DNA from: Minisyncoccota bacterium | GTDB lineage: Bacteria > Patescibacteriota > Minisyncoccia > Phycocordibacterales > UBA2100 | Reading direction: 5' to 3' | DNA length: 64,000 bases | Assembly: GCA_031291875.1 (NCBI GenBank) | Contig: JARLIE010000040.1 | Coordinates: 3,011 to 67,010 of the forward strand | In this document: one piece after another, positions 1-64,000 of the stretch | Layout of the letters: each line of letters starts with the position of its first letter | Position numbering within the stretch: the stretch's first letter is position 1 | The notes under the pieces: generated by a model | What the model saw: the letters and a program-made list of their open reading frames with translations, nothing else | Told to the model about the DNA's origin: nothing | Database searches by the model: none | Position numbers and translations under genes: made by a program

Positions 1-50
1 GATTTTGATAGTCATTTGAGAAATCTGCGATAAGCACCTGGGGTGCGTGG

Positions 51-1595
51 GTGAAACCCACGCATATGTCAATACTCGTAATATTACTCCTCCTCGCCAT
101 CGGCGCAGTTGTCGGCGGTACGGCCGGCTATTTCGCCCGGTTCTTCATCTCGCTCGGCCAGAAAGGTTCGATGGAGCTGCAGATCCGGAAGATGATGCTC
201 GATGCCGAAGAACACGCCAAAAAAATCATCGAAGAGGCTGAAGCTCGCGGACAAGAAAAAGTTGAGCAACTTACAGCCGAATATAAGGAGCGCGAACGTG
301 ACTTGAGAGGTACAGAGGAGCGTTTGGTTCGCAAAGAAGAGATGCTCGACTCAAGACAGCTCAAGATCGACGGCGATGAAGCTAACCTGGCTAAAAAGAC
401 CGAAGATGTAGTCGCTGCCAAGGCAAAAGCCGATGAGTTAGTGCGCGCGCAGCAGGAAAAACTCGAAAAACTTGCCGATCTTTCCGCCGAGGAAGCGAAG
501 AGCGAACTCATTAAAACAATAGAAAAGCAGTATGAGAATGATATCGAGAGCCGAATGCGCAAACTCGATATCTCTGGAAACGAAAAGCTCGAACAGCGCG
601 CTAATGAAATACTGACAACGGCCGTTCATCGCCTCGGTAACTCAGTGGTTTCTGATATCCTTGCGACAACGATCACGCTCCCCAACGACGAGATCAAGGG
701 TAAAATCATCGGCAAAGAAGGCCGAAACATTCGCCAATTTGAGCGCTCGACCGGAGTCGATGTGATCGTTGACGACACGCCGGGCACTATCACGCTCTCA
801 TCGTATGATCCGATCCGACGCCAGATTGCTCGTATCGCACTGGAGAACTTGATCCTAGACGGACGTATCCAGCCCGCAAAAATTGAAGAAGCAGTACAAA
901 AAGCAGAGCAGGAGATCAACAACATCATCAAAAAGAAAGGTGCGGAAGCTGCCTACAACGCAAAAGTTCAAAATATTGACCCGAAGCTCCTGCAGATTCT
1001 CGGACGCCTCTATTTCCGCACGAGTTACGGCCAAAACGTTCTTGACCACTCGGTCGAGGTCGCGCATCTCGCGGGCATGCTCGCTGAGGAATTGGGTGCA
1101 GATCCTGCCGTTGCACGAGCTGGAGCGCTCTTCCACGACATCGGCAAAGCCGTCGACCACGAAGTTCCCGGTACACACGTTGAGATCGGCCGAAGAATAC
1201 TGGCGAAATTCGGTGTTGATGAACGTGTAATCAAGGCCATGCAGGCGCACCATGAAGAATATCCGTACGAAACACCGGAATCGATGATAGTACAGGTCGC
1301 AGACGCGATTTCCGGTGGTCGCCCCGGAGCCCGTCGCGACTCTGTAGAGAACTACATCAAGCGCCTGGAGGATCTTGAAGCTATCGCCAATCAAGAACCC
1401 GGCGTCGAAAAGAGCTATGCGATCGCGGCCGGTCGCGAACTTCGCGTCATCATTAAGCCAGAGCAGGTTTCCGATCTGGAATCTCGAGAAATTGCACGTC
1501 ATATTGCCGACAAGATTGAGAAGGAGCTCCAATATCCGGGCGAGATTAAGGTTTCAGTCATTCGCGAGATGCGTGTTATCGAGTACGCGCGATAG
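51..1595 (+). CDS. rny: Ribonuclease Y
   Basis: 514-aa ORF with an N-terminal TM helix and coiled coil. It has a KH domain (GKIIGKEGRNIRQFERSTGVDV) and an HD domain (HSVEVAHLAGMLAEELG...LFHDIGKA), the typical RNase Y architecture. Confidence 0.9.
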   Translation: MKPTHMSILVILLLLAIGAVVGGTAGYFARFFISLGQKGSMELQIRKMMLDAEEHAKKIIEEAEARGQEKVEQLTAEYKERERDLRGTEERLVRKEEMLDSRQLKIDGDEANLAKKTEDVVAAKAKADELVRAQQEKLEKLADLSAEEAKSELIKTIEKQYENDIESRMRKLDISGNEKLEQRANEILTTAVHRLGNSVVSDILATTITLPNDEIKGKIIGKEGRNIRQFERSTGVDVIVDDTPGTITLSSYDPIRRQIARIALENLILDGRIQPAKIEEAVQKAEQEINNIIKKKGAEAAYNAKVQNIDPKLLQILGRLYFRTSYGQNVLDHSVEVAHLAGMLAEELGADPAVARAGALFHDIGKAVDHEVPGTHVEIGRRILAKFGVDERVIKAMQAHHEEYPYETPESMIVQVADAISGGRPGARRDSVENYIKRLEDLEAIANQEPGVEKSYAIAAGRELRVIIKPEQVSDLESREIARHIADKIEKELQYPGEIKVSVIREMRVIEYAR

Positions 1596-1614
1596 AATTT
1601 AATCAGTTTGCTAA

Positions 1615-1646
1615 GAAAAGAGGGTCTTCGGACCCTCTTTTCTTAT
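1615..1646 (+). terminator. Rho-independent terminator after rny
   Basis: GC-rich hairpin aaaagagggtcttcggaccctcttttctt followed by a T-run. Confidence 0.7.
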
Positions 1647-1757
1647 TTCAGGTGCCTGTGGATAGCCAACCAGACTCTATTTGACATGCCCAAAATACGG
1701 CCCAAAATGGTCTTATAGTGAGGTCGAGTGCGAAATTTATCATTACATACAACTGAT

Positions 1758-2033
1758 ATGGCAAATAAAATGGATTTGGTGGAGCGTGTCGCTCAGACGA
1801 TTGGCTCCACAAAAGCCGATGCCGAACGCGCGGTCGAGGCGATCATTTCGATGATCACGGAGAAACTTAAGGGCGGCGAGGAGGTTTCCGTTGCCGGCCT
1901 GGGTATTTTCGAAGCAAAAACCCGCGCAGGCCGCATGGGTCGCAACCCGCGAACCGGTGCGACTATTCAAATCAAGGCGATGAAAGTGCCGAAGTTCCGC
2001 GCTTCCAAGACTTTGAAAGACGCGATCAAGTAA
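1758..2033 (+). CDS. hup: HU family DNA-binding protein
   Basis: MANKMDLVERVAQ...GLGIFEAKTRAGRMGRNPRTGATIQI matches the HU/IHF signature. I chose the ATG at 1758; the upstream part of the 1728 ORF has no homology. Confidence 0.9.
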   Translation: MANKMDLVERVAQTIGSTKADAERAVEAIISMITEKLKGGEEVSVAGLGIFEAKTRAGRMGRNPRTGATIQIKAMKVPKFRASKTLKDAIK

Positions 2034-2048
2034 TTTTACGATTGATCG

Positions 2049-2078
2049 GAAAAAACCGCCCTGTTGGGCGGTTTTTTT
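2049..2078. terminator. Bidirectional rho-independent terminator
   Basis: aaaaaccgccctgttgggcggttttttt hairpin flanked by an A-run and a T-run. It sits between convergent hup and the 2080..4287 gene. Confidence 0.75.
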
Positions 2079-2079
2079 G

Positions 2080-4287
2080 CTACCACTTACCGCATCCACC
2101 GAAGAGCGATTTAAAGAGCGAACATTGCTGCTGTGGCTGATTTGCGTTCGAGCTGCTGGGGGTGAAGAGCGATAACACGCTGTTGATCCAGCCCTGCACC
2201 ACATGTACGATCGAAACGACTGGATCTTCAGCAGCCGTAGCCTGTACTTGTATCGTACTGGTCGCAGGCGGATTTATGTCTACGACCGGTTTTGAGCTGG
2301 TTGGCGACGATTCGAATGAGCTCTCTGGGATGCATTGGCCATACTGATCGCACCATTGATTGTTTTGCTTCACATAAAACGGCGCGCCCGCAGCAGGTAC
2401 AGGTGTTTGCAGTACCGAAGAATTGCTTGCGACGACACTGACTCCCTGCGCACCCGGGATTTGCACTGAGACAGGCGAGATTTGTTGGCCAGATACCATA
2501 CCGATCGATGTCGTCGATGCTGACGTGGCCGTTGTCGTTGCAAAGGGTCCCTGGTCAACGATGGATTGGAGCTGGCGAACCTGTTGGAACTGAGCGGGAG
2601 CAGCATTTTCAAGTAACCCAAGTGCATTGTCGCAAACGCTGTCGCAAACTCCCGCCTGCTTTGCTCGCTCCCAAGCGACAATTTGCGCTTCTAGCCACTG
2701 ATAGTTGTTTTGAGCCTGAGCTAGATTCGCTTCAGCAACATAATATTGTTCCGACACGTTTTGATAATTTTCAAGGCCATTAATCGCGTTCAATGCAAGC
2801 TGCGTTGAACTGGGAATCTGTGCGTTCATTGCAATGGTGAGGGTTGTGGGAGAAATCCCTTGCTGATCCGTCGCGTTTTGGCCAATTTGCACCAAACTCA
2901 AAATACTCGAGGGTGCTAGTGTAGCCGCTCCTGAAATATTCCCCATATTTTCTACCAAAGAAGCAATGTCGCTCGGAGAGGTAATCTTTGCTCCTCCGGT
3001 AAAGAGATCGAGATAGGATTGATAGTCGGTCGATTGAGGTTGATAGGTCTGGGTAGAGTGTGTTGTTTGCGAAATAGTAACGTTCGATGTATTTGTCGGT
3101 TGTGATACTCGTGCCAGAGTTGTCAAAACCGGATTTGGCTGAACAACGATGCGCGTATTTTCTACTACGTTTGTTTGCGAAGAGCCTGATGAGTCCGAAG
3201 AGCCTCCCGAGGAAGCACCGCTCAACAAACCTGAAACAAAGCTAAAGAACGCATTTATCCCAGAATTTCCAATGGAAGAGATGGCGTTGGTGAGCGGAGA
3301 ACTTGCAGATACGTTCACACCTCCGTTTCCGGACGCACTATAGTTCTGACCACCTCCCCCAAAGGTAGGTTTCGTGGGGGTATAGACCCCTGTCCCCGTG
3401 TAGCCACTCGGAGAAGCTTGGGTAGGTGTAAAGGGATTTGCGGGTGCGCTCGGGGTAGTTGCGGTATTTCCGAGTCCTGGTGTGCCATTAAAGGCCGGCG
3501 TTGGTTGCGGGGCCGGTGTTGGAGTTGTAGAAACTGGGACTGAAGGGATCTGACTACCAGTTGAACCCGATCCAGCCCCTGGAGTAACCGGTCCCGAGCT
3601 TACCGGAGAAGGAGTTACCGGTGTGGCGCCGCTCCCGTTTACAGATCCGCTCGTTCCAGCACCACTCGGATTGCTGCCTGGGGAAGACGTTGGTGGCACT
3701 TGTGTACCACTCGCAGGCCCTGTACTCACTGGGGGCTGTGTTGAGACTGGGGGTTTATCAGGCGACACAGCAGGAGGCTGGGGCTGAGATCCAGTTCCCG
3801 CAGGGGCTCCGTTCCCCGCGGCAACCTGTGTTTGACCAGTTGCCTCACATACGCTCGGGCACTGACAAGTGCCGTGAATGATTACGCCACTTGTGCCGCC
3901 AGGCTCGCTGCATTGTCGGCCTTTTTCGCATTGTACTTCCGTCCCATTTACTATCTTTACCGTCGGATAATCGCAGCTGTAGTCATACTTAGGAGAAGCA
4001 GCCGGACACTGATCGTTTGCCGTGTTTAATTGGGAACTTTTTGAAACACTGCAGGTAACCGGAACCAAATTCGAGGTGGAGCCAGATCCGGAGCCACTTC
4101 CAGACGTGCCAATATCTGTCGGGCCCGTCGCAGCTATAGATGTATTCGGATGAGAAGACAGCGCAAGAGCCGTCAACACGATCGCCAGTGCAATAACCAG
4201 GCTCACGCCCTTTAGCCGCATTGGAACCATAATAGCAAGCAAAAGAGCTGTAAAAATCGAATCAGTGGATACGTGACTGATTTCCAC
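2080..4287 (-). CDS. Large secreted/surface hypothetical protein, Ser/Thr/Pro/Gly-rich
   Basis: 735-aa ORF with an N-terminal hydrophobic signal/anchor (LLLAIMVPMRLKGVSLVIALAIVLTALALS). Long low-complexity tracts (GSGSGSGS, PTPAPQPTP, GTSGS), a Cys-rich segment near the N-terminus and a C-terminal CSLFKSLFGGCGKW. No recognisable catalytic motif. The true start may be internal (Met20 or Met23). Confidence 0.6.
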   Translation of the reverse strand: MEISHVSTDSIFTALLLAIMVPMRLKGVSLVIALAIVLTALALSSHPNTSIAATGPTDIGTSGSGSGSGSTSNLVPVTCSVSKSSQLNTANDQCPAASPKYDYSCDYPTVKIVNGTEVQCEKGRQCSEPGGTSGVIIHGTCQCPSVCEATGQTQVAAGNGAPAGTGSQPQPPAVSPDKPPVSTQPPVSTGPASGTQVPPTSSPGSNPSGAGTSGSVNGSGATPVTPSPVSSGPVTPGAGSGSTGSQIPSVPVSTTPTPAPQPTPAFNGTPGLGNTATTPSAPANPFTPTQASPSGYTGTGVYTPTKPTFGGGGQNYSASGNGGVNVSASSPLTNAISSIGNSGINAFFSFVSGLLSGASSGGSSDSSGSSQTNVVENTRIVVQPNPVLTTLARVSQPTNTSNVTISQTTHSTQTYQPQSTDYQSYLDLFTGGAKITSPSDIASLVENMGNISGAATLAPSSILSLVQIGQNATDQQGISPTTLTIAMNAQIPSSTQLALNAINGLENYQNVSEQYYVAEANLAQAQNNYQWLEAQIVAWERAKQAGVCDSVCDNALGLLENAAPAQFQQVRQLQSIVDQGPFATTTATSASTTSIGMVSGQQISPVSVQIPGAQGVSVVASNSSVLQTPVPAAGAPFYVKQNNQWCDQYGQCIPESSFESSPTSSKPVVDINPPATSTIQVQATAAEDPVVSIVHVVQGWINSVLSLFTPSSSNANQPQQQCSLFKSLFGGCGKW

Positions 4288-4335
4288 AATTACCTCATTT
4301 ACAGTTTATGTGTATGACTACGGTTCTTAAGCTAG

Positions 4336-4361
4336 AAGTGTGCACACGAATGTGCACACTT
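4336..4361. repeat. Perfect 11-bp-arm inverted repeat (aagtgtgcaca cgaa tgtgcacactt)
   Basis: Seen directly in the spacer between the histidine kinase 3' end and the start of the 2080..4287 gene. It could be an operator or a terminator hairpin. Confidence 0.5.
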
Positions 4362-4412
4362 TTGCTTTATGCTACGAAGTGTTTCAGCACTTGAAAAATC
4401 AAAAACTTTATT

Positions 4413-5660
4413 TTATACAAGTGGAAATTCCGCAAAGAATGTCGAACCACCCTTTGCGCCGGCCGACCTAGCCCAAACACGACCGCCGTGTCTTTCTACA
4501 ATTTGTTTTGCAATAAAGAGTCCGTACCCTGTAGATTCAGGATTTACATCGCGTGAATGTTCACCATGACCACCCTGTGTAAAGAGTTTTTGCATGTCGA
4601 TCTCACTAATGCCTACTCCTGTATCGGAGACAGAAACACGAGCCATGCCGTTGATCCGCTCGAGCATCACGTCAACCTGCCCAGCTGGAGTATAACGAAT
4701 CGCGTTATCGATAAAATTGCGAATGACATGACGTTCTATTTTTTCTTGATCACCGTCAATGAAACATGGTCCGTCTACAGAAGAAACGAGTGAAAGTTTT
4801 TTGGCGTTTGCGGAGGCGCGAAATTCTTCCACCATACGCTGTACGCTTTGAGAAAGATCGAACCGCTGTTTTACCAGACGTACCTCGCCGCTTTCGAGAC
4901 TAGCATTGTCCAATATCGACATGACCGTTTCGACTCCCCTTTGCGTGTCTTCAAGCGCACTGTGTGCCATGCCAGCCAAGGGCTCCGTCACTGGCCCGTA
5001 ATCCCCTTCAATAATGGCGGCAAATGCAGCCTTGCTCTTCGTTAGGTGCCCCTTTACTTCATGGCTCAAGAACTTCAAAAGCTCCTTCTGCTTGATTGTT
5101 GCCTCTTTCAATTCTCCATATCGATCATCCTGTTTCAGAATTATGGCGCAAACGTATTCAGGATTCGGTACTCCTTCGATCAGCGCATCCCCTTCATCGT
5201 TCGAAGTTCTTAAATTGAGGGTTCCAAAGTTGAAGAATGTTTCCAGAAAATTGTCCTGACGTGCGTCGACGTGCGCGACTTCATGCAAATTCCAACCAAG
5301 CACTTCCCTTTTTGTAAGACTTATCTGGGAGATAAAAAACAATCGTCTGTCGGTGACGACGATCATATCCAAGTAGTAATTACTCCACAGTATCGCCGCC
5401 ATAATAACTACTGCGAGCAAGCATCCCGGAAACAGAATTGCCGCGATAACATGTATACCCGAGTCGACTCCCGTCTGTGGCAGACTTGAAATCAAAAAAA
5501 GGAGTGTAAATGCGGCAAAGGCCGGGAGAGCTATATAAAACAAATCATGCAAGAACGATGCCCAGTGTTTATGTACCACCAAAAGCACCTGTTCATCGCT
5601 AGTTTCGAGTTCGTCAGTCATAGCGGTACAAAGAAAGTAAGCAGCAAACAGGCGGCGCAA
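4413..5660 (-). CDS. Sensor histidine kinase (membrane-bound)
   Basis: N-terminal TM helices and bPH-like region. HisKA H-box (FLSHEVKGHLTKSKAAF) and HATPase_c G-boxes (DTGVGISEID...GYGLFIAKQIVERHGGRVWARSAGAKGGSTF). No response regulator gene is adjacent. Confidence 0.85.
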   Translation of the reverse strand: MRRLFAAYFLCTAMTDELETSDEQVLLVVHKHWASFLHDLFYIALPAFAAFTLLFLISSLPQTGVDSGIHVIAAILFPGCLLAVVIMAAILWSNYYLDMIVVTDRRLFFISQISLTKREVLGWNLHEVAHVDARQDNFLETFFNFGTLNLRTSNDEGDALIEGVPNPEYVCAIILKQDDRYGELKEATIKQKELLKFLSHEVKGHLTKSKAAFAAIIEGDYGPVTEPLAGMAHSALEDTQRGVETVMSILDNASLESGEVRLVKQRFDLSQSVQRMVEEFRASANAKKLSLVSSVDGPCFIDGDQEKIERHVIRNFIDNAIRYTPAGQVDVMLERINGMARVSVSDTGVGISEIDMQKLFTQGGHGEHSRDVNPESTGYGLFIAKQIVERHGGRVWARSAGAKGGSTFFAEFPLV

Positions 5661-5803
5661 GAAACACCATAAATAGAGATGGCGAGAATTGCTGAAGTTC
5701 GGCTCATGGCAGATCGCGACCAGAGTCTCCAGAAAATGATCCCGAATGCGATTGCAGCGAGCAGTTCAAAAATGAGTGCGATCCAAGCAATGAAAAGAAT
5801 CAT
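5618..5803 (-). CDS. Possible small membrane protein (2 TM)
   Basis: Internal Met of the 5618..5914 ORF (MILFIAWIALIFELLAAIAFGIIFW...). The longer ORF cannot be real because it runs into tRNA-Gly. Weak support. Confidence 0.25.
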   Translation of the reverse strand: MILFIAWIALIFELLAAIAFGIIFWRLWSRSAMSRTSAILAISIYGVSCAACLLLTFFVPL

Positions 5804-5857
5804 AGCTCTAGTATATCGCAGTGATTTCTCTGCCGAGAATGTGTCGTCGTTTCTCTG

Positions 5858-5928
5858 TGCGAGATGCGGGAATCGAACCCGCGACCCAAGTTTGGAAAAC
5901 TCGTGTTTTGCCACTAAACTAATCTCGC
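5858..5928 (-). tRNA. tRNA-Gly (anticodon UCC)
   Basis: Hand-folded cloverleaf: acceptor GCGAGAT/ATCTCGC, T-arm GCGGG-TTCGATT-CCCGC, anticodon stem CGAGT/ACTTG, loop TTTCCAA. 71 nt, CCA not encoded. Confidence 0.8.
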
Positions 5929-6024
5929 CTTATTTTCGAAGCCGGACGTATTGCCTCGATTCAACGAAGACTAACAAATTTCTTAAAGCTTTTCATCTTT
6001 CTGCGAATCGTATATGCTCGCAGT

Positions 6025-7248
6025 ATGTCGCGAGCGATTTTCTTTAATGTGATCGCGATCATCGTCTTCCTTGTTGGAGTCGCATTTTTCTTTCAATACA
6101 TAGAGCCGTCAGAATCCAGCCCAAGTGTGGCCCAAAGAGAGGATCAGCTTTCTGCAGCAAACCTTCCTGTAAACGTCAGCACATCATCAAGTGCAACAGT
6201 GAACGCAAACGCCACAACGGGAACTTCGACTCCGACCACGACACTCGAGCATCTTTCATCAAGTACTGCGACCCCAACTAAATCCGCGGTCGCTAAAATA
6301 ACTAGTAATATAGCCAAAAAAACAGCATCAACGACATTGCAGGATCAGGGCACTCAAATTGAACGCATTAAAAGTCCATACGCGACTCCCCCGGAGTCAT
6401 TCGATCAGCTTAATGTGGATGTTCGATCTGCCTTGGTCAATATTCTTTGCGAACCAAGCGGCGGATCATCGCTCAATCCAATTTCTGGTTCCGGAGTTAT
6501 TATCGATCCAAAAGGCATTATCCTCACTAATGCTCATGTCGCGCAGTACGTGCTGTTATCCGAAAGCCCTCAAATCAATTTAAAGTGCTTCATCCGAACG
6601 GGCTCCCCCGCCTCCGCCCAATGGACAGCCGCGGTGCTATATATTCCTCCTGTCTGGGTGGCAGGACATGTAAATGAGATAGTTAAGCAGCACCCGACAG
6701 GTACGGGCGAGCACGATTACGCTCTTCTCTATATAACTGGCTCTACCGATGGTGGTCCGCTGCCAGCGTCTTTCCCCTACCTTCCCGTTGATACGCGACC
6801 TGCTATAGGGTTCCCAGGAGACCAAGTGTTAGTTGCAAGCTACCCAGCTGAACTGGTTGGTGGGATCGCGGCGCAGTACGACTTATACGCTGCCAGCTCC
6901 GTAACCACCATTAAGCAACTTCTAACCTTCGTCTCAAGCACACCGGATCTACTCTCGCTCGGAGGAATAATTGAGGCTCAAGGTGGGTCCTCCGGCGGCG
7001 CGGTAGTTAATGAATGGGGGCGCTTGATCGCGCTCATTGCCACAACAAGCAGTGGTTCTACGACAGCAGATAGAGACCTTCGCGCCATCGCTCTGAGCTA
7101 TATAAATACCGACATCAAGCAGCAGTCCGGTTCTGACCTTTCCACGATCTTGCAGGGGGACCCGGCTGGTGAAGTACAAAGTTTCTCTACTGCAATTGCA
7201 CCCAACCTTATTGAGTTGTACGTGAAACAACTCGGTGGAAACAACTAA
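6025..7248 (+). CDS. Trypsin-like (S1 family) serine protease, membrane-anchored
   Basis: N-terminal TM anchor. Has the His motif region (GSGVIIDPKGIILTNAHV) and a GGSSGGAV serine-protease active-site motif. There is a Thr/Ser-rich linker. Confidence 0.75.
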   Translation: MSRAIFFNVIAIIVFLVGVAFFFQYIEPSESSPSVAQREDQLSAANLPVNVSTSSSATVNANATTGTSTPTTTLEHLSSSTATPTKSAVAKITSNIAKKTASTTLQDQGTQIERIKSPYATPPESFDQLNVDVRSALVNILCEPSGGSSLNPISGSGVIIDPKGIILTNAHVAQYVLLSESPQINLKCFIRTGSPASAQWTAAVLYIPPVWVAGHVNEIVKQHPTGTGEHDYALLYITGSTDGGPLPASFPYLPVDTRPAIGFPGDQVLVASYPAELVGGIAAQYDLYAASSVTTIKQLLTFVSSTPDLLSLGGIIEAQGGSSGGAVVNEWGRLIALIATTSSGSTTADRDLRAIALSYINTDIKQQSGSDLSTILQGDPAGEVQSFSTAIAPNLIELYVKQLGGNN

Positions 7249-7258
7249 GTTTAATTTG

Positions 7259-7329
7259 TCGGGCCGCTGGGAATTGAACCCAGTCTACGTGCTCCCAAAG
7301 CACGCGTACTACCGGTATACGACGGCCCG
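7259..7329 (-). tRNA. tRNA-Pro (anticodon UGG)
   Basis: Hand fold: acceptor CGGGCCG/CGGCCCG, U8, anticodon stem CGTGC/GCACG with loop TTTGGGA, T-arm CTGGG-TTCAATT-CCCAG. Confidence 0.8.
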
Positions 7330-7395
7330 AATCACCGAATACTAGCACGACTTCTAAAAGACATTACAATCGCATAATGTCCTTTATATTTTCCT

Positions 7396-7803
7396 TTATA
7401 AAACCTGTTCAAATAGACGGCATCGTGCCTTACGTGTCCTTGATTCAAGAAACACTCCGACCACATCAATTTGGAAATCCAACCCGTTCCGAGTAGAGAT
7501 CATATAGAGTTCAGCAGTTCGCGCAAGCTTCTGTAACTTTTTCGGATGAACCTGTTCTTCAGGACGATAATGTGGACTTTCACGCGAAACATCAGGTAAT
7601 GAATTAACAGCAAGGGTCTTTACTTCCACAAACCTGATTGAGTTTCCCTTTTTCGCTATTATATCGATCTCGCCCCAAGGTTTCCTGTAATTGCGTTCGA
7701 CAACCTTATAACCTCTCCTTTCAAGGAAAAGAACGGCTATATCTTCGCCGATCCTACCCACAGTTGCCTTATCCATTTTTTCACCAGCTTCATTCGAATC
7801 CAT
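7396..7803 (-). CDS. YraN/UPF0102 family endonuclease
   Basis: GRIGEDIAVLFLERRGYKVVERNYRKPWGEIDIIAKKG...RFVEVKT matches the UPF0102 (YraN) signature. The start may be the internal Met at 7776. Confidence 0.75.
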   Translation of the reverse strand: MDSNEAGEKMDKATVGRIGEDIAVLFLERRGYKVVERNYRKPWGEIDIIAKKGNSIRFVEVKTLAVNSLPDVSRESPHYRPEEQVHPKKLQKLARTAELYMISTRNGLDFQIDVVGVFLESRTRKARCRLFEQVL

Positions 7804-8103
7804 GGGCTAATTATAAGTGATTTTGTCTGTCTAAATTTCACGAGAAACAGTCCATTTGTTACTTATGAAACTAATTCACTGGTTGTTTTGGGTATAAAAG
7901 ACACGACTTAGATATGTCCTTTATCCACATATCCCCAGAGTTTTCCACAGTTTAAGCCGTAATTTCGATAGATTCTGCAAGAAGTTTTTCAATCATGGAC
8001 GTCGATTTTATGGCTTGTCCTATAGCTTTTTTGGATATTTTGAAAATATTGGAACACGTTTTGGCTATTGATGTTAATAGCTTTCTCATACTACGGTTCC
8101 GTT

Positions 8104-9069
8104 ATGCATAAGGTATCTGTCTTCCAGAAGCTATTTACTTCGGGCGTACTCTCGGCTGCGTTTCTTTTCTCCATAGCGCTTACCCCCAGCCACGCTGCCG
8201 CGCAATCAGCGAGTTCTATACAGACTCAACAGCTTCTTCCGCCCGGTCAAAACACCTGTCAGCAGATTTCTATAACGAACATTGATCCTCATGTTTACGG
8301 TGGTGTACTCGAGTCATTTGACGTTACGATATCGGACACTAACAATTCGTATGTTGGAGTATTCGCAGAAGTAGGGAACAACCCTATTCCACTTAATTTC
8401 ATTACCCGCTGGGCTGGTGCCCCAAACGGCTTGAGAATCCACGTTGATACGCCCGATACGCCTGTTTACGGCTCACTACCTGTTAACTTGACGCTGCTCT
8501 CCTCGCTCCCGGGAGCCCCTACCTGCATCACTACGATCACTTTTACTGTTGGGAAAGGTTCGCTCGGACAACAACCTGCAACCTCTAACAACACAATTCC
8601 GTCTTCTGTCCCGCACACAACACCAACACAGGCGACACGTGGCTCATCGTCAGGATCAGCTGTGGGCACGGGGAAGGGACAATCCTCCACTGTTGGCGCT
8701 CAGGGAAGCTCAAGTACGGCACTTTTGGGCTCGACTGTAGCCTCCGCAGGTAGTGCAAATTTCTTTAGCGCGATGTGCACCGGGAGCAACGCGTATCGCC
8801 TTTGGTTTGTCCTATTGATCATATATATCATCATTGTCGCTATCGTTGTCTTTGCAGAACCGTGGTTCCTGGAGAGTTCCGTTATCGGTTCCACTGCAAC
8901 GGTCCTCGTGCCATTGATCCTCCTGCTTGGTTTCTGGTACCTCTCAGCTTCATGCAGGGCCGCTTCTTGGATTCCGGTCGTTGCGTGTGTAATCGCAATC
9001 ATTGGACTCTTCCTCGCATTTAGAGAATACGAACTCCCGCCGCTCCTTCCTGCTCCTTCTGAGCAGTAG
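8104..9069 (+). CDS. Hypothetical secreted/membrane protein
   Basis: Signal peptide (MHKVSVFQKLFTSGVLSAAFLFSIALTPSHAAAQSA), Ser/Thr/Gly-rich linker, and 2-3 C-terminal TM helices. No known motif. Confidence 0.55.
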   Translation: MHKVSVFQKLFTSGVLSAAFLFSIALTPSHAAAQSASSIQTQQLLPPGQNTCQQISITNIDPHVYGGVLESFDVTISDTNNSYVGVFAEVGNNPIPLNFITRWAGAPNGLRIHVDTPDTPVYGSLPVNLTLLSSLPGAPTCITTITFTVGKGSLGQQPATSNNTIPSSVPHTTPTQATRGSSSGSAVGTGKGQSSTVGAQGSSSTALLGSTVASAGSANFFSAMCTGSNAYRLWFVLLIIYIIIVAIVVFAEPWFLESSVIGSTATVLVPLILLLGFWYLSASCRAASWIPVVACVIAIIGLFLAFREYELPPLLPAPSEQ

Positions 9070-9115
9070 GGACGCATTGCTCGCAGTATCTTGTGCGGTT
9101 ATAATCGGACGCGCT

Positions 9116-9186
9116 GCGGATATGGTTTAGTGGTAGAACGCGTCCTTGCCAAGGACGAGATCGGGGTTCGATTCCCCGTATCCGCA
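9116..9186 (+). tRNA. tRNA-Gly (anticodon GCC)
   Basis: GCGGATA acceptor, anticodon stem CGTCC/GGACG with loop TTGCCAA, T-loop GGTTCGATTCC. Confidence 0.85.
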
Positions 9187-9218
9187 CAGAAACAAAAAAG
9201 GTAGTATTATTCGACAAC

Positions 9219-9290
9219 GCTCTCGTGGTGAAACGGATATCACGGCAGTCTTCGGAACTGCTATTCCAGGTTCGAATCCTGGCGGGAGCA
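9219..9290 (+). tRNA. tRNA-Arg (anticodon UCG)
   Basis: Acceptor GCTCTCG/CGGGAGC, anticodon stem GCAGT/ACTGC with loop CTTCGGA, T-arm CCAGG-TTCGAAT-CCTGG. Confidence 0.8.
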
Positions 9291-9324
9291 ATCTATAAAA
9301 CTGTTTGTGGGGTACAATAATTCG

Positions 9325-10791
9325 ATGAAGAAAGAGCTTAGCGTTCCGAGCGAGGTGCGCGAGCTCTGTAAGTCGCTATTCTCAAAAGGGTACGAGACCT
9401 ACTTGGTGGGTGGCTGTGTGCGTGACCTCTTACTTGGACGTCAGCCAAAAGATTGGGATATTACAACCAATGCAATCCCTGAGGCCATTCAGAGCACCTT
9501 TCCGGAGACATTCTATGAGAACGATTACGGCACGGTAGGTGTGGTAACCCAGGCAGAGGATCCTCGGCTGAAAGTGATTGAAGTGACGCCGTTTCGGATC
9601 GAGGGTAAGTATTCCAACGCTAGACATCCGGATGAAGTGAAGTTTAGCGATAAACTCGAAGACGACTTGGAGCGCCGGGATTTTACGATTAACGCGATCG
9701 CGTACGATCCGAATACGTCCGAGCTTATCGACAATCACGACGGACTTTCTGATTTAGATCGAAAAGTGATCGTTACAGTCGGTAATCCAGATGAGCGTTT
9801 TGCTGAAGATGCACTTCGTATGTTGCGCGCGATTCGTATCTCGGCAGAGCTCGATTTCAGTATCGATACGGCGACTGCTCAGGGCATTCTCAAAAACGCG
9901 CCGCAGTTGGAAAAGATTTCGAAAGAACGAATACGGGATGAGCTGACACGTATCGTAATGAGCCCGAGACCTCTCCAGGCGCTTTTTATAGCCCAAAAGC
10001 TAGGTATTTTGCGGTATGTTATCCCCGAGCTCGAAGAAGGCATTGGATGCCAGCAGAATCAGGCGCACTCGTTTGATGTGTTCGAACACCTATTGCGCTC
10101 GCTTCAGCACGCAGCAGACAAGAATTGGCCTCTCGACGTTCGTCTAGCGGCTCTGCTGCACGATATTGGAAAACCGGCTACGCGAGAGTGGTCGGAAGAA
10201 AAAGGAGATTGGACATTCTATGGGCACGATGTTGTGTCCGCGAAAATGGCAAAAAAAATTCTTAACGATCTCAAGTTCCCGAAAGAAATCATCGAAAAAG
10301 TAACCATGCTGGTGAGGTCACACATGTTCTTCTCCGACCCTGACGTTGTAACACTATCCGCCGTACGCCGGCTTATAGCACGCGTCGGTAAAGAAAACAT
10401 CGATGACTTGGTAAATTTGCGTGTGTGCGACCGTATTGGAACTGGCAGACCAAAAGAACACCCATTTCGTCTTCGCAAATATCTCTCGATGATCGATGAG
10501 GCAATGCGCGACCCAGTATCCGTCGCAATGCTCAAAATAAACGGCTCAAAGCTTATGGAAATGGGGGAGCGTCCTTCGCCGCGGATAGGCTGGACGCTGC
10601 ATGCACTTTTAGAAGAGGTGCTCGATGAGCCTACAAAGAACACGCAAGAGTACCTCGAAGAGCGGGCAATGAAGCTTTTACGACTGAACGACGATGAACT
10701 CAAACAAATCGGCGAGCAGGGGAAAGATCGGCGAGCAGAAGAGGATGAGGCTGCTGTTCGCGCTCTGCGCGAAAAGCACCACGTAAAGTAA
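9325..10791 (+). CDS. cca: CCA-adding enzyme / tRNA nucleotidyltransferase with HD domain
   Basis: Pol-beta-like nucleotidyltransferase head (GGCVRDLLLGRQPKDWDITT) plus an HD domain (LLHDIGKPAT). Lies immediately downstream of two tRNA genes. Confidence 0.85.
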   Translation: MKKELSVPSEVRELCKSLFSKGYETYLVGGCVRDLLLGRQPKDWDITTNAIPEAIQSTFPETFYENDYGTVGVVTQAEDPRLKVIEVTPFRIEGKYSNARHPDEVKFSDKLEDDLERRDFTINAIAYDPNTSELIDNHDGLSDLDRKVIVTVGNPDERFAEDALRMLRAIRISAELDFSIDTATAQGILKNAPQLEKISKERIRDELTRIVMSPRPLQALFIAQKLGILRYVIPELEEGIGCQQNQAHSFDVFEHLLRSLQHAADKNWPLDVRLAALLHDIGKPATREWSEEKGDWTFYGHDVVSAKMAKKILNDLKFPKEIIEKVTMLVRSHMFFSDPDVVTLSAVRRLIARVGKENIDDLVNLRVCDRIGTGRPKEHPFRLRKYLSMIDEAMRDPVSVAMLKINGSKLMEMGERPSPRIGWTLHALLEEVLDEPTKNTQEYLEERAMKLLRLNDDELKQIGEQGKDRRAEEDEAAVRALREKHHVK

Positions 10792-10800
10792 ACAAATAGA

Positions 10801-10865
10801 AAAGCCGTCAGACCTGGCGATGGATCTTTTCTCTTTTCGATCTGTCGCCGTCGTCTGACGGCTTT
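10801..10865 (+). other. Long imperfect stem-loop (13-bp terminal arms aaagccgtcagac / gtctgacggcttt)
   Basis: Seen in the sequence directly after the cca stop codon. There is no U-tract after it. Confidence 0.5.
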
Positions 10866-11056
10866 CGTTTCGCACTCGCTTATCTCTTAAAGAACGCGAG
10901 AGTGATAATGACAAAGTACTTTTGAATCCAATCAAAGAAGCGCAGAGGCGTTCTTCGTTATAAATGAAGTTTGAAAGTACTTATGTACGTTATATTTCTC
11001 GTTTGTTAAAAACAAACGAATGCGTCAAAGATCGTCCGTTACGCAGTGTATACCCA

Positions 11057-11110
11057 TAAAGGACACTGTAAAGGACGTCCTGTGGATATCTTGTCCTTTA
11101 TAAAGGACAA
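11057..11110. repeat. Cluster of TAAAGGAC motifs ending in a perfect 20-bp palindrome TTGTCCTTTATAAAGGACAA
   Basis: Three direct copies and one inverted copy of TAAAGGAC, plus AGGACGTCCT, within 55 bp. Located in the convergent cca/xth spacer. Confidence 0.6.
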
Positions 11111-11120
11111 ATTTCTATGG

Positions 11121-11921
11121 CTATAAATCTAGCTCTAACAAAATAGGGCAGTGATCGGATCCCGTAACCTCGGCTAGGATGATTGATCGCTTAACATGCG
11201 GGAGGAGTTTTTTTGAAACGAAGAAATAATCAATGCGCCAACCGACGTTCCGTTCGCGTGCGTTACTAAAGTGACTCCACCAAGTGTAGTGGCCCTTCCC
11301 TTTTGTGAAGTGCCTAAACGTATCGACAAATCCGGCCTTAATAATATTGTCTATGCCTTCTCGCTCCTCCTTCGTATAGCCATGCTCGCCTTCGTTCGGC
11401 CCCGGATTTGCGAGATCGTCTGGTGTATGCGCGACGTTCAAGTCTCCGCAAAAAATAATGGGTTTCTCCTTCTCCAAGGCTTTGCAGTAGTCCAAGAAAG
11501 CAGGATCCCAAGCTTTATATCTAAGCCCCAATCGTCCAAGATCAGGTTTTGAATTTGGAGTATATACGTTAACGAGGTAAAACAGCTCGGTTTCAAGGGC
11601 CATAACGCGACCTTCAGCATTCGCGTTTCCGAAACTGTCAGGTCCTAAGTCGTATTTTTTGGCTAATTCATTGGGAAATTCAAAGGAGATGTTTTCGGGA
11701 GTTTCACGGGAAAAGATGGCTGTCCCGGCATAGCCCTTCTTAGTAGTAGATGAATTCCAATACTCTTCATACCCTGGGAAATCAACTTCAGATTGGTGTT
11801 GCTCTGCTTTCGTTTCCTGTAGACACAAGAAATCTGGCTTTTGTTTTTCAACGAGCGCGGTCAGCGTTCCTTTCTTATGTACCGCGCGAATTCCATTGAC
11901 GTTCCAAGAAATGAGTTTCAT
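11121..11921 (-). CDS. xth: Exodeoxyribonuclease III (AP endonuclease)
   Basis: MKLISWNVNGIRA...LCLQETK...WRIDY...GSDHCP are hallmark Xth/EEP motifs. Confidence 0.9.
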   Translation of the reverse strand: MKLISWNVNGIRAVHKKGTLTALVEKQKPDFLCLQETKAEQHQSEVDFPGYEEYWNSSTTKKGYAGTAIFSRETPENISFEFPNELAKKYDLGPDSFGNANAEGRVMALETELFYLVNVYTPNSKPDLGRLGLRYKAWDPAFLDYCKALEKEKPIIFCGDLNVAHTPDDLANPGPNEGEHGYTKEEREGIDNIIKAGFVDTFRHFTKGKGHYTWWSHFSNARERNVGWRIDYFFVSKKLLPHVKRSIILAEVTGSDHCPILLELDL

Positions 11922-12204
11922 ATCGTAGTTTTTATCAAGATACCATGGGCTATTTACGATTTCATTAACTCCTTCATCTTGGTCTCATTGGGAGAAGCGT
12001 ATAAAGAACTAGTTATTCAGTAAACATATGCGTGCGTATGAACCTATTCAATTCAGCACAGGAAAAGGGGAGTCTCGAGTGGAAATCTGTTGGGAATATT
12101 TTGCGTGAGAAACATTACGACTTGTATCCTTCTGAAAAGAAGAGGGTTGTAAGGTTGGAAGTTCAGCCAGGAAGGGCATTCCATCAGCAATTCTTTATCT
12201 TGAA

Positions 12205-12230
12205 AAACGCTCGCTAACGCGAGCGTTTTT
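12205..12230 (-). terminator. Rho-independent terminator after the xer gene
   Basis: aacgctcgctaacgcgagcgtt hairpin with a T-run on the minus strand. Confidence 0.7.
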
Positions 12231-12232
12231 CT

Positions 12233-13141
12233 TTACCGGCGTTTCCCGTGGAACGCCTTATGCACCTCGCGAAGATGTTTGTCAGTTACGTGCGTATAGA
12301 TCTGCGTTGTAGCAATGTTTGCGTGTCCCAAGAGCGCTTGCACACTTCTAAGATCTGCGCCGTTTTCCAATAGGTCAGTCGCGAACGAGTGTCGAATGAC
12401 GTGCGGCGTCACTTTGCGAGTGATTCCAGCCTTGGTTGCATAGTGTTTCACCATAAGTTCGATGGCACGCGGTGTCATTCGGTGTGCATCCATACCTTTA
12501 GCAAAACCTTTTCCGCTGGAGACAAAAAGTGCTTCGCCCATGTCGCCACGTTTTTTTAAATACTCAGCGATCGCTTTCTTCGCATCGGGAGAAAGGAAAA
12601 CCACCCGAACCTTATCGCCTTTTCCTCGCACCGAAAATTCGTCACGAGTAAGGTCAAGATCCGAGTTGAGCGAACAGAGCTCTGAAACACGCAAACCGGT
12701 CGAGAAAAAAAGTTCCAGGATGGCGCGGTCTCTTAACGCCTGTAACGAATCTCCAGTAGGGGATTTCAATAATCGATCCAGCTCTGCACTGGTAAGAAGA
12801 TCGAGATCTCGGCCACCGACCTTCGCCAGCTCAATACGCTCAGGATCTAATGATTTTATGTTTTGTTTGCGCAAGTACTTAAGAAATGCACGCAGGGCGA
12901 TCAAATAATAATTTTGGGTTTTCTTTTTCATGTCACCTGAGTTGCCAGGCTGACGATTGAGCCAGAGCCGAAACTCGCGAACAATCTGCTCCGTCAGCTT
13001 CTCCGGCGAGGTAATTTTTGTTTGAGCCAAAAAACGAGAAAGGTATCGATCGTAATTCTCAACTGTTTTTATGCTCCGCCCCTTTTCGATTTCAAGATAT
13101 TCGAGAAACTGCGTTTTGAGTGATTTGAGATCGAGCGCCAT
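12233..13141 (-). CDS. Tyrosine recombinase XerC/XerD family
   Basis: C-terminal catalytic motifs HVIRHSFATDLLENGADLRSVQALLGHANIATTQIYTHV. I took the start at MALDLKSLK. Confidence 0.85.
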   Translation of the reverse strand: MALDLKSLKTQFLEYLEIEKGRSIKTVENYDRYLSRFLAQTKITSPEKLTEQIVREFRLWLNRQPGNSGDMKKKTQNYYLIALRAFLKYLRKQNIKSLDPERIELAKVGGRDLDLLTSAELDRLLKSPTGDSLQALRDRAILELFFSTGLRVSELCSLNSDLDLTRDEFSVRGKGDKVRVVFLSPDAKKAIAEYLKKRGDMGEALFVSSGKGFAKGMDAHRMTPRAIELMVKHYATKAGITRKVTPHVIRHSFATDLLENGADLRSVQALLGHANIATTQIYTHVTDKHLREVHKAFHGKRR

Positions 13142-13171
13142 AAAAAAAGTGTACCACTCTTGCAAGAAAAA

Positions 13172-13201
13172 GATCCGGCGCGACTAACGCCGGATCTTTT
13201 A
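13172..13201 (-). terminator. Rho-independent terminator after guaB
   Basis: gatccggcgcgactaacgccggatc hairpin plus a T-run on the minus strand. Confidence 0.7.
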
Positions 13202-13221
13202 GTAGTAGAGAACGAGAACGC

Positions 13222-14757
13222 CTATTCAGCGACTGCCTGCACTCCGTGCACGCCGGATTCACGCATGCCGACAGGGGAGACCCTGAATGGTCGCGCCTGA
13301 TGGAGCAGCTCACCGATCGTGCGAGCCCCAAGATACCCCATGCCTTGCCGTAAGCCGCCGGAGAGTTTATCGAGCACTAGGGTGACCTTACCTTTGTAAG
13401 GAACCCGAGCTTCGACACCTTCAGCGACTAACTTTTGTACTGCGCGATCCTGCTGTCCGTACCGCTCTCGCGCCGCACGGCTGTCTCGCATCGCAGAAAG
13501 TGATCCCATCCCTCGGTATTTTTTTACCTGTTTCAGTTCGGGATCATAGACGATCTCTCCAGGAGCCTCGTCAGTGCCAGCAAGCATTCCGCCGAACATG
13601 CCGCATGATGCTCCAAAAGAAAGAGCAATCACAAGGTCGCCGGAATTTTCCATGCCACCGTCCGCGATTACAGGAATTCTTTCGAATCCTGCTTCGCGCA
13701 ATGCTCGCGCACAGTTGCCGACGGCCGATACCTGCGGCACGCCGATACCTGCGACGACTCGAGTCGTACAAATCGAACCAGGGCCTTGTCCGACTTTAAT
13801 GCCATTCGCACCCCAATTGGCGAGCGCGACAGCAGCCTCCGGATCTGAGACATTTCCTGCCACGATCTCGACGTCGCCGAATTCTCGGCGAATCGCCTCG
13901 ATCATGAGCCTCATGGATTGCGTATGCCCGTGCGCCGTATCGATCACGATCACGTCGCACTTTTTTTCGAGCAAGAGTGCGACACGTTCCATTTCAGCCT
14001 CGCTTGTGCCGACGGCTGCAGCAACACGCAGCTGATCGTTGGAATCAACATTTGCTGTCGAATGGCCCAGCAGGATTCGTTTCAAGTCTTCGAAAAGATA
14101 GAGTCCCGCAAGGGTACCGTCTTTGTTGATGAGCGGCAATGACTCCCGCTTGCAGTTCCGCATTCGCTCATACGCCTCGCGCTTTCCGATTCCTTTCGGC
14201 GCCGTTTCAAGATCCTCGGCGACGGTCATAATCTTCGAAACGCTGACGTGTTCATCTTCGCAAACGTCAAGGTCTTTTCGTGTCACGAGACCGACGAGCT
14301 TGCCGGCGCCATCTAGGACGGGAAAGCGATGGAATAAATATCCTTTCTCCCGTCGCAACGATTGCAATTGGGTAACACTCCACGTCTCAGGTACCGTTAT
14401 CGGATTTTCAATGAGGCCATTTTGGCGATGCTTGACCCGATCGACGGCGCTCGCTTGTGCTTTGGGGGTAAGGCCGCGATGGATAACGCCAATGCCCCCA
14501 TATTCAGCAAGTGCAATCGCCATATCCGCTTCGGTGACCGTGTCCATTGCCGCGCTGACAATCGGTACCCGGAGCGCAACTCGTTCCGAGAACTTCGTAT
14601 CCAACTCGGCGTCGCTGGGCATAATCTCCGAATACCGCGATTCGAATCGGACTTCCGGATAAGTAAGCCGAAGCCCAAGGTCGTTCATCATTTCAAGGAA
14701 CGTATAAACCTGGGGTCGTTGTACGCCTGCTTTCATCGTTCGTCTCCCTGGTAACAA
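13222..14757 (-). CDS. guaB: IMP dehydrogenase
   Basis: TIM-barrel IMPDH motifs (GIKVGQGPGSICTTRVVAGIGVPQ, Cys loop) with an inserted CBS pair. Start is ambiguous (Met1, Met8 or Met23). Confidence 0.85.
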   Translation of the reverse strand: MLPGRRTMKAGVQRPQVYTFLEMMNDLGLRLTYPEVRFESRYSEIMPSDAELDTKFSERVALRVPIVSAAMDTVTEADMAIALAEYGGIGVIHRGLTPKAQASAVDRVKHRQNGLIENPITVPETWSVTQLQSLRREKGYLFHRFPVLDGAGKLVGLVTRKDLDVCEDEHVSVSKIMTVAEDLETAPKGIGKREAYERMRNCKRESLPLINKDGTLAGLYLFEDLKRILLGHSTANVDSNDQLRVAAAVGTSEAEMERVALLLEKKCDVIVIDTAHGHTQSMRLMIEAIRREFGDVEIVAGNVSDPEAAVALANWGANGIKVGQGPGSICTTRVVAGIGVPQVSAVGNCARALREAGFERIPVIADGGMENSGDLVIALSFGASCGMFGGMLAGTDEAPGEIVYDPELKQVKKYRGMGSLSAMRDSRAARERYGQQDRAVQKLVAEGVEARVPYKGKVTLVLDKLSGGLRQGMGYLGARTIGELLHQARPFRVSPVGMRESGVHGVQAVAE

Positions 14758-14806
14758 AAAAGAGGGCCCACGCCCTCACTAAATGCACAGTAACAACTTT
14801 ATATGG

Positions 14807-15943
14807 TTATTTCAAATACTTTCTTTTCTTCAGCTTCTCGGGTAAATACGATTCTTTGTCATAGAACTTATAACCCTTGTGGTACCCGAGTTCTTTCATA
14901 AGTTTTGTAGGAGCATTTCGCACTTTGAGTGGAATCGGTAGGTTCCCAAATTCTTTAACATCAGCCTGCGCCGCAAGATATGCATCGTACGATTCGCGAC
15001 TCTTTTTGCTCATTGCGAGATAGGCAACGCCGTGCGCTAGATTGATCTGACATTCAGGATATCCGATCGTCTCGCATGCACGAAAAACTGAGTTAGCGAC
15101 GACGAGCGCAGTCGGCTGAGCAAGTCCAATATCCTCACTGGCAAAAACAACCATGCGTCTCGCGATAAACAAAGGATCTTCTCCGGCTTCGACCATGCGA
15201 GCCAAATAATAAAGCGCTGCATCTGGTTGTGACGCCCGCATGCTTTTAATGAATGCCGAAATAGTGTTGTAGTGCTCTTCTCCTTTTTTATCGTATCGAA
15301 GATGTTTCGACTGAACGGCTTCTTTGAGTGAAGCGATCGTAATCTTTCCATATAATTTTTCGGCGGTTTCTAATGCCGTGAGTGCCTGGCGAGCGTCTCC
15401 CGCAGAATATTGAACGAGCCAATCACGCGCGTCCTTGGGCAGTTTAATTTTTGTTCGTGCAAGAACTTGCTGCAATTCTTTTTCAGAAAGCTCATTCAAA
15501 ACAAATATCCGGCATCGTGACAAAAGGGGAGAGATTACTTCAAAGCTCGGATTTTCCGTCGTCGCGCCAATTAAGGTAATGTCGCCTCGCTCTACAAATG
15601 GTAAGAGGTAATCTTGCTGCGCCTTATTGAAACGATGAATCTCATCGATAAAGAGTACCTTCGGCCGAGCTCCAAGCTTGAGCTGACTGGTACCGATAAC
15701 CTTTCGTATATCTTCTTTACCAGAATCGACAGCCGAGAGTTCGTAAAATTCTGCTCCGACCTGACTCGCATAAATTCTCGCTAATGTTGTTTTTCCGCAG
15801 CCGGGCGGTCCCCAAACGATGAATGAAAAGAGTTCCTTTTTCTCAATGGCAATACGCAACGGCTTTCCTTTGCCAACCAAATGCTCTTGCCCCACGAATT
15901 CGTCCAGAGTTTTGGGTCGAATTTTCGAAGCAAGGGGTTCCAT
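14807..15943 (-). CDS. rarA: Replication-associated recombination protein A (AAA+ ATPase)
   Basis: MEPLASKIRPKTLDEFVGQEHL...GPPGCGKTTLARI Walker A and a MgsA/RarA-like C-terminal domain. Confidence 0.85.
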   Translation of the reverse strand: MEPLASKIRPKTLDEFVGQEHLVGKGKPLRIAIEKKELFSFIVWGPPGCGKTTLARIYASQVGAEFYELSAVDSGKEDIRKVIGTSQLKLGARPKVLFIDEIHRFNKAQQDYLLPFVERGDITLIGATTENPSFEVISPLLSRCRIFVLNELSEKELQQVLARTKIKLPKDARDWLVQYSAGDARQALTALETAEKLYGKITIASLKEAVQSKHLRYDKKGEEHYNTISAFIKSMRASQPDAALYYLARMVEAGEDPLFIARRMVVFASEDIGLAQPTALVVANSVFRACETIGYPECQINLAHGVAYLAMSKKSRESYDAYLAAQADVKEFGNLPIPLKVRNAPTKLMKELGYHKGYKFYDKESYLPEKLKKRKYLK

Positions 15944-16112
15944 GTCTTGAACTTTACTGGCCCAGTAGCAGACGCGCAATGAAAAGGCTTTCCTTGCTGT
16001 CGCAAAAAAACTACGAATCTCCCTGTAATCTGCTCTTTTCCACACACTATCCACAGCCAAAGTATGGCTTCAACTCTTGCACTATCAGAATCGCGGGCTA
16101 TCCTTACGAAAT

Positions 16113-16631
16113 ATGTCAGGAAAAACTATAGCAATCTGGGTTGTTGTTATCATTATTGTGCTAGTCGGGGGTTGGTTCATTTACTCAAACGTCTCTTCAA
16201 ACTCCTCGTCTCAAAACGCGGCACAAAATGCCACTTCGACGGCCTCGACAGCTAGTTCGACGCCGCAAGTCCAAGCGCAAGATGTATCTGTCGGGACCGG
16301 AACGGAAGCCGTCCCGGGCGATGTTGTTTCTGTCCTTTACATCGGCAAGCTTCCGGACGGAACTGTCTTTGACTCTTCTGCCTCACACGGTAACAAGCCG
16401 CTTTCCTTCACTCTGGGCCAGCAGGGCCTCATTGCTGGATTCCAAATCGGCGTCAACGGTATGAAAGTTGGCGGCGAACGAGTTATGTCCATCCCGCCGG
16501 AGCTCGGCTATGGCGCTCAAGCAGTAACCGACGCGAGCGGTACGGTCATTATCCCAGCGAACTCGACGCTTCTCTTCGATGTTAAGCTCGTCGGGGTAAA
16601 AGCAGGGACATCTACCTCATCCACCAAGTAA
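16113..16631 (+). CDS. FKBP-type peptidyl-prolyl cis-trans isomerase, membrane-anchored
   Basis: VSVLYIGKLPDGTVFDSS...GLIAGFQIGVNGMKVGGER...LLFDVKLVGV matches the FKBP fold signature. N-terminal TM segment. Confidence 0.85.
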   Translation: MSGKTIAIWVVVIIIVLVGGWFIYSNVSSNSSSQNAAQNATSTASTASSTPQVQAQDVSVGTGTEAVPGDVVSVLYIGKLPDGTVFDSSASHGNKPLSFTLGQQGLIAGFQIGVNGMKVGGERVMSIPPELGYGAQAVTDASGTVIIPANSTLLFDVKLVGVKAGTSTSSTK

Positions 16632-16652
16632 ATAAGCCATATCTTGGCTTTT

Positions 16653-16687
16653 AGGCCCCTCGCCATACAGTGTATGGCGAGGGGCCT
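16653..16687 (+). promoter_or_regulatory. Perfect 15-bp-stem hairpin upstream of rpsO
   Basis: aggcccctcgccata cagtg tatggcgaggggcct, 36 nt before the rpsO start. It is either the terminator of the FKBP gene or an S15 autoregulatory leader structure. Confidence 0.55.
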
Positions 16688-16722
16688 TGCAATTGAGCTT
16701 GGAATGTGATACTCTCTCGGCG

Positions 16723-16989
16723 ATGCTCACCAAGCGAAAGAAGACAAACGAAATCACTAAGGCGCAGCGCCACGACACCGACACGGGATCTCCGGAAGTG
16801 CAGGTCGCTATTTTGACGCGCCGAATTGAGGAGCTTTCTGCTCACCTCGACAAAAACCGCAAAGACAAGCACTCTCGCCGCGGCTTGCTCGGTCTTGTTG
16901 CAGACAGGCGACGTCACTTGAGCTACCTTGAGAAGACAAACAAGCGTGCCTACGGCACCTTGGTCCGCAAGCTCGGGCTCAAAAAGTAA
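16723..16989 (+). CDS. rpsO: 30S ribosomal protein S15
   Basis: MLTKRKKTNEITKAQRHDTDTGSPEVQVAILTRRI...HLDKNRKDKHSRRGL is strongly conserved S15. The gene order rpsO-(NYN)-pnp is typical. Confidence 0.9.
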   Translation: MLTKRKKTNEITKAQRHDTDTGSPEVQVAILTRRIEELSAHLDKNRKDKHSRRGLLGLVADRRRHLSYLEKTNKRAYGTLVRKLGLKK

Positions 16990-17028
16990 ATTCTCCCTCT
17001 TTTGCTCGTACCCTTTTAGGGGGTACAC

Positions 17029-17682
17029 TTGGATAAGTATTTTAAAAAGTTAGTTTTATTTTTTTATATGGCAATTATCAAACACCCAGAACAACGTGTC
17101 GGCGTTTTCATCGACACGCAAAACCTCTACCACAGCGCAAAAAACATCTATCATGCGCGAGTAAACTTCGGTAACGTCCTTAAAGATGCGGTAGCCGACA
17201 GACGCCTAATCCGCGCCCGCGCATATGCGGTAACCACAGAAAGTGGCGAAGAAAAAGGCTTTTTTGAGGCTCTCGAAAAAGTAGGCATCGAAATGCGCCT
17301 TAAAGACTTGCAAGTATTCGCAGGTGGAGCAAAAAAAGCCGATTGGGATGTCGGACTTGCAGTAGATGCAATTACAACTGCTCCGAAACTCGACACCGTG
17401 ATTATCTTCAGCGGTGACGGCGACTTCGTTCCTCTCGTACAGTACCTTCAGACACACGGAGGTTGCCAAGTCGAGGTTGTTTCGTTCGGCCGCTCTACTT
17501 CTCTTAAGCTAAAGGAAGCTGCAGACGATTTTCTCGATCTCGATCAAGACCCTAAACGTTATCTCATGAACTATCGGGCCGTTCGCGCTCGGAATTTCCG
17601 TTCGAAAACGGACGCCAGCGATGAGATCGACGATTCAAGAGCATCTCTTGAAGAGATCAATCGGATCACCGGCATAGAATAA
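17029..17682 (+). CDS. NYN domain / LabA-like protein
   Basis: VGVFIDTQNLYHSAKN...DWDVGLAVDAITTAPKLDTVIIFSGDGDFVPLV matches the LabA/NYN (DUF88) signature. Confidence 0.75.
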   Translation: MDKYFKKLVLFFYMAIIKHPEQRVGVFIDTQNLYHSAKNIYHARVNFGNVLKDAVADRRLIRARAYAVTTESGEEKGFFEALEKVGIEMRLKDLQVFAGGAKKADWDVGLAVDAITTAPKLDTVIIFSGDGDFVPLVQYLQTHGGCQVEVVSFGRSTSLKLKEAADDFLDLDQDPKRYLMNYRAVRARNFRSKTDASDEIDDSRASLEEINRITGIE

Positions 17683-17687
17683 AAGAG

Positions 17688-17720
17688 GTCGCGGGCGACA
17701 CTGTCGCCCGCGACGTTTTT
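17688..17720 (+). terminator. Rho-independent terminator
   Basis: gtcgcgggcgaca ctgtcgcccgcgac followed by gttttt. Confidence 0.8.
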
Positions 17721-17830
17721 GACTGTGTTGTGCTATAGTGGTCTACATACAAGATAACTGTGGCGACCGGATAGGCAGGATTTAGCCCCTTGGCTTAATG
17801 CTGAAATCCGTTCGTCACTAAAATGGCGAC

Positions 17831-20020
17831 ATGCAAAAGAAAGAATATTCCGTCGAGATTGGCGGAAAAACTATGACGGCAGAATTCAACGACTGGGCAG
17901 ACCAGGCGAATGGCTCCGTTTTGTTGCGGTACGGCAATTCTGCGGTACTCGCGACAGCAGTAATGAGCGGGAAGGAATCGAATCTCGATTATTTTCCGCT
18001 TTCCGTTGAGTACGAGGAGAAATTTTACGCCGCGGGAGCGATACTTGGCTCGCGCTTCATGCGCCGCGAAGGTAGGCCTTCCGAAGAGGCTGTCCTCTCC
18101 GGCCGAATCGTCGACCGAACCATCAGACCGCTCTTCCCCAAGGGTCTCAAGCGTGACGTACAGGTCATCATCAGCGTCCTTTCGATTGAAGATTACGATA
18201 CCGACGTCCTGGCCGTGAACGCCGCTTCGCTCGCACTTGCTACATCCGATATCCCATGGAACGGACCTGTATCTGCTATGCGCGTTGACCTGAATAACGA
18301 AGGGGAGTTTATCGTGAACCCGACCTATTCGGAACGAGAAGCAGAAGGGCAGCGGATGGACCTGCTCGCGTGCGGAAAAGACGGTCTGATCAACATGATC
18401 GAAGTCGGTGCGCACGAAGTTTCGGAGAATCTCCTAGAAAAAGGTCTCGCTCGAGCCAGTGAAGAGATCGAAAAGATACAGGCTTGGCAAAAGTCTATCA
18501 TTGCGGAACTCGGAAAAGAGAAGCAAGCCTTCACCGCACCGGAAAGCAGCCCTGAAGTACAAGCCCTCTTCAAAGAGGTTGTTGAACCTAAACTCGATGA
18601 TGCCGTATTCGGCTCTACTGATGGTAATCTTGGAAAGAAAAACATGGGGGCTCTGAAGAGCGAGTGGGTAAAGGCAGCTGCTGCCGCGTTCCCCGACACG
18701 AAACCGAGCGTCTTTGACGCTTTATACGAAGAGCGCGTCGACGAATATATCCACCAGCAAGCGATTACGAAGAACCGCCGCGCGGACGGTCGAGCGATGG
18801 ACGAGATCCGTCCGCTCTACGCGCAAGCTGGTGGCCTGTCCCCAGTCGTCCACGGAGCAGGCATCTTTTACCGCGGCGCTACTCACGTTCTTGCCGCTCT
18901 TACACTTGCAGGCCCTGGCGACGCTCAACTCGTCGACACCATCGAGTACCAAGAAGCGAAGAAAACATTCATGCTTCACTACAACTTTCCGCCGTTCAGC
19001 GTCGGTGAAACAGGTCGCGTTGGCGGTATGAACCGTCGAATGATCGGCCACGGCGCACTCGCGGAAAAAGCTTTGCGCGCAGTGCTTCCGAACAAAGATA
19101 TTTTCCCTTATACGATCCGTATCGTTGCTGAATCGCTTGCCTCGAACGGCTCGACTTCGATGGCCAGCGTATGCGCCGGAACATTGTCGCTCATGGATGC
19201 TGGTGTTCCGATCAAGCGTCCAGTTGCTGGTATCGCGATGGGAATGATGTCAGATGCGAAAGCGGGCGCATACAAAGTGCTGACTGACATTCAGGGTCCC
19301 GAAGACCACCACGGCGATATGGACTTCAAGGTCGCCGGTACCGCCGAAGGCGTGACCGCCGTACAAATGGACGTGAAAGTAGAAGGTGTTCCGCTTACGG
19401 TACTTTCAGAGGCATTCCAACAAGCGAAAAAGGCTCGCATGCAGATTCTCGATGTGATCACCGCAGAGATCGCGGCGCCACGCGCAGATATTTCTCCTCG
19501 CGCACCGAAGATTCTCACCACGAAGGTCAAGGTCGACCAGATCGGTCTGGTCATCGGGCCAGGCGGGAAGACCATCAATGGGATCAAAGAACGCACCAAA
19601 GCGGATGACATTACCATCGAAGATGACGGTTCGGTCTTCGTCACAGGCAAAAATGGTGCTGCTGAAGCGGCGCTCAAAGAAATCATCGACCTTACTCGTG
19701 ATTACGAGATTGGCGAGCGTTTTGAAGGTCCGGTGACCCGTCTTATGGACTTCGGTGCCTTCGTAAAAATCGGCCCGAACACAGAAGGCTTGGTGCACGT
19801 CTCCGAAGTGGCGCCGTTCCGAATCGCAAAAATCTCGGACGCCGTGCAACTTGGTGACATCGTTCCGGTCGTCCTGAAAGAAATTGACGAGAAAGGGCGG
19901 TATAATCTCTCAATCAAGGCAGCAGATCCGGATTTCGCCGCTCGCAAAGGCTTGAAACCGTCCGCAGGCCCTGACCACAATGAACGACGACGAGAAGACC
20001 GTCCCCGAAGACACGAATAA
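17831..20020 (+). CDS. pnp: Polynucleotide phosphorylase
   Basis: Two RNase PH domains, a KH domain and a C-terminal S1 domain (GERFEGPVTRLMDFGAFVKIGPNTEGLVHVSEV). Confidence 0.92.
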   Translation: MQKKEYSVEIGGKTMTAEFNDWADQANGSVLLRYGNSAVLATAVMSGKESNLDYFPLSVEYEEKFYAAGAILGSRFMRREGRPSEEAVLSGRIVDRTIRPLFPKGLKRDVQVIISVLSIEDYDTDVLAVNAASLALATSDIPWNGPVSAMRVDLNNEGEFIVNPTYSEREAEGQRMDLLACGKDGLINMIEVGAHEVSENLLEKGLARASEEIEKIQAWQKSIIAELGKEKQAFTAPESSPEVQALFKEVVEPKLDDAVFGSTDGNLGKKNMGALKSEWVKAAAAAFPDTKPSVFDALYEERVDEYIHQQAITKNRRADGRAMDEIRPLYAQAGGLSPVVHGAGIFYRGATHVLAALTLAGPGDAQLVDTIEYQEAKKTFMLHYNFPPFSVGETGRVGGMNRRMIGHGALAEKALRAVLPNKDIFPYTIRIVAESLASNGSTSMASVCAGTLSLMDAGVPIKRPVAGIAMGMMSDAKAGAYKVLTDIQGPEDHHGDMDFKVAGTAEGVTAVQMDVKVEGVPLTVLSEAFQQAKKARMQILDVITAEIAAPRADISPRAPKILTTKVKVDQIGLVIGPGGKTINGIKERTKADDITIEDDGSVFVTGKNGAAEAALKEIIDLTRDYEIGERFEGPVTRLMDFGAFVKIGPNTEGLVHVSEVAPFRIAKISDAVQLGDIVPVVLKEIDEKGRYNLSIKAADPDFAARKGLKPSAGPDHNERRREDRPRRHE

Positions 20021-21209
20021 AATTCAGCAAAACGGTTTACCAGTGCCGCAGGCTGCATCCGTGCAACCTGCGGTTTCTGCTATACCGCAAACACAACCGA
20101 ACAGTGGCGGGCAAGGCGCGCCAGCGAGCGACTTCGCAAAAATCCTAAAAGAGATAAAACTTCCCGAAAGACGGGACTTTAAGGCCACCGCCGATATAAA
20201 AAAAGCAGCTCCGGAACCTGAGGCGGCCATTCTCGCGGAGCGAGTTATAAAAACAGCCTCAGCCCAAAGCCAAAAACCAGCCGCCGAGCAACAGCCCATT
20301 GAGGCCCCAAAAAACGAACGTTCGTCCTCGATTGTTTCTCCCGTGAGAACCCTTAAAGATGACTTGCAGACGGTGGTGCGCGAGCAAAAGATATCCTTGG
20401 TCCACGCAGCAACCTTGGAAGAAGAGAAAAAACACGGACAGGAACATCTGACGCCCGAGCAGAAGGAGATAAAAACACATAAATCGCGAAGAACCGCAGG
20501 CATCCTTTTTGCCTCGGCCGTCTTGATCTTCTTGGGTGTCGGAGCTGTTTTTGGCGTGTACTTGGTTATGCAGGAGCAGCAGGCAATACCTACCGTCCAG
20601 CAATCTTCGCTTCTGTTCGCGGAACAAACATTGAGTGTGCCCCTCAACAACCAGAATCCACAAAGTTTGAAGAGTATCCTCGCGCAGGCTAGAACCAAAT
20701 CATTGGGTAGTCTGGGCTCTATAACGAGGATCGTGCCGGTGGTACAAGCGACATCTACAAGCGGGGCAACTCAGACATCTCCAGCTTCAATCGCCCAGTT
20801 CTTCTCATCACTCGGAATCAATCCGCCGCAAGAACTTATGAATTCTATTGGACCTGACTTCTTCTTCGGTTTCCACGTTGTCGATACCAATGCTCCTTTA
20901 TTGATCATCCCGGTTACCTCGTACGACCACGCATTTGCAGGCATGCTTGCCTGGGAACCGAATCTTGATGCTGATCTGTCCCCAGTATTTACGAACGTTT
21001 CCATGACTGTACTAACGAATGGGGTTCCGATGCAACGGACATTCCAAGATACAGTCATGCGCAATTACGATGTTCGAGAACTGACCGATGACTCGGGAAA
21101 CGTCGTGCTCTATTATTCGTTTCCGACACCGAATATTCTCGTGATCGCTCAAAGTCCATATTCATTCACGGAAATCCTGAGTCGGTTGCAAGCTGCTCGG
21201 AAACTTTGA
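19980..21209 (+). CDS. Hypothetical membrane protein
   Basis: 409-aa ORF overlapping the pnp end by 41 nt; an alternative GTG start lies near 20043. Single TM helix (GILFASAVLIFLGVGAVFGVYLVM). No known motif. Confidence 0.5.
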   Translation: MNDDEKTVPEDTNKIQQNGLPVPQAASVQPAVSAIPQTQPNSGGQGAPASDFAKILKEIKLPERRDFKATADIKKAAPEPEAAILAERVIKTASAQSQKPAAEQQPIEAPKNERSSSIVSPVRTLKDDLQTVVREQKISLVHAATLEEEKKHGQEHLTPEQKEIKTHKSRRTAGILFASAVLIFLGVGAVFGVYLVMQEQQAIPTVQQSSLLFAEQTLSVPLNNQNPQSLKSILAQARTKSLGSLGSITRIVPVVQATSTSGATQTSPASIAQFFSSLGINPPQELMNSIGPDFFFGFHVVDTNAPLLIIPVTSYDHAFAGMLAWEPNLDADLSPVFTNVSMTVLTNGVPMQRTFQDTVMRNYDVRELTDDSGNVVLYYSFPTPNILVIAQSPYSFTEILSRLQAARKL

Positions 21210-21246
21210 TATTGGTTGCGTTTTAGTTTTTGGTATACTTTCGGTC

Positions 21247-21615
21247 ATGAAGATACCACAGGAAGACATTGAAGAATTACGAGGTGAACTCGAAGCTGAG
21301 CGCGACTCCCTTGAGGAAGAGCTTGCGTCGCACGGACGTGTTCAGAACGATACGGGCGAGTGGGAAGGAGCTTCTATAGGCTTTGAGGGCGAAGAGGCCG
21401 ATCCCAACGACGTGGCGGATCAGATCGAAGAGCTCGCAACCAATATTCCGCTAGTAAAGGAACTGGAGGGACGACACACGGACGCGATAGACGCGCTTGA
21501 AAAAATGGACGAGGGTGTCTATGGGATTTGCGAAGAATGCGACGAGCCAATCGATCTCGATCGACTGAAAGCAAACCCTTCTGCCCGCACGTGCATAAAA
21601 CACGCCGATCGATAG
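21247..21615 (+). CDS. DksA/TraR family C4-type zinc-finger protein
   Basis: Acidic coiled coil followed by CEECDEPIDLDRLKANPSARTCIKH, the DksA/TraR Cys4 motif. Confidence 0.75.
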   Translation: MKIPQEDIEELRGELEAERDSLEEELASHGRVQNDTGEWEGASIGFEGEEADPNDVADQIEELATNIPLVKELEGRHTDAIDALEKMDEGVYGICEECDEPIDLDRLKANPSARTCIKHADR

Positions 21616-21637
21616 CGAGTGATATAATTGACCCACT

Positions 21638-23170
21638 ATGGGGTCAAACTTCGCTCGCGTTTTCGCGGCGCAGCCTGCTTTGCCTGCTGCACAATTAGTC
21701 TCGGTGGAGGCTGATCTTGCTCGAGGTTTGCATGCATTTTCAATCGTAGGGCTGCCTGATAAAGCGGTAGAAGAGGCACGCGACCGTGTCGCGAGCGCTA
21801 TTAAAAATTCGGGCCTTACGTCACCGAAAAGTACAAACAAAAAGATCGTCATATCACTTGCGCCCGCTGAACTCAAAAAAGAAGGTGCTGCATTCGATTT
21901 GCCCGTTGCGCTCGCGTATTTGCTTGCAGCAGAGGATTGTGAGTTTGACCCTGCTGGGAAACTTTTTGCAGGTGAGCTCGCGCTCGATGGCACGCTTCGA
22001 CCAATTCGAGGCGCCCTTTCCATAGCACTTCTCGCAAAAAGAGAAGACTTCAAAGAAGTGTACGTACCTGAGGAGAATGCCGAAGAGGCTTCGCTTGTTT
22101 CCGGTATTTCGGTTATGCCGGTGAGAACGCTCTCGGACGTACTTACACATCTTGATAAGAAAAAGGAATTCACGCTCTTACCCCATACGAACGTACGAAA
22201 ACTGATCCCGGTCGAGGTTGCTGAATTCTCTTTGAGTGAGATCCGTGGCCAAGAGAGTGCGAAACGAGGACTTGAGATTGCAGCCGCTGGGCGACACAAT
22301 ATCGCGCTTTATGGGCCTCCCGGCACCGGCAAAACAATGCTTGCACGAGCGGCATCGGCGCTTCTCCCGCCGCTTTCGGAAGATGAAATTATCGAAGTCA
22401 CAACGATTCACTCGCTTGCGGGCACGCTTCACTCAGGCGCAATGTTTCACCCACCGTTTCGCTCGCCGCATCACACGTCGAGCTACGCATCACTTATAGG
22501 CGGTGGGGTGGTGCCCCGCCCCGGCGAAGTCACCCTCGCCCATCGCGGGCTCTTGTTCTTGGATGAGTTTCCTGAGTTTCATCGTGATGTCGTGAATGCG
22601 CTACGCGAACCGCTCGAAGATTCGAAGGTATCGGTTTCACGAGCTCGTGGGACCGCAACGTTTCCTGCTAATTTTATGCTCATCGCCGCGCTCAATCCAT
22701 GTCCGTGTGGAAAATATGGAACATCTGAATGCAAATGTACTCCGCTATCGATAGAACGATACCGACGTAAAATCTCTGGTCCGGTCGCTGATCGTATCGA
22801 TATGTGGGTTCACGTCGGAGAAATGCCTCCGGAAAAACTCGCTCAGCACGCAAAGCAAAATGCCCGTGAAACGCAAGAGGTTCGCGAGCGGATCATGAGC
22901 GCACGAAAACGACAATCTGAACGTTTTATCGACATCAAGGATGTCTCGACTAACGCTGATATGGGTCCAAAAGAAATTGAATCATCTGCAAATCTTTCTA
23001 TAAAAGCGGAGGAGACACTACTCTCGGCGGCACGCCAATTAAAACTTTCCGCACGCGGATATCACCGGACCATTAAGCTCGCCCGCACAATCGCGGACCT
23101 CGCCGAACGTGAATCAATAGAGTCCTCACACATGTTGGAAGCACTGCAGTATCGCCAGCGTGAACTCTAG
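21638..23170 (+). CDS. comM: YifB/ComM family Mg-chelatase-like AAA+ ATPase
   Basis: Lon-protease-like N-terminal domain, Walker A (GPPGTGKT) and the C-terminal ComM domain. Confidence 0.85.
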   Translation: MGSNFARVFAAQPALPAAQLVSVEADLARGLHAFSIVGLPDKAVEEARDRVASAIKNSGLTSPKSTNKKIVISLAPAELKKEGAAFDLPVALAYLLAAEDCEFDPAGKLFAGELALDGTLRPIRGALSIALLAKREDFKEVYVPEENAEEASLVSGISVMPVRTLSDVLTHLDKKKEFTLLPHTNVRKLIPVEVAEFSLSEIRGQESAKRGLEIAAAGRHNIALYGPPGTGKTMLARAASALLPPLSEDEIIEVTTIHSLAGTLHSGAMFHPPFRSPHHTSSYASLIGGGVVPRPGEVTLAHRGLLFLDEFPEFHRDVVNALREPLEDSKVSVSRARGTATFPANFMLIAALNPCPCGKYGTSECKCTPLSIERYRRKISGPVADRIDMWVHVGEMPPEKLAQHAKQNARETQEVRERIMSARKRQSERFIDIKDVSTNADMGPKEIESSANLSIKAEETLLSAARQLKLSARGYHRTIKLARTIADLAERESIESSHMLEALQYRQREL

Positions 23171-23242
23171 GCTAGCTACGGCTTACAAAAGCACCATCAA
23201 TACGAGGAGAACCTTGCGCCAAAAAGAAACATTGGTCATACG

Positions 23243-24376
23243 CTAGAAAGGATTACGAATGCCGTCGCGGATTTCGAAGTGCAGGTGAGGTCCCGTGGCA
23301 TCGCCTGTTTCTCCCACGTACCCGATCACCTGTCCTTGAACTACCGGTTCACCGTCGTACGCAGCAACCTTACTCATGTGGCCATACAATGTTTGCGCGC
23401 CGTTGGGGTGTTGGATAACAACGTAGCTACCGTAACCTCCATTCCAACCTCCTGAGCGAGCAACAATAACCGTTCCGTCTGCTGAAGCCATAATAGGGGA
23501 GCCGATTGATGCAGCCAGGTCGACTGCATTGTATCCGTGGATACCTTGAGTCTGAACGAAATGTGCGAGCGGAGAAATATAGTACGCGTCCTGCTGACAT
23601 GAGCCAATCGGACCGACGTTGTGCGAGGGCTCTGCCGGATTATCTGCGTCCGGAATAAATGTTCCGCAATCTCCAGCCGTACCGTGTAGGACCTTGGTCG
23701 AAGCGGCTGACTTACCCGGTTTGGTACTTGCCGTTGCTCCCTTTGTTGTTGCAAGCGCGGGTGATGCCGAAGCTTCACCATTAGGGATAATAATTTGTGT
23801 GCCGACAGCCAAGCTAGAGTCGTCGATATTGTTATATGATTCGATTTCAGTTACGTCGCCGTCGAATGCCTTTGCGATCGACTCGATCGTATCGCCCTTT
23901 TTGACGGTGTATTGGACTCCTGCGATAGGCAAAATCACAAGCTGATCGCCCGGCTGCAGTACGGCACTGCGAGGCAGATCGTTCGCCGAAAGAATGGTTC
24001 CAGTCGTGACGCCGAAAAGTTTCGCAATGCTTGAAAGGGTATCTCCAGGCTGCACGACGTACACGCTAATAGTCGGGTTTGCTGGTTTTACGATATCGGC
24101 GAGAGTGCCCGCGGGGCCTTCTTCCGAAATCAGGGCCGTATTATCTACAATAGTTACGTTTCCATCGCCGACACCTGGAGTTGGGTCAATATTATTGGCA
24201 GGTTGTAGCACAGACATCATCTGGAGATTCGGAGTCATCGTCGCGCTCGCTGAAGACGACACATCGGCGCTCAAATTTCCAAAAACAGATGAGGCGCGAG
24301 CGAAAGCTGGCACAATAGTGCCTAGTACGATGAGTACTGAGAGAAGTGAAGCTGCCGAGCCTAAGGCTCGCTGCAA
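23243..24376 (-). CDS. LysM-domain M23 family metallopeptidase
   Basis: Signal peptide, two LysM repeats (YVVQPGDTLSSIAKLFG; YTVKKGDTIESIAKAF) and M23 motifs (HxxxD...GDATGPHLHFEIR). Confidence 0.85.
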   Translation of the reverse strand: MQRALGSAASLLSVLIVLGTIVPAFARASSVFGNLSADVSSSASATMTPNLQMMSVLQPANNIDPTPGVGDGNVTIVDNTALISEEGPAGTLADIVKPANPTISVYVVQPGDTLSSIAKLFGVTTGTILSANDLPRSAVLQPGDQLVILPIAGVQYTVKKGDTIESIAKAFDGDVTEIESYNNIDDSSLAVGTQIIIPNGEASASPALATTKGATASTKPGKSAASTKVLHGTAGDCGTFIPDADNPAEPSHNVGPIGSCQQDAYYISPLAHFVQTQGIHGYNAVDLAASIGSPIMASADGTVIVARSGGWNGGYGSYVVIQHPNGAQTLYGHMSKVAAYDGEPVVQGQVIGYVGETGDATGPHLHFEIRDGIRNPF

Positions 24377-24725
24377 TTTGGCTCTATTACTTGCCTTTTT
24401 GAAGGCTTCGGATTCTGATTTTCGTTTTTCGATATGCTTTTCCGACGGCTGTCCCGACTATTCCATGTGCAAAAGGCCTCCAAGGCCCCAGCAATAAATA
24501 AGAGTAGACTTTAAGCCGTTTTTTGACGATGGCGGATACGGAGTAACTGAAATACCGCTTTGTTAAGCCCTTTTTTCTGAAATGGCAGTCGGTTTGGGAG
24601 AAGGGAAACACCACCGCTGGGTTCATGCTACCGTCATTGGGTCTTCAGAGTCAATTCATCATGAACTAGGACGGTGGATAGCAATTTTGTCAAATTTTAC
24701 CAGATCGACATGCTATAGTCGCCCA

Positions 24726-26615
24726 GTGAAATACCTCGACGGCCTCAATGAACGCCAAAAAGAAGCTGCAAGTAGCATCGATGGTCCCTTACTGATTGTT
24801 GCTGGCGCTGGCGCTGGTAAAACCAAAACGATTACGCATCGTATCGCACATCTTATAGATGTCGGGGTCCCCGCACATGCGATAGTGGCGGTTACTTTTA
24901 CCAATAAAGCCGCTGGCGAGATGCGCGAACGCGTCCGATCCTTGGTCCCTCCGGGAAGAGGGGTTCCGCTGGTAACAACCTTTCATAGTCTGGGTGTTCG
25001 GCTCCTACGTGAATTCCATGAAGCAGCTCGATTGCCGCGGAGCTTTACGATCTGGGATCGGGATGACTCAATGCGGGCCCTAAAGCGAATCGTGGAAAGT
25101 GTTAATTCGGACCTACCGCCTCGAAGTGCGCTTTCCGTGATCTCAAGACAAAAAGGGGACGGTGTTTCTTTGAAAGAGTATGCGGCCTCGGCAAGCGATT
25201 ATCGTGCACAACAGGTCGCGCGCATTTGGGAAAAGTACGATGCCGAACTCAAAGAAGAGGGGGCGCTCGACTTTGACGACCTGCTCTTGAAAACACTCGA
25301 GCTGCTTCGTACTTCTCCTGAGGTGAGGACACTTCTCCAGAACCGCTGGCAGTACATCACCATCGATGAGTATCAAGATACCAACAAGTCTCAATATGAG
25401 ATCGCTCGCATTCTCGCTGGTGAAAAAAGGAACATTTGCGTCGTCGGCGATATTGATCAAAACATCTATAGCTGGCGCGGAGCGCAGATCGATCACCTGC
25501 TCGATTTCGAAAAAAACTTTCCCGGTACCAAAGTGGTTCTGCTTGAACAAAATTATCGCTCGACCCGCACCATTCTTGCTGCCGCAAATTCAATTATTCA
25601 GAAGAATCGTCGACGAGTCCCTAAAAATCTTTTTACCGACAATCCGGTAGGGGAAGCGATCCAGACGTTTGGCGCACGAAACGATATCGAAGAGGCGTGG
25701 TTTGTGGCAGATCGGACAGCGCAAATGATCGAACAAGGGGTACCTCCAAAGGAAATCGCCGTATTATATAGAGAGAATTTCCAATCGCGTGCCTTGGAAG
25801 AAGCGATGCTTGCGGCTGGAATTCCTTACCGCGTGCTGGGTACGAGATTCTTTGATCGCAAAGAAGTGAAAGATGTACTCTCGTATTTGCGCGCTGCGAT
25901 GAATCCGAAGAGTAAGGTCGACATGGGGCGTATAGTCGCGGTACCGTCACGAGGCATCGGAAAAGTGACTCTCGAAAAGATCCTTGAGGGTAAAGATAAC
26001 GAACTTTCCGGCGCGGCGAAATCAAAAGTATTGTCGTTTAGGACATCGCTCACAAAGATCAAGCACGCGATTGAAAACCTTCCGTGTTCGGAGGCTGTCG
26101 CGTACGCTGCGGAAGAAAGCGGCATAGATGCGATGTTAAAAAATCAGGGCGATGAGGGTAAAGAGCGGCTCGATAACGTTCGAGAGCTCGTGAATTTCGC
26201 GACCCGTTATGACGATTTTCCTCCCTTTGAGGGGATCGAGCGACTCTTGGAAGAGGCGGCCTTGCAGAGCGATCAGGATCAGCTCGCGCACGATGTACGA
26301 AATTCAGTTGCTCTCATGACGGTGCATGCCTCGAAGGGACTTGAATTCAATACGGTATTCATAACGGGACTTGAGCAAGGTCTATTTCCATCTGAGCGCG
26401 AGGGAGGCGGCGAACGAGACCCGGAAGAAGAGCGACGATTGTTTTATGTTGCGATCACGCGAGCAAAATCACGAGTATTCCTTTGTTATGCGAGAGAACG
26501 CTTGCGATGGGGTTCGCGCGAGTATACGCTTCCTTCCGAATTCCTCAGTGAGATCGACGATCGGCTTTTACAGCCAGCCGGTTTCGATGATGGCGAACAG
26601 ACGATACATATATGA
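24726..26615 (+). CDS. ATP-dependent DNA helicase UvrD/PcrA
   Basis: LNERQKEAA...AGAGAGKTKTITHRIAHL Walker A and SF1 helicase motifs throughout. I placed the start at GTG 24726 (VKYLDGLNERQ), where N-terminal homology begins; the upstream part of the 24582 ORF has no homology. Confidence 0.8.
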   Translation: MKYLDGLNERQKEAASSIDGPLLIVAGAGAGKTKTITHRIAHLIDVGVPAHAIVAVTFTNKAAGEMRERVRSLVPPGRGVPLVTTFHSLGVRLLREFHEAARLPRSFTIWDRDDSMRALKRIVESVNSDLPPRSALSVISRQKGDGVSLKEYAASASDYRAQQVARIWEKYDAELKEEGALDFDDLLLKTLELLRTSPEVRTLLQNRWQYITIDEYQDTNKSQYEIARILAGEKRNICVVGDIDQNIYSWRGAQIDHLLDFEKNFPGTKVVLLEQNYRSTRTILAAANSIIQKNRRRVPKNLFTDNPVGEAIQTFGARNDIEEAWFVADRTAQMIEQGVPPKEIAVLYRENFQSRALEEAMLAAGIPYRVLGTRFFDRKEVKDVLSYLRAAMNPKSKVDMGRIVAVPSRGIGKVTLEKILEGKDNELSGAAKSKVLSFRTSLTKIKHAIENLPCSEAVAYAAEESGIDAMLKNQGDEGKERLDNVRELVNFATRYDDFPPFEGIERLLEEAALQSDQDQLAHDVRNSVALMTVHASKGLEFNTVFITGLEQGLFPSEREGGGERDPEEERRLFYVAITRAKSRVFLCYARERLRWGSREYTLPSEFLSEIDDRLLQPAGFDDGEQTIHI

Positions 26616-27406
26616 AGCACCGGCGCGGAGCAAGACTCGGACAGCATTTTCTGACCGGAACTTGGGCTGCTGAAAAACTCGTTGAGTCTGCGCTGATAAC
26701 GTCGCAAGATACCGTCCTCGAGATCGGGCCGGGAAAGGGCGCGCTCACGGGTGAAATCCTTAAAACTGGCGCACGCGTTGTTGCAATCGAGAAAGATGAT
26801 GCATTACCCGAACAACTTCGTTCAACGTTCCGTTCTGAAATTGATGCGGGACGACTGCAGGTAATCGAAGGGGACGTTCGAGATTTTGATCCTGAGCAGT
26901 GCGAGCCGCTCGCTAAAGGATATATTCTCGCCGCAAACATTCCGTACTACATAACCGGCGAGATCATTCGTCAGTTTCTTACTTCATCGCGTCAGCCGAG
27001 CACGATGGCTTTATTGATCCAAAAGGAAGTGGCTGACCGAATTCTCGCGAGAGATGGCAAGGAAAGTATTCTTTCGCTGTCGGTCAAAGCATACGGCGTA
27101 CCCGAAATTGCCGCGAAGGTTTCAAAAGGGAACTTTACTCCGCCGCCGCAGGTCGATTCCGCGATCCTGGTCGTGCGAACTATTTCAAAAGATTTATTTG
27201 ATCAGATTAGCGAGGAGCATTTCTTTCGCGTCGTGCGAACCGGCTTCTCCTCGAAGAGGAAATTCCTTGCCAGCAACCTATCGAATGAATTTGAACGCTC
27301 GACTGTTGTATCCGCTCTTCAGTCCTGTGGTTTATCTGAAAAAGTTCGATCAGAAGACGTTGCACTCGAGCAATGGAAACAAATCGCCTTAAGCTTATTG
27401 CGATGA
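26612..27406 (+). CDS. rsmA: 16S rRNA (adenine1518/1519-N6)-dimethyltransferase
   Basis: LGQHFL...VLEIGPGKGALT...NIPYYIT KsgA motifs. ATGA overlap with the uvrD stop. Confidence 0.85.
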   Translation: MKHRRGARLGQHFLTGTWAAEKLVESALITSQDTVLEIGPGKGALTGEILKTGARVVAIEKDDALPEQLRSTFRSEIDAGRLQVIEGDVRDFDPEQCEPLAKGYILAANIPYYITGEIIRQFLTSSRQPSTMALLIQKEVADRILARDGKESILSLSVKAYGVPEIAAKVSKGNFTPPPQVDSAILVVRTISKDLFDQISEEHFFRVVRTGFSSKRKFLASNLSNEFERSTVVSALQSCGLSEKVRSEDVALEQWKQIALSLLR

Positions 27407-27712
27407 ACCCATCATCGTAATCGCGATTCCGGTGTATACGATGATCGGCTCGATGGAAACGAGGCAGTAGTAGGGTGGGCTGGCGAGCCCTAAGAGCCAT
27501 TGGCCAGAGTGTGATGGGGGACCGAACTCGTAAGTAACCGTTGAGGGAGTCCACACAAATTGACCGCCACGCGGCGGCCCGACATTGGCCCAGATGGCGT
27601 CGTTGTAACAAAAAATCACCTGTCCTATCTGACCGCCGAAGGGAAACGCGAACGTGGTCGTCGGAAACGTGAGTGCGATCAGCGCAAATGTCGCAAGACC
27701 GCGCAGTTTCAT
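27395..27712 (-). CDS. Small secreted hypothetical protein
   Basis: 105 aa with a signal peptide (MKLRGLATFALIALTFPTTTFA), then Pro/Gly/Trp-rich mature part. No homology recognised. Confidence 0.4.
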   Translation of the reverse strand: MKLRGLATFALIALTFPTTTFAFPFGGQIGQVIFCYNDAIWANVGPPRGGQFVWTPSTVTYEFGPPSHSGQWLLGLASPPYYCLVSIEPIIVYTGIAITMMGSSQ

Positions 27713-27759
27713 GCCTCAATCGTAGCATACCGGTCAAAAGCGAGTGGTATAGTTTTCAC

Positions 27760-28671
27760 ATGAATTGGGTACAGATGCACCCCTACAGCGCTACACTTTT
27801 GCTGGTTCTGCTCTTACTACTTGGAGGCGCTGGCTTAGTAACGAGTCGCGCTCCAGTGAACCCGACCGCGCAAAGCCTGGAAACGTGGGGAGGTGGCGCA
27901 TTGACTCCCAGCTATCAGGCCGTAGCGTCTGCGCAATCGCCCCAACAGATTGTTCAGGCTGTCGTACAAAACCAAGGGCCATCGACCCTTTCATTGCCAC
28001 CGCTTGCCACCTCAAGCCCAACTACTACACAATCGACTTCTCCTGGTTCCTTCGATTACATTGCATTTTTGGCTCAGTTAAGCGGTAATACCACTGTTTC
28101 CGCTTCGAGCTCTAAAGGAGAAACCGCTGCGCAGGCTACGGCTTTGGCATACCAATACATTCCGACCGGGCTGGTCGCGACTACCGCTGTAGCAAAAAAA
28201 CCAATGACGGCGGCTCAGCAAACACTGCACGATTATGGAAACGAGGTTGGCGGCGAGATTCAAGGGTTTGAAAACCTTCACACAAATGAAGCACAGATAC
28301 TGAAAGACCAGGCCGAAGATCGTACGAATACGGCAAAGGCGGCAGCTGTGGCAGCCCTCGGACAAGGTTTCATCGGGGTTGGAACCTATCTACAGCAAAT
28401 GCAGGATGTGCCGAGCGTTGCCACTTCGCTCCATAGCGCGCTTGCAAAGAGCTATCTCGACATAGGCACGAAGCTTCAGGCAGTAGCGCAAGCCCAGAGC
28501 GATGGCGCATTTATACAGGCGATCGAAAACTACGACACGTCTGCGAACACTTTCGTACACAACTATGGAGCCCTAGCGCAATTCTTTTCTGAACAAGGGG
28601 TGACGTTTTCGCCGCAAGATCCGGGTAGTATTTTTTCTTTCACTCAAACGAGTGGGGCGGGAGCGCTTTAA
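27760..28671 (+). CDS. Secreted hypothetical protein (first gene of T4SS-like block)
   Basis: Signal peptide (MNWVQMHPYSATLLLVLLLLLGGAGLVTSRA). Mature part is Ala/Gln/Thr-rich with predicted helices. Confidence 0.55.
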   Translation: MNWVQMHPYSATLLLVLLLLLGGAGLVTSRAPVNPTAQSLETWGGGALTPSYQAVASAQSPQQIVQAVVQNQGPSTLSLPPLATSSPTTTQSTSPGSFDYIAFLAQLSGNTTVSASSSKGETAAQATALAYQYIPTGLVATTAVAKKPMTAAQQTLHDYGNEVGGEIQGFENLHTNEAQILKDQAEDRTNTAKAAAVAALGQGFIGVGTYLQQMQDVPSVATSLHSALAKSYLDIGTKLQAVAQAQSDGAFIQAIENYDTSANTFVHNYGALAQFFSEQGVTFSPQDPGSIFSFTQTSGAGAL

Positions 28672-28720
28672 TCCTGCGTGATATCCCAAAAACCCTTACA
28701 TTTCCTCGTTCTTCGGTTTT

Positions 28721-29539
28721 TTGCAGTGCTATACTTTACATGTGGAAAACCCGCTCGGCAGGGACGTTTCGCATATCAAAACGACCGCAGTTCTTGCGGT
28801 ATCCATTCTCGTCGGCGTTTTTCTCTGGCAAGCCACGCAATCATTAAACGGAAAGCCTGCTTCTAGCTCAAATGAGGCGCTTGTCGCAGCCGATCAAAAC
28901 ACAAACGGGGCGCAAAACACCACGGTTCCGACAATCACTACGTCATCGGCAACGAACACTGATCCGATCACCGCTGTTTCCGATGAAGCTGTTGGCGAAT
29001 TAGTCGGCGCGTATGCTGGCTTACAGCAGCAGGGCTCATACAGCTCAACCACAGGAGCCGCAATCGCGAGTTCGATCGGCATGGGCCTGCAAGTGCCAAC
29101 TACTTATTCGCCAATTAGCGCGACCGCTATAAAAACGAGCTCTGACACCTCTTATCAAGCCATGATGCAATATCGAAGCAACTTGCAAACGACGCTCAAG
29201 CCACTCTTAAAAAATACAACTCCTGAATACGTGCTCTTCGGCATGTACGTGCAAACAAAACAGCAAAAGTACTTGGATCAACTACTGGCGGCCGCAGGAA
29301 ATTACGCCGCAGCCGCATCTTCGACGCTCACTCTTACCGTTCCCGCAGACGCGGTGCAGGTCCAACTTGGCTTGGTGAACTCGATGAATGAATTCGCTAC
29401 AACTCTGAACAACATGACAGCGCACGCGAGTGATCCGATCGCCTCAAGCGTGCTACTTGAAAACTACAACAATGCGGAAAACGATGTATTGGGCGCGTTC
29501 CAAGCGCTCGTCACCTATGAACAAAGCAAAACGAAATAA
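28721..29539 (+). CDS. Membrane-anchored/secreted hypothetical protein
   Basis: N-terminal TM (TAVLAVSILVGVFLW), then Ser/Thr/Ala/Gln-rich. Start is TTG 28721 or GTG 28742. Confidence 0.5.
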   Translation: MQCYTLHVENPLGRDVSHIKTTAVLAVSILVGVFLWQATQSLNGKPASSSNEALVAADQNTNGAQNTTVPTITTSSATNTDPITAVSDEAVGELVGAYAGLQQQGSYSSTTGAAIASSIGMGLQVPTTYSPISATAIKTSSDTSYQAMMQYRSNLQTTLKPLLKNTTPEYVLFGMYVQTKQQKYLDQLLAAAGNYAAAASSTLTLTVPADAVQVQLGLVNSMNEFATTLNNMTAHASDPIASSVLLENYNNAENDVLGAFQALVTYEQSKTK

Positions 29540-31217
29540 TATATTTTTGTTGGCGCTTTTTGTCGCGCTTCTCCCTGCTATTTCTTTTGCCGATTCGAAT
29601 CAAACGGTAGCCGTACCGCAGGGGTTCTCTGGCATTTTCACTTGCAACCAAAACGGCGCGAACGCACTGTCCGTCGGAGCGCTCGGCGCAACCGGGGGAG
29701 TATATGTGCCGGTCGCCGACGCAACGGTAGAACTCAATACGGGAACCATCGTCTACAAAGAATGTATTTTGCGGGAGGTTGTGGACGCTGAACGCGAATC
29801 CGGAACTGCCGGTTTAGTACAAGTCGGAACGAACAATATTTTGACGGGCCGAAATGGCTCCCCATATTTCGTGAAGCAACAAGGCCCCGAAACCGTACAG
29901 GTGAGCACGAACGCCATCCAATCAATTGTACAAAACGGATTGTCCGCACTCGATCCCAATATCCAACAGCAGGTCAAAAGCGCAATCGCACAGGGATACG
30001 CCAAAGCGACCTATAATGCGCCGAGCGCACTAACGTGTCCGTATGCAGGCGCAACAAGTGCGTTTAGCAATCCAAACGCACAATTTTCTTGGAACAATAT
30101 ATTAGCCGTTGCCTCGCCATGTAATCCGATCGTCGGTTACATCGACGCCAACAATCTTGCGAACGCATATGCGGCACAGGAACAAAACTGTCTGCAAAAT
30201 ATCTTGCAGTGGGGCGGCGGTTTCTACGCGGTCACAACCGGCAGCGGTGGACCTTGCGAGCAACAAATCGTTACGCCCTCTTACAATGTCGCAAATTCTT
30301 ATTCGACGCTCCTGAACAGCGGCTTCAACCAGCTACAAAGCGCCAACGATATCGGACAAATGGTCGGTGCTCTTTTTGCGGGGATCGACACACAGGTTCT
30401 CTCAGGAACCGGCGGCGGCATCAGCGGACTCTCGCAGCCGGTTGGAAGCTCGCCTTCGTATTTGCAAAACGTCGTCAATCAGGAAAATCAAAACTTGCAA
30501 ACCCAAATCGCAAATACCGCACTCGTAAACCTGCAGGCCTCACTTCAAACGGAGCAGGCCTACTACAACATCATGAGCTCGATCGCCGGCACACTTGAAG
30601 GCACGATCTCCTCATTGAGGAGTTCAGAAAATCAATGCTGGACGCAGGTAGTACAAGCGGTTTGCTCGGGACCGGTTGCAGCCAATGGAACGTGCACCGA
30701 GAAGGCGGGGCAGTGCACCGACAACGCTGATGGAACCCAAACTTGCCCGACGGGTGCCACTCTTCACGTTGCAACATCGACGGCGTTTTCTCAGGCGGTC
30801 GTCAATTCGCAAATTTCATCACTCGCCTCAACTACGGCGAACAATTTGCAAATCTCCCAGCAAGCGCTCGGCTTAATCAACCAACTGATTCAAAATGTTT
30901 CGGGCAGTTCCGCTGATGCGCAGGCGCTCGCCATCACACAGCTCAACACCTTGATCAGCAACAACGAATTGCACACCCCGGCTGACATCACTACCGCTCA
31001 AAGCCAGCAACAAGCGGTTCAGAACGCTATGCAAACACTCGCTCAAAATACCCCGAGTCTTTGGGCAGGAACCGATCCTAACAACAGCTCAAGTACGAAT
31101 ATCCCATGGAACGGCAGTACGGGAGCAACCATTACCGCGACTGACCCAGGCGTCGGTTGGTGCAATTTCAAGAACCAAACCACGCTGCAAGCGTGGATTA
31201 AGAACTGGGGAGGATGA
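29517..31217 (+). CDS. Large secreted hypothetical protein (Asn/Gln/Ala/Gly-rich)
   Basis: 566 aa with a signal peptide (MNKAKRNNIFLLALFVALLPAISFA). ATG at 29517 overlaps the previous gene by 23 nt. Several Cys residues. Confidence 0.6.
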   Translation: MNKAKRNNIFLLALFVALLPAISFADSNQTVAVPQGFSGIFTCNQNGANALSVGALGATGGVYVPVADATVELNTGTIVYKECILREVVDAERESGTAGLVQVGTNNILTGRNGSPYFVKQQGPETVQVSTNAIQSIVQNGLSALDPNIQQQVKSAIAQGYAKATYNAPSALTCPYAGATSAFSNPNAQFSWNNILAVASPCNPIVGYIDANNLANAYAAQEQNCLQNILQWGGGFYAVTTGSGGPCEQQIVTPSYNVANSYSTLLNSGFNQLQSANDIGQMVGALFAGIDTQVLSGTGGGISGLSQPVGSSPSYLQNVVNQENQNLQTQIANTALVNLQASLQTEQAYYNIMSSIAGTLEGTISSLRSSENQCWTQVVQAVCSGPVAANGTCTEKAGQCTDNADGTQTCPTGATLHVATSTAFSQAVVNSQISSLASTTANNLQISQQALGLINQLIQNVSGSSADAQALAITQLNTLISNNELHTPADITTAQSQQQAVQNAMQTLAQNTPSLWAGTDPNNSSSTNIPWNGSTGATITATDPGVGWCNFKNQTTLQAWIKNWGG

Positions 31218-31218
31218 T

Positions 31219-33552
31219 ATGAACTACGCGACTACCTATAAAAAAATAGTTCTCGGCTTTACGCTCTTCTTGGTTTTCGCAGGTATTTCATTTTATTCTC
31301 CGGCTATCGCGCGCGCGGACTCCACCAATCCGTGCGGACCTTCGTACACAGTTACCGGCCCTGACGCCAATCAGGACTACACATGTACGCAAGGCAACAG
31401 CTCGATCGTTGTAAATGCGTCAGGACAACCGGTCAGCGGTGGAACCTCGGCGGGAGCTAGCGTGAACGCAAACAGTCAATCGACATCCGTCAACACGGCC
31501 TGTAGCGGTCTATATGCGTTTTTTTACGATCCAGTAACCTGTGTCGGCAGAAGCGCCGCCACCTTTTTGGGAACAGCGCTGATCTGGATATCTTCTTGGA
31601 TACTCACGATTGCCGGCCTCCTCTTTAACTGGGTGATCACGAACACGATTCTACAATTCGGAAACGTCGTTAGCTCAAGCGTACTCACCGCGATCAATCT
31701 CGCGTGGAGCGTCTTCCGTGACATCTCCAACATCGTTATCATCGGCATGTTTACATTCATCGCCATCATGACCATTTTAGGCAGTACCGATTATGGCGCG
31801 AAGAAAATGATCTCTCGCGTACTCATTGTTGCAGTGCTGATCAATTTCAGCTTACTTTTCACCAAAATAATCATCGACGCATCCAACTTCACGGCGATCC
31901 AATTCCTTAATGCAGCTGCGAGCAATACAGCGTGCACAGGCTGCACCCAACTTAATCAAACTTCTCCTTCGGGCGATTCTGGTTCAACGGGGCAAACCGC
32001 GGGTATCGCGGGCGCCTTTATGCAATACGCCGGAGCAAACTCACTCGGCGATACCTACGGCGCACTCACTGCCGTAGCCAATGATCCTCAAAATGGGGGA
32101 TGGTATGCCCTCATTTACGGCGTTCTTATAAGCATCCTTGAAATCGTGGCAGCGCTGGTACTTTTTTATGGTGCCTTCATGCTTATCGCCCGGGCTATTT
32201 TGATGATCTTCTTAATGATCACCTCATCGATCGCTTTTGCGAGCTACTTGGTGCCCTCACTTTCCAATAGTTACGGGTGGAGTGCGTGGTGGAGCACCTT
32301 ATTTCGAAACGCTTTGTTCGCACCATTTCTCGCCATTTTGCTGTGGGTGACATTGACCGTCGCTCAAGCCTACAATGGTGCAGCAGGCGGGAGTCTCGGA
32401 CAGCTCGTGACCAATCCGACAGGATCGTCGTTAAATGTTGCCGCTCTCTTTGGGTACGTGCTGGTCATTGGTCTACTCTTCCTTTCTATCCGAATCGCAT
32501 CGAGTTTCTCGACACATGTAGGAGGCTTAGGTGTCGGTCAGGATATTTGGTCGCGATTCGCTGAAAATGCTTCGAAGACTGGTTCGGGAGTTTGGAGCAC
32601 AATCAGACCAAGACCGCTCGCGCAATGGGCGTCTAATAGGCAACAATCGAGTGCGGCCGAAGCCAATGAGGCGCGATTAAATGCCGCAAAAGCTCGCTCT
32701 AGCGGTAATTTTAATGACGCTCTGAAGTTCGATAAGCTTGCCGCGCAGAAATCGCGCACTGCGAATCGCTTGGGCAATTTGGCTACAGCTTCAACGGTCC
32801 TGGGCGCGCCGAAGAAGGTCGCGAGCCAGGAGGCGCAAAAGGCCTTACCGCGAGAAGAAGCGAGAAAGGAAGTTGCCTCAGCGGATGATATTCGTAAGTT
32901 GGTGGACGATTCGAGCAAGAACATGCAAGCGCTTACGGCGCAGATCGAGAAAGAAGTTCGAAGCAATGAATCGCTACAGGAGGAGCACACGAAAAACATG
33001 GAAGAAGCCACCAGGACGGCGTCGGAACAAAACGCGAAAGCCTTGAAGCCTATCGAGGAGCGAATCAAGAAACTCAACGATGATATGTCACGAGGAGGTA
33101 TCGACGACTCTCACAAACAAGAGCTCCAGAAACAACTTCTTGAATCCGAAGAATCTCGCAAGAGCGAGTTGCGACACCAAGACGAGCGTCTCAAACGCGC
33201 GCACCAAACCGCCATGTTAAAAACCGCAGGTAGCGACCTGGCAAGTAAAGAACTCAAAGAGGTGGCCGAGAGATTCAAGCAAGAACAAGAACAGGGCGAC
33301 AATGTATCCTTAACTATTCAAAAAACGCAGGAGGTTTCGAGTAAAACGCCGGGTCTTCCGCCGTCAGTCTCAATCCGCTCTGGTGGCTCCGGCCAGTCTA
33401 CGTCGAGCGGACCGCCGCGTCTCTCTCCGCCTTTGGCAGCTAACGACGATGTCGCAAAGACTCTCCGCTCGCCCGGAACGAGCATTCGCAAGATGATTAG
33501 CGGCCCGAATCCCAATGAGCAACGCAATCCAGAGGGTGGTTTGACTCACTAA
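31219..33552 (+). CDS. VirB6/TrbL-like polytopic membrane protein with long charged C-terminal tail
   Basis: 777 aa: signal peptide, about 6-7 predicted TM helices between about aa 105-420, then about 360 aa of Lys/Glu/Arg-rich predicted coiled coil. Its position in a VirB4-containing operon supports the VirB6-like call. Confidence 0.55.
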   Translation: MNYATTYKKIVLGFTLFLVFAGISFYSPAIARADSTNPCGPSYTVTGPDANQDYTCTQGNSSIVVNASGQPVSGGTSAGASVNANSQSTSVNTACSGLYAFFYDPVTCVGRSAATFLGTALIWISSWILTIAGLLFNWVITNTILQFGNVVSSSVLTAINLAWSVFRDISNIVIIGMFTFIAIMTILGSTDYGAKKMISRVLIVAVLINFSLLFTKIIIDASNFTAIQFLNAAASNTACTGCTQLNQTSPSGDSGSTGQTAGIAGAFMQYAGANSLGDTYGALTAVANDPQNGGWYALIYGVLISILEIVAALVLFYGAFMLIARAILMIFLMITSSIAFASYLVPSLSNSYGWSAWWSTLFRNALFAPFLAILLWVTLTVAQAYNGAAGGSLGQLVTNPTGSSLNVAALFGYVLVIGLLFLSIRIASSFSTHVGGLGVGQDIWSRFAENASKTGSGVWSTIRPRPLAQWASNRQQSSAAEANEARLNAAKARSSGNFNDALKFDKLAAQKSRTANRLGNLATASTVLGAPKKVASQEAQKALPREEARKEVASADDIRKLVDDSSKNMQALTAQIEKEVRSNESLQEEHTKNMEEATRTASEQNAKALKPIEERIKKLNDDMSRGGIDDSHKQELQKQLLESEESRKSELRHQDERLKRAHQTAMLKTAGSDLASKELKEVAERFKQEQEQGDNVSLTIQKTQEVSSKTPGLPPSVSIRSGGSGQSTSSGPPRLSPPLAANDDVAKTLRSPGTSIRKMISGPNPNEQRNPEGGLTH

Positions 33553-33554
33553 GT

Positions 33555-34097
33555 ATGACGGACCAAAACCTAGAACAACAGCTGAAAGAGCGCTTCGCGC
33601 AACTTCCGAAGGTTGTTCAAGAAGCCATAACGTCAGCCGACGTCCAAAAGCGCATGCGTGCGTTGGCCGATACGCAAAAATTGCATCTCGATCAGTGGGA
33701 AGCACTCGAAAACGAGGTGATGCTAGCGCTCCTTGGTTTCCAGCCGGTTCAAGATCTGCAGATAAATATTCAAAAGCAGGTCGGCGTAAGCGAAGATAGT
33801 GCCAAAGCGCTCGCGAGCGAGGTATCTAAAATTGTATTCGAGCCGATCAGGGGAGAGTTGGAGCGTCAGTTACAGCACCCGGACGCTAAAGCAGAAGCTT
33901 TGAGCGGCGTTGAGGAGGCCGGAAAACAAGCACTGCAGACAGAAAAGGCCCCAGCTGTTGCCCCGGCAACACCACCTGCAGCTCCGACGGAAGAAAAGGC
34001 AACTCGAGCACCTGTTTCTGAAAGTTACAAAGTTGGTCAACTTTCTACCGAGCGCAAAGAGGTACATGAAGATCCTTATCGCGAACCCCCAGTTTGA
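33555..34097 (+). CDS. Hypothetical acidic cytoplasmic protein (T4SS block)
   Basis: 180 aa with no TM. Tightly packed, with only a 2-nt gap to the upstream gene. Confidence 0.5.
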   Translation: MTDQNLEQQLKERFAQLPKVVQEAITSADVQKRMRALADTQKLHLDQWEALENEVMLALLGFQPVQDLQINIQKQVGVSEDSAKALASEVSKIVFEPIRGELERQLQHPDAKAEALSGVEEAGKQALQTEKAPAVAPATPPAAPTEEKATRAPVSESYKVGQLSTERKEVHEDPYREPPV

Positions 34098-34152
34098 TAC
34101 AGCTACGCCCCGCATTGCGGGGCGTAGCTTTTCGTACTGATATAATAGATGA

Positions 34153-34638
34153 ATGCAGTTTCAGGTTCCTCAATTCATTGAAGTCGAGGACAAGATCTTC
34201 GGTCCGCTCACGTTCAAACAATTTGTGTATCTTATCGGCGGAGCCGGAGCTTCTTACATTGCCTGGAGGCTTTTGCCGCTTTTCATCGCAGGCCCAATCA
34301 TTCTCGCGATTGCCGGCGGCGCGGCTTCTCTCGCGTTTCTTGAGTACAACGGTCGACCATTCATAATTTCGGTAGAGAATGCCTTCTATTTTTTGGTTCA
34401 CCCGAAACTCTATCTATGGAACAATGAGCGCAGGGCCAGAAAGCCCGTAGAACAGAAGACCCAAGACCTTGCAAAAGGGGCAGTCTATATTCCTAAGCTT
34501 TCTGATAGCAGATTGCACGAGCTTTCGTGGTCACTCGACATCAATGAGCGTGTCGCCGCCGGCATTAACGAAGACGAGGAGCGCGTTGGCGGCGTCGTCG
34601 CGCCCGTGAGAACCGCGAGAGAAGCGCTTGTTCGTTAA
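34153..34638 (+). CDS. PrgI/VirB3-like small membrane protein
   Basis: IEVEDKIFGPLTFKQFVYLIGGAGASYIAW followed by a second TM helix. This resembles the PrgI-family (Gram-positive VirB3 analog) N-terminal motif, and it sits immediately upstream of VirB4. Confidence 0.55.
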   Translation: MQFQVPQFIEVEDKIFGPLTFKQFVYLIGGAGASYIAWRLLPLFIAGPIILAIAGGAASLAFLEYNGRPFIISVENAFYFLVHPKLYLWNNERRARKPVEQKTQDLAKGAVYIPKLSDSRLHELSWSLDINERVAAGINEDEERVGGVVAPVRTAREALVR

Positions 34639-34644
34639 CACTCT

Positions 34645-35304
34645 ATGCCTACTTCTTCCTCAAATTCTTCGAACACGCGATCAACCCAAGATTTTGTCCC
34701 TGTAGCGGAGGTACGCGACGGCATCATCGTACTTAAGGATGGTTCGCTCCGCGCGGTGCTTCTCGCTTCTTCAATCAACTTCGCGCTCAAATCCGAAGAC
34801 GAGCAAACAGCATTTATCGTACAGTTCCAAAACTTCCTCAATTCGCTCGACTTTTCCGTACAGATATTCGTTCAGTCTCGTATGCTCGATATTCGTCCCT
34901 ACATCGCCACACTTGAGGCGCAATTTAAACAGCAGCTCGACGATCTCATGCGCATCCAGATTCGCGAATACATCGAGTTCATCAAAAGTTTCACCGAAGC
35001 GGCTAACATTATGACGAAGAACTTCTTCGTAGTCGTTCCGTACTCTTCGGTTTCGGTGAGTACAAGCAAGATCTCCGGCATTCTTCCGTTTGGTTCCAAA
35101 AAAACAGATCAAGCGGCGGCGAATAAATCATTCGAAGAGCAGGTGACGCAGCTCGAACAGCGCATCTCTATCGTGCAGCAGGGGTTGGTACGAACCGGCG
35201 TTCGAACCGTCCAACTCGGCACCGAGGAGGCAATCGAGTTACTCTATAAGATGTTTAACCCCGGCGAAGAAGGGAAGCCGATGGTTTTGCAGCAAGATCA
35301 ATAA
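34645..35304 (+). CDS. VirB4 N-terminal segment (CagE/TrbE/VirB4-like), ends at an in-frame TAA
   Basis: DGIIVLKDGSLRAVLLASSINFALKSEDEQTAFIVQFQNFLNSLDFSVQIFVQSRMLD matches the conserved start of the VirB4 N-terminal domain. It is in the same frame as the next ORF, separated by TAA plus one codon. Confidence 0.6.
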   Translation: MPTSSSNSSNTRSTQDFVPVAEVRDGIIVLKDGSLRAVLLASSINFALKSEDEQTAFIVQFQNFLNSLDFSVQIFVQSRMLDIRPYIATLEAQFKQQLDDLMRIQIREYIEFIKSFTEAANIMTKNFFVVVPYSSVSVSTSKISGILPFGSKKTDQAAANKSFEEQVTQLEQRISIVQQGLVRTGVRTVQLGTEEAIELLYKMFNPGEEGKPMVLQQDQ

Positions 35305-35307
35305 TCT

Positions 35308-37416
35308 ATGGCACTTACAGATTACCTGCCGTTTGGAAAAAAGAAGGACTCCTCCCCGGATGTGCTTCCTGTTTTGCCCGCTGAAATCTACCAAACGGGC
35401 GTACTCGACCTGCAAGATGTTATCGCCCCGCACGCGCTCAAGGTCTCGCCGAAAGAAATCGATCTCGGAGAGAAAATCGCCCGTACCTTCTTCGTGATTT
35501 CGTATCCACGATTCCTAACGACGGGATGGTTCGCGCCAATCATCAACATGGACAAGGTGTTGGATATTTCCATTTTCATTCACCCGATGGATACCAATGA
35601 AATGCTTCGCAAATTCCAAAAGAAGGTGGCGGAGGTACAATCGCAAATCGCGACGCGCGAAGAGAAGGGGATGGTGCGTGATCCGATGCTCGACACCGCC
35701 TATTCCGACCTGGAACAGCTTCGTGATTCACTCCAGCAGGCACAGGAACGCATCTTCGAAGTGGGGCTGTACCTCACCATTTATGGCTCTACACGTGAAG
35801 AAATCGACAAGGTCGAATCGGAGGTACGCTCGGTGCTCGAATCCCGTCTCGTCTATATTCGTCCGGCGCTTTTCCAACAAGAGGGCGGCTTCCGTTCAGT
35901 CTTACCGCTTGCAACGGACGAGCTTGGCGTACATACCAAGCTTAATTCCGCACCGCTTTCCTCGATATTTCCGTTCATCTCCTTCGACCTTACCTCGGAT
36001 CGAGGCATTTTGTATGGCATCAACCGCCACAATTCCTCACTAATCCTCTTCGATCGTTTCTCGCTCGAAAACTACAACTCAGTAACGTTCGCCAAGTCCG
36101 GTTCCGGCAAATCATACACAACCAAACTTGAGATTTTGCGTTCGCTTATGTTCGATACCGAGGTCATCGTTATCGACCCTGAGCGCGAATATGAATATCT
36201 GGCCGAAACGGTTGGCGGTCGCTATTTCAATATTTCTCTTTCATCCGAGCACCACATCAATCCGTTCGATCTTCCGATCCCTCGCGAAGACGAAGCCCCG
36301 TCAGATGTATTGCGCAACAACATCATTACCTTGGTAGGTCTTTTCCGCATCATGCTCGGCGGATTAACTCCAGAAGAAGACGCCATTATCGACAAGGCAA
36401 TCACTGAAACCTACGCGCTTAAGGACATCACCCCGGACGCAAATTTCGCACAGGTCGAGCCTCCGCTTCTTTCCGACTTTGAACTCGTACTCTCGGGCAT
36501 GGAGGGAAGCGAATCGCTCGTGCAGCGTCTGAGTAAATACACCAAAGGAACCTGGTCCGGCTTTATGAACCGTCCGACCAATGTCGACATGAACAAAAAG
36601 CTTGTCGTCTTTTCGGTGCGCGACATGGAAGACGACCTCAAACCGGTCGCTATGTATATTATTACGCACCACATTTGGAACACGGTCCGTAAAGAACTTC
36701 GCAAGCGCCTGTTGGTTATCGATGAGGCGTGGTGGATGATGCGCTCAGAAGACACAGCGTCGTTCCTTTTCGGTATCGCGAAACGTGGTCGTAAGTACTA
36801 TCTCGGTATCTCCACCATTACACAGGACGTTTCCGACTTTTTGAATTCTCCTTATGGCGTGCCGATGATCACCAACTCCTCGATCCAGATTTTGCTGCGT
36901 CAATCGCCGACGTCCGTCGACCTTGTGCAGCAAACATTTAAACTTTCGGATGAAGAAAAATATCTCCTGCTTGAATCCGACGTAGGGGAGGGCATCTTCT
37001 TCGCAGGACTCAAACACGTCGCAATCAAGGTTATTGCCTCGTATACCGAAGACCAAATTATCACCTCCGACCCCTCGCAAATTCTTGCCATTAAAAAAGC
37101 GAAACAGGATCTCGAGCTCTCCAACGAACCTCCTGCCGAAAATGCTGCGCAATCACTAGCTGCACAAGCGCCAGTCGTGGCAAGCGTCCCGCCTGAGGTG
37201 CCTGCAATCACCGGGAACGCTAGTGCCCAAGTTCCTCCACCCGTCCAACCTGCCCCCGCGCCCGTGCCGCCTCCCGTGACACCGGTGGTGTCAGCTGCGA
37301 TTACCGCGCCTGCTGCACCGCTTCCACAAGCCGCGCCAGCCCCTGTTGCCGCGCCTATTCCAGCACCCGCCCCAGCACCGACTCCTGCGGCCGCTCCTGA
37401 GGCGCTGGGTGTATGA
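35308..37416 (+). CDS. VirB4/TraC/TrbE-family type IV secretion ATPase (main part)
   Basis: Walker A (FAKSGSGKSYT) and a VirB4-type Walker B (RLLVIDEAWWMM). Also has the ISYPRFLTTGWFAPII mid-domain motif. A Pro/Ala-rich C-terminal tail spans about 37100 to 37416. Confidence 0.9.
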   Translation: MALTDYLPFGKKKDSSPDVLPVLPAEIYQTGVLDLQDVIAPHALKVSPKEIDLGEKIARTFFVISYPRFLTTGWFAPIINMDKVLDISIFIHPMDTNEMLRKFQKKVAEVQSQIATREEKGMVRDPMLDTAYSDLEQLRDSLQQAQERIFEVGLYLTIYGSTREEIDKVESEVRSVLESRLVYIRPALFQQEGGFRSVLPLATDELGVHTKLNSAPLSSIFPFISFDLTSDRGILYGINRHNSSLILFDRFSLENYNSVTFAKSGSGKSYTTKLEILRSLMFDTEVIVIDPEREYEYLAETVGGRYFNISLSSEHHINPFDLPIPREDEAPSDVLRNNIITLVGLFRIMLGGLTPEEDAIIDKAITETYALKDITPDANFAQVEPPLLSDFELVLSGMEGSESLVQRLSKYTKGTWSGFMNRPTNVDMNKKLVVFSVRDMEDDLKPVAMYIITHHIWNTVRKELRKRLLVIDEAWWMMRSEDTASFLFGIAKRGRKYYLGISTITQDVSDFLNSPYGVPMITNSSIQILLRQSPTSVDLVQQTFKLSDEEKYLLLESDVGEGIFFAGLKHVAIKVIASYTEDQIITSDPSQILAIKKAKQDLELSNEPPAENAAQSLAAQAPVVASVPPEVPAITGNASAQVPPPVQPAPAPVPPPVTPVVSAAITAPAAPLPQAAPAPVAAPIPAPAPAPTPAAAPEALGV

Positions 37417-37721
37417 ACGACACCGAGCCTACACTGTCACTCACGAGCAGTATCCTCCTAATCGTCATCGGACTGATAGCTGATATTGCGAAAGCGGTGC
37501 TCGACTTCTTTTTTGTCGGTTTTATTTTGGATCCATTCGTAATAACACCCATTACGGCGATTGTTTTCGGGATGATTCTTGATCAGAACGGTATTTCGAT
37601 GTTTTCCGGAAAACGCTGGGTCGCCGGTTGGGTCAATCTTGTTTTCAGCCTTATTCCCGTACTCGACTGGTTGCCCGATTGGACCGCATACGCTGTATAT
37701 TTGGCCATTAAATATCGGTAG
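37413..37721 (+). CDS. Small hydrophobic membrane protein (pilin-like candidate)
   Basis: 102 aa with 3 hydrophobic segments. ATGA overlap with the VirB4 stop, suggesting translational coupling. Confidence 0.5.
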   Translation: MNDTEPTLSLTSSILLIVIGLIADIAKAVLDFFFVGFILDPFVITPITAIVFGMILDQNGISMFSGKRWVAGWVNLVFSLIPVLDWLPDWTAYAVYLAIKYR

Positions 37722-37750
37722 CGGCTCCATTGTCACGGTATAATGAATTG

Positions 37751-38770
37751 ATGCAGCGTAAGCTCGTCGCGCTCGTTTTTATAGGCACGATTTTTTTTGC
37801 GCTTCCTGTACTCGCACAATCGAATTCGATTGGCACAAGTGCCCTCACAATATCCGCAGCGCCAGCGTACCCGAGCCCCAACACGACTGTGACGCTGACC
37901 GCTGAAAGCCCGCTTCTAGACCTTCAAAACAGCACGATTACTTGGGTAGTAAACGGCGCCACGGTGGGAACGGGTATTTCTACCAAGGTACAGCTCGGCG
38001 CGGTCGGAAAAGAAACCGACGTGAGCGTCTCGGTTTCCGGTCCAAGTGGCAGTGATTCAGCTTCGCTCGCGCTCGTACCGACATCCATCGACCTTTTATG
38101 GGAGGGGGACTCTTATGTTCCTCCATTTTATAAAGGTCGCGCGGTGCCCGGTTCCAACTCTTCAATCCGGGTCCTTGCCATTCCGCACTTCATAACTACA
38201 AGCGGGAAGGGGGTCGCCTCTTCCAATATTCAGTTTACCTGGAGCGTAAACGGCGCAGTTGATCGAGCCCAATCAGGCGTCGGAGAGTCTTCAGCCATCT
38301 TCCCGGCCGCCGTGTTATATGGGAACGACACCATCGACGTCGTCGCTCGCTCAACCGACGGCTCTCTCTCGGGCGAAGCGTCTATCGTAGTGCCGACACA
38401 GAATCCTCAGTTGGTCCTTTACGAAGACAACCCTTTGTTTGGAATCATGTACCACCGACCGCTCTCTCAATCGAGTACGGCAAACGAATCAGAGACCTCT
38501 TTTGCGGCAGTGCCTTATTTCTCGAATGCAAAGTCGGCAAACGATACATCGCTCGCGTATAATTGGACCGTGAATGGCTCTGCCGTGGCCGCTGATCCTA
38601 AAGATCCTAGCGAAATAACTATCACGACCAAGTCGGCGGGAATCGCGAATATAGCGCTCTCCATCGTAAATGCATTCGATCCATTCTTCTCTGCGTCCGG
38701 TTCGTGGCAAGTAAGCTTCACGGGAGCTTCTGGAACAGGAAGCGATCAATTCCACTCTTCTTCGCAATAG
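37751..38770 (+). CDS. Secreted hypothetical protein (beta-rich, Ig-like repeats suspected)
   Basis: Signal peptide (MQRKLVALVFIGTIFFALPVLAQS). Repeated roughly 90-aa segments with similar V/S/G/T patterns. Confidence 0.55.
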   Translation: MQRKLVALVFIGTIFFALPVLAQSNSIGTSALTISAAPAYPSPNTTVTLTAESPLLDLQNSTITWVVNGATVGTGISTKVQLGAVGKETDVSVSVSGPSGSDSASLALVPTSIDLLWEGDSYVPPFYKGRAVPGSNSSIRVLAIPHFITTSGKGVASSNIQFTWSVNGAVDRAQSGVGESSAIFPAAVLYGNDTIDVVARSTDGSLSGEASIVVPTQNPQLVLYEDNPLFGIMYHRPLSQSSTANESETSFAAVPYFSNAKSANDTSLAYNWTVNGSAVAADPKDPSEITITTKSAGIANIALSIVNAFDPFFSASGSWQVSFTGASGTGSDQFHSSSQ

Positions 38771-38771
38771 T

Positions 38772-40013
38772 ATGAGCAAGTACATCAGTCTGATTCGTCT
38801 CGTAGTGGTCGCCCTAGCCGTTGTAATACTCGGAGCACTCCTTGGATGGTACTTCTTCTTGCATGGAAAGACGGCTCAAACGGTAATTCAAAACACCGGA
38901 GCGGGCTATGGCGTAAGCGCTCCCACGTTTCAAGGTTCGACCGGAAGCACCTACGCGAATGTCGTCTCCACTCTAGGAGCAGCACCTGGCTCAGCCACAT
39001 CGACCGCCGCACGATTGTGGGAAGTCTCTGCCGTACCTGTTGCTGGATTTGGCTGGCAAAAAACATCAGCTCCGACGCTAGATTTCGTCGAACGTTCGAG
39101 TGGCTATGTTTTTGAGGCGCAGACTCAAAGCAGAAGCGTCGTGCGACTCACAAACGTACTCAGACCGAAAGTATATGAAGCTTCTATAGCCCTCGACGGC
39201 GGACTTACCGAGCGCAGCATCGATGATAGCGGCGCCCTCATTACGTTTGCCGGCGGCCTAGCGAGCTCATCTCCTTCGGACAATGCATCGTCGACACCTA
39301 TGGATTTGGTCGGTACTGCACTCCAAACGGGAATCAACGCCATCGCTATCGATCCTGTTTCGGATACGTTGTTTTACTTGGTCCCCGGACCATCCGGCGT
39401 CTCCTTAGTTTCAAGCAGTCTCTCCGGTACTAAGCAAAGGCGTATATTCTCCTCGGCTATAGTAGGGTGGAGACTGATTGCCCCGGGAGATGGGACACTT
39501 GTACTGCAACAAAATCCGCTTGATGGCTCTACCGGCTATGCGTATCAGCTCCAAAAAACTGGCACCCTTTCTTTGATTGCACAAGCGCCGGGGCTTACCG
39601 TATTACCGCGAGCATCTTCGTCCGCACTGATTTTTGGCTCTTCTTCGAGCGGTCAGCTTTCGTTGTTCGTTCAGCCAAGCGCTTCAATTTCGCCGGAGCG
39701 TCTCGCTATGCAGACAGTGGCTGATAAATGCGCCTGGGCTCCGGGGGTAAGCCTTATCGCATACTGCGCAGCGCCCCTGAACATACCGTCACAGAATTTC
39801 CTTAATGATTGGTATAAAGGCCTCGTGCACACAAGCGATAAATTCTACGAGATAGACGCGTCGATGGCTTCCAGTACGCTGATCTACGATCCTACGGGCG
39901 ATACCAGCGCGCAATTCGACGTACAAAGCATGTCGGTAGATCCGACAGGTCAATTCCTCGCCTTTATTAATGCCAAGGATCAATCATTGTGGGTCTTGCG
40001 TATCTCCCAATAA
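38772..40013 (+). CDS. Membrane-anchored hypothetical protein with beta-propeller-like C-terminal region
   Basis: N-terminal TM (LIRLVVVALAVVILGALLGWYFF). C-terminal ...DPTGQFLAFINAKDQSLWVL resembles a TolB/WD40-like blade. A VirB8-like role is possible but unproven. Confidence 0.5.
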   Translation: MSKYISLIRLVVVALAVVILGALLGWYFFLHGKTAQTVIQNTGAGYGVSAPTFQGSTGSTYANVVSTLGAAPGSATSTAARLWEVSAVPVAGFGWQKTSAPTLDFVERSSGYVFEAQTQSRSVVRLTNVLRPKVYEASIALDGGLTERSIDDSGALITFAGGLASSSPSDNASSTPMDLVGTALQTGINAIAIDPVSDTLFYLVPGPSGVSLVSSSLSGTKQRRIFSSAIVGWRLIAPGDGTLVLQQNPLDGSTGYAYQLQKTGTLSLIAQAPGLTVLPRASSSALIFGSSSSGQLSLFVQPSASISPERLAMQTVADKCAWAPGVSLIAYCAAPLNIPSQNFLNDWYKGLVHTSDKFYEIDASMASSTLIYDPTGDTSAQFDVQSMSVDPTGQFLAFINAKDQSLWVLRISQ

Positions 40014-40022
40014 TCACGCGTT

Positions 40023-40442
40023 ATGAAAAAGCTATTTAAGAAATTGGATTTCCGTACGCTAGGCCTCCTCTTCCAGGGAACATTCGTACCGCTTTCCGGT
40101 GGTATAAACGGAAGCTCTTCGGGATCGAATCTTGCCGGACCTTTGTCGCAATGGTTTTCAAGTGGAGATCTACCGCAATTCTTCAATGCAACTTTCAATA
40201 TGGCGTTTTCCGCTGGCGCGATTTCGGCAGTGCTGCGCCTTGCCTATGCGGGTTGGCTCTACATGGGAGCACAAGACATGTGGGGATCGAAACAGCGCGC
40301 AAAAGAAATCATCATGGATGCGGTGCTCGGCCTACTCTTACTTATCGGTATTTGGGTAATCCTTCACCAGATCAACCCATGCCTCCTAGACCTGAATATT
40401 CTACAATCGCTCCAAGGAGGGAGTAGCTGTAACGCGTCCTAA
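40023..40442 (+). CDS. Small membrane protein, pilin/VirB2-like candidate
   Basis: 139 aa: N-terminal leader, Gly/Ser-rich segment, then two hydrophobic helices (AGAISAVLRLAYAGWLYMG; AVLGLLLLIGIWVILH). Last gene of the block. Confidence 0.45.
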   Translation: MKKLFKKLDFRTLGLLFQGTFVPLSGGINGSSSGSNLAGPLSQWFSSGDLPQFFNATFNMAFSAGAISAVLRLAYAGWLYMGAQDMWGSKQRAKEIIMDAVLGLLLLIGIWVILHQINPCLLDLNILQSLQGGSSCNAS

Positions 40443-40452
40443 TTCTGACAGC

Positions 40453-40920
40453 TTATTCGAGCGAGTATTTAATCACCACTCGTCGGCTGCGGCCCTCGCC
40501 TTGTGATTCTGTTTTTACATTCGGAGCGTCCTGAAGAGTCGTGTGGACGATGAGACGCTCATAAGCGCTCATGGGGGAGAGCTCGACGTCGTATTGAAAA
40601 CTGCGCGCCCGCTCAGCCATCATGAGCGCTTTGGTCTGGAGGTCTTTTATTTGTTTCGTACGGTAGCCATTTACATCAATTAAAAACATTTCCGCTCGAT
40701 TGGTTTCTCCTTCATTTGATTGATTGCGCTCTTCTGAAATTTTCTTCACGAGATAATCAATGGCCTGCACCACTTCGCCTCGCGGCCCGATAAGGTCGCG
40801 CCCGTCATTGGTTTCAATCGAAAGAATTGTCTGACCAGCAGTTTCAGATCGAGAGATAGCTTTGTATGCAATGCCGGCGGCATCGAGCAATTCCTTGAGG
40901 GTGGTTTCGGGCGGATTCAT
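40453..40920 (-). CDS. jag: Jag/KhpB RNA-binding protein (KH + R3H)
   Basis: KH-like and R3H motifs (LSPMSAYERLIVHTTLQ). Canonical position next to yidC. Confidence 0.8.
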   Translation of the reverse strand: MNPPETTLKELLDAAGIAYKAISRSETAGQTILSIETNDGRDLIGPRGEVVQAIDYLVKKISEERNQSNEGETNRAEMFLIDVNGYRTKQIKDLQTKALMMAERARSFQYDVELSPMSAYERLIVHTTLQDAPNVKTESQGEGRSRRVVIKYSLE

Positions 40921-40992
40921 TTGCTTCTTGTACCACGCCGGGGGGTCAAAAACAACTTGGCATTCTTGCGTAGCGTGTCTTGGGTTGAACCG

Positions 40993-41745
40993 TTAGCGCT
41001 TTGATCCAGCGTCAGCGTCATTAAAGCGTCTTCCCGAGAGATATTCCTGCAAAATCATGAATATATTACTGGTTGTCCAGTAGAGCGGAGCGGCTGCGGA
41101 GAGTGAAAACCCAATCACTCCAATGATAGCCGGGAGCACATACCTCGCCTGGATCTCAAAACTTCTGGCCATATCGCCCGAAAGCGAAGCTTCGACAGGG
41201 GAACTCTTTTCAGTCGGTCCCATCGAAAGTCTCGTGTAGACAAACTGAGAAAGCGCGGCCAAGACCGCGAGCGGAATGTTTTTCGCCGACATATTTACGA
41301 TGCCGAGAAACTCCATATTGACCGCCGTCGGCACGTGGACGAATGCGTACAGTAAATTAGGATCGATATTCGGCAAGCCTCCGCGTGAAAACACCCAATA
41401 GAGACCAAGGAGAATCGGTAGCTGGATCAAAATGAGGACGAAGCCGGCAAAGGGATGCACGCCGCGCTCTTTATAGAGCACAAAGATTGCCCGACCTTGT
41501 TCTTCAGGATTGTTTTTGTATTTCTCTTTCAACTTTTCAACTTCCGGGCCGATTTTTTTCATTGCGAGCTGCGCCTGTACTGCGCGGCGGGAGAGGGGAA
41601 AGAGAAGGAAACGAACCACGATCGTCATTGCAACTACCGCAAGTCCTACGTCGTGCGCCGGAAGAATACCAACTAAAAACACGAGCCCGTTGTATAACGG
41701 GCGATAAATAATAGCCGAGAATGCGGCTCCTATTGCCGAAAACAC
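40993..41745 (-). CDS. yidC: Membrane protein insertase YidC (short form)
   Basis: LYNGLVFL...AMTIVVRFLLFPL...QLPILLGLYWVF are YidC/Oxa1 core motifs. Confidence 0.9.
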   Translation of the reverse strand: MFSAIGAAFSAIIYRPLYNGLVFLVGILPAHDVGLAVVAMTIVVRFLLFPLSRRAVQAQLAMKKIGPEVEKLKEKYKNNPEEQGRAIFVLYKERGVHPFAGFVLILIQLPILLGLYWVFSRGGLPNIDPNLLYAFVHVPTAVNMEFLGIVNMSAKNIPLAVLAALSQFVYTRLSMGPTEKSSPVEASLSGDMARSFEIQARYVLPAIIGVIGFSLSAAAPLYWTTSNIFMILQEYLSGRRFNDADAGSKR

Positions 41746-41754
41746 AGGTGCATT

Positions 41755-42081
41755 CTAACGCGATTCAAGCCTTAAGAAAAGCGATTCTATATCGTTCAAA
41801 ATATCTCGATAATTCGCGTTTTTTACCTCAGCTTTTGCATACAAAACAAGGGCCTGCGGTGCCTTCACAGCCGGGGCGGCTTTGGCGAGGGCGCTTCTCA
41901 TGTGGCGTTTGATCTTATTACGATCGACAGCTTTTACCGCCGTCTTTTTCGAAACGACTGTCGCGAATTTTGGCTTATTTCCTGAAAGGGGAGCGACGAG
42001 CAAAGAAAAAAACCTTCCGTGTAATCGTTTCCCGGAAAGTTTTTTCATCTCTTCGCCGGAAAGGCGACACTCTTTTGGCAT
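41755..42081 (-). CDS. rnpA: Ribonuclease P protein component
   Basis: MPKECRLSGEEMKKLSGKRLHGRFFSLLV...KIKRHMRSA matches the RnpA signature. Overlaps the rpmH stop. Confidence 0.85.
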   Translation of the reverse strand: MPKECRLSGEEMKKLSGKRLHGRFFSLLVAPLSGNKPKFATVVSKKTAVKAVDRNKIKRHMRSALAKAAPAVKAPQALVLYAKAEVKNANYRDILNDIESLFLRLESR

Positions 42082-42083
42082 CG

Positions 42084-42218
42084 CTATGCGGAGAGACGGG
42101 CACGTCCCTTGCGTCGGCGGCGGATGAGAACTTTGGTGCCGTTCTTGGAACCGGCGCGCTTCAAAAAGCCGTGCGTACGGGCGCGTTTGCGCTTCTTCGG
42201 CTGATAGGTTCGCTTCAT
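42084..42218 (-). CDS. rpmH: 50S ribosomal protein L34
   Basis: Hand-translated 44 aa: [44 protein letters not shown]. This ORF is not in the supplied ORF track because it is shorter than the 60-aa cutoff. Confidence 0.9.
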
Positions 42219-42388
42219 GCGCAAACCGTAGCACGTTTTGTTATTGCACACAATATTTGGCACGGTAAAATTTCTATCCCCGAGTTATCCACACCTTTTA
42301 CACACCCGCGGGGTACTTTAGAAAAGTTTTAAGGCGCAAACGCGCACATATAATACGCAAGCTGTTGGCGCATGACGGCACCCCTAAC
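42219..42388. promoter_or_regulatory. oriC part 1 / dnaA promoter region with DnaA box
   Basis: Perfect TTATCCACA at 42285..42293 and TATAAT at 42349..42354. Classic rpmH-dnaA spacer. Confidence 0.7.
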
Positions 42389-43735
42389 ATGACTAACCGC
42401 GAATTGTGGCAAAACGCGCTCGTGCAAATCGAGCTCGGCACTTCAGAGGCCTCCTTTAGAACTTGGTTCAGAAATACTGATATCGCCCATAGAGAAGGCG
42501 GTGTCGTTCAAGTTGCAGTACCCTCTAAAATCGTGAAGGAGTGGCTCTCCGAGAAACATCACAAACTTATTCTTCATGTTCTTCGTGAACTCGACAGTTC
42601 GATCCGAACTGTCGAATACGTCGTTCACCGAACGGCTCCCTCTCAGGAAAAACGCCAACGACCCCAGCAACCGACAGAAACGGTCTCCTTAGATCTCCAA
42701 TCGCTCTACATAGATAAGCGAGATAATCTCAATCCACGCTATACCTTCGACACCTTCGTCGTCGGCCCCTTCAATCAGCTTGCGCACGCAGCTGCAAAGG
42801 CAGTTCTCGAACGTCCGGGCCTTGCATACAATCCGCTGTTTATCTATGGCTCAACAGGCAGGGGTAAAACCCACCTTATCCAAGCGATAGGGAACCACTT
42901 CAAAAAGTCTCAAGGTAACAAAAAAGTCCTTTACGTAACCTCTGAACGATTTGCTGTCGACTACATCAACTCTGTCCGAGCCGGTAAGGCAAATTCCTTC
43001 AAGGACCAGTATCGAAGTTACGACGTCCTGATCATGGACGACGTACAATTCATCGCGAACACTGAGAAAACCCAGGAAGAGCTCTTCCACCTCTTCAACG
43101 CGCTCTACGACAGCAACAAGCAGATCGTTTTCTCGAGCGATAAACACCCGGCGCTCTTGCCAGGATTTGAGGATCGTATCAAAGGACGATTTTCCGCTGG
43201 AATGGTTGCTGAAATCCCAGAACCGGATATCGAGAGTAGGGCTGCCATCATTCGTGCGAAGATCGAAAGTCATGGGTTCTCTCTTCCGGACGATGCGGTG
43301 ATGTATCTTGCCGATAATGTTCGCGGCAACATTCGAGAACTCGAAGGTATTGTAAATTCAATCGTCTGCAAGTCTCAGTACAAAGGGAAGGGAGTTACCA
43401 TCAACGACGTAAAAGCACTCGTAAAACACAACGTAAAGCCTTCTAGGGGCATCTCTATCGAGGAAGTGGTGCGTCGCATCGCGCAGTACTACGAAGTGGC
43501 TGAGAAATCGATATACGAAAAGACTCGAAAAAAAGAGGTGGTAAAGCCGCGCCAGGTCATCATGTATGTGTTGCGTGAAGAGTTCAACGCTTCATATCCG
43601 TCTATCGGCGAAAAACTCGGAGGTCGCGACCACACGACGGTAATTCACTCGTGTGAAAAAATAAAAGAAGAGATCAAATCGAATACGGCGCTCGAACAAG
43701 AGCTCGATCATATTCGCACACTCATACATGCATAA
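42389..43735 (+). CDS. dnaA: Chromosomal replication initiator DnaA
   Basis: MTNRELWQNAL..., AAA+ Walker A (GSTGRGKTHL) and C-terminal DNA-binding domain. Confidence 0.92.
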   Translation: MTNRELWQNALVQIELGTSEASFRTWFRNTDIAHREGGVVQVAVPSKIVKEWLSEKHHKLILHVLRELDSSIRTVEYVVHRTAPSQEKRQRPQQPTETVSLDLQSLYIDKRDNLNPRYTFDTFVVGPFNQLAHAAAKAVLERPGLAYNPLFIYGSTGRGKTHLIQAIGNHFKKSQGNKKVLYVTSERFAVDYINSVRAGKANSFKDQYRSYDVLIMDDVQFIANTEKTQEELFHLFNALYDSNKQIVFSSDKHPALLPGFEDRIKGRFSAGMVAEIPEPDIESRAAIIRAKIESHGFSLPDDAVMYLADNVRGNIRELEGIVNSIVCKSQYKGKGVTINDVKALVKHNVKPSRGISIEEVVRRIAQYYEVAEKSIYEKTRKKEVVKPRQVIMYVLREEFNASYPSIGEKLGGRDHTTVIHSCEKIKEEIKSNTALEQELDHIRTLIHA

Positions 43736-43958
43736 CCTTGTGGAAAAGCATGGGAGAAGGTTGGGAAAAGTATCTAATAACTTTCTCTTATCCACAGCAA
43801 AAAAGTTGTCCCCAAAGTTATCTGCAGTTGCTCAACAAACTATCCACATTTATAAAAACCAAAATTTCCTTGCACTGAGCCGTGAATACAACTTTTCCAC
43901 TTGTTAGACGCACTAATAGTAGTAGTAGTTTATATAAAGAAATTAAAATAAAGATTCT
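43736..43958. promoter_or_regulatory. oriC part 2: DnaA-box cluster and AT-rich unwinding element
   Basis: TTATCCACA at 43788..43796, TTATCTGCA at 43818..43826, CTATCCACA at 43840..43848. Followed by an AT-rich stretch (tttataaaaacc...tagtagtagtagtttatataaagaaattaaaataaag). Confidence 0.8.
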
Positions 43959-45056
43959 ATGAAGCTCTCCACAACGAAAAGTCAGATTCTGAATGCGACC
44001 ATTCTTGCGGAGCGCATCGCAGGAAAAAAAGAAACATTACCAGTACTTTCTTGTATCCTCATTGAGGCCGAAAAAGAGATCGTCTTACGTTCGACAAACC
44101 TTGAAGCGGGAATCGAAATCAAAATAGGTGGAGAGATTGAGGAGAAAGGAATCATTGCGGTCCCAGCAAATATTTTTTCTCAGACACTTCGTTCCATCGG
44201 TAGCGAAAAGGTTACGCTCAGGAGCGAAGAGGGAAACCTACTCATCGAATCGAAGGGAACAAAAACCCTCATCAAGGCCATTCCTCACGGTGAATTTCCA
44301 GCATTCTCTGCTTCGGAAAAGGGAAGCGGTGTGCAGCTCCCGCGGGAGCGATTTTTGGAGGCGATCCAATCCGTTGTATATGCTGCTTCTCCTTCGATGA
44401 TCAGACCTGAGCTCGGGAGTGTGTATGTTTCAGTTAAGGCTTCCAGTGTGGTTTGTGTTGCAACGGATTCATTTCGACTCGCGGAAAAAACACTACACGC
44501 TCAAGCTGCAAAGCACGAAGCTGATATCCTTATACCCCTTAAACACGCCGGAGAACTTGCCTACATTTTGGAGCGCAGCGATACCGATACGATCGAGGTG
44601 ATCGCGGAGGATGTGCAGATGACGGTTGCACTAGACGGTATACGATATGTTTCTCGCGTTATTGATGCTCAATTTCCAAACTATAAAGACGTTATCCCCA
44701 AAGACGTCGCAACCGAAGCGACACTTTTGAAAAACGACCTCGCTGAAATGTTAAAAAAGGCGCGCGTATTCGCTGGTCAGGAACAGCACCTAGGGTTTCA
44801 TATTTATCCGAAAAAGAAAATCTTTTCTGCGACTGCCCGAAGCTCTGATGTTGGAGAAATGTCCGACTCGATCGACGCAGCGCTCGAAGGCGAGGATATC
44901 GACATCAATTTCCATATTGGTTATTTAGCCGAGTGTTTATCGAGTATAGAGTCCGACTCAGTAACACTTTCGTTTGCGGGGCAGGGCCGTCCGCTTGTCG
45001 TGAAGGGGGTCTCCGATCCGAGCTTCCTCTACCTGGTAATGCCTTTGAACAGATAG
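43959..45056 (+). CDS. dnaN: DNA polymerase III beta sliding clamp
   Basis: Three-domain beta clamp. MKLSTTKSQILNATILAERIAGKKETLPVLSCILIEA is the typical DnaN N-terminus. Confidence 0.9.
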   Translation: MKLSTTKSQILNATILAERIAGKKETLPVLSCILIEAEKEIVLRSTNLEAGIEIKIGGEIEEKGIIAVPANIFSQTLRSIGSEKVTLRSEEGNLLIESKGTKTLIKAIPHGEFPAFSASEKGSGVQLPRERFLEAIQSVVYAASPSMIRPELGSVYVSVKASSVVCVATDSFRLAEKTLHAQAAKHEADILIPLKHAGELAYILERSDTDTIEVIAEDVQMTVALDGIRYVSRVIDAQFPNYKDVIPKDVATEATLLKNDLAEMLKKARVFAGQEQHLGFHIYPKKKIFSATARSSDVGEMSDSIDAALEGEDIDINFHIGYLAECLSSIESDSVTLSFAGQGRPLVVKGVSDPSFLYLVMPLNR

Positions 45057-45077
45057 AATTTCGTTCCTAAAACAAAA

Positions 45078-45119
45078 TAAAATACCGCCGTACATAAAGT
45101 AGGGCGGTATTTTATTTTT
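45078..45119. terminator. Bidirectional rho-independent terminator
   Basis: aaaataccgcc gtacataaagtag ggcggtatttt with A-run and T-run flanks. Sits between convergent dnaN and the PBP gene. Confidence 0.75.
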
Positions 45120-45136
45120 GAAAAGATACGTTGCCG

Positions 45137-47581
45137 CTATTGGACGATAAATGTTTCCTCAGCTTCCTCCACGGTACCGCCCAGAAGCTGTCCTACGGCC
45201 CGTAGCTGCACGGGACCGTGATAGGTGGGCACAATGGTGAATGCATACGGAGGAATCGCAGATTGGCCCACTTCTGAGCCATTTACGTAATACACGACAT
45301 CCGCGACGGGCTGCGTGAGATCTTGAGCTTGCAGGGTGACAGGTGTTCCAAAGGGTACCGTTGCACCGGCTTGCGGCGACGTAATGACGAAGTGCGCAAT
45401 CGGCTGTTGAGAAGTGCCCCCCGGTATTGGATTGCCGTAATCGGCAGCACTTGAAGAAGCAAGTTGCCCGTTTTGCGCAGCCCAGATTTGTACCGGGTAA
45501 TCCCAGTAGGGCTGCTGCGGATCTTGCGCAGTCGGACGGCCTGCGAGCGGGTCACTTTTTTGCACCCAATAGAGGATGTCGTGAACACCTTGGGTAGGGT
45601 CGGTATTCCAGTTGCCCTGCAAGACCGGAGGAAGGTTGGCGGCCTCTGGCGCAGGTGGCGGGAACTGATCGTTTGAAGACGAGTATTTAGAGAGCGCGTA
45701 AGACATAATCTGGTGCCACGTCGGGGCAACGATAAAGGCTGCAATCTTCTTCACCATCGGTGAGTTGTCGTTATTACCTGCCCACTCACCGACAACGATG
45801 TTGGGGTCATAGCCGATGACCCAGGCGTCGCGTGAGTCGTCGGTCGTACCTGTTTTGTCGGCCACGTCGTACCCGTTGAACCACAAAACGCCGTGCGCGG
45901 TAAATTCGGGCGCGCGCGCATTGTCGTCGGAGAGAATGTCGTTCACGAGTCGCGCGATCTGCGGTTCAAGCGCTTGCTGCGGCTGCGGTGTGTATTGTTC
46001 GAGGACATTTCCGCTCGAATCTGTTACTTCAAGGATACCCGTCGGTGGATTAAATGTGCCATCGTTCGCAAAACCGCCATAGGCTGCTGTTTCCTGTAAG
46101 AGCGTGACATCACCACCCCCGAGCACCAAGGAAAGTCCGTAATTTTGCGGATCCGTGAGCGTGGTAATACCGAGTGACTCGGCCGTGGAGATCGATTGGG
46201 GAATACCGGCGAGATAGAGAACTTTCACCGACGCTACGTTGTCTGAGATCGCGATTGCATCTCGTAATGAGAGGGGACCATGGAACTGTCCATCATAGTT
46301 TGAGGGAGAGTAGCACGGCGATGTGTTATTAGTGTTGTCTTGCGGAGAACACTTGAGGGAGAATTGCGTCGGAAGGTCGAACACAACCGTATCAGGCGTA
46401 TATCCCGCTTCAAAGGCCGTCGCATAGACGAATGGTTTGAACGACGAGCCTGGCTGACGCAAGGCGAGAGCGTCGTTTACCTGGCCGTTGATAGTGTCGT
46501 TGAAGTAATCTTCCGAGCCAACCATTGAAAGAATTTGTCCCGTCTTTGGGTCGACAGCCACGACCGCTGTATTGGAGTCGTTGAAGTCAGCTTGGCGTTG
46601 TGCAGAGGTGGAAGCAACGACGTTTTCAGCGTATTGCTGCAGATCATAATCGAGTGTTGTGATGACTTTGAGTCCACCATTCTGCACGGCGTCGGCACCA
46701 TATTTTTGTTCGAGATATGCCTCAACGTAGAAAACGAAGTTTGGCGCCTTGATGCCCGAGGTGCTCTCTTGCTTGAATTGTACCTTTTCGGCAACCGCCT
46801 GGTCGTATTCGTCTTTTGTGATGTAACCTTGCTCAAGCATTTTTTGAAGCACGACGTCTTTTCGTGCATCGAGCGCAGCACGATTGCCGCCATAGGGCGA
46901 GTAGTAGGTCGGTGCTTGCGGAAGTGCCGCAAGATACGCCGCTTGTGCGAGATCGACTTGCCCAGCGTCGACACCGAAGAAATATTGCGATGCGGCTTCC
47001 ACGCCGTAGATTGGGCCGCCGTACGGCGTCTCGTTCAAATAGGCCGAAAGGATGTCATCCTTGGAATAAGAGTGCGTCAGGCGTAGGGCAAGAATAACCT
47101 CTTCAACCTTACGAGTAAGCGTTTTGTTAGTGGTCAGCAGCGCGTTTCTCACGACTTGTTGTGTGATCGTGGAAGCTCCTTGCGCATAGTAGCCATGCGT
47201 GAAGTCGGCGAGAAGCGCGCGAATGATCGAAGTCGGGTCGATGCCCGGATTCGAATAAAACGTTTGATCCTCGATCGCGATCGTCGCGTGTTGGATATAG
47301 GGGCTTATCTGGTTGAGCGGAACCGAGGTGCGTTCCTCTTCGCCGTGAACGTCGTAGAGCAAAACATTGCCCGTGCGATCGAAAATCTGCGTTGATTGAG
47401 AAACTCTACGATTTTGGAAATCGCTGATGGTCGGGATCGGCACCAATGAGGCCCAAATGACAATTCCTCCCATACCAAAAAGAATAAGCGCGAGGATGGC
47501 GACCCCCGTGAGACGGAGCCATTCGGGAGTCTTCCCGAGAAGGCGCTTGAAACTGCGCCACGCTTTCTTAAGCGTTCTCAT
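45137..47581 (-). CDS. Class A penicillin-binding protein (glycosyltransferase + transpeptidase)
   Basis: N-terminal TM, GT51 motifs (ATIAIEDQTFYSNPGIDP; RKVEE) and transpeptidase motifs (SxxK region, SDN, KTGT = DKTGTTDD). Long C-terminal extension. Confidence 0.9.
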   Translation of the reverse strand: MRTLKKAWRSFKRLLGKTPEWLRLTGVAILALILFGMGGIVIWASLVPIPTISDFQNRRVSQSTQIFDRTGNVLLYDVHGEEERTSVPLNQISPYIQHATIAIEDQTFYSNPGIDPTSIIRALLADFTHGYYAQGASTITQQVVRNALLTTNKTLTRKVEEVILALRLTHSYSKDDILSAYLNETPYGGPIYGVEAASQYFFGVDAGQVDLAQAAYLAALPQAPTYYSPYGGNRAALDARKDVVLQKMLEQGYITKDEYDQAVAEKVQFKQESTSGIKAPNFVFYVEAYLEQKYGADAVQNGGLKVITTLDYDLQQYAENVVASTSAQRQADFNDSNTAVVAVDPKTGQILSMVGSEDYFNDTINGQVNDALALRQPGSSFKPFVYATAFEAGYTPDTVVFDLPTQFSLKCSPQDNTNNTSPCYSPSNYDGQFHGPLSLRDAIAISDNVASVKVLYLAGIPQSISTAESLGITTLTDPQNYGLSLVLGGGDVTLLQETAAYGGFANDGTFNPPTGILEVTDSSGNVLEQYTPQPQQALEPQIARLVNDILSDDNARAPEFTAHGVLWFNGYDVADKTGTTDDSRDAWVIGYDPNIVVGEWAGNNDNSPMVKKIAAFIVAPTWHQIMSYALSKYSSSNDQFPPPAPEAANLPPVLQGNWNTDPTQGVHDILYWVQKSDPLAGRPTAQDPQQPYWDYPVQIWAAQNGQLASSSAADYGNPIPGGTSQQPIAHFVITSPQAGATVPFGTPVTLQAQDLTQPVADVVYYVNGSEVGQSAIPPYAFTIVPTYHGPVQLRAVGQLLGGTVEEAEETFIVQ

Positions 47582-47609
47582 TTATCACATTCTAGCGCGA
47601 TTTTTCTCG

Positions 47610-48098
47610 TTAAACTACCCGTGCGGGGATTCTCGCAAATGCGAGGTGTGCTATAGCAACTGCGATGGCGTCGTATTCGTCGTCGTGCTTGATAGTCTTT
47701 TCGATCTTAATAAGCAAGTGAATCATTGCTGCAATCTGCTTTTTGTCTGCTCTTCCAAAACCACTTGTGGCATTTTTGATCTGGGCAGGCGTGTATTCGA
47801 ATACCTCCACGCCGTGCGAGCTCGCACACTCGATCAGCGCTCCTCGAGCTTCGGCAACACGCATGGCGGTTTTTTGGTTGGTGTTAAAAAAGAGTTTTTC
47901 GATCGCGAAGCAGTCCGGTTCGTACTTCGTTATGAGTAAGGCGCAGCGCCTCGTTACCTCAGAGAGACGAAAGACGAATTCATCAGCAGCTTTGGTTTCG
48001 ACGCATTCTGAAAAAAGAAGGGTGTCTTTACCGTTATCCCGTTCGATGACGGCCATGCCGCAGCGGCCATATCCGGGATCAATACCGAGCACTCGCAT
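47610..48098 (-). CDS. ruvC: Holliday junction resolvase RuvC
   Basis: MRVLGIDPGYGRCGMAVIE... and the DEYDAIAVAIAH catalytic residues. Confidence 0.9.
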   Translation of the reverse strand: MRVLGIDPGYGRCGMAVIERDNGKDTLLFSECVETKAADEFVFRLSEVTRRCALLITKYEPDCFAIEKLFFNTNQKTAMRVAEARGALIECASSHGVEVFEYTPAQIKNATSGFGRADKKQIAAMIHLLIKIEKTIKHDDEYDAIAVAIAHLAFARIPARVV

Positions 48099-48190
48099 AA
48101 GTGAATTATAGTCGTAATTTATAGAGATGTTGCCAAAGTAGCATTTATATGTTATTGTTTGATTAGCTGTTCACAACAAAGCGAGGGAAT

Positions 48191-48445
48191 GTGCTATTTC
48201 CAACCAATAAAGCCCTAACGTTTTCTTCGAATCAGTATGAGGAGCTCGCAATCGCGGCTGCTCACATCACGTTCGGGGATTACATCAAGCTATTCGGCCT
48301 TTGTCCTCCGAATTCCGATTCGGGGCCGAAGCTGAAAGTCTACAAATGCAGATGTCCGATTGACGTACTTGCGTACGCTGATCTATTTTGGGAGTACGTC
48401 TGCCCGGGCGGCACGGTCTGCTTCCAAACACATATTCCCGAATAG
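48191..48445 (+). CDS. Small Cys-rich hypothetical protein
   Basis: 84 aa containing CRCP...CPGGTVC. No homology recognised. Confidence 0.25.
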   Translation: MLFPTNKALTFSSNQYEELAIAAAHITFGDYIKLFGLCPPNSDSGPKLKVYKCRCPIDVLAYADLFWEYVCPGGTVCFQTHIPE

Positions 48446-48483
48446 AGGAACAAGAAAGAGGCCCGCAACACGGGCCTCTTTAG

Positions 48484-49014
48484 CTATTCAGCGTTTGTAT
48501 AGACGTTTTCGACATCGTCATGCGCATCGATTTTTTCAAGCACTTTCATCAGCTCCTCGGTATCTGCCTCGGAAAGAGGAACGGTTGTCTTAGGGCTCCA
48601 GCCTTCGGCGGTCTTTTCGAATGCCCACGAGGCGCTGCCGGGCGCAGCCAGGGCGAGACCCAATTCACTCAAGAGGTGTTTTATTTCTTGCGCCGTGCGA
48701 TTGCGGCTATCGGTGACTGTCTCGATGATGATGGCGGAACCTCCTGGTCCGTAGGTTTCGTACGTGATTTGCTCAAGCATGTTTGCGTCCGCCGAAATTC
48801 CTTTGGCGACTGCGCGTTCGATCGTGTCTTTTGGCATATTCGCCTTCTTCGCTGTTTCGATCATCGTCCGTAAGGTGGGGGAGTTCACGTCGCCATTGGC
48901 TTTTTTGGACTCAACGGCAATACGCTTGCCGATCTTTCCCCACAAATTACTCTTCGCGGCATCGGCCGCGCCTTTTTGTCGCTTGATCTGAGCCCATTTG
49001 TTGTGTCCGGACAT
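48484..49014 (-). CDS. yebC: YebC/PmpR family transcriptional regulator (short, 176 aa)
   Basis: MSGHNKWAQIKRQKGAADAAKSNLWGKIGKRI... matches the YebC N-terminus. About 70 aa shorter than typical YebC. Confidence 0.8.
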   Translation of the reverse strand: MSGHNKWAQIKRQKGAADAAKSNLWGKIGKRIAVESKKANGDVNSPTLRTMIETAKKANMPKDTIERAVAKGISADANMLEQITYETYGPGGSAIIIETVTDSRNRTAQEIKHLLSELGLALAAPGSASWAFEKTAEGWSPKTTVPLSEADTEELMKVLEKIDAHDDVENVYTNAE

Positions 49015-49063
49015 GGCAGAAATATACGATACAATGCATTCGTTTACCAAACTCATTAAAATT

Positions 49064-49516
49064 ATGAAAGCTACGATCAATCGTTTGAGCCGTTTAACGC
49101 GCAATCGCGCTCTCGGCCTTTTACTCATTCGTCTCGCTACGGGCTTGGTGTTCCTCATGCATGGCTGGATGAAAATTAGCAATCTCTCCGGCGTCGAAGG
49201 CATGTTCACGCATATGGGGCTTGGCGGCCCGACGGGCATCTTCATTGCGTATCTCGAAGTGATCGGTGGCATTTGTCTTATTCTCGGAATCTTCACCCGT
49301 GTATTTGGCGTTGCGTTTGGCATTGAAATGCTGGTGGCGATTTTCATCACCGGCGGTTTCAACGGGTATCAGCCGCATGAGCTCGAACTCTACCTGATGC
49401 TCGTTTCGTTCGGCATCGCGCTCGCCGGATCGGGAAGCTATTCGCTCTGGAAAATGGAGTGCGACCTTTGTGGCGGCATGCTTTGCCGTGCGGACATGGA
49501 TTGCCCGGGAAGGTAA
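49064..49516 (+). CDS. DoxX family membrane protein
   Basis: 4 TM helices and LIRLATGLVFLMHGWMK, the DoxX signature. Start taken at Met23 to avoid overlap with yebC. Confidence 0.6.
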   Translation: MKATINRLSRLTRNRALGLLLIRLATGLVFLMHGWMKISNLSGVEGMFTHMGLGGPTGIFIAYLEVIGGICLILGIFTRVFGVAFGIEMLVAIFITGGFNGYQPHELELYLMLVSFGIALAGSGSYSLWKMECDLCGGMLCRADMDCPGR

Positions 49517-49519
49517 GCG

Positions 49520-50533
49520 TTACAGCAAACTCTTTTGTTCGTCGATAGGACGCGAGACGCCAATATGCTCGTAGCCTTTGTTCGTCACCATCCGACCGCG
49601 CGGCGTTCGGTCGATCAGACCAATTTGCATTAAGTAGGGCTCATGTACCTCTTCGATAGCGGCTTCTTCTTCCGACAATGCCGCCGCGATGGTCTTGAGC
49701 CCTACCGGACCGCCCTGAAATTTTTCAACGATGACCGTGAGAATGTCCCTGTCTGTTTGGTTGAGGCCGATCTCATCGATCTCAAGGAGCGCGAGCGCCT
49801 TTTTTACCGTTTTCACGTCGAGCGGTGTGTTGGAGACTTCGGCAAAATCGCGCGCCCGTTTCAGGAGATAGTTGGCCGTGCGGGGAGTGGCGCGAGAGCG
49901 GCGGGAAATTTCCATAAGTGAATCCGAATCCACCTCGATTCCGAGAATTTTTGACGAGCGGCGAAGAATTTCGGCGATTTCTTCATGATTGTAGTACTGC
50001 AAGCGGAAGGTACCGCCCGAGAAGCGCGAACGAAGCGGTGCCGAAAGCATGGAGATGCGCGTCGTTGCTGCGATGAGCGTGAAGGGCGGAAGCTCGAGCT
50101 GTACGGTACGAGCCGCAGGACCCTTGCCGATCACAATATCGAGCACTCCAGATTCCATTGCGGGGTAGAGAATTTCTTCGATCGTTCGATTGAGACGGTG
50201 GATTTCGTCGATGAAGAGCACGTCGCCAGGAGAAAGATTGGTCAGAATGCTCGCCAAATCCCCAACGCGCTCAATTGCGGGGCCGGAAGTCGCGCGCAAG
50301 TTGGCGCCGATTTCTTTGGCGATAAGGCTCGCGAGCGTCGTTTTGCCAAGACCGGGCGGACCGTACAAAAGCACGTGTTCCGGCTGGTGTTTGCGACCTT
50401 TAGCGGCATGCAAAAGGATCTGGAGGTTCTCTTTGATCGCTTCCTGACCGACATATTCCTTCCACTCGCCCGGCCTGAGAGCCTGATCGAGGGAACGAGG
50501 AGACTTTTCGAGTATGTGTTGTTCATTTGCCAT
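49520..50533 (-). CDS. ruvB: Holliday junction helicase RuvB
   Basis: LRPGEWKEYVGQE...LLYGPPGLGKTTLA... RuvB AAA+ motifs. Start taken at MANEQHILEK. Confidence 0.92.
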   Translation of the reverse strand: MANEQHILEKSPRSLDQALRPGEWKEYVGQEAIKENLQILLHAAKGRKHQPEHVLLYGPPGLGKTTLASLIAKEIGANLRATSGPAIERVGDLASILTNLSPGDVLFIDEIHRLNRTIEEILYPAMESGVLDIVIGKGPAARTVQLELPPFTLIAATTRISMLSAPLRSRFSGGTFRLQYYNHEEIAEILRRSSKILGIEVDSDSLMEISRRSRATPRTANYLLKRARDFAEVSNTPLDVKTVKKALALLEIDEIGLNQTDRDILTVIVEKFQGGPVGLKTIAAALSEEEAAIEEVHEPYLMQIGLIDRTPRGRMVTNKGYEHIGVSRPIDEQKSLL

Positions 50534-50825
50534 GTGGGTTCGGCTCAACTGCGCGCTCAAAGCGGGAAATCGAGGCGTACTTGACAATCCATTTATATAT
50601 GATATGCTCTCCACCAGAAGCGCTGAAGAGCGCTTTTTATTTTACCCCGAATCGCGAAAGCTATTGGGGCCGATACAGAGGTGCGCAGTATCGGGCAATG
50701 GTGGTTCTTCCAAGGACGAGTCGGTTTTGGCTGGCTCTATCCTTAGGATCTTGCCGCAACTTTTCTACAAAAGCATTGCCCGATAGTGTGCATCTCCGAA
50801 GATGCAAGAATCTACCCGAAAGATA

Positions 50826-50853
50826 CCACCCGATTGCTTCCACGCAATCGGGT
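50826..50853 (-). terminator. Hairpin downstream of pilB (cacccgattgc ttccac gcaatcgggtg)
   Basis: 11-bp perfect stem immediately after the pilB stop. Weak U-tract. Confidence 0.45.
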
Positions 50854-50867
50854 GTTGTGGTGTAAAT

Positions 50868-52580
50868 CTAGGCAATAGTCTCGAGCATCACCTGATCTTC
50901 GAGATCGACGACGCGTGCGAGTTCTTCGAGCGCGGTAACTCCTTGCAGGATTTTCACCGCGCCGTCTTGCGCCATGCGGCGGATTTGCTGGTGTTTGGCA
51001 GCGGCCCAGATATCCCGCTCGCTCGACGAGTGGCGAACGCAATCTTCTATTTGAGAGTCCATCAAAATGACTTCGACGACCGCGATACGACCCTTGTATC
51101 CCATGCCGCCGCACTTATCGCAGCCTTTGGGAACCCACATTTTATCGTGATTTTCCGGAAGCTCGTCTCCGTGTGGAATGTTTTTCAAAAGTCGATCCAT
51201 AGTTTCACGATCCTTGCCCTCGATCGGAACCTCCTGCCGACAATAGGGACATAGGCGTCGCACGAGGCGCTGCGCCATTGCTGTCGTCACGGCTGCGCCG
51301 AGAATGTCCGCATTCACGCCCATGTCGATAAGACGAGGGAAGGTTCCCGCGGCATCGTTGGTGTGAAGTGTCGTGAATACGAGGTGGCCAGTGAGCGACG
51401 CCTGGATCGCCGTCGAGGCGACTTCCGGGTCTCGGATTTCACCCACCATGATGACGTCTGGGTCCTGGCGTAGCGTCGAGCGCAATCCTTCTGCAAAGGA
51501 GTAGTCTTTGGAAACCTGCGTTTGCACGATTCCTTTCAGGTGATATTCGACCGGGTCTTCGATCGTGATGATCTTAATTTCGGAGGATGCGACTTTATTC
51601 AAGAATGCATAGAGCGTCGTCGTCTTACCGCTTCCCGTGGGTCCCGTGTTGAGGATCATGCCATTGGGCTTCGCGATTTCCCGATTGAAGATCTCCATAA
51701 GGTATTTATCGAATCCGAGGGCCTCCATAGGGAGTGCGATTGTTGTCGGATCGAGAACACGCATAACGATCGTTTCGGCGTAGTTGCCCGGCAATACGCT
51801 GGTACGAATTTCGATCTCTTTGCCGCCGACAACGATAGAAAAACGCCCGTCTTGAGCCGCATTTTTGACGTTTAGCTTTAGGCCTGCGAGCAATTTGAGA
51901 CGCGACGAAATCAGTGTGTAGGTTGGTACGTCGAACGTTGTCGCCTCCACCAAGACGCCGTCGAGACGATAGCGCATGCGAACTTCTGTTTCCTGCGGCT
52001 CGAGGTGTACGTCGGACGCACCGAGCGAGAGCGCGCCTGCCATGATGATCTCAAGTACACGTGAAATACGGTGTGTATCTTTGGAGCCGGCGTGTGATTG
52101 GATTTCGGCGCTGACATCAGCGAGCTTTTTTAGCTTCTGCATCATTTCCGAGATTGTTTCGTTGGAGAGCGTGAGGATACCGGCTTCAGTCTCGGTCGCG
52201 TACGAAATGTCGTGATAGCGATCCCACGCGTGCTCTAGGGAGGCTTGAGAAACAATAAAGCGACGCACCTGGTAGCCGAGGCGCTCAAGATTTTCGATTA
52301 CTTTTAACGCATCCGGCCGCTCCGGCGCGCGCATCGCGACCCAGAGCTGCTTGTTTATCTTATGAAACGGCGCGACTTCGGTTTGCTTCGCTTCCGGTTC
52401 TGCGATAAGACGCAACGCATCGGTATCGATTGCTTTGGAAGTTAGGTCGACGTATTCAATGCCGTACTTTTTTGAAAGCATTTCGGCGAGCTGTTCTTCT
52501 TCGCGCAACCGGAGCTCTTTCAGGCGCTCGTCTTGTTTTTTCTCATTGAACACGGTCATGCAAGTATTGTAACGCATCAA
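50868..52580 (-). CDS. pilB: Type IV pilus assembly / type II secretion ATPase PilB/GspE family
   Basis: GspII_E N-terminal domain, Walker A (ILNTGPTGSGKTTTLYAFL), Asp box, His box and a tetracysteine motif (CPYC...CDKCGG). Confidence 0.9.
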   Translation of the reverse strand: MMRYNTCMTVFNEKKQDERLKELRLREEEQLAEMLSKKYGIEYVDLTSKAIDTDALRLIAEPEAKQTEVAPFHKINKQLWVAMRAPERPDALKVIENLERLGYQVRRFIVSQASLEHAWDRYHDISYATETEAGILTLSNETISEMMQKLKKLADVSAEIQSHAGSKDTHRISRVLEIIMAGALSLGASDVHLEPQETEVRMRYRLDGVLVEATTFDVPTYTLISSRLKLLAGLKLNVKNAAQDGRFSIVVGGKEIEIRTSVLPGNYAETIVMRVLDPTTIALPMEALGFDKYLMEIFNREIAKPNGMILNTGPTGSGKTTTLYAFLNKVASSEIKIITIEDPVEYHLKGIVQTQVSKDYSFAEGLRSTLRQDPDVIMVGEIRDPEVASTAIQASLTGHLVFTTLHTNDAAGTFPRLIDMGVNADILGAAVTTAMAQRLVRRLCPYCRQEVPIEGKDRETMDRLLKNIPHGDELPENHDKMWVPKGCDKCGGMGYKGRIAVVEVILMDSQIEDCVRHSSSERDIWAAAKHQQIRRMAQDGAVKILQGVTALEELARVVDLEDQVMLETIA

Positions 52581-52621
52581 AGAAGAACGGCGCCCGAATT
52601 CTCAGGCGCCGTTTGGCGAGC

Positions 52622-52882
52622 TTAATGTCGCCAAGGTTTTTGCAAGAACATACCGAGTACGACGCCGCCGGCGAGGTCGATAAACACGTGCGAGGCGAGA
52701 GTCGCTATTCCCGGATCTAGCACTGCATTCGCGCCTTCGCCCAACTGCAGAAAGAAGATACCCAGCGCGCCGAAGATGAGTATTGCGAAGGCCGAAAATG
52801 CACTTGAGCTAATGTAGCCCAAACCGATTCCGGCTATGACAATGACGACGGTAATTAGAATATCATTCCAAAGCATGACCAT
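52622..52882 (-). CDS. Small hydrophobic membrane protein (hypothetical)
   Basis: About 86 aa with 2-3 TM helices, directly upstream of pilB on the same strand. Not a canonical prepilin, as it lacks a G/FTLIE leader. Confidence 0.3.
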   Translation of the reverse strand: MVMLWNDILITVVIVIAGIGLGYISSSAFSAFAILIFGALGIFFLQLGEGANAVLDPGIATLASHVFIDLAGGVVLGMFLQKPWRH

Positions 52883-52940
52883 CCTCCATGAGTGTGCCGG
52901 CGGCATTCAATCATGGGACGTTATTCAGTACAATGGCTGT

Positions 52941-53402
52941 ATGGAAATCAGGATTACTACTGTTGATGAGCTCAAGGCACTAGCGGCGCAATTTGTCGAA
53001 TCTATCGTACCGGGTAAGCAGGCGGTTATCGTCGCTCTCTCGGGAGATCTGGGGGCGGGCAAGACGACGTTTGTTCAGGCCGCGGCCGAGGTACTCGAGG
53101 TACGAGAGGATGTCACCAGCCCGACCTTTGTTATCGAAAAGATCTATCAACTTACGGGACAGAAATTCCAGCGACTCATTCATATAGACGCGTACCGGCT
53201 CGAAAGCTCGCACGAACTGGAGGTGCTCGGCTTTGAAGAGTTTCTAAAGGATCCAGGCAATTTGATTCTTCTTGAGTGGCCGGAAAAAGTATCGGAGCTT
53301 ATCCCGAGTGAGGCGGTACGAGTACGATTCGACATTCACGGCGACGAGCGTACTATTTCAATCAATGGCGGTGAAGAAAACAAAAAAGAAAGCCGAGGCT
53401 AG
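52941..53402 (+). CDS. tsaE: tRNA threonylcarbamoyladenosine biosynthesis protein TsaE
   Basis: IVALSGDLGAGKTTFVQ P-loop and the YjeE-family C-terminal region. Start taken at MEIRITTVDEL. Confidence 0.8.
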   Translation: MEIRITTVDELKALAAQFVESIVPGKQAVIVALSGDLGAGKTTFVQAAAEVLEVREDVTSPTFVIEKIYQLTGQKFQRLIHIDAYRLESSHELEVLGFEEFLKDPGNLILLEWPEKVSELIPSEAVRVRFDIHGDERTISINGGEENKKESRG

Positions 53403-53406
53403 CGAA

Positions 53407-55779
53407 ATGAAGCGACTCGTGCTCCTCGACTCGCACGCGATCATCCACCGCGCATACCATGCGCTGCCCGATTTCACCTCAAGCAAAGGAGAACCTACGG
53501 GTGCATTGTACGGATTAACCACAATGCTTTTGCGGTCGGTGGCCGATCTCAAGCCGGATTTTATCGTCGCAACGCGCGACCGCGCGGAAAAAACGCACCG
53601 GCACGAGGTCTATGAAGACTACAAAGGGACCCGCGCGAAGATCGACGATGCGCTCATTTCACAGCTCATCAAATCGGAAGAGGTGTTTCGCGCCTTCGGC
53701 ATTCCTGTCTACGACGCGGCTGGATATGAAGCGGACGACATCGTCGGCACTATCGCCAAACAAGTGGCGTCGGAAAAAGCTATTTCCGTTATCGTGGTGA
53801 CGGGAGATAAAGACCTACTGCAATTGGTCAACGATCAAGTGAAGGTCTATCGGTTGCTCACCGGCATCACCAATATGAAGTTTTATGACGAAGAGGTTAT
53901 TCGTGAGCAATACGGCTTCGCACCGCCGTTGATAGCGGATCTTAAGGGCATCATGGGAGATTCCTCCGACAATATAAAAGGTGTGCCGGGTGTCGGCGAG
54001 GGAAGCGCGATGAAACTCGTTCAGACATTCGGTACGATCGAGAATATCTACAAGGCGTTGAAAAAAGAGGGGGCGGAAACCGTCGCAAAAAAAGCTGGGA
54101 TCCAAAAACGCTACGCGGAACTTATGGCGGCAAACGAGGAAGCTGCAAAATTCTCCAAGGAATTGGCCACTATTTCGATAGACGCACCAATCAAATTCAC
54201 GTTGCCGAGCGAAGAGTGGCAGATCGCACATCATGCTAAAAGCATTATGGAACTGTGCGACAAACTCGAGTTCCGCTCAATCAAGGAACGCGTCGCGACG
54301 CTGGTCGGCGAGGAGACAGGGCAGGAAGCGGTGCCTGTTTTGGGCGGCGCTCCCGTCGACCCGACTGCTCTCGAGGAAACCTCAATCGCACTCTGGCTGC
54401 TCCATTCGGATACGACTACACCGACGCTCGAAGATATTTTGGCGTACGAGAATACTGACTCTTTCGAAACAGCAAAAAAAACCATTTTTACGGAACTAAA
54501 AAAAACAGGACGACTACAAGAAGTCTTTGACAGGATCGAAAAGCCGCTGATCCCGGTTGTTCATTCGATGAATGAAACGGGTATCTACCTCGATACGAAA
54601 TATCTCGCCGAGCTTTCACACGAATACAACAAAGAGCTCGCCGCGATAGCGACCCGTATCTACGACGTCGCGGGACACGAATTCAATATCGGCTCTCCGA
54701 AGCAGCTTGCGACGGTATTGTTCGACGAACTAAAAATTTCTTCCGGCGGCAAACAGAAGATGACGGCAACCGGCGCTCGCACTACCAAGGAAGATGAGTT
54801 GCTCAAAATGGCGGAAGGAAACCCGATTGTCGTCGACGTGCTGCAGTATCGCGAACTACAAAAACTGCTGGGAACCTATATCGACAAAATGCCTTCGCTC
54901 GTCGGGGAAGACGGCCGTTTGCATGCGCAGTTCTTGCAGTCGGGCACCGTAACCGGTCGCATGGGCTGCGAAAATCCGAATCTACAGAACATTCCAATCA
55001 AGACAGAGTATGGCCGACGCATTCGCGAGGCATTCGCCGCGCCCAAGGGCTTCGTGCTTGCTTCGCTCGACTATTCGCAGATCGAGCTGCGTATCGCTGC
55101 GGGTCTCTCCGGCGACAAAGACCTCGTCACTATTTTCAAAAATAACGAAGATGTGCACGCGGCGACCGCTTCGCACGTCTTCGGTGTGCCGCAAGACAAA
55201 GTCGATAAAGAAATGCGCCGCAAAGCGAAAGTGATCAACTTCGGGATCCTATACGGCATGGGCGTCAACGCGCTCAAGGCGAACCTCGGCATGGGAACGA
55301 CTCGCGAGGAAGCATCGAACTTTCTGGAGCAGTATTTCAAGAATTTCTCCGGCCTTGCCGCTTTCGTTGAGGAGCAGAAGAAACTGGCGCGTCAGCATGG
55401 CTATACGGAAACCCTCTACGGGCGTCGCCGGTACTTCCCGGGCATCCGGTCGCCGCTGCCGGGAATCGTCGCGCAGGCCGAACGTATGGCGGTGAATGCG
55501 CCAATCCAGGGCACGCAGGCCGACATCATCAAACTCGCGATGATTGAGGCGGATCGAGTCATCGAGAAAAATGGATGGCAGAAGAAGGCGAGACTCATGC
55601 TTCAGGTTCACGATGAACTTGTGTATGAGATCGAAGAGGGCGAAAGCGAGAAGATCGCACGGGAGATATGTTCGATCATGGAGAACGTTGTCTCGCAAAA
55701 AGCGCTCTCCGGAGTTCCTATCGTCGCCGAGATCGCGATAGGGGAGAACTGGGGTTCAACGAAGCGACTCAAAAAATAA
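53407..55779 (+). CDS. polA: DNA polymerase I
   Basis: 5'-3' exonuclease domain (MKRLVLLDSHAIIHRAYHA...) and Pol A palm motifs (DYSQIELR, RRKAKVINFGILYGM, LQVHDELV). An alternative start at 53365 would overlap tsaE. Confidence 0.92.
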   Translation: MKRLVLLDSHAIIHRAYHALPDFTSSKGEPTGALYGLTTMLLRSVADLKPDFIVATRDRAEKTHRHEVYEDYKGTRAKIDDALISQLIKSEEVFRAFGIPVYDAAGYEADDIVGTIAKQVASEKAISVIVVTGDKDLLQLVNDQVKVYRLLTGITNMKFYDEEVIREQYGFAPPLIADLKGIMGDSSDNIKGVPGVGEGSAMKLVQTFGTIENIYKALKKEGAETVAKKAGIQKRYAELMAANEEAAKFSKELATISIDAPIKFTLPSEEWQIAHHAKSIMELCDKLEFRSIKERVATLVGEETGQEAVPVLGGAPVDPTALEETSIALWLLHSDTTTPTLEDILAYENTDSFETAKKTIFTELKKTGRLQEVFDRIEKPLIPVVHSMNETGIYLDTKYLAELSHEYNKELAAIATRIYDVAGHEFNIGSPKQLATVLFDELKISSGGKQKMTATGARTTKEDELLKMAEGNPIVVDVLQYRELQKLLGTYIDKMPSLVGEDGRLHAQFLQSGTVTGRMGCENPNLQNIPIKTEYGRRIREAFAAPKGFVLASLDYSQIELRIAAGLSGDKDLVTIFKNNEDVHAATASHVFGVPQDKVDKEMRRKAKVINFGILYGMGVNALKANLGMGTTREEASNFLEQYFKNFSGLAAFVEEQKKLARQHGYTETLYGRRRYFPGIRSPLPGIVAQAERMAVNAPIQGTQADIIKLAMIEADRVIEKNGWQKKARLMLQVHDELVYEIEEGESEKIAREICSIMENVVSQKALSGVPIVAEIAIGENWGSTKRLKK

Positions 55780-55780
55780 T

Positions 55781-56410
55781 ATGTTGTACGCGTTTCTCGG
55801 TACCGATCGAAAGAAGTCGCGCGACGCGATGGGTGCGAAGATCGCGCAGCTAAAAGGATACGCGCGCGTTCACATTACGGATGCACACACCATAGCTGAT
55901 CTCGCCGCAGCCCTGGGAGGAGGCGGTATGTTTGCGCAGCGGCGTGCAATCGTTTTGGATGGGATCTTTTCCAACGATGAGCTTAAAGAGCGAACGGTCG
56001 CAAGTCTCGATTCGATGAAAGCCTCTGAGGACGTTTTCTTTATCTTTGAAGAAAAACTCGACGCAGCCACAAAGCGCGCAGTGACAAAATATGCGGAAGC
56101 GGTAGAAGTGTTCGATGCTCCGAAAAAGGCTCAAGATAACGCTATTTTCAAACTTCGCTTCGCGCTGGAGAAGGGGGACAAAAAGACGCTTTGGGTAGGC
56201 CTTATGCATGAATACGCGGGTGGCAAAGCGCCGGAGGCGGTACATGGATTTCTCTTTTGGGCGGCAAAACAGATGGTTATGAATCCGCGCGGCGATAGTG
56301 CACGCGCGCGAAAGTTACTTGCGCGGCTTGCTGAACTCCCGCATGAGTCGCGTCGCAAAGGTTTCGACCTCGAATATTCACTTGAGCAATTTGTGCTTTC
56401 GGAGGTGTGA
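55781..56410 (+). CDS. Hypothetical protein, possibly a short DNA polymerase III delta (HolA)-like subunit
   Basis: 209 aa immediately after polA. Weak resemblance to the delta subunit N- and C-termini. Confidence 0.35.
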   Translation: MLYAFLGTDRKKSRDAMGAKIAQLKGYARVHITDAHTIADLAAALGGGGMFAQRRAIVLDGIFSNDELKERTVASLDSMKASEDVFFIFEEKLDAATKRAVTKYAEAVEVFDAPKKAQDNAIFKLRFALEKGDKKTLWVGLMHEYAGGKAPEAVHGFLFWAAKQMVMNPRGDSARARKLLARLAELPHESRRKGFDLEYSLEQFVLSEV

Positions 56411-56423
56411 TACTATTTTCAGT

Positions 56424-58031
56424 ATGACAAGAGTTCGCGCATTGATCGCGACATCCAGCATCGGAGTATTGTTCTTTGCGGCACCTTTCATGGCAAGTGC
56501 CGATGTTTCGAATGTGGGAGCTGGCGCTGACGCAATGTGTAACGCGACGTGTGCCCAGCTTGCCCAGCTCGCCGCACAACAACACAATCCGCAACTAAAC
56601 TGCACACCAGCGGGAGCGACCGTAGTGCCTTGTGGCGCGACACCTCCGGGCGGCAGTGTACAAGGTCAATGCATGCTCGGCTTAGGTTGTAAATCGAATT
56701 CTGCGAGCGGTCTCAGTGGAGGCAATGCGCAAACAGGCGGCTTGAGTCAACTCATGGGTCAAATCGGTCAGCTCATCGGTCAACTTGCGAAAGGCGGTGG
56801 CGGCGGGGGTGGAAGCGGCTCGGGTTCGGGCACTGGCTCGACAGGTACCACCTGCACTTCGTATACGCCGACTTCCGATCCTACACAGGTTGGGATCAAT
56901 CCTTGTGTGTACTACGTGCCCTCATCGTCGAGTCTTCTCAACACCACCGGTGTCAACTCTTCATCGAATACAAGCGCGCAAGATCTTTTGAATGCCTTGA
57001 ACGGATCAAGCAGTAGTTCTAGTTCGTCCAACGTCAGCGCCTCGCTCTCGGCGTCTCCGACATCCGGTTCAGCACCGCTTTCAGTCGTGTTTACAACCAA
57101 CTCCGTCAGCAGCTCCCACTCATACACCGTAGACCCGGGAGATGGTAGCGGCGCGCAAGCACTTTCTTCGAACGGCTGCTCTAGCAGCACCGCTTCAACT
57201 TGCGTATACGGTATTCAATACACCTACTCGACTGCAGGCACCTATACTGCAGCGCTTTCCGATGAACTCGGCGATTCTCTGGGCAGCGTGACTGTTTCTG
57301 TTACCAACCCAGGCGGATCATCCAGTTCCGGTGCCACAAGTCTTTCGGATGTTTTCAATAGTGTCGGCGGTTTGTTTGCAAGCAGCTCATCTCAGACGCA
57401 AAGCGGACAAAGCTCCCCGAATTTTCCCGGTGTCTTGGGTAATATCTTGCTTAGTCAAAACGGCGCGACCATTTTTGCGCAAACGGTTAACTCGGCAAAC
57501 AACAGCGAGACCTCAGGCTTTTATGGATCGGACACAATCAACAATCAGTCACAAGGTGTCGTCGGTCAAATGTGTCAAGGTCGCCCGTGGGCGAGCAACT
57601 TCCTCGCCAATATAATTCCGCCGACATTCTTCGACGGTCTTTGTGAGTGGGGAGGCTATCAGGTCGGACAAACACAACAGCAACAAACACAGCCGCAGGT
57701 CACGCTGACGCAGCACGCCAACACGAAGCCGACGACTCAAAAACAAGCTACAACTACGGCCGCAACATCCACCCCAAGCGTTCCGCCGCAAGCGGTGATT
57801 TGGGCGGTTCCGGCTTCGGTGCCACTCGGCACACGCACCTCCGTCTTCTGGAACACGCAGGGTGTTACTCAATGCACGGAGAGTTCGCCGGACGGCAGCT
57901 TCAGTGGCACTTCTCTCTCGGGCGCAGCGGCCACCGTCCCAATCACCTCAGCGACTACCTATACGATCTCGTGTCTCGACTCCGCCGGTAATCCGATCAC
58001 GGATTACGTCACTGTTTCGATTTCGAATTAA
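56424..58031 (+). CDS. Secreted Ser/Gly/Thr-rich hypothetical protein
   Basis: Signal peptide (MTRVRALIATSSIGVLFFAAPFMASA), Cys-containing N-terminal segment, long low-complexity S/G/T tracts. The C-terminal roughly 90 aa is beta-rich. Confidence 0.6.
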   Translation: MTRVRALIATSSIGVLFFAAPFMASADVSNVGAGADAMCNATCAQLAQLAAQQHNPQLNCTPAGATVVPCGATPPGGSVQGQCMLGLGCKSNSASGLSGGNAQTGGLSQLMGQIGQLIGQLAKGGGGGGGSGSGSGTGSTGTTCTSYTPTSDPTQVGINPCVYYVPSSSSLLNTTGVNSSSNTSAQDLLNALNGSSSSSSSSNVSASLSASPTSGSAPLSVVFTTNSVSSSHSYTVDPGDGSGAQALSSNGCSSSTASTCVYGIQYTYSTAGTYTAALSDELGDSLGSVTVSVTNPGGSSSSGATSLSDVFNSVGGLFASSSSQTQSGQSSPNFPGVLGNILLSQNGATIFAQTVNSANNSETSGFYGSDTINNQSQGVVGQMCQGRPWASNFLANIIPPTFFDGLCEWGGYQVGQTQQQQTQPQVTLTQHANTKPTTQKQATTTAATSTPSVPPQAVIWAVPASVPLGTRTSVFWNTQGVTQCTESSPDGSFSGTSLSGAAATVPITSATTYTISCLDSAGNPITDYVTVSISN

Positions 58032-58489
58032 GCACTAAAAAGAATGATGCCCGCGCTCACGGAGACGTTGAGCGACTCCTTCTTGCCGTTCATAGGAATC
58101 TCGACTATTTCGTCGCAGTGCGCGCGCAAGGCGGGGGACATGCCTCGTACTTCGTTGCCAAAAATATACAAAACCGGCTTGTTTTTCGGCTTGAAGGTAC
58201 GGTAGTCGATCGATCGGGTGTCTTGTTCGACGCCGACAATGTGCCATCCTTGTTCGCGTAGCTTCTGGATTACCTGGTACGGATTCTTTTCATATTCCCA
58301 GGGAACAAACTTTTCCGCGCCGAGCGCAACCTTCGAGAGATCTTTGCGCGCAACGCCATGCTGATCGATCGGGGTGGGCGAGTAGCCGCTCAAGAACACC
58401 TTCGATACGCCCGCGCCGTCCGAGGTCCTAAAGATTGAGCCGACATTGTGGACGCTTCGGATGTTGTGAAGCAGTACTGCTTTTTGCAT
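58028..58489 (-). CDS. SpoU/TrmH family RNA 2'-O-methyltransferase
   Basis: LHNIRSVHNVGSIFRTSDGAGV...IFGNEVRGMS...EIPMNG...LNVSVSAGIILF are SPOUT motifs. Confidence 0.8.
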   Translation of the reverse strand: MQKAVLLHNIRSVHNVGSIFRTSDGAGVSKVFLSGYSPTPIDQHGVARKDLSKVALGAEKFVPWEYEKNPYQVIQKLREQGWHIVGVEQDTRSIDYRTFKPKNKPVLYIFGNEVRGMSPALRAHCDEIVEIPMNGKKESLNVSVSAGIILFSA

Positions 58490-58523
58490 GCCGGCACAGT
58501 ACCATACGGTGTATACTTCACGC

Positions 58524-58931
58524 ATGTTCACCCTTTCGCTGTTTCCCGGACTCTTGTACCTTGCGCCGCTTGCGACAACCCTGGTGCGGGTTGCGGCCGG
58601 CTGCACGCTCCTCTATATGGCCTATCGATATATGGTCGAGCGAGACGACCTGGAGCGAGCGAAATTCTGGCCCGTGGGGCATATTCCCGAATGGCTGACG
58701 ATCCTAGGTTCGGCAATACTTTTCATCTCCGGTCTCATGCTCGTGATTGGTCTCTACACACAAGGTGTCGCTATCGTTGGCATGCTTATCGCCCTCAAAC
58801 ACGTGATCTTTGCGCGACGATATCCCAAATACATGGCTATTTCCGGCACAGCTGCAGCGCTCCTCTTCGTCATTTGCTTCTCGCTCCTGCTTTCGGGTGC
58901 AGGCGCATGGGGAGTCGACCTCCCGCTCTAA
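58524..58931 (+). CDS. DoxX-like membrane protein (second paralog)
   Basis: 4 TM helices with DoxX-like topology. Divergent from the trmH-like gene. Confidence 0.5.
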   Translation: MFTLSLFPGLLYLAPLATTLVRVAAGCTLLYMAYRYMVERDDLERAKFWPVGHIPEWLTILGSAILFISGLMLVIGLYTQGVAIVGMLIALKHVIFARRYPKYMAISGTAAALLFVICFSLLLSGAGAWGVDLPL

Positions 58932-58993
58932 GGTTTGAACTAGGATTGAGGGATTGGAAAAAAAGAGCAATTTAGTGCTATATTTTCCTGCAA

Positions 58994-59066
58994 CCGCCCG
59001 TAGCTCAGTCGGTAGAGCAGCTCCCTTTTAAGGAGACGGTCGCAGGTTCGATTCCTGCCGGGCGGA
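58994..59066 (+). tRNA. tRNA-Lys (anticodon UUU)
   Basis: Acceptor CCGCCCG/CGGGCGG, D-arm GCTCAGTCGGTAGAGC, anticodon loop CTTTTAA, T-arm GCAGG-TTCGATT-CCTGC. Confidence 0.85.
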
Positions 59067-59074
59067 CATGATTG

Positions 59075-59101
59075 AAAAACAGGGCTTGTGCGCTGTTTTT
59101 C
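59075..59101 (+). terminator. Rho-independent terminator after tRNA-Lys
   Basis: aaaaacag ggcttgtgcg ctgttttt. Confidence 0.7.
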
Positions 59102-59355
59102 ATTACATGGCCGGGCCGCAGCGATGTCGCATCAGCAGATGCGACCGCGAGTCGGGGTCGCGGAATTTTGTTCGCGACGGCGAGCAAAATATCCGTGACG
59201 AACATCGAGGATGGATAGTTCCGTATAGCTAAAATATAGACAAAAAGGAAGCCTCGTACCGTCAGGGCGGTACGAGGCAAGGATCATCAAAATGGCACTT
59301 CTTTACGCAAAGCTTGCTATACTAAACCTACTTTTACAGGATTTGTTTTTTCACC

Positions 59356-60075
59356 ATGCAGAAATTAAACCCCAATCTATATACTCCAGTTGCGATCGTT
59401 GTGGCCGGTATCATCGTGGCGGGCGCGATTTTGGTTATCGGCCATCAGGGCGGCACCACGACAGCGACTACTGCGACTACACAGCAACCCTCGACCACGG
59501 CGAACATTAATTCGAACTCGGTCAAAAGTAACGGAGATCCGGTCGTCGGCAGCGCTAATGCTCCGCTCACGATCGTCTATTGGTTCGACTACCAGTGCCC
59601 GTTCTGCAAACAGAATGAACAAACGGTCATGCCGCAGCTTCTTAAGGATTACGTCGATACGGGCAAGGTAAAAATCATCTACAAGGACTTCTCGTTCCTC
59701 GGCACCGATTCGGACACGCTTGGCCATTACGGACGCGCCGTCTGGGCCGTTGCACCGGATAAGTTTGAGGCATGGCACGAAGCTGTCTACACCAATCAAG
59801 GGGAAGAAAACACCGGTTGGGCAACCCCTGCGGAGATCCAAAAGATAACCGCGAGCGTGCTTACTGCCGCCCAAACGGCACAAGTCGTTCAGCTTGCGAC
59901 GACGAATGCGAAGCAGTATCAAAGCGTGATGGATGCTGACAAACAGGAAGGCATGCAAGATGGCGTACAAGGAACGCCTGCGTTCCTAATCGGCAACCAA
60001 TGGATTGCTGGTGCTGAAAGTTACGCGCAAGTAAAGCAAACCATCGATCAGCAGCTTGCTGCCACCAGTAAATAA
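59356..60075 (+). CDS. DsbA-like thioredoxin-fold thiol:disulfide oxidoreductase, membrane-anchored
   Basis: N-terminal TM, Thr-rich linker, CPFC active site within PLTIVYWFDYQCPFCKQ. Confidence 0.8.
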   Translation: MQKLNPNLYTPVAIVVAGIIVAGAILVIGHQGGTTTATTATTQQPSTTANINSNSVKSNGDPVVGSANAPLTIVYWFDYQCPFCKQNEQTVMPQLLKDYVDTGKVKIIYKDFSFLGTDSDTLGHYGRAVWAVAPDKFEAWHEAVYTNQGEENTGWATPAEIQKITASVLTAAQTAQVVQLATTNAKQYQSVMDADKQEGMQDGVQGTPAFLIGNQWIAGAESYAQVKQTIDQQLAATSK

Positions 60076-60087
60076 AAGAGGGAACAG

Positions 60088-60120
60088 AAAATCGCCCGCT
60101 ACCAAGCGGGCGATTTCTTT
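60088..60120. terminator. Bidirectional rho-independent terminator
   Basis: aaatcgcccgct acca agcgggcgattt plus a T-run. Confidence 0.75.
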
Positions 60121-61041
60121 TTAATAGGACGTGACTGCAACGACTTCTCCCTGCGAATCCAGCAAGCGAATCGTATCGTGGCTGTTGTTCCAAAGCTCTT
60201 TGGAGCCGTCGAGGTATACGCGCCAATTGTTCGAGGCGAAAGTATTGTCGTTTTGGTGGGTCGCCACGCAGCCGTTGTAGGAGAGTGTGTTTTGGATAAA
60301 CGCCTGGCACTGTGTCGAGAGATTGCTCGGCAGGCTTTGGGGGAATGTGCAAAACGGGATAGAAGAAACAAAACTCGCACATGATTGCCCGTATTGCGCC
60401 GCCTGCGAGGCCGCATCGCTTGGCGAAGGGCACTGTGTTTGGATCGGCGGCGTGTACTGTTGCAGCTGCTCGAGATAGCCACTGCAGCTGTTTTCGCGGA
60501 AGGAGGTTCCGACCGGTGAGCGGCCGGTCGTAACGATGGCAACACCGCCTGGCGCGAGCTGGAGCGCCGTTTGGGAGTTAAGTTCTCCCAAGCGGAAAAA
60601 GCTTGCAGCTAGGGGGATATAAGCACGAGCGCTCGTTAGCGCGCTTTGTAAAGACCATCCGCTGATATCGATCGTGGATTGTCCGATGTTTTGCACAGCG
60701 AGATATTCTTGCTGGGGATCGGAAGCAGTTGCGCCTTCGGCGGAAATAGCGATGTCGTTCACATACGGGGAAGCGTTGCCGAATGTCTGAGATTGGGAGT
60801 TCTGCGAAGAGCCGTCCGAGGTGCCAGTGAGGTTTGAAATATCCGCACCCTGCGGTATCGGTATTGCCCAGGGCAGCTGCACTGCACCGCCGCCATAGAG
60901 ATCGGAGGCGAGCGATCCTAGGGGGCTTGAGAACGAACCTGTTGCCGCCTTTATCTTTTCGATGCCGCCGCTTACAAACCAAATGAGTGCCAAGACGACG
61001 ATCAGTGTCCAGAAGAGATACCACAGCACGGTGCGAACCAT
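60121..61041 (-). CDS. Membrane-anchored protein with lamin-tail-domain (LTD)-like C-terminus
   Basis: N-terminal TM (VLWYLFWTLIVVLALIWFV). C-terminal ...WNNSHDTIRLLDSQGEVVAVTSY matches the characteristic LTD ending. Confidence 0.55.
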   Translation of the reverse strand: MVRTVLWYLFWTLIVVLALIWFVSGGIEKIKAATGSFSSPLGSLASDLYGGGAVQLPWAIPIPQGADISNLTGTSDGSSQNSQSQTFGNASPYVNDIAISAEGATASDPQQEYLAVQNIGQSTIDISGWSLQSALTSARAYIPLAASFFRLGELNSQTALQLAPGGVAIVTTGRSPVGTSFRENSCSGYLEQLQQYTPPIQTQCPSPSDAASQAAQYGQSCASFVSSIPFCTFPQSLPSNLSTQCQAFIQNTLSYNGCVATHQNDNTFASNNWRVYLDGSKELWNNSHDTIRLLDSQGEVVAVTSY

Positions 61042-61048
61042 AGCTAAA

Positions 61049-62299
61049 TTATACCTGCTTACTGGATAGTATTCGCGTTATTTCCTCACGCGCGACCTGG
61101 GCGTCACTCCAGGGGATTTTTTTTCCATTCGCGATGCAGATGCACGGATCGGTACCTTTGCCAGTTATGAGAACGGCATCGCCCGATTTCGCGAGCTCAA
61201 TTGCTCTGCCGATTGCGGCACGTCGGTCCATGATGACGGTCGGACTGCGCTTCATCCCTTTTTCCATTTGCTGCACGATTTCGAGTGGGTCTTCGTCGTA
61301 CGGGTCTTCGTCCGTAAGAATTATTTCTTCGCATTGTTCGTCCGCAATAGCTGCCATGACCGGGCGCTTCCATTTATCGCGACCGCCCCCTGTCGATCCA
61401 AGTACGCAAATTTTCCTTCGGGCCGCAAAAGCGTCATACAACGCCTTGAGCGAATCCGGCGTATGGGCGTAGTCGACGATGACGGTGAAATCTTGTCCGG
61501 CTTCGACCCGCTGCGCTCGGCCGGGGATCGAACCGAGCTTCGAAAGCGCTCTTGCGATAACGAAGGCAGGAACGCCGAAGGCACGGGTGACGGTCGCTGC
61601 GGCAAGCGCGTTTTTGAGAGAAAATTCGCCGGGCAAATCGATCGCTATCTTTTCATTCTCAAAGGTAAAGTATCCGCCGGTGTCGCTGAATTCGTAAGGC
61701 TGTTGCGCCGAAAGTGTATAGGGTAGAGACGCTTCCACTTGAAGCGTAAGGTAGCGCCCCGAAGCCGAGTCGTCCGCATTGGCGACGATAACTCGAGGGC
61801 GCTTTTTTGAGCGCTGGAGTTGCTTGCCGATCTCGAATTTTGCGTTCGAATAAGCCTCGAATGATCCATGTGATTCGATGTGTTCAGGGGCGAGGTTGGT
61901 AAAGACGAGTGCATTGAGATCGATCGCGCGATGACGATATTGCTTGGCCCCTTCGGAGGTCATTTCGAGGACGGCCGTCGTGCACCCCGCTCGTACCGCG
62001 TCGGCCAAAAAACTTTGAATGAAAAATCGACCCGGCATCGACATGCGAAGTAGGTTCGGTTCGGAATTGGTATCTAGCTTGAAGCGAATGGAATTGAGCA
62101 GGGCGGTTTTTTCGCCATTTTCTTCGAGAATGGTGTTAATCATTTCCGTCGTCGAGGACTTTCCTTTGGTTCCCGTCACCGCGATCACGCGCAGTTTGCG
62201 AGAAGGGAAGCCGTACAAAAAAGCGCCCACATAGGCGAGCGTTAGGTGGTACGCCTGCAAAACTTGCGGCGGAATTATTTGCTTGAGAGTGTTTTTCAT
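61049..62299 (-). CDS. murE: Mur ligase family protein, MurE-like
   Basis: IAVTGTKGKSST P-loop, NADD motif and C-terminal ILTDEDPYDEDP...LITGKG, which is the MurE-type pattern. The N-terminal domain is reduced. Confidence 0.6.
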   Translation of the reverse strand: MKNTLKQIIPPQVLQAYHLTLAYVGAFLYGFPSRKLRVIAVTGTKGKSSTTEMINTILEENGEKTALLNSIRFKLDTNSEPNLLRMSMPGRFFIQSFLADAVRAGCTTAVLEMTSEGAKQYRHRAIDLNALVFTNLAPEHIESHGSFEAYSNAKFEIGKQLQRSKKRPRVIVANADDSASGRYLTLQVEASLPYTLSAQQPYEFSDTGGYFTFENEKIAIDLPGEFSLKNALAAATVTRAFGVPAFVIARALSKLGSIPGRAQRVEAGQDFTVIVDYAHTPDSLKALYDAFAARRKICVLGSTGGGRDKWKRPVMAAIADEQCEEIILTDEDPYDEDPLEIVQQMEKGMKRSPTVIMDRRAAIGRAIELAKSGDAVLITGKGTDPCICIANGKKIPWSDAQVAREEITRILSSKQV

Positions 62300-62868
62300 G
62301 ACCTGCCTATGGATTTAAGCGCTTCTCGCAAACGCTCGTTAGGATTTTTGATTTCCATGGGCACCTTACGAAGCGCATCACGGGCTTCTTGGAGCGAATA
62401 GCCGAGCGCCCGCATTGCCTCAAGAGTCTCTTCGTCGCCTGAGATCGCCGCGGAAGTCTCGCTCTGTGCAACGCCGACTTTGTCGCGCAGTTCGAGAATG
62501 ATTTTTTCCGCCGTCTTTTTGCCTATGCCCGAGACATTTGTTAGGTAGCCGGAATTACCCGCTGCGATCGCGGATCGCAGTGTCTCGACTGAGGCGATAT
62601 CAAGAATGGCCAGTGCGGACTTTGGACCGATACCGGAAACCATAAGCAAGAGACCGAAAAAATGCAGCTCTTCTTCCGTCGAAAAACCATATAAATCGAG
62701 CACATCTTCGCGTACGGCAAGGTGTGTCCAGAGCGCGGCTGTCTCATTGAGGCGTAGCCTGGCCAAAGACTCTTTGGTTGCTGCAATTTTGTACCCGACG
62801 CCCCCGCAGGAGAGGATTACTGATCCAATGGAGATCTTACGGACGGTACCTTCTAGATGACCGATCAT
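62296..62868 (-). CDS. ruvA: Holliday junction DNA helicase RuvA
   Basis: MIGHLEGTV...YGF...GIGPKSALAIL... helix-hairpin-helix motifs. ATGA overlap with murE. Confidence 0.9.
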   Translation of the reverse strand: MIGHLEGTVRKISIGSVILSCGGVGYKIAATKESLARLRLNETAALWTHLAVREDVLDLYGFSTEEELHFFGLLLMVSGIGPKSALAILDIASVETLRSAIAAGNSGYLTNVSGIGKKTAEKIILELRDKVGVAQSETSAAISGDEETLEAMRALGYSLQEARDALRKVPMEIKNPNERLREALKSIGRS

Positions 62869-62944
62869 AGCAACAGCTTACAGTAGTAAAACCAAAGGGG
62901 AACCCTTGATATTTTGCGGATAACGTGTACTATCCTCGCCACGT

Positions 62945-63202
62945 ATGGCAAACACAAGTTCAGCCAAAAAAGCAGCCCGCGCGTCGCTTCGCCGACGCGT
63001 CTACAACGAGCGCCGCAAGCGCGCGATGAAGACGGGTGTTAAGGAGTTCCGCAAAATCGCTACGAGCAAGAGCGCGGACGCGACAGCCAAGCTCCCGGAG
63101 GTCTTTCAGGCGATCGACAAGGCCCTCAAGCGCGGCGTCATCAAGAAGAACACAGCCGCTCGCATGAAGTCGAAGCTCTCCAAGATGCTCGCGACCAAAT
63201 AG
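62945..63202 (+). CDS. rpsT: 30S ribosomal protein S20
   Basis: MANTSSAKKAARASLRRRVYNERRK... matches the S20 signature. Confidence 0.9.
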   Translation: MANTSSAKKAARASLRRRVYNERRKRAMKTGVKEFRKIATSKSADATAKLPEVFQAIDKALKRGVIKKNTAARMKSKLSKMLATK

Positions 63203-63258
63203 TCGCTCCGTTTTTCTCTTCATCCCAACTCCACCATAATCGGAGGTATAATCGCTGT

Positions 63259-63687
63259 ATGCGAATGTTACCTGTCGTTTCCGCGACCCTTGTTGCGACC
63301 CTTCTTTTACCTATTAGCGCCTTTGCTATGACAATCGTCGGTAGCGGGGCAGGTGGTTGTTTTGTTTGCGTTTCTCCTAGCTATACTGTTGCGCCGTACA
63401 ACTACATCGGAGGCTCTTCATATAGCTACACGCCCTCGTACCAGTATTCGTACCCGTCATACCAATACTCATACCCATCCTATAGCTATACCTACCCGAG
63501 CTCCTACGGATATTCATCGTCCTATTACTACCCATCGAGTTATTACTCGTACTCCTATCCCTACACGTACTCCTCCTACGGTGGCTATGGATACAGCTCG
63601 TACGGATATGATAGTTCGTATGGTTACGACACCGGCTACTCGTATCCGGACTATTCTTACGGGAATGATTGCGGGTGTGGGTACTAG
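63259..63687 (+). CDS. Secreted Tyr/Ser-rich low-complexity protein
   Basis: Signal peptide (MRMLPVVSATLVATLLLPISAFA), then about 100 aa of YSYPSYQYSYPSYSYTYPSSYGY repeats ending in CGCGY. Confidence 0.55.
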   Translation: MRMLPVVSATLVATLLLPISAFAMTIVGSGAGGCFVCVSPSYTVAPYNYIGGSSYSYTPSYQYSYPSYQYSYPSYSYTYPSSYGYSSSYYYPSSYYSYSYPYTYSSYGGYGYSSYGYDSSYGYDTGYSYPDYSYGNDCGCGY

Positions 63688-63839
63688 GGAATTGTTACCA
63701 CTTTTGGTCACAGATAATTCTCATTCCGACGAATGAGAATTTCCGCGACCCCGCCTCGCTGGTTTCGTTTGCTAACGAAACATCGCTCCGGCCAGCACAA
63801 GTGTATGAACAAGCAAAGCAGTTTGCTTGTTCATCCTTG

Positions 63840-63911
63840 TGCTCCCGCCAGGAATCGAACCTGGATTACAAACTCCGCAAGCTTGCGTTCTATCCATTAA
63901 ACTACGGGAGC
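63840..63911 (-). tRNA. tRNA, Arg-like (anticodon reads GCG in my fold)
   Basis: Acceptor GCTCCCG/CGGGAGC, near-identical to the Arg-UCG tRNA at 9219. Anticodon stem CAAGC/GTTTG with loop TTGCGGA, T-arm CCAGG-TTCGATT-CCTGG. Anticodon assignment is uncertain. Confidence 0.6.
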
Positions 63912-64000
63912 GCACTAACCACGAAAATGTAGCACAATTCGCTGGCTTTTCCACATTTGGCTTTTTATAGTCCGTTTCTTTTGAAAAGGGGAAGTATCAT

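Follow-up and report, generated by a model that had tools for sequence, protein, structure and literature searches.

A probable chromosomal, non-conjugative type IV secretion system beside the replication origin of a Minisyncoccota bacterium

Next to dnaA in a Minisyncoccota bacterium lies a block of genes resembling a type IV secretion system (T4SS). Is it a conjugative element, or a resident machine of the chromosome, and for what might such a machine be used? We analysed a window of 64 kb (the whole stretch of DNA studied, 64,000 nucleotides of contig JARLIE010000040.1) and compared the block with its relatives. Of these, 574 were confirmed by tblastn and 80 species-level loci were kept, all from metagenome bins and the majority labelled as Patescibacteria lineages.

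Positions 27760-40442 hold 12 co-oriented, densely packed genes on the + strand, with ksgA on the left and jag-yidC-rnpA-rpmH-dnaA on the right. The gaps, in gene order, are 49, -23, 1, 2, 55, 6, 3, -4, 8, 1 and 9 nt, matching the range of -23 to +55 nt given by an earlier, sequence-only reading. That reading had also counted 13 co-oriented genes and two ATGA overlaps. We could support 12 genes and a single overlap, between virB4 and gene 9; the extra gene, conserved at the border, is on the opposite strand. T4SS homologues make up five of the genes (VirB4, PrgI/VirB3, TrsD, a VirB6-like protein and a VirB2-like pilin). The remaining seven are lineage-specific, and six of their products (genes 1-3, 9, 10 and 11) are membrane-anchored or secreted, among them a membrane-anchored propeller, an Ig-repeat protein and a small helical membrane protein.

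27395..27712, - strand: small secreted protein of 105 aa with a signal peptide and two Cys, divergent from gene 1; membership in the system uncertain
27760..28671, + strand: gene 1, bitopic, N-terminal hydrophobic helix, Q/A/T/S-rich; found in 17/80 loci (blastp)
28721..29539, + strand: gene 2, bitopic paralogue of gene 1; found in 21/80 loci
29517..31217, + strand: gene 3, secreted, 566 aa, Q/N/A/T-rich; found in 30/80 loci
31219..33552, + strand: gene 4, extended VirB6-like polytopic membrane protein, 777 aa
33555..34097, + strand: gene 5, soluble cytoplasmic protein of 180 aa with no hydrophobic segment; found in 56/80 loci
34153..34638, + strand: gene 6, small membrane protein of the PrgI/VirB3 family; present in 76/80 loci
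34645..35304, + strand: gene 7, TrsD/TraD-like stand-alone homologue of the VirB4 N-terminal domain; detected in 78/80 loci (53-83% identity)
35308..37416, + strand: gene 8, VirB4-family ATPase
37413..37721, + strand: gene 9, small membrane protein of 3-4 helices from an undescribed family, its start overlapping the virB4 stop (ATGA)
37730..38770, + strand: gene 10, signal-anchored extracytoplasmic protein with three Ig-like beta-sandwich repeats of ~100 aa; present in 78/80 loci
38772..40013, + strand: gene 11, bitopic, N-terminal transmembrane helix, short linker and 7-bladed beta-propeller (AlphaFold model); present in 69/80 loci
40023..40442, + strand: gene 12, VirB2-like T4SS pilin, leader peptide and two hydrophobic helices with a basic loop between them

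Genes 4 to 8 form a channel and motor module of conserved order (VirB6-like, gene 5, PrgI/VirB3, TrsD, VirB4). The VirB4 ATPase matched Pfam P-loop_TraG (2.4e-24), AAA_10 and DUF87, carries Walker A (GSGKS) and Walker B (VIDEAW) motifs and ends in a Pro/Ala-rich tail of ~90 aa; it is 702 aa long, against an orthologue median of 612 aa. Its nearest solved structure was the VirB4 of the monoderm Thermoanaerobacter (PDB 4ag5, 2.2e-40). Directly upstream, gene 7 matched NCBIfam TrsD over its full length (residues 9-205 against 10-200 of 201; 1.7e-7) and the N-terminal parts of VirB4 models (2.4e-12 to 3.9e-6), in each case under the curated whole-protein cut-offs. With a score of 39.6 bits (7.7e-10), gene 6 exceeded the Pfam cut-off of 27 for PF12666 PrgI. 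Gene 4 has a signal peptide and a small ectodomain that contains Cys, spans the membrane with ~6 helices and carries a long C-terminal tail that is charged and coiled-coil-like; about seven hydrophobic segments were counted in all. It has a VirB6 fold, and its best structural match was TrwI of the R388 Trw system. These results bear out the VirB4/TraC, PrgI/VirB3-like and polytopic VirB6/TrbL-like proteins proposed earlier. Two small pilin-like proteins had also been proposed. Gene 12 stood, since the window protein matched PF18895 T4SS_pilin (0.0024), as did 20 of 21 orthologues (best 5.9e-10), three orthologues also matching TrbC/VirB2. The other, gene 9, matches no family, and its profile is unrelated to those of the pilin and PrgI. 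With PrgI, TrsD, a VirB6-like fold and a VirB2-like pilin beside it, VirB4 is thus not the sole T4SS homologue of the block.

Among the lineage-specific genes, genes 1-3 are confined to the nearest ~20-30 genomes and diverge rapidly. The C-terminal ~92-aa domain of gene 1 is paralogous to that of gene 2 (hhalign probability 82%, E 1.1e-5). Gene 2 has an uncertain start codon, its longest ORF beginning at TTG 28721, and gene 3 has conserved cysteines, invariant in the orthologue alignment. Searches returned no match for gene 1 in Pfam or NCBIfam, for genes 2, 3 and 5 in Pfam or PDB, or for gene 9 and the 105-aa border protein in Pfam. Gene 5 is made up of a conserved N-terminal domain of ~100 aa, a Pro/Ala-rich linker and an invariant C-terminal D-P-Y-R-E motif (D173, P174, Y175 and E177 invariant in the alignment). 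The gene 9 family, found by iterated HMM searches directly 3' of virB4 in 42/80 loci, shows an E-x-I-P...L-P-x-W motif, and its helix 1 carries an invariant Asp. Gene 10 bears a W-x-V-N-G motif, and its DNA contains an internal repeat spaced at 297 nt. Its orthologues gave weak matches, every one Ig-like (Cadherin-like, PKD_3, Ig_3, BiPBP_C, Invasin_D3), and the PDB match was Hoc (0.0012). The beta-propeller-like domain suggested earlier for gene 11 was confirmed by an AlphaFold model (pLDDT 89.6, pTM 0.82), in which the N-terminal helix is followed by ~28 strands, and by 937 Foldseek matches in the PDB at E<=1e-3, all generic propellers (eIF3i, Lp49, RACK1, TolB). Its homologues are solely unnamed or Paceibacteria proteins. 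At least 18 related loci encode the 105-aa border protein, with 50-72% identity, in this same place between ksgA and gene 1.

The surroundings of the block are listed below, together with three window genes that bear on its interpretation.

12233-13165, - strand: tyrosine recombinase (Phage_integrase 1.4e-43, N-terminal SAM-like domain)
23243..24376, - strand: M23 peptidase with two LysM domains (Pfam Peptidase_M23 6.8e-29, LysM 7.1e-29)
24582-26615: uvrD, upstream of ksgA (Pfam UvrD-helicase 4.8e-81; syntenic in 36 loci)
26612..27406, + strand: ksgA, rRNA adenine dimethylase, left flank (Pfam RrnaAD 3e-50; syntenic in 49 loci)
40453-40920, - strand: jag, right flank (Pfam R3H)
40993-41745, - strand: yidC, right flank (Pfam 60KD_IMP)
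41755-42093, - strand: rnpA, right flank (Pfam Ribonuclease_P)
42084-42218, - strand: rpmH, right flank (L34 sequence read)
42365-43735, + strand: dnaA (Pfam Bac_DnaA 4.8e-65)
50868-52580: PilB-type ATPase of type IV pili

Perfect or one-mismatch DnaA boxes at 42285, 43739, 43788 and 43840, and a minimum of the cumulative GC skew at ~43-44 kb, make 42285..43848 the probable origin region, and the block indeed abuts jag-yidC-rnpA-rpmH-oriC-dnaA as first read. The nearest M23/LysM hydrolase is, as noted then, on the other strand, 3.4 kb upstream of the block. In one related locus (L079) this gene adjoins prgI-trsD-virB4 directly, and it is a possible cell-wall-remodelling partner of the T4SS, analogous to VirB1.

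Across the 80 species-level Paceibacteria genomes the same housekeeping flanks recur, and the order uvrD-ksgA-[locus]-jag-yidC-dnaA-dnaN-pbp is repeated in most loci. Median identity in these loci was 78% for VirB4 (range 73-95%), 62% for TrsD and 56% for DnaA; extracytoplasmic components were just 26-41% identical. As a sequence pattern, this would fit a motor that is essential and conserved, with surface parts that evolve fast. The GC and GC3 of the block equal those of its flanks, with no compositional break, and no tRNA or att-like repeat was found at its borders. Pfam scans of the large ORFs in the 64-kb window revealed no relaxase or coupling protein (T4CP), and in the block no VirB8-like protein or cell-wall hydrolase was recognised, though genes 1, 2, 3, 5 and 9 lack a fold assignment. 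Together, recurrent synteny, flank-like composition and the absence of relaxase, T4CP, tRNA and att repeats indicate vertical inheritance, supporting the earlier proposal that a T4SS-like apparatus, chromosomal and non-conjugative, lies beside the origin. That proposal had named host interaction, epibiont attachment and DNA uptake as possible uses.

This evidence makes it highly improbable that the block is an integrative and conjugative element (ICE), intact or decaying, with its relaxase, coupling protein and integrase encoded beyond the block or window. Such an origin would agree with the derivation of the T4SS core genes from monoderm conjugation systems (PMC12102498), with the frequent distance of T4CP homologues from virB4 in Patescibacteria and with the tyrosine recombinase. 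The last runs against the earlier statement that the window has no relaxase, coupling protein or integrase, which held for the first two; however, the recombinase is XerC/D-like in architecture and is surrounded by housekeeping genes, at a distance of 14.6 kb from the block. Relaxases are moreover few, 109 in 103 Patescibacteria genomes, and VirB4 is better conserved than DnaA. The shared flanks and gene order largely refute an ICE, and a 64-kb window without relaxase or coupling protein renders an ordinary one very unlikely. A T4CP or relaxase may nevertheless be encoded farther away in this genome, on the 220-kb contig or elsewhere.

We instead favour, at a probability of about 85%, the reading that the locus is the Patescibacteria chromosomal non-conjugative T4SS, a core trait of these ultrasmall bacteria found here in a Paceibacteria/Kaiserbacteria-like genome, and descended from monoderm MPF-FATA conjugation machinery. 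The Patescibacteria-wide system combines VirB4, TrsD, PrgI, VirB6 and VirB2-like pilins without a relaxase and usually with a distant T4CP, and its neighbours in Paceibacteria are dnaA, dnaN, ksgA, rnpA and rpmH (PMC12102498). The present locus has the same core genes, with a VirB2-like pilin nearby, lacks a relaxase and a T4CP near virB4, and occupies the same chromosomal neighbourhood. There is no essential difference from that arrangement; the accessory genes, unannotated in the survey, are partly characterised here (propeller, three Ig-like repeats, 3-4-helix membrane protein, DPYRE-tail protein and gene 1/2 paralogues).

In Southlakia epibionticum ML1 the T4SS cluster (SEML1_0006-0019) is essential for epibiotic growth and has no recognisable relaxase or coupling protein (PMC10633639). 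[quoted passage not shown] Upstream of virB6, Southlakia carries six pilin genes and the window locus three Q/N/A/T-rich proteins, the single pilin of the latter being at the 3' end. Southlakia also encodes an NTF2/VirB8-like protein, which was not recognised here, and a lysozyme/CHAP protein and peptidase directly downstream of virB4; the present block contains no hydrolase and has there, unlike Southlakia, the small membrane protein, Ig-repeat protein and propeller. Essentiality was tested in Southlakia alone.

Monoderm T4SSs of the pGO1/pIP501 type (MPF-FATA), whose gene order we take to be trsC-trsD-trsE, share the triplet VirB3-like, TrsD, VirB4, a monoderm-type VirB4 and the absence of outer-membrane core components. 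In contrast to them, the window locus lacks a relaxase, a T4CP (TraJ/TrsK), a VirB1-type hydrolase and recognised VirB8-like proteins, has a VirB2-like pilin, absent from Gram-positive T4SSs, and is chromosomal and vertically inherited rather than carried by a plasmid or ICE. With the diderm MPF-T systems (R388 Trw, Agrobacterium VirB) it shares VirB4, VirB3, a VirB6 fold and a VirB2-type pilin. No VirB5, VirB7-VirB11 or VirD4 was recognised here, five genes being without a fold assignment, and the relationship of VirB4 to TrwK is no more than distant (2e-8).

By analogy with characterised T4SSs, a VirB4 hexamer would dock on PrgI and VirB6 at the cytoplasmic membrane and, driven by ATP, pull pilin out of the membrane and polymerise it into a tube that crosses the thin wall of the monoderm cell. 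Within that wall the tube may be scaffolded by the Ig-like, propeller and Q/N/A/T-rich extracytoplasmic proteins, which may alternatively touch the surface of the host. The literature suggests that the machine would serve contact-dependent exchange between the ultrasmall bacterium and its host cell, not conjugation. This functional reading extrapolates from a single species of Saccharimonadia and a single co-culture of Microgenomatia; a 2026 preprint describes tubular connections (possibly T4SS pili) and acquisition of host RNA in a cultivated Microgenomatia.

Three other uses were weighed. A purely adhesive pilus or attachment organelle, transporting nothing, would account for the VirB2-like pilin and for two kinds of module typical of adhesins, the Ig-like repeats and the propeller, and attachment is the main role of conjugative pili. 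We regard it as quite unlikely, given that type IV pili, which mediate adhesion in Saccharibacteria, are already encoded in these genomes, and that the extreme conservation seen for VirB4, TrsD and the VirB6 channel suggests translocation. A dedicated competence system like Helicobacter pylori ComB, importing environmental or host DNA for nucleotide salvage, is also unlikely. ComB, which presumably consists of VirB4, VirB3, VirB6 and a VirB2-like pilin with neither T4CP nor relaxase, has a comparable composition; however, it is a diderm VirB-type system with VirB7-10, absent here. These organisms lack nucleotide synthesis, and import of DNA or other macromolecules has been proposed (PMC12102498). 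Yet the block showed no recognisable DNA-binding or nuclease component, and T4SS essentiality in Southlakia is independent of ComEC (PMC12857230): deleting comEC stops transformation but not growth, so DNA uptake via ComEC is not the essential role.

Rather doubtful, too, is an exporter of effectors that subdue the host bacterium, with genes 1-3 or the 105-aa neighbour among its substrates. Wang et al. consider protein export possible, relaxase and coupling protein being absent, and translocators without a T4CP are known (Ptl, Brucella VirB); the fast divergence and narrow range of genes 1-3 would also suit effectors. Against this, the N-terminal hydrophobic segments (membrane anchors in genes 1-2, signal peptides in gene 3 and the 105-aa neighbour) imply Sec export rather than recruitment from the cytoplasm. 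Domain searches found no toxin or enzyme domain in genes 1-3, and a recognition mechanism without a T4CP is not known.

For every member of the Patescibacteria T4SS, the direction and substrate of transport are putative, and the present sequence points to neither direction. Judged from the literature, its most likely use would be access to macromolecules, namely nucleic acids, of the host cytoplasm, with effector delivery as the alternative. The locus type is already known (Wang et al. 2023, Cell, PMC10633639; Quiñonero-Coronel et al. 2025, Microb Genom, PMC12102498), and the novelty that this genome adds resides only in its unannotated accessory genes.

[quoted passage not shown] These distances agree with the tight packing (gaps of -23 to +55 nt) described in the sequence-only reading, which had counted 13 co-oriented genes and two ATGA overlaps. 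We found twelve genes and a single such overlap, between virB4 and the gene that follows it; a further conserved gene at the border (27395-27712) lies on the opposite strand. Candidate ORFs for a thirteenth co-oriented gene, at 27560-27763 and 28678-28866, were conserved weakly or not at all. Promoter and terminator scans of the block returned chance-level results and were uninformative on operon structure.

Features of the block and its surroundings (coordinates, strand, description)
27760-28671, +, gene 1
28721-29539, +, gene 2
29517-31217, +, gene 3
31219-33552, +, gene 4, probable VirB6-like protein
33555-34097, +, gene 5, soluble protein
34153-34638, +, gene 6, PrgI/VirB3
34645-35304, +, gene 7, TrsD-like
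35308-37416, +, gene 8, VirB4
37413-37721, +, gene 9, membrane protein
37730-38770, +, gene 10, protein with Ig-like repeats
38772-40013, +, gene 11, propeller protein
40023-40442, +, gene 12, VirB2-like pilin
27395-27712, -, conserved secreted protein of 105 aa with two cysteines, divergent and 47 nt from gene 1
3.4 kb upstream of the block, -, M23/LysM peptidase (Pfam)
12233-13165, -, tyrosine recombinase of XerC/D domain layout among housekeeping neighbours, 14.6 kb from the block
50868-52580, -, PilB/GspE-type ATPase (T2SSE 4.3e-114, plus an MshEN domain), 6 kb beyond dnaN
Left flank: uvrD, ksgA
Right flank: jag, yidC, rnpA, rpmH, then dnaA, dnaN

The flanks were as claimed, with the block abutting the jag-yidC-rnpA-rpmH-oriC-dnaA region. 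A box scan located perfect or near-perfect DnaA boxes at 42285 and 43739-43848, and the cumulative GC skew reached its minimum near 43-44 kb. The whole 12.7-kb block is transcribed towards this presumed origin (dnaA region, DnaA boxes 42285-43848), which sets it head-on to the replication fork. Such an arrangement, unusual for a large and apparently essential gene block, is kept in the related loci that have the jag-yidC-dnaA flank. The divergent 105-aa secreted protein matched no family; at least 18 related genomes share it at 50-72% identity, and it is far better conserved than genes 1-3. The PilB/GspE-type ATPase probably belongs to type IV pilus machinery near the origin.

Pfam identified both the VirB4/TraC ATPase and the PrgI/VirB3-like protein named in the sequence-only reading. 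Gene 8 matched P-loop_TraG at 2.4e-24, and its translation contains intact Walker motifs (GSGKS and VIDEAW). Among solved structures it is nearest to VirB4 from the monoderm Thermoanaerobacter (PDB 4ag5, 2.2e-40), with R388 TrwK at only 2e-8. At 702 aa the protein exceeds the median orthologue (612 aa), most orthologues missing its C-terminal tail; this tail, encoded at 37150-37416, is a Pro/Ala-rich low-complexity stretch of ~90 residues. Gene 6 scored 39.6 bits against PF12666, for which the cut-off is 27. Gene 7, whose stop lies 3 nt ahead of the virB4 start, matched NCBIfam TrsD from end to end (1.7e-7); it also matched several VirB4 models over their N-terminal ~200 residues, at values down to 2.4e-12. 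We take it to be a stand-alone homologue of the VirB4 N terminus, as in the Gram-positive systems of the pGO1 type. Whereas the NCBIfam models recovered this TrsD/VirB4 N-terminal kinship, hhalign of the gene 7 profile against a VirB4 profile built from the same set of genomes missed it.

Sequence searches with gene 4 returned nothing in Pfam (E up to 5) or NCBIfam (E up to 1). NCBI lists it as hypothetical (locus tag P4L81_00760), on a contig of about 220 kb from a 'Candidatus Pacebacteria' MAG, and the 120 homologues listed were all unnamed and had no Pfam domain. Its orthologue profile gave only low-complexity coiled-coil matches in the PDB, confined to the C-terminal tail. Residues 1-470 were then modelled in AlphaFold with 62 homologues as input (pLDDT 79.6), and the model was compared by Foldseek, which ranked DotA and several TrwI chains first, none reaching E 1e-3. 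On the strength of this model, gene 4 is a probable VirB6-like protein. For gene 12 the window protein reached only 0.0024 against PF18895, but 20 of 21 orthologues match that family (best 5.9e-10), and three also match TrbC/VirB2. The alignment displays a leader, two hydrophobic helices and a basic loop, and by these sequence features gene 12 is classed as a VirB2-like pilin.

Two pilin-like small proteins had been proposed, and of these only gene 12 stood. Gene 9 has no Pfam family and, when aligned by hhalign with the profiles of PrgI and of the gene 12 pilin, gave a probability of <1%, so its reading as a second pilin was dropped. It is a membrane protein of 3-4 helices from an undescribed family, directly following virB4 in 42/80 of the related loci examined below. 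Its distribution is patchy, and it is absent from this position in most of the closest relatives (loci L001-L007 and L010-L019). The bitopic protein with a beta-propeller-like domain is gene 11, for which we obtained a confident model (pLDDT 89.6): a membrane helix at the N terminus and a propeller of 7 blades, with matches only to generic propellers. Gene 10 comprises three repeats of ~100 aa with weak matches, exclusively to Ig-like beta-sandwich families. Gene 5 encodes a soluble, cytoplasmic protein ending in an invariant D-P-Y-R-E motif at the extreme C terminus, behind a variable Pro/Ala linker; judged by its sequence, this end looks like a candidate docking peptide. Genes 1 and 2 have a C-terminal domain of ~92 residues in common. 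Sequence and profile searches assigned genes 1, 2, 3 and 5 to no recognisable family, nor did they match genes 1, 2, 3, 5 or 10 to a VirB8-like (NTF2-fold) protein, and PDB searches with orthologue profiles of genes 2, 3, 5, 7 and 10 yielded nothing useful. To our knowledge, the accessory proteins of the block were previously uncharacterised.

To place the block among its relatives we scanned for VirB4 in one genome per GTDB species, which gave 574 confirmed relatives. The best 80 of these (73-95% identical; metagenome bins) were kept. Most carry the label of a Patescibacteria lineage, such as Kaiserbacteria, Paceibacterota or Parcubacteria. Synteny was assessed by comparing the window proteins with every ORF in these loci by BLAST. 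The order uvrD-ksgA-[genes 1-12]-jag-yidC-dnaA-dnaN-pbp recurs in most loci. By blastp, genes 4, 5, 6, 7, 8, 10 and 11 were recovered in 56-80 of the 80 and the pilin gene in 43, whereas genes 1-3 were recovered only in the closest 17-30 genomes. Median identities were 78% for VirB4 and 62% for the TrsD-like protein, compared with 56% for DnaA, 52% for UvrD and 40% for DnaN in the same loci, the VirB4 figure being somewhat inflated because the loci were picked by VirB4 similarity. The remaining block genes are 26-49% identical. Composition matches that of the flanks (block GC 0.46-0.53, GC3 0.48-0.59). There is no tRNA within 18 kb of the block, the nearest lying at window positions 9.2 kb and 59 kb, and no att-like direct repeats bracket it, as had been noted. 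Because synteny is conserved, GC and GC3 resemble the flanks, and neither a nearby tRNA nor an att-like repeat is present, we conclude that the block is a vertically inherited core locus and not a mobile element.

Conjugation is very unlikely to be the function of this locus. Pfam scans of the large ORFs revealed neither a VirD4/TcpA-type coupling protein nor a relaxase in the 64-kb window, in line with what the sequence alone had suggested; the scans otherwise recognised only housekeeping functions (RNase Y, CCA-adding enzyme, IMPDH, PNPase, PBP1, RuvAB, PolA, MurE-like and others). An integrase had been described as absent from the window, which does encode the XerC/D-like tyrosine recombinase at 12233-13165, its only recombinase. 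The marks of an ICE or conjugative plasmid, namely a relaxase with a type IV coupling protein (T4CP), and an integrase with att site or tRNA, patchy spread and atypical composition, are lacking. Synteny, composition and the missing relaxase and T4CP thus uphold the view of a chromosomal, non-conjugative T4SS-like apparatus. Four ORFs of 333-735 aa, at 2080-4287 (-), 8068-9069 (+), 19980-21209 (+) and 56298-58031 (+), matched no Pfam family at E <= 0.001-0.01. No VirB1-type hydrolase lies within the block. The nearest M23/LysM hydrolase is on the other strand, as stated, at a measured 3.4 kb rather than 4 kb. In one related locus (L079), where genes 1-5 were undetected, the M23/LysM gene directly adjoins prgI-trsD-virB4, an arrangement which hints that this peptidase may be the cell-wall enzyme of the system.

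The block is real and was correctly read, but it is a rediscovery of a published system. A survey of Patescibacteria described a monophyletic VirB4 clade related to MPF-FATA, with TrsD, PrgI, VirB6 and VirB2-like pilins widespread, almost no relaxases and T4CP genes mostly distant from virB4; in Paceibacteria the T4SS lies near dnaA, dnaN, ksgA, rnpA and rpmH (Quiñonero-Coronel et al. 2025, PMC12102498). The block resembles this clade in its TrsD-like gene beside virB4, its VirB2-like pilin (PF18895/PF04956) near virB4, its origin-proximal context and, across the 64-kb window, the absence of a relaxase or T4CP near virB4. Its VirB4 may itself belong to this clade, as suggested indirectly by the 80 best relatives, mostly bins with Patescibacteria labels, and by the monoderm source of the closest solved structure. 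In Southlakia epibionticum, Tn-seq showed the cluster SEML1_0006-0019, which adjoins dnaA, to be essential (Wang et al. 2023, PMC10633639). That T4SS is nearest to Gram-positive conjugative systems, yet has pilins, and is without recognisable relaxase or coupling proteins; its Table S2 gives lysozyme, peptidase, VirB4, an uncharacterised protein, PrgI, a large protein, an NTF2-like protein, a VirB6-like protein and six pilins (PMC10633639). The core order is alike in the two. In contrast to Southlakia, the window block contains no hydrolases and no recognised VirB8-like protein, has one pilin only, at its 3' end, and carries other accessory envelope proteins. Such differences stay inside the class-level variation of the survey, which had already noted 'varied arrangements across classes' (PMC12102498).

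From established knowledge of VirB4, VirB3, VirB6 and VirB2, a VirB4 hexamer would be anchored by PrgI, probably assisted by TrsD, with VirB6 as its platform in the cytoplasmic membrane; from there it would draw pilin subunits out of the membrane and build them into a tube through the wall. More tentatively, genes 10 (Ig-like repeats) and 11 (propeller) together with genes 1-3 may make up the portion that spans the wall or contacts the host, a role that would account for how fast they evolve.

As to what such a tube would do, we place access to host macromolecules ahead of effector export, with pure adhesion third. ComB-type T4SSs for DNA uptake have a VirB7-VirB10 envelope core. Unlike these, the block gave no VirB7, VirB9 or VirB10 homologue in Pfam and NCBIfam scans, and in contrast to the ComB-type link to ComEC-dependent transformation, essentiality of the Southlakia T4SS is ComEC-independent according to a 2025 review, which places these systems among the newcomers of the T4SS superfamily (PMC12857230). 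Host-dependent growth requiring the T4SS has been shown only for Southlakia (PMC10633639), and a 2026 preprint describes tubular connections, possibly T4SS pili, together with host-RNA acquisition in a cultivated member of the Microgenomatia. A bolder version of host access, which we consider improbable, is that an undescribed Paceibacteria envelope and host-contact module (the propeller, the three-Ig-repeat protein, gene 9 and the DPYRE-tailed gene 5) replaces the VirB8-like and cell-wall-hydrolase components of other monoderm T4SSs, and that the single-pilin tube imports host RNA or nucleotides and exports nothing. If true, the module with its importing tube would make the T4SS a feeding tube.

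The locus establishes no new principle, since the system has been published, as have the absence of genes for conjugation and the location at the origin. The window offers a clean and complete case from Paceibacteria, itemised gene by gene, which adds structural support for the VirB6 assignment and the first folds for two accessory proteins and which, given a Paceibacteria-host co-culture, could guide structural and genetic work. Patescibacteria account for a considerable part of bacterial diversity; they live on the surface of host cells and are without most biosynthetic pathways, and the T4SS conserved among them is the foremost candidate for the apparatus with which they tap the host.

Follow-up and report, generated by a model that had tools for sequence, protein, structure and literature searches.

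The DNA analysed (64,000 nt in full, hereafter the window) carries a type IV secretion system (T4SS) gene cluster adjoined by dnaA and dnaN. Its features and their coordinates are collected in Table 1. The database record of the ORF1 protein gives the host as Candidatus Pacebacteria, and homologues are recorded as Paceibacterota or Kaiserbacteria. The coordinates of ORF1 and ORF2 in the first-pass annotation, their shared frame, and the TAA and TCT preceding the ATG at 35308 were confirmed in the sequence, which reads CAG CAA GAT CAA TAA TCT ATG GCA across the junction.

Table 1. Features of the T4SS locus, in positions of the window.
Feature	Position	Strand	Remarks
Polytopic membrane protein, 777 aa	31219..33552	+	8 TM-like segments (hydropathy scan); same operon
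GC-rich hairpin	34102..34128	+	TTTT follows; seen on direct reading of the sequence
TATAAT	34141..34146	+	6 nt upstream of the prgI ATG; read directly in the sequence
PrgI-family (VirB3-like) membrane protein, 161 aa	34153..34638	+	6-nt gap to ORF1 downstream
ORF1, stand-alone TrsD-like protein, 219 aa	34645..35304	+	Frame 1; homologous to the VirB4 N-terminal module
Junction TAA-TCT-ATG	35302..35310	+	ORF1 stop, one codon, ORF2 start; same frame
ORF2, VirB4-family ATPase without the N-terminal module, 702 aa	35308..37416	+	Frame 1
ORF2 N-terminal tail, residues 1-30, MALTDYLPFGKKKDSSPDVLPVLPAEIYQT	35308..35397	+	Predicted disordered; corresponds to the linker position in fused homologues
Walker A, AKSGSGKS	36091..36114	+	ORF2 residues 262-269; ~481-488 in the joined protein
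Walker B region, LLVIDEAW	36709..36732	+	ORF2 residues 468-475
Ala/Pro-rich low-complexity C-terminal tail of ORF2, 98 aa	37120..37413	+	29 Ala and 28 Pro in 98 residues
Small protein, last gene of the cluster	40023..40442	+	Weak T4SS pilin match

Among the T4SS partners encoded beside ORF2, PrgI exceeded its Pfam cut-off (PF12666, E 7.7e-10, 39.6 bits, cut-off 27) and had one TM-like segment by hydropathy scan. The small protein closing the cluster matched T4SS_pilin weakly and below cut-off (PF18895, E 0.0024, 18.4 bits, cut-off 26.6). The polytopic protein had no family match in Pfam or NCBIfam scans, and its context and TM-like segments only make it a candidate VirB6-like channel subunit. 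The remaining junction gaps of the operon were all tight (1, 2, 6, -4, 8, 1 and 9 nt). The hairpin and TATAAT upstream of prgI were not flagged by a consensus scan; from their sequence they are a probable terminator and promoter, at which the prgI-trsD-virB4 transcription unit would start. No promoter-like or terminator-like site was found at the ORF1-ORF2 junction by consensus scan, and prgI, ORF1 and ORF2 appear to be co-transcribed.

ORF2 matched positions 185-733 of 752 of NF045971 (conju_CD1110) with E 1.2e-107 and 361.1 bits, above the cut-off of 325. P-loop_TraG (E 2.4e-24) and AAA_10 were found by Pfam, PDB 4ag5 (VirB4 C-terminal domain) by sequence search (E 2e-40), and TrwK and 4ag6 by Foldseek. 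With both Walker motifs in place, these matches bear out the earlier description of ORF2 as the rest of the VirB4 N-domain plus the ATPase. The architecture of a full single-chain VirB4 is absent from ORF2, the N-terminal ~130-180 model positions being matched by ORF1 instead. No Pfam or NCBIfam domain match reaches into the Ala/Pro-rich tail.

ORF1 had been described as the start of the CagE/TrbE/VirB4 N-terminal domain. In the NCBIfam profile search the 219-aa protein did align to this region, at the N-terminal end (~130-180 positions) of VirB4 models: 95-235 of 894 in VirB4_plasma (E 2.4e-12), 3-127 of 752 in conju_CD1110 and 4-179 of 792 in TIGR00929. The CagE_TrbE_VirB domain itself did not match; the Pfam scan of ORF1 returned no model above threshold and a sub-threshold FEZ match only. 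A PDB sequence search with ORF1 alone gave no VirB4 match, and one with an ORF1 family profile gave no PDB chain at all. The homology was taken from the NCBIfam models and from the fold. The ORF1 AF2 model (pLDDT 85) was used in a fold search, in which the top 14 PDB matches were all R388 TrwK/VirB4 (probability 1.00), the next fell below 0.25, and no non-VirB4 match reached E 0.1. In precomputed tables PF26593.2 is given for the ORF1 record and for every stand-alone and fused homologue; the local Pfam scan gave no PF26593 match, and a literature search on this family found nothing. ORF1 was also considered as a duplicate of ORF2's own N-domain, owing to a similar beta-strand/helix pattern, and this was rejected (hhalign probability 0.5%).

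The TrsD/TraD model NF041427 was matched end to end by ORF1 (positions 10-200 of 201, E 1.7e-7). Because the score of 31.3 bits is far under the curated 200-bit cut-off, ORF1 is classed by sequence as a distant TrsD/TraD homologue outside the curated subfamily. At least 8000 ORF1 homologues were found. The best 120 were all 200-229 aa long, and 149 of the best 150 representatives at 50% identity were shorter than 450 aa. Mean column identity was ~80% among 30 close homologues, and relatives up to 90% identical are stand-alone proteins. Many ORF1 homologues carry disordered tails of 100-200 aa, which intact VirB4 does not have.

ORF1 and ORF2 match complementary parts of the NCBIfam VirB4 models. 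For comparison with intact VirB4, both were modelled in AF2 as one artificial chain, aligned against fused homologues; such a model cannot prove an interface. The joined model (pTM 0.53) superposed on full-length TrwK (8rtd_O, E 4e-30, TM 0.57/0.58, 888 columns), and residues 214-245, at the junction, had pLDDT <50, which is consistent with a linker. Each piece is homologous to VirB4, and the two are collinear with the intact protein. The earlier estimate of a canonical VirB4 of ~920 aa on joining needs correction, as ~98 of these residues are the Ala/Pro-rich tail and the VirB4-like part is ~820 aa.

Fused relatives of 775-807 aa numbered at least 118 among the matches listed, and several are named Candidatus Colwellbacteria. 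These contain both modules in the order seen in the window. In P0268 (797 aa), residues 6-211 are ORF1-like (42% identity) and residues 226-796 are ORF2-like (56% identity); this natural fusion confirms the remote homology of ORF1 to the N-terminal part of VirB4. The Colwellbacteria protein is a single polypeptide with a ~15-residue linker, whereas in the window a stop, TCT and a start occupy this place. The P0268 alignment begins only at ORF2 residue 31, and the fusion lacks an equivalent of the 30-residue, LPFGKKK-containing ORF2 tail. A neighbour-joining tree based on the N-module placed the fused Colwellbacteria nine nodes deep among stand-alone sequences, within a 12-leaf clade that includes two stand-alone members. 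Of 30 bootstrap trees, 12 had the fused sequences four or more nodes deep and none made them exclusively monophyletic; outgroup distances were saturated, and support is weak for fission versus secondary fusion. The 'short' VirB4 proteins P0289 and P0385, which fall within the fused clade, were considered as independent fissions and rejected, being broken by frameshift or deletion, or else assembly errors.

Orthologous loci of 77 related species genomes were compared at the junction. Homologues of ORF1 and ORF2 were separate, adjacent and split at one common place in all 77, every ORF2 homologue started at ATG, and no uninterrupted ORF was found in any of these loci. The details of the junction varied freely. 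ORF1 ended in TAA (38 loci), TAG (31) or TGA (8), the gap ranged from 1 to 411 nt (often 1-6 nt), and all three relative frames occurred (offsets 33, 23 and 21). The arrangement of the window, with a shared frame and a single stop, recurred in 10 of the 77; the frames differed in 56, several stops intervened in 11 more, and a separate 117-aa gene lay between both ORFs in three loci. A gap of 3 nt is typical for this operon, and an in-frame state is expected by chance in about a third of tight junctions. In this light, speaking of a gene that a single in-frame TAA has split is misleading. Because the two-gene layout is conserved across Patescibacteria, the in-frame relation of TAA and ATG is a coincidence without mechanistic meaning.

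Of the four explanations put forward in the first-pass annotation, the separate genes in all 77 species support that of a genuinely split, two-subunit VirB4 (the assembly of the subunits being inferred), and the junction comparison rejects the other three. A recent nonsense mutation, by which an intact virB4 became a pseudogene or truncated pair, is suggested by the two frames in register across one stop and one codon, and intact fused homologues do exist in another lineage. It is nevertheless extremely improbable, given a split at the same place in every related species, an ORF2 ATG that is kept while stop, gap and frame vary freely, and the high conservation of ORF1 as a protein on its own. 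Two genes with their own ATG and divergent junctions were also the outcome named beforehand as speaking against an interrupted gene. Truly broken genes look different: in L081 and L082, both of the fused clade, frameshifts or deletions lie inside the N-module, not at the linker. The same two loci illustrate that metagenome-assembled genomes, of which the present source is one, carry errors, so that a false stop codon from sequencing or assembly might be suspected. The chance of this is negligible, however, since the independent assemblies of 77 other species have the two-gene structure too; an identical 219-aa protein appears in public records (NCBI, nr, Logan assemblies), all from a single 220-kb contig. 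Programmed readthrough, yielding full-length VirB4 beside both separate products, is suggested by the one stop between in-frame ORFs that the window shares with 10 of its 77 relatives. It is very improbable in view of the different frames or several stops at most other loci and the extra gene present in three. The stop context was not conserved in the 77 loci, which use three stop codons.

A further alternative accepts two genes and places the TrsD-like protein outside the VirB4 protomer, as an independent factor (assembly chaperone, regulator or VirB3-binding adaptor) descended from the VirB4 N-module. The long disordered tails of many homologues, absent from intact VirB4, would fit such a role. 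We regard it as decidedly unlikely, because synteny is tight with junctions often of 1-6 nt, the fused relatives show the module working in cis with the body, and the joined model superposes on the whole TrwK chain.

The two-gene VirB4 layout is already published and conserved across Patescibacteria; it is real and ordinary, and a T4SS specialist would find no surprise here. TrsD is the most abundant T4SS component reported in this phylum, usually adjoins virB4 and has remote homology to the VirB4 N-terminus; 2,272 homologues were counted in 2,221 Patescibacteria assemblies, 1,664 of them virB4-associated (PMC12102498). The location of the Patescibacteria T4SS locus beside dnaA has been remarked on (Quinonero-Coronel et al. 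2025, PMC12102498). The window agrees with this published system in phylum, dnaA neighbourhood and gene set (PrgI/VirB3, TrsD-like protein, VirB4, polytopic membrane protein, pilin-like protein) without substantive difference, and is one more instance of it. The T4SS of Ca. Southlakia epibionticum is essential (Wang et al. 2023, PMC10633639), and its TrsD homologue is listed as essential (PMC12102498). The junction structure of trsD-virB4 is not discussed there (PMC12102498); the junction survey and the hairpin spacers described below are the contribution of the present analysis.

Two other systems are comparable. TrsD/TraD of Gram-positive conjugative plasmids (pGO1/pSK41 subclass, MPF_FATA; NF041427) is, like ORF1, a small stand-alone homologue of the VirB4 N-terminus encoded directly upstream of a VirB4-like ATPase, and prgI, a small TrsD-like gene and the virB4 body occur in the same order on Firmicutes plasmids (Geobacillus, Clostridium botulinum). 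ORF1 shares only 25-31% identity with its best Gram-positive plasmid homologues (mostly Firmicutes), and the Patescibacteria system is chromosomal and, according to the literature, needed for epibiotic growth and not for plasmid transfer. Intact VirB4/TrwK of R388 (PDB 7o41-7o43, 8rtb, 8rtd) is matched specifically by ORF1 and by the joined model, with the ATPase motifs conserved. It is, in contrast, a single 823-aa chain of a diderm T4SS, and sequence identity is 15-20%.

Taken as a whole, the explanation that we consider highly probable is that the window comes from a Paceibacteria-type (Kaiserbacteria-like) patescibacterium and contains its chromosomal T4SS locus, in which two separate and stably inherited neighbouring genes encode VirB4, one for a TrsD-like protein of ~220 aa and one for the ATPase body. 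The ORF1 product would correspond to the leading module of the VirB4 N-terminal domain and the ORF2 product to the remaining N-domain with the P-loop ATPase, the split site corresponding to the short disordered linker of fused relatives. Translation of ORF1 and ORF2 is probably coupled, as stop and start are 3 nt apart; the mode of ORF2 initiation is unreadable from the sequence because Shine-Dalgarno motifs are absent from most genes of this genome. The most likely outcome is that both products join non-covalently in a VirB4-like protomer and that this protomer docks with PrgI/VirB3 at the membrane.

[quoted passage not shown] The complementary model coverage, the VirB4-specific fold, the Colwellbacteria fusion and the position of the split in a disordered linker together suggest a simple hypothesis, in which TrsD represents the leading module of the VirB4 N-terminal domain in detached form. 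The names to use in annotation are TrsD-like protein and VirB4 ATPase, and not pseudogene, frameshift or recoding site.

Whether the split is functionally exploited rather than neutral was also considered. The TrsD-like module might serve as a subunit that has its own dosage or can be exchanged, and might recruit the ATPase body to PrgI/VirB3, with hairpins at the junction uncoupling the expression of both halves in roughly one in three related species; we consider this unlikely. The hairpins are intervening-sequence-like elements that lie exactly at the junction in these species, and TACAAT boxes, which might act as promoters, occur in their loops. An Rfam search of ten related loci with such hairpin spacers gave no family at the gathering threshold. 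A 23S_rRNA_IVP gene is present in some of the elements, a hint that the operon mRNA may undergo RNase III-type processing. The idea of an exploited split concerns these relatives; the junction in the window is a plain 3-nt gap.

ORF1 (a TrsD-like gene matching the VirB4 N-terminus) and ORF2 (the downstream VirB4-family ATPase body) were found to share a reading frame, with a single TCT codon between the ORF1 TAA and the ORF2 ATG, so that the coordinates and junction in the first-pass annotation read exactly as claimed. The 3-nt gap is ordinary, as gaps at other operon junctions in the window are equally tight (1, 2, 6, -4, 8, 1 and 9 nt), and a site scan of the junction found no promoter-like or terminator-like site.

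Features of the ORF1-ORF2 locus and its surroundings in the window
Feature	Position	Strand	Description
Hairpin + TTTT, then TATAAT box	34141..34146 (box)		Just upstream of prgI
ORF1	34645..35304	+	219 aa, ATG start, TAA stop at 35302..35304
LPFG(S/K)KK, first copy	35083-35103		ORF1 residues 147-153, low-confidence loop
ORF2	35308..37416	+	702 aa, ATG at 35308
LPFG(S/K)KK, second copy	35326-35346		ORF2 residues 7-13, disordered N-terminal tail
Walker A	ORF2 residues 262-269
Walker B	ORF2 residues 468-475
Ala/Pro-rich ORF2 C-terminal tail	37120-37413		Last 98 residues
dnaA	42365..43735	+	About 2 kb downstream of T4SS cluster
dnaN	43959..45056	+	Downstream of dnaA

ORF1 gave no significant match in a local Pfam copy. 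NCBIfam profile search aligned it with N-terminal segments of a number of VirB4 models (VirB4_plasma, 95-235 of 894, E 2.4e-12; conju_CD1110, 3-127 of 752; TIGR00929, 4-179 of 792), bearing out the proposed homology, and ORF2 covered complementary parts of these models (conju_CD1110, 185-733 of 752, E 1e-107, 361 bits; cut-off 325). ORF2 also matched the solved Thermoanaerobacter VirB4 C-terminal domain (4ag5, E 2e-40). ORF1 aligned end to end with TrsD/TraD NF041427 (positions 10-200 of 201, E 1.7e-7), but its score of 31 bits falls well short of the 200-bit cut-off. In a PDB fold search with an AlphaFold2 model for ORF1 (pLDDT 85), the top 14 matches were all chains of TrwK, the VirB4 of plasmid R388 (probability 1.00, query-normalised TM 0.36-0.56), and no other match exceeded probability 0.25. 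ORF1 as a duplicate of the ORF2 N-domain was ruled out (hhalign probability 0.5%).

At least 8000 ORF1 homologues were found. The best 120 (78-100% identity), encoded by Paceibacterota, Kaiserbacteria or Parcubacteria, were without exception stand-alone and 200-229 aa long; for 30 of these, mean column identity was 80%. Of the 150 top representatives at 50% identity, 149 were short (146-443 aa), and the longer stand-alone homologues examined had disordered tails. The sole exception, P0268 (797 aa), is a fusion of both modules, its residues 6-211 corresponding to ORF1 (42% identity) and 226-796 to ORF2 residues 31-600 (56% identity). Fusion was seen in one lineage, with at least 118 fused relatives of 775-807 aa, several named Candidatus Colwellbacteria; an N-module tree was compatible with either fission or re-fusion. 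ORF1 joined to ORF2 residues 1-600 was modelled using an alignment that included natural fusions (pLDDT 73, pTM 0.53). The joined model superposed on whole TrwK chains (8rtd_O, E 4e-30, TM 0.57/0.58, 888 columns), and residues 214-245 around the junction had pLDDT below 50, which points to a disordered linker. ORF1 and ORF2 are therefore collinear with intact VirB4 and divided in a linker.

For comparison of junctions, 80 orthologous loci were fetched, one per species genome, and 77 were analysable. In all 77 the ORF1 homologue ended and a separate ORF2 homologue started with ATG, a recurrence across species that argues against a sequencing or assembly error. A recent nonsense mutation is likewise contradicted, as all of these loci are split with differing stops, gaps and frames: gaps were 1 nt (16 loci), 2 nt (7), 3 nt (6), 4-6 nt (10), 9-20 nt (6), 70-100 nt (26) or more than 100 nt (6). 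Programmed readthrough is opposed by the variable stop codons (TAA 38, TAG 31, TGA 8), by frame offsets distributed 33, 23 and 21, and by the presence of the window's layout, same frame with a single stop, in only 10 of the 77. The in-frame TAA is incidental. Disruptions in the fused clade differ from the ORF1/ORF2 split in being internal to the N-module, which is broken by frame changes or deletion at the loci of two 600-aa proteins (P0289, P0385). On the Colwellbacteria-type MAG contigs L081 (1282-1790) and L082 (1362-2193), a frame change within the N-module interrupts the normally fused virB4, and L081 additionally lacks about 100 residues; assembly error or pseudogene formation is the probable cause.

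Of the four options first raised, recent mutation, sequencing or assembly error and readthrough are rejected, and a genuinely split two-subunit VirB4 stands in its genetic part: two conserved genes are jointly equivalent to one VirB4. On the physical side, the two products would probably form a VirB4-like protomer held together without a covalent link. The chief competing explanation still standing gives TrsD a role of its own, as adaptor or regulator. Co-transcription of prgI, ORF1 and ORF2 is probable, with the hairpin/TTTT and TATAAT just upstream of prgI, and ORF1-ORF2 translation is probably coupled across the 3-nt gap.

The feature is real and the observation correct; the arrangement itself is already known, as it was published by Quinonero-Coronel et al. 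(2025; PMC12102498), and ORF1/ORF2 is a new instance of this widespread two-gene VirB4. In that work TrsD was remotely homologous to the VirB4 N-terminal portion and outnumbered every other T4SS component in Patescibacteria (2,272 homologues in 2,221 assemblies, 1,664 of the homologues virB4-associated); TrsD had no assigned function, and the homologue of Ca. Southlakia epibionticum was listed as essential (PMC12102498). The T4SS of this organism was described as essential for epibiotic growth (Wang et al., 2023; PMC10633639). Firmicutes plasmids such as Geobacillus pGspE55-1 and C. botulinum pCBG share the order prgI, small ORF1-like gene, virB4 body. The window's cluster (about 27.7-40.4 kb, + strand) encodes a polytopic membrane protein, PrgI (VirB3-like), ORF1, ORF2, several small membrane/secreted proteins and a product that weakly matches pilin. 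The cluster adjoins dnaA/dnaN and thus a probable replication origin, in agreement with the remark that the Patescibacteria T4SS locus is often near the origin (PMC12102498).

Most genes in this genome had no Shine-Dalgarno sequence, so this analysis was uninformative for ORF2 initiation. TATAAT boxes lay 5-9 nt 5' of several starts (prgI; dnaA; a ChlI-like gene, 21638), which, together with the scarcity of Shine-Dalgarno sequences, suggests leaderless or very short-leader mRNAs in this organism.

Like ORF2 with its Ala/Pro-rich C-terminal tail, many stand-alone ORF1 homologues (among them P0183, P0195, P0158 and P0216) were extended at one end or the other, by 100-200 aa of disordered sequence rich in Pro, Gln, Ala and Thr. 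Such tails and extensions are not known in intact VirB4 proteins of other bacteria. By strict pattern search of the window and related loci, the basic motif LPFG(S/K)KK was present in the ORF1 loop in 38/77 and the ORF2 tail in 22/77, with DLFKKK in its place in many other listed ORF2 tails.

The trsD-virB4 gaps were bimodal (1-20 nt in 45 loci, 70-100 nt in 26, nothing between). Many long spacers, absent from the window, had no mutual sequence similarity and resembled long inverted repeats of short tandem units, spanning the ORF1 stop codon to just before the ORF2 ATG (for example L045, 4634-4735; L017, 4667-4753; L041, 4664-4753; L060, 4661-4761; L027, 4652-4751). On folding, 7 of 10 had z-scores of -2.6 to -8.2. 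A TACAAT or TAAAAT box was present in many of the spacer loops, and an Rfam search of ten spacer-bearing loci gave no family match. In three species (L064, 4693-5046; L047 and L067, 4670-5084), similar arms flanked a 117-aa gene matching Pfam 23S_rRNA_IVP (PF05635, E 2.3e-14, above cut-off), which together form an intervening-sequence-like element within a protein-coding operon.
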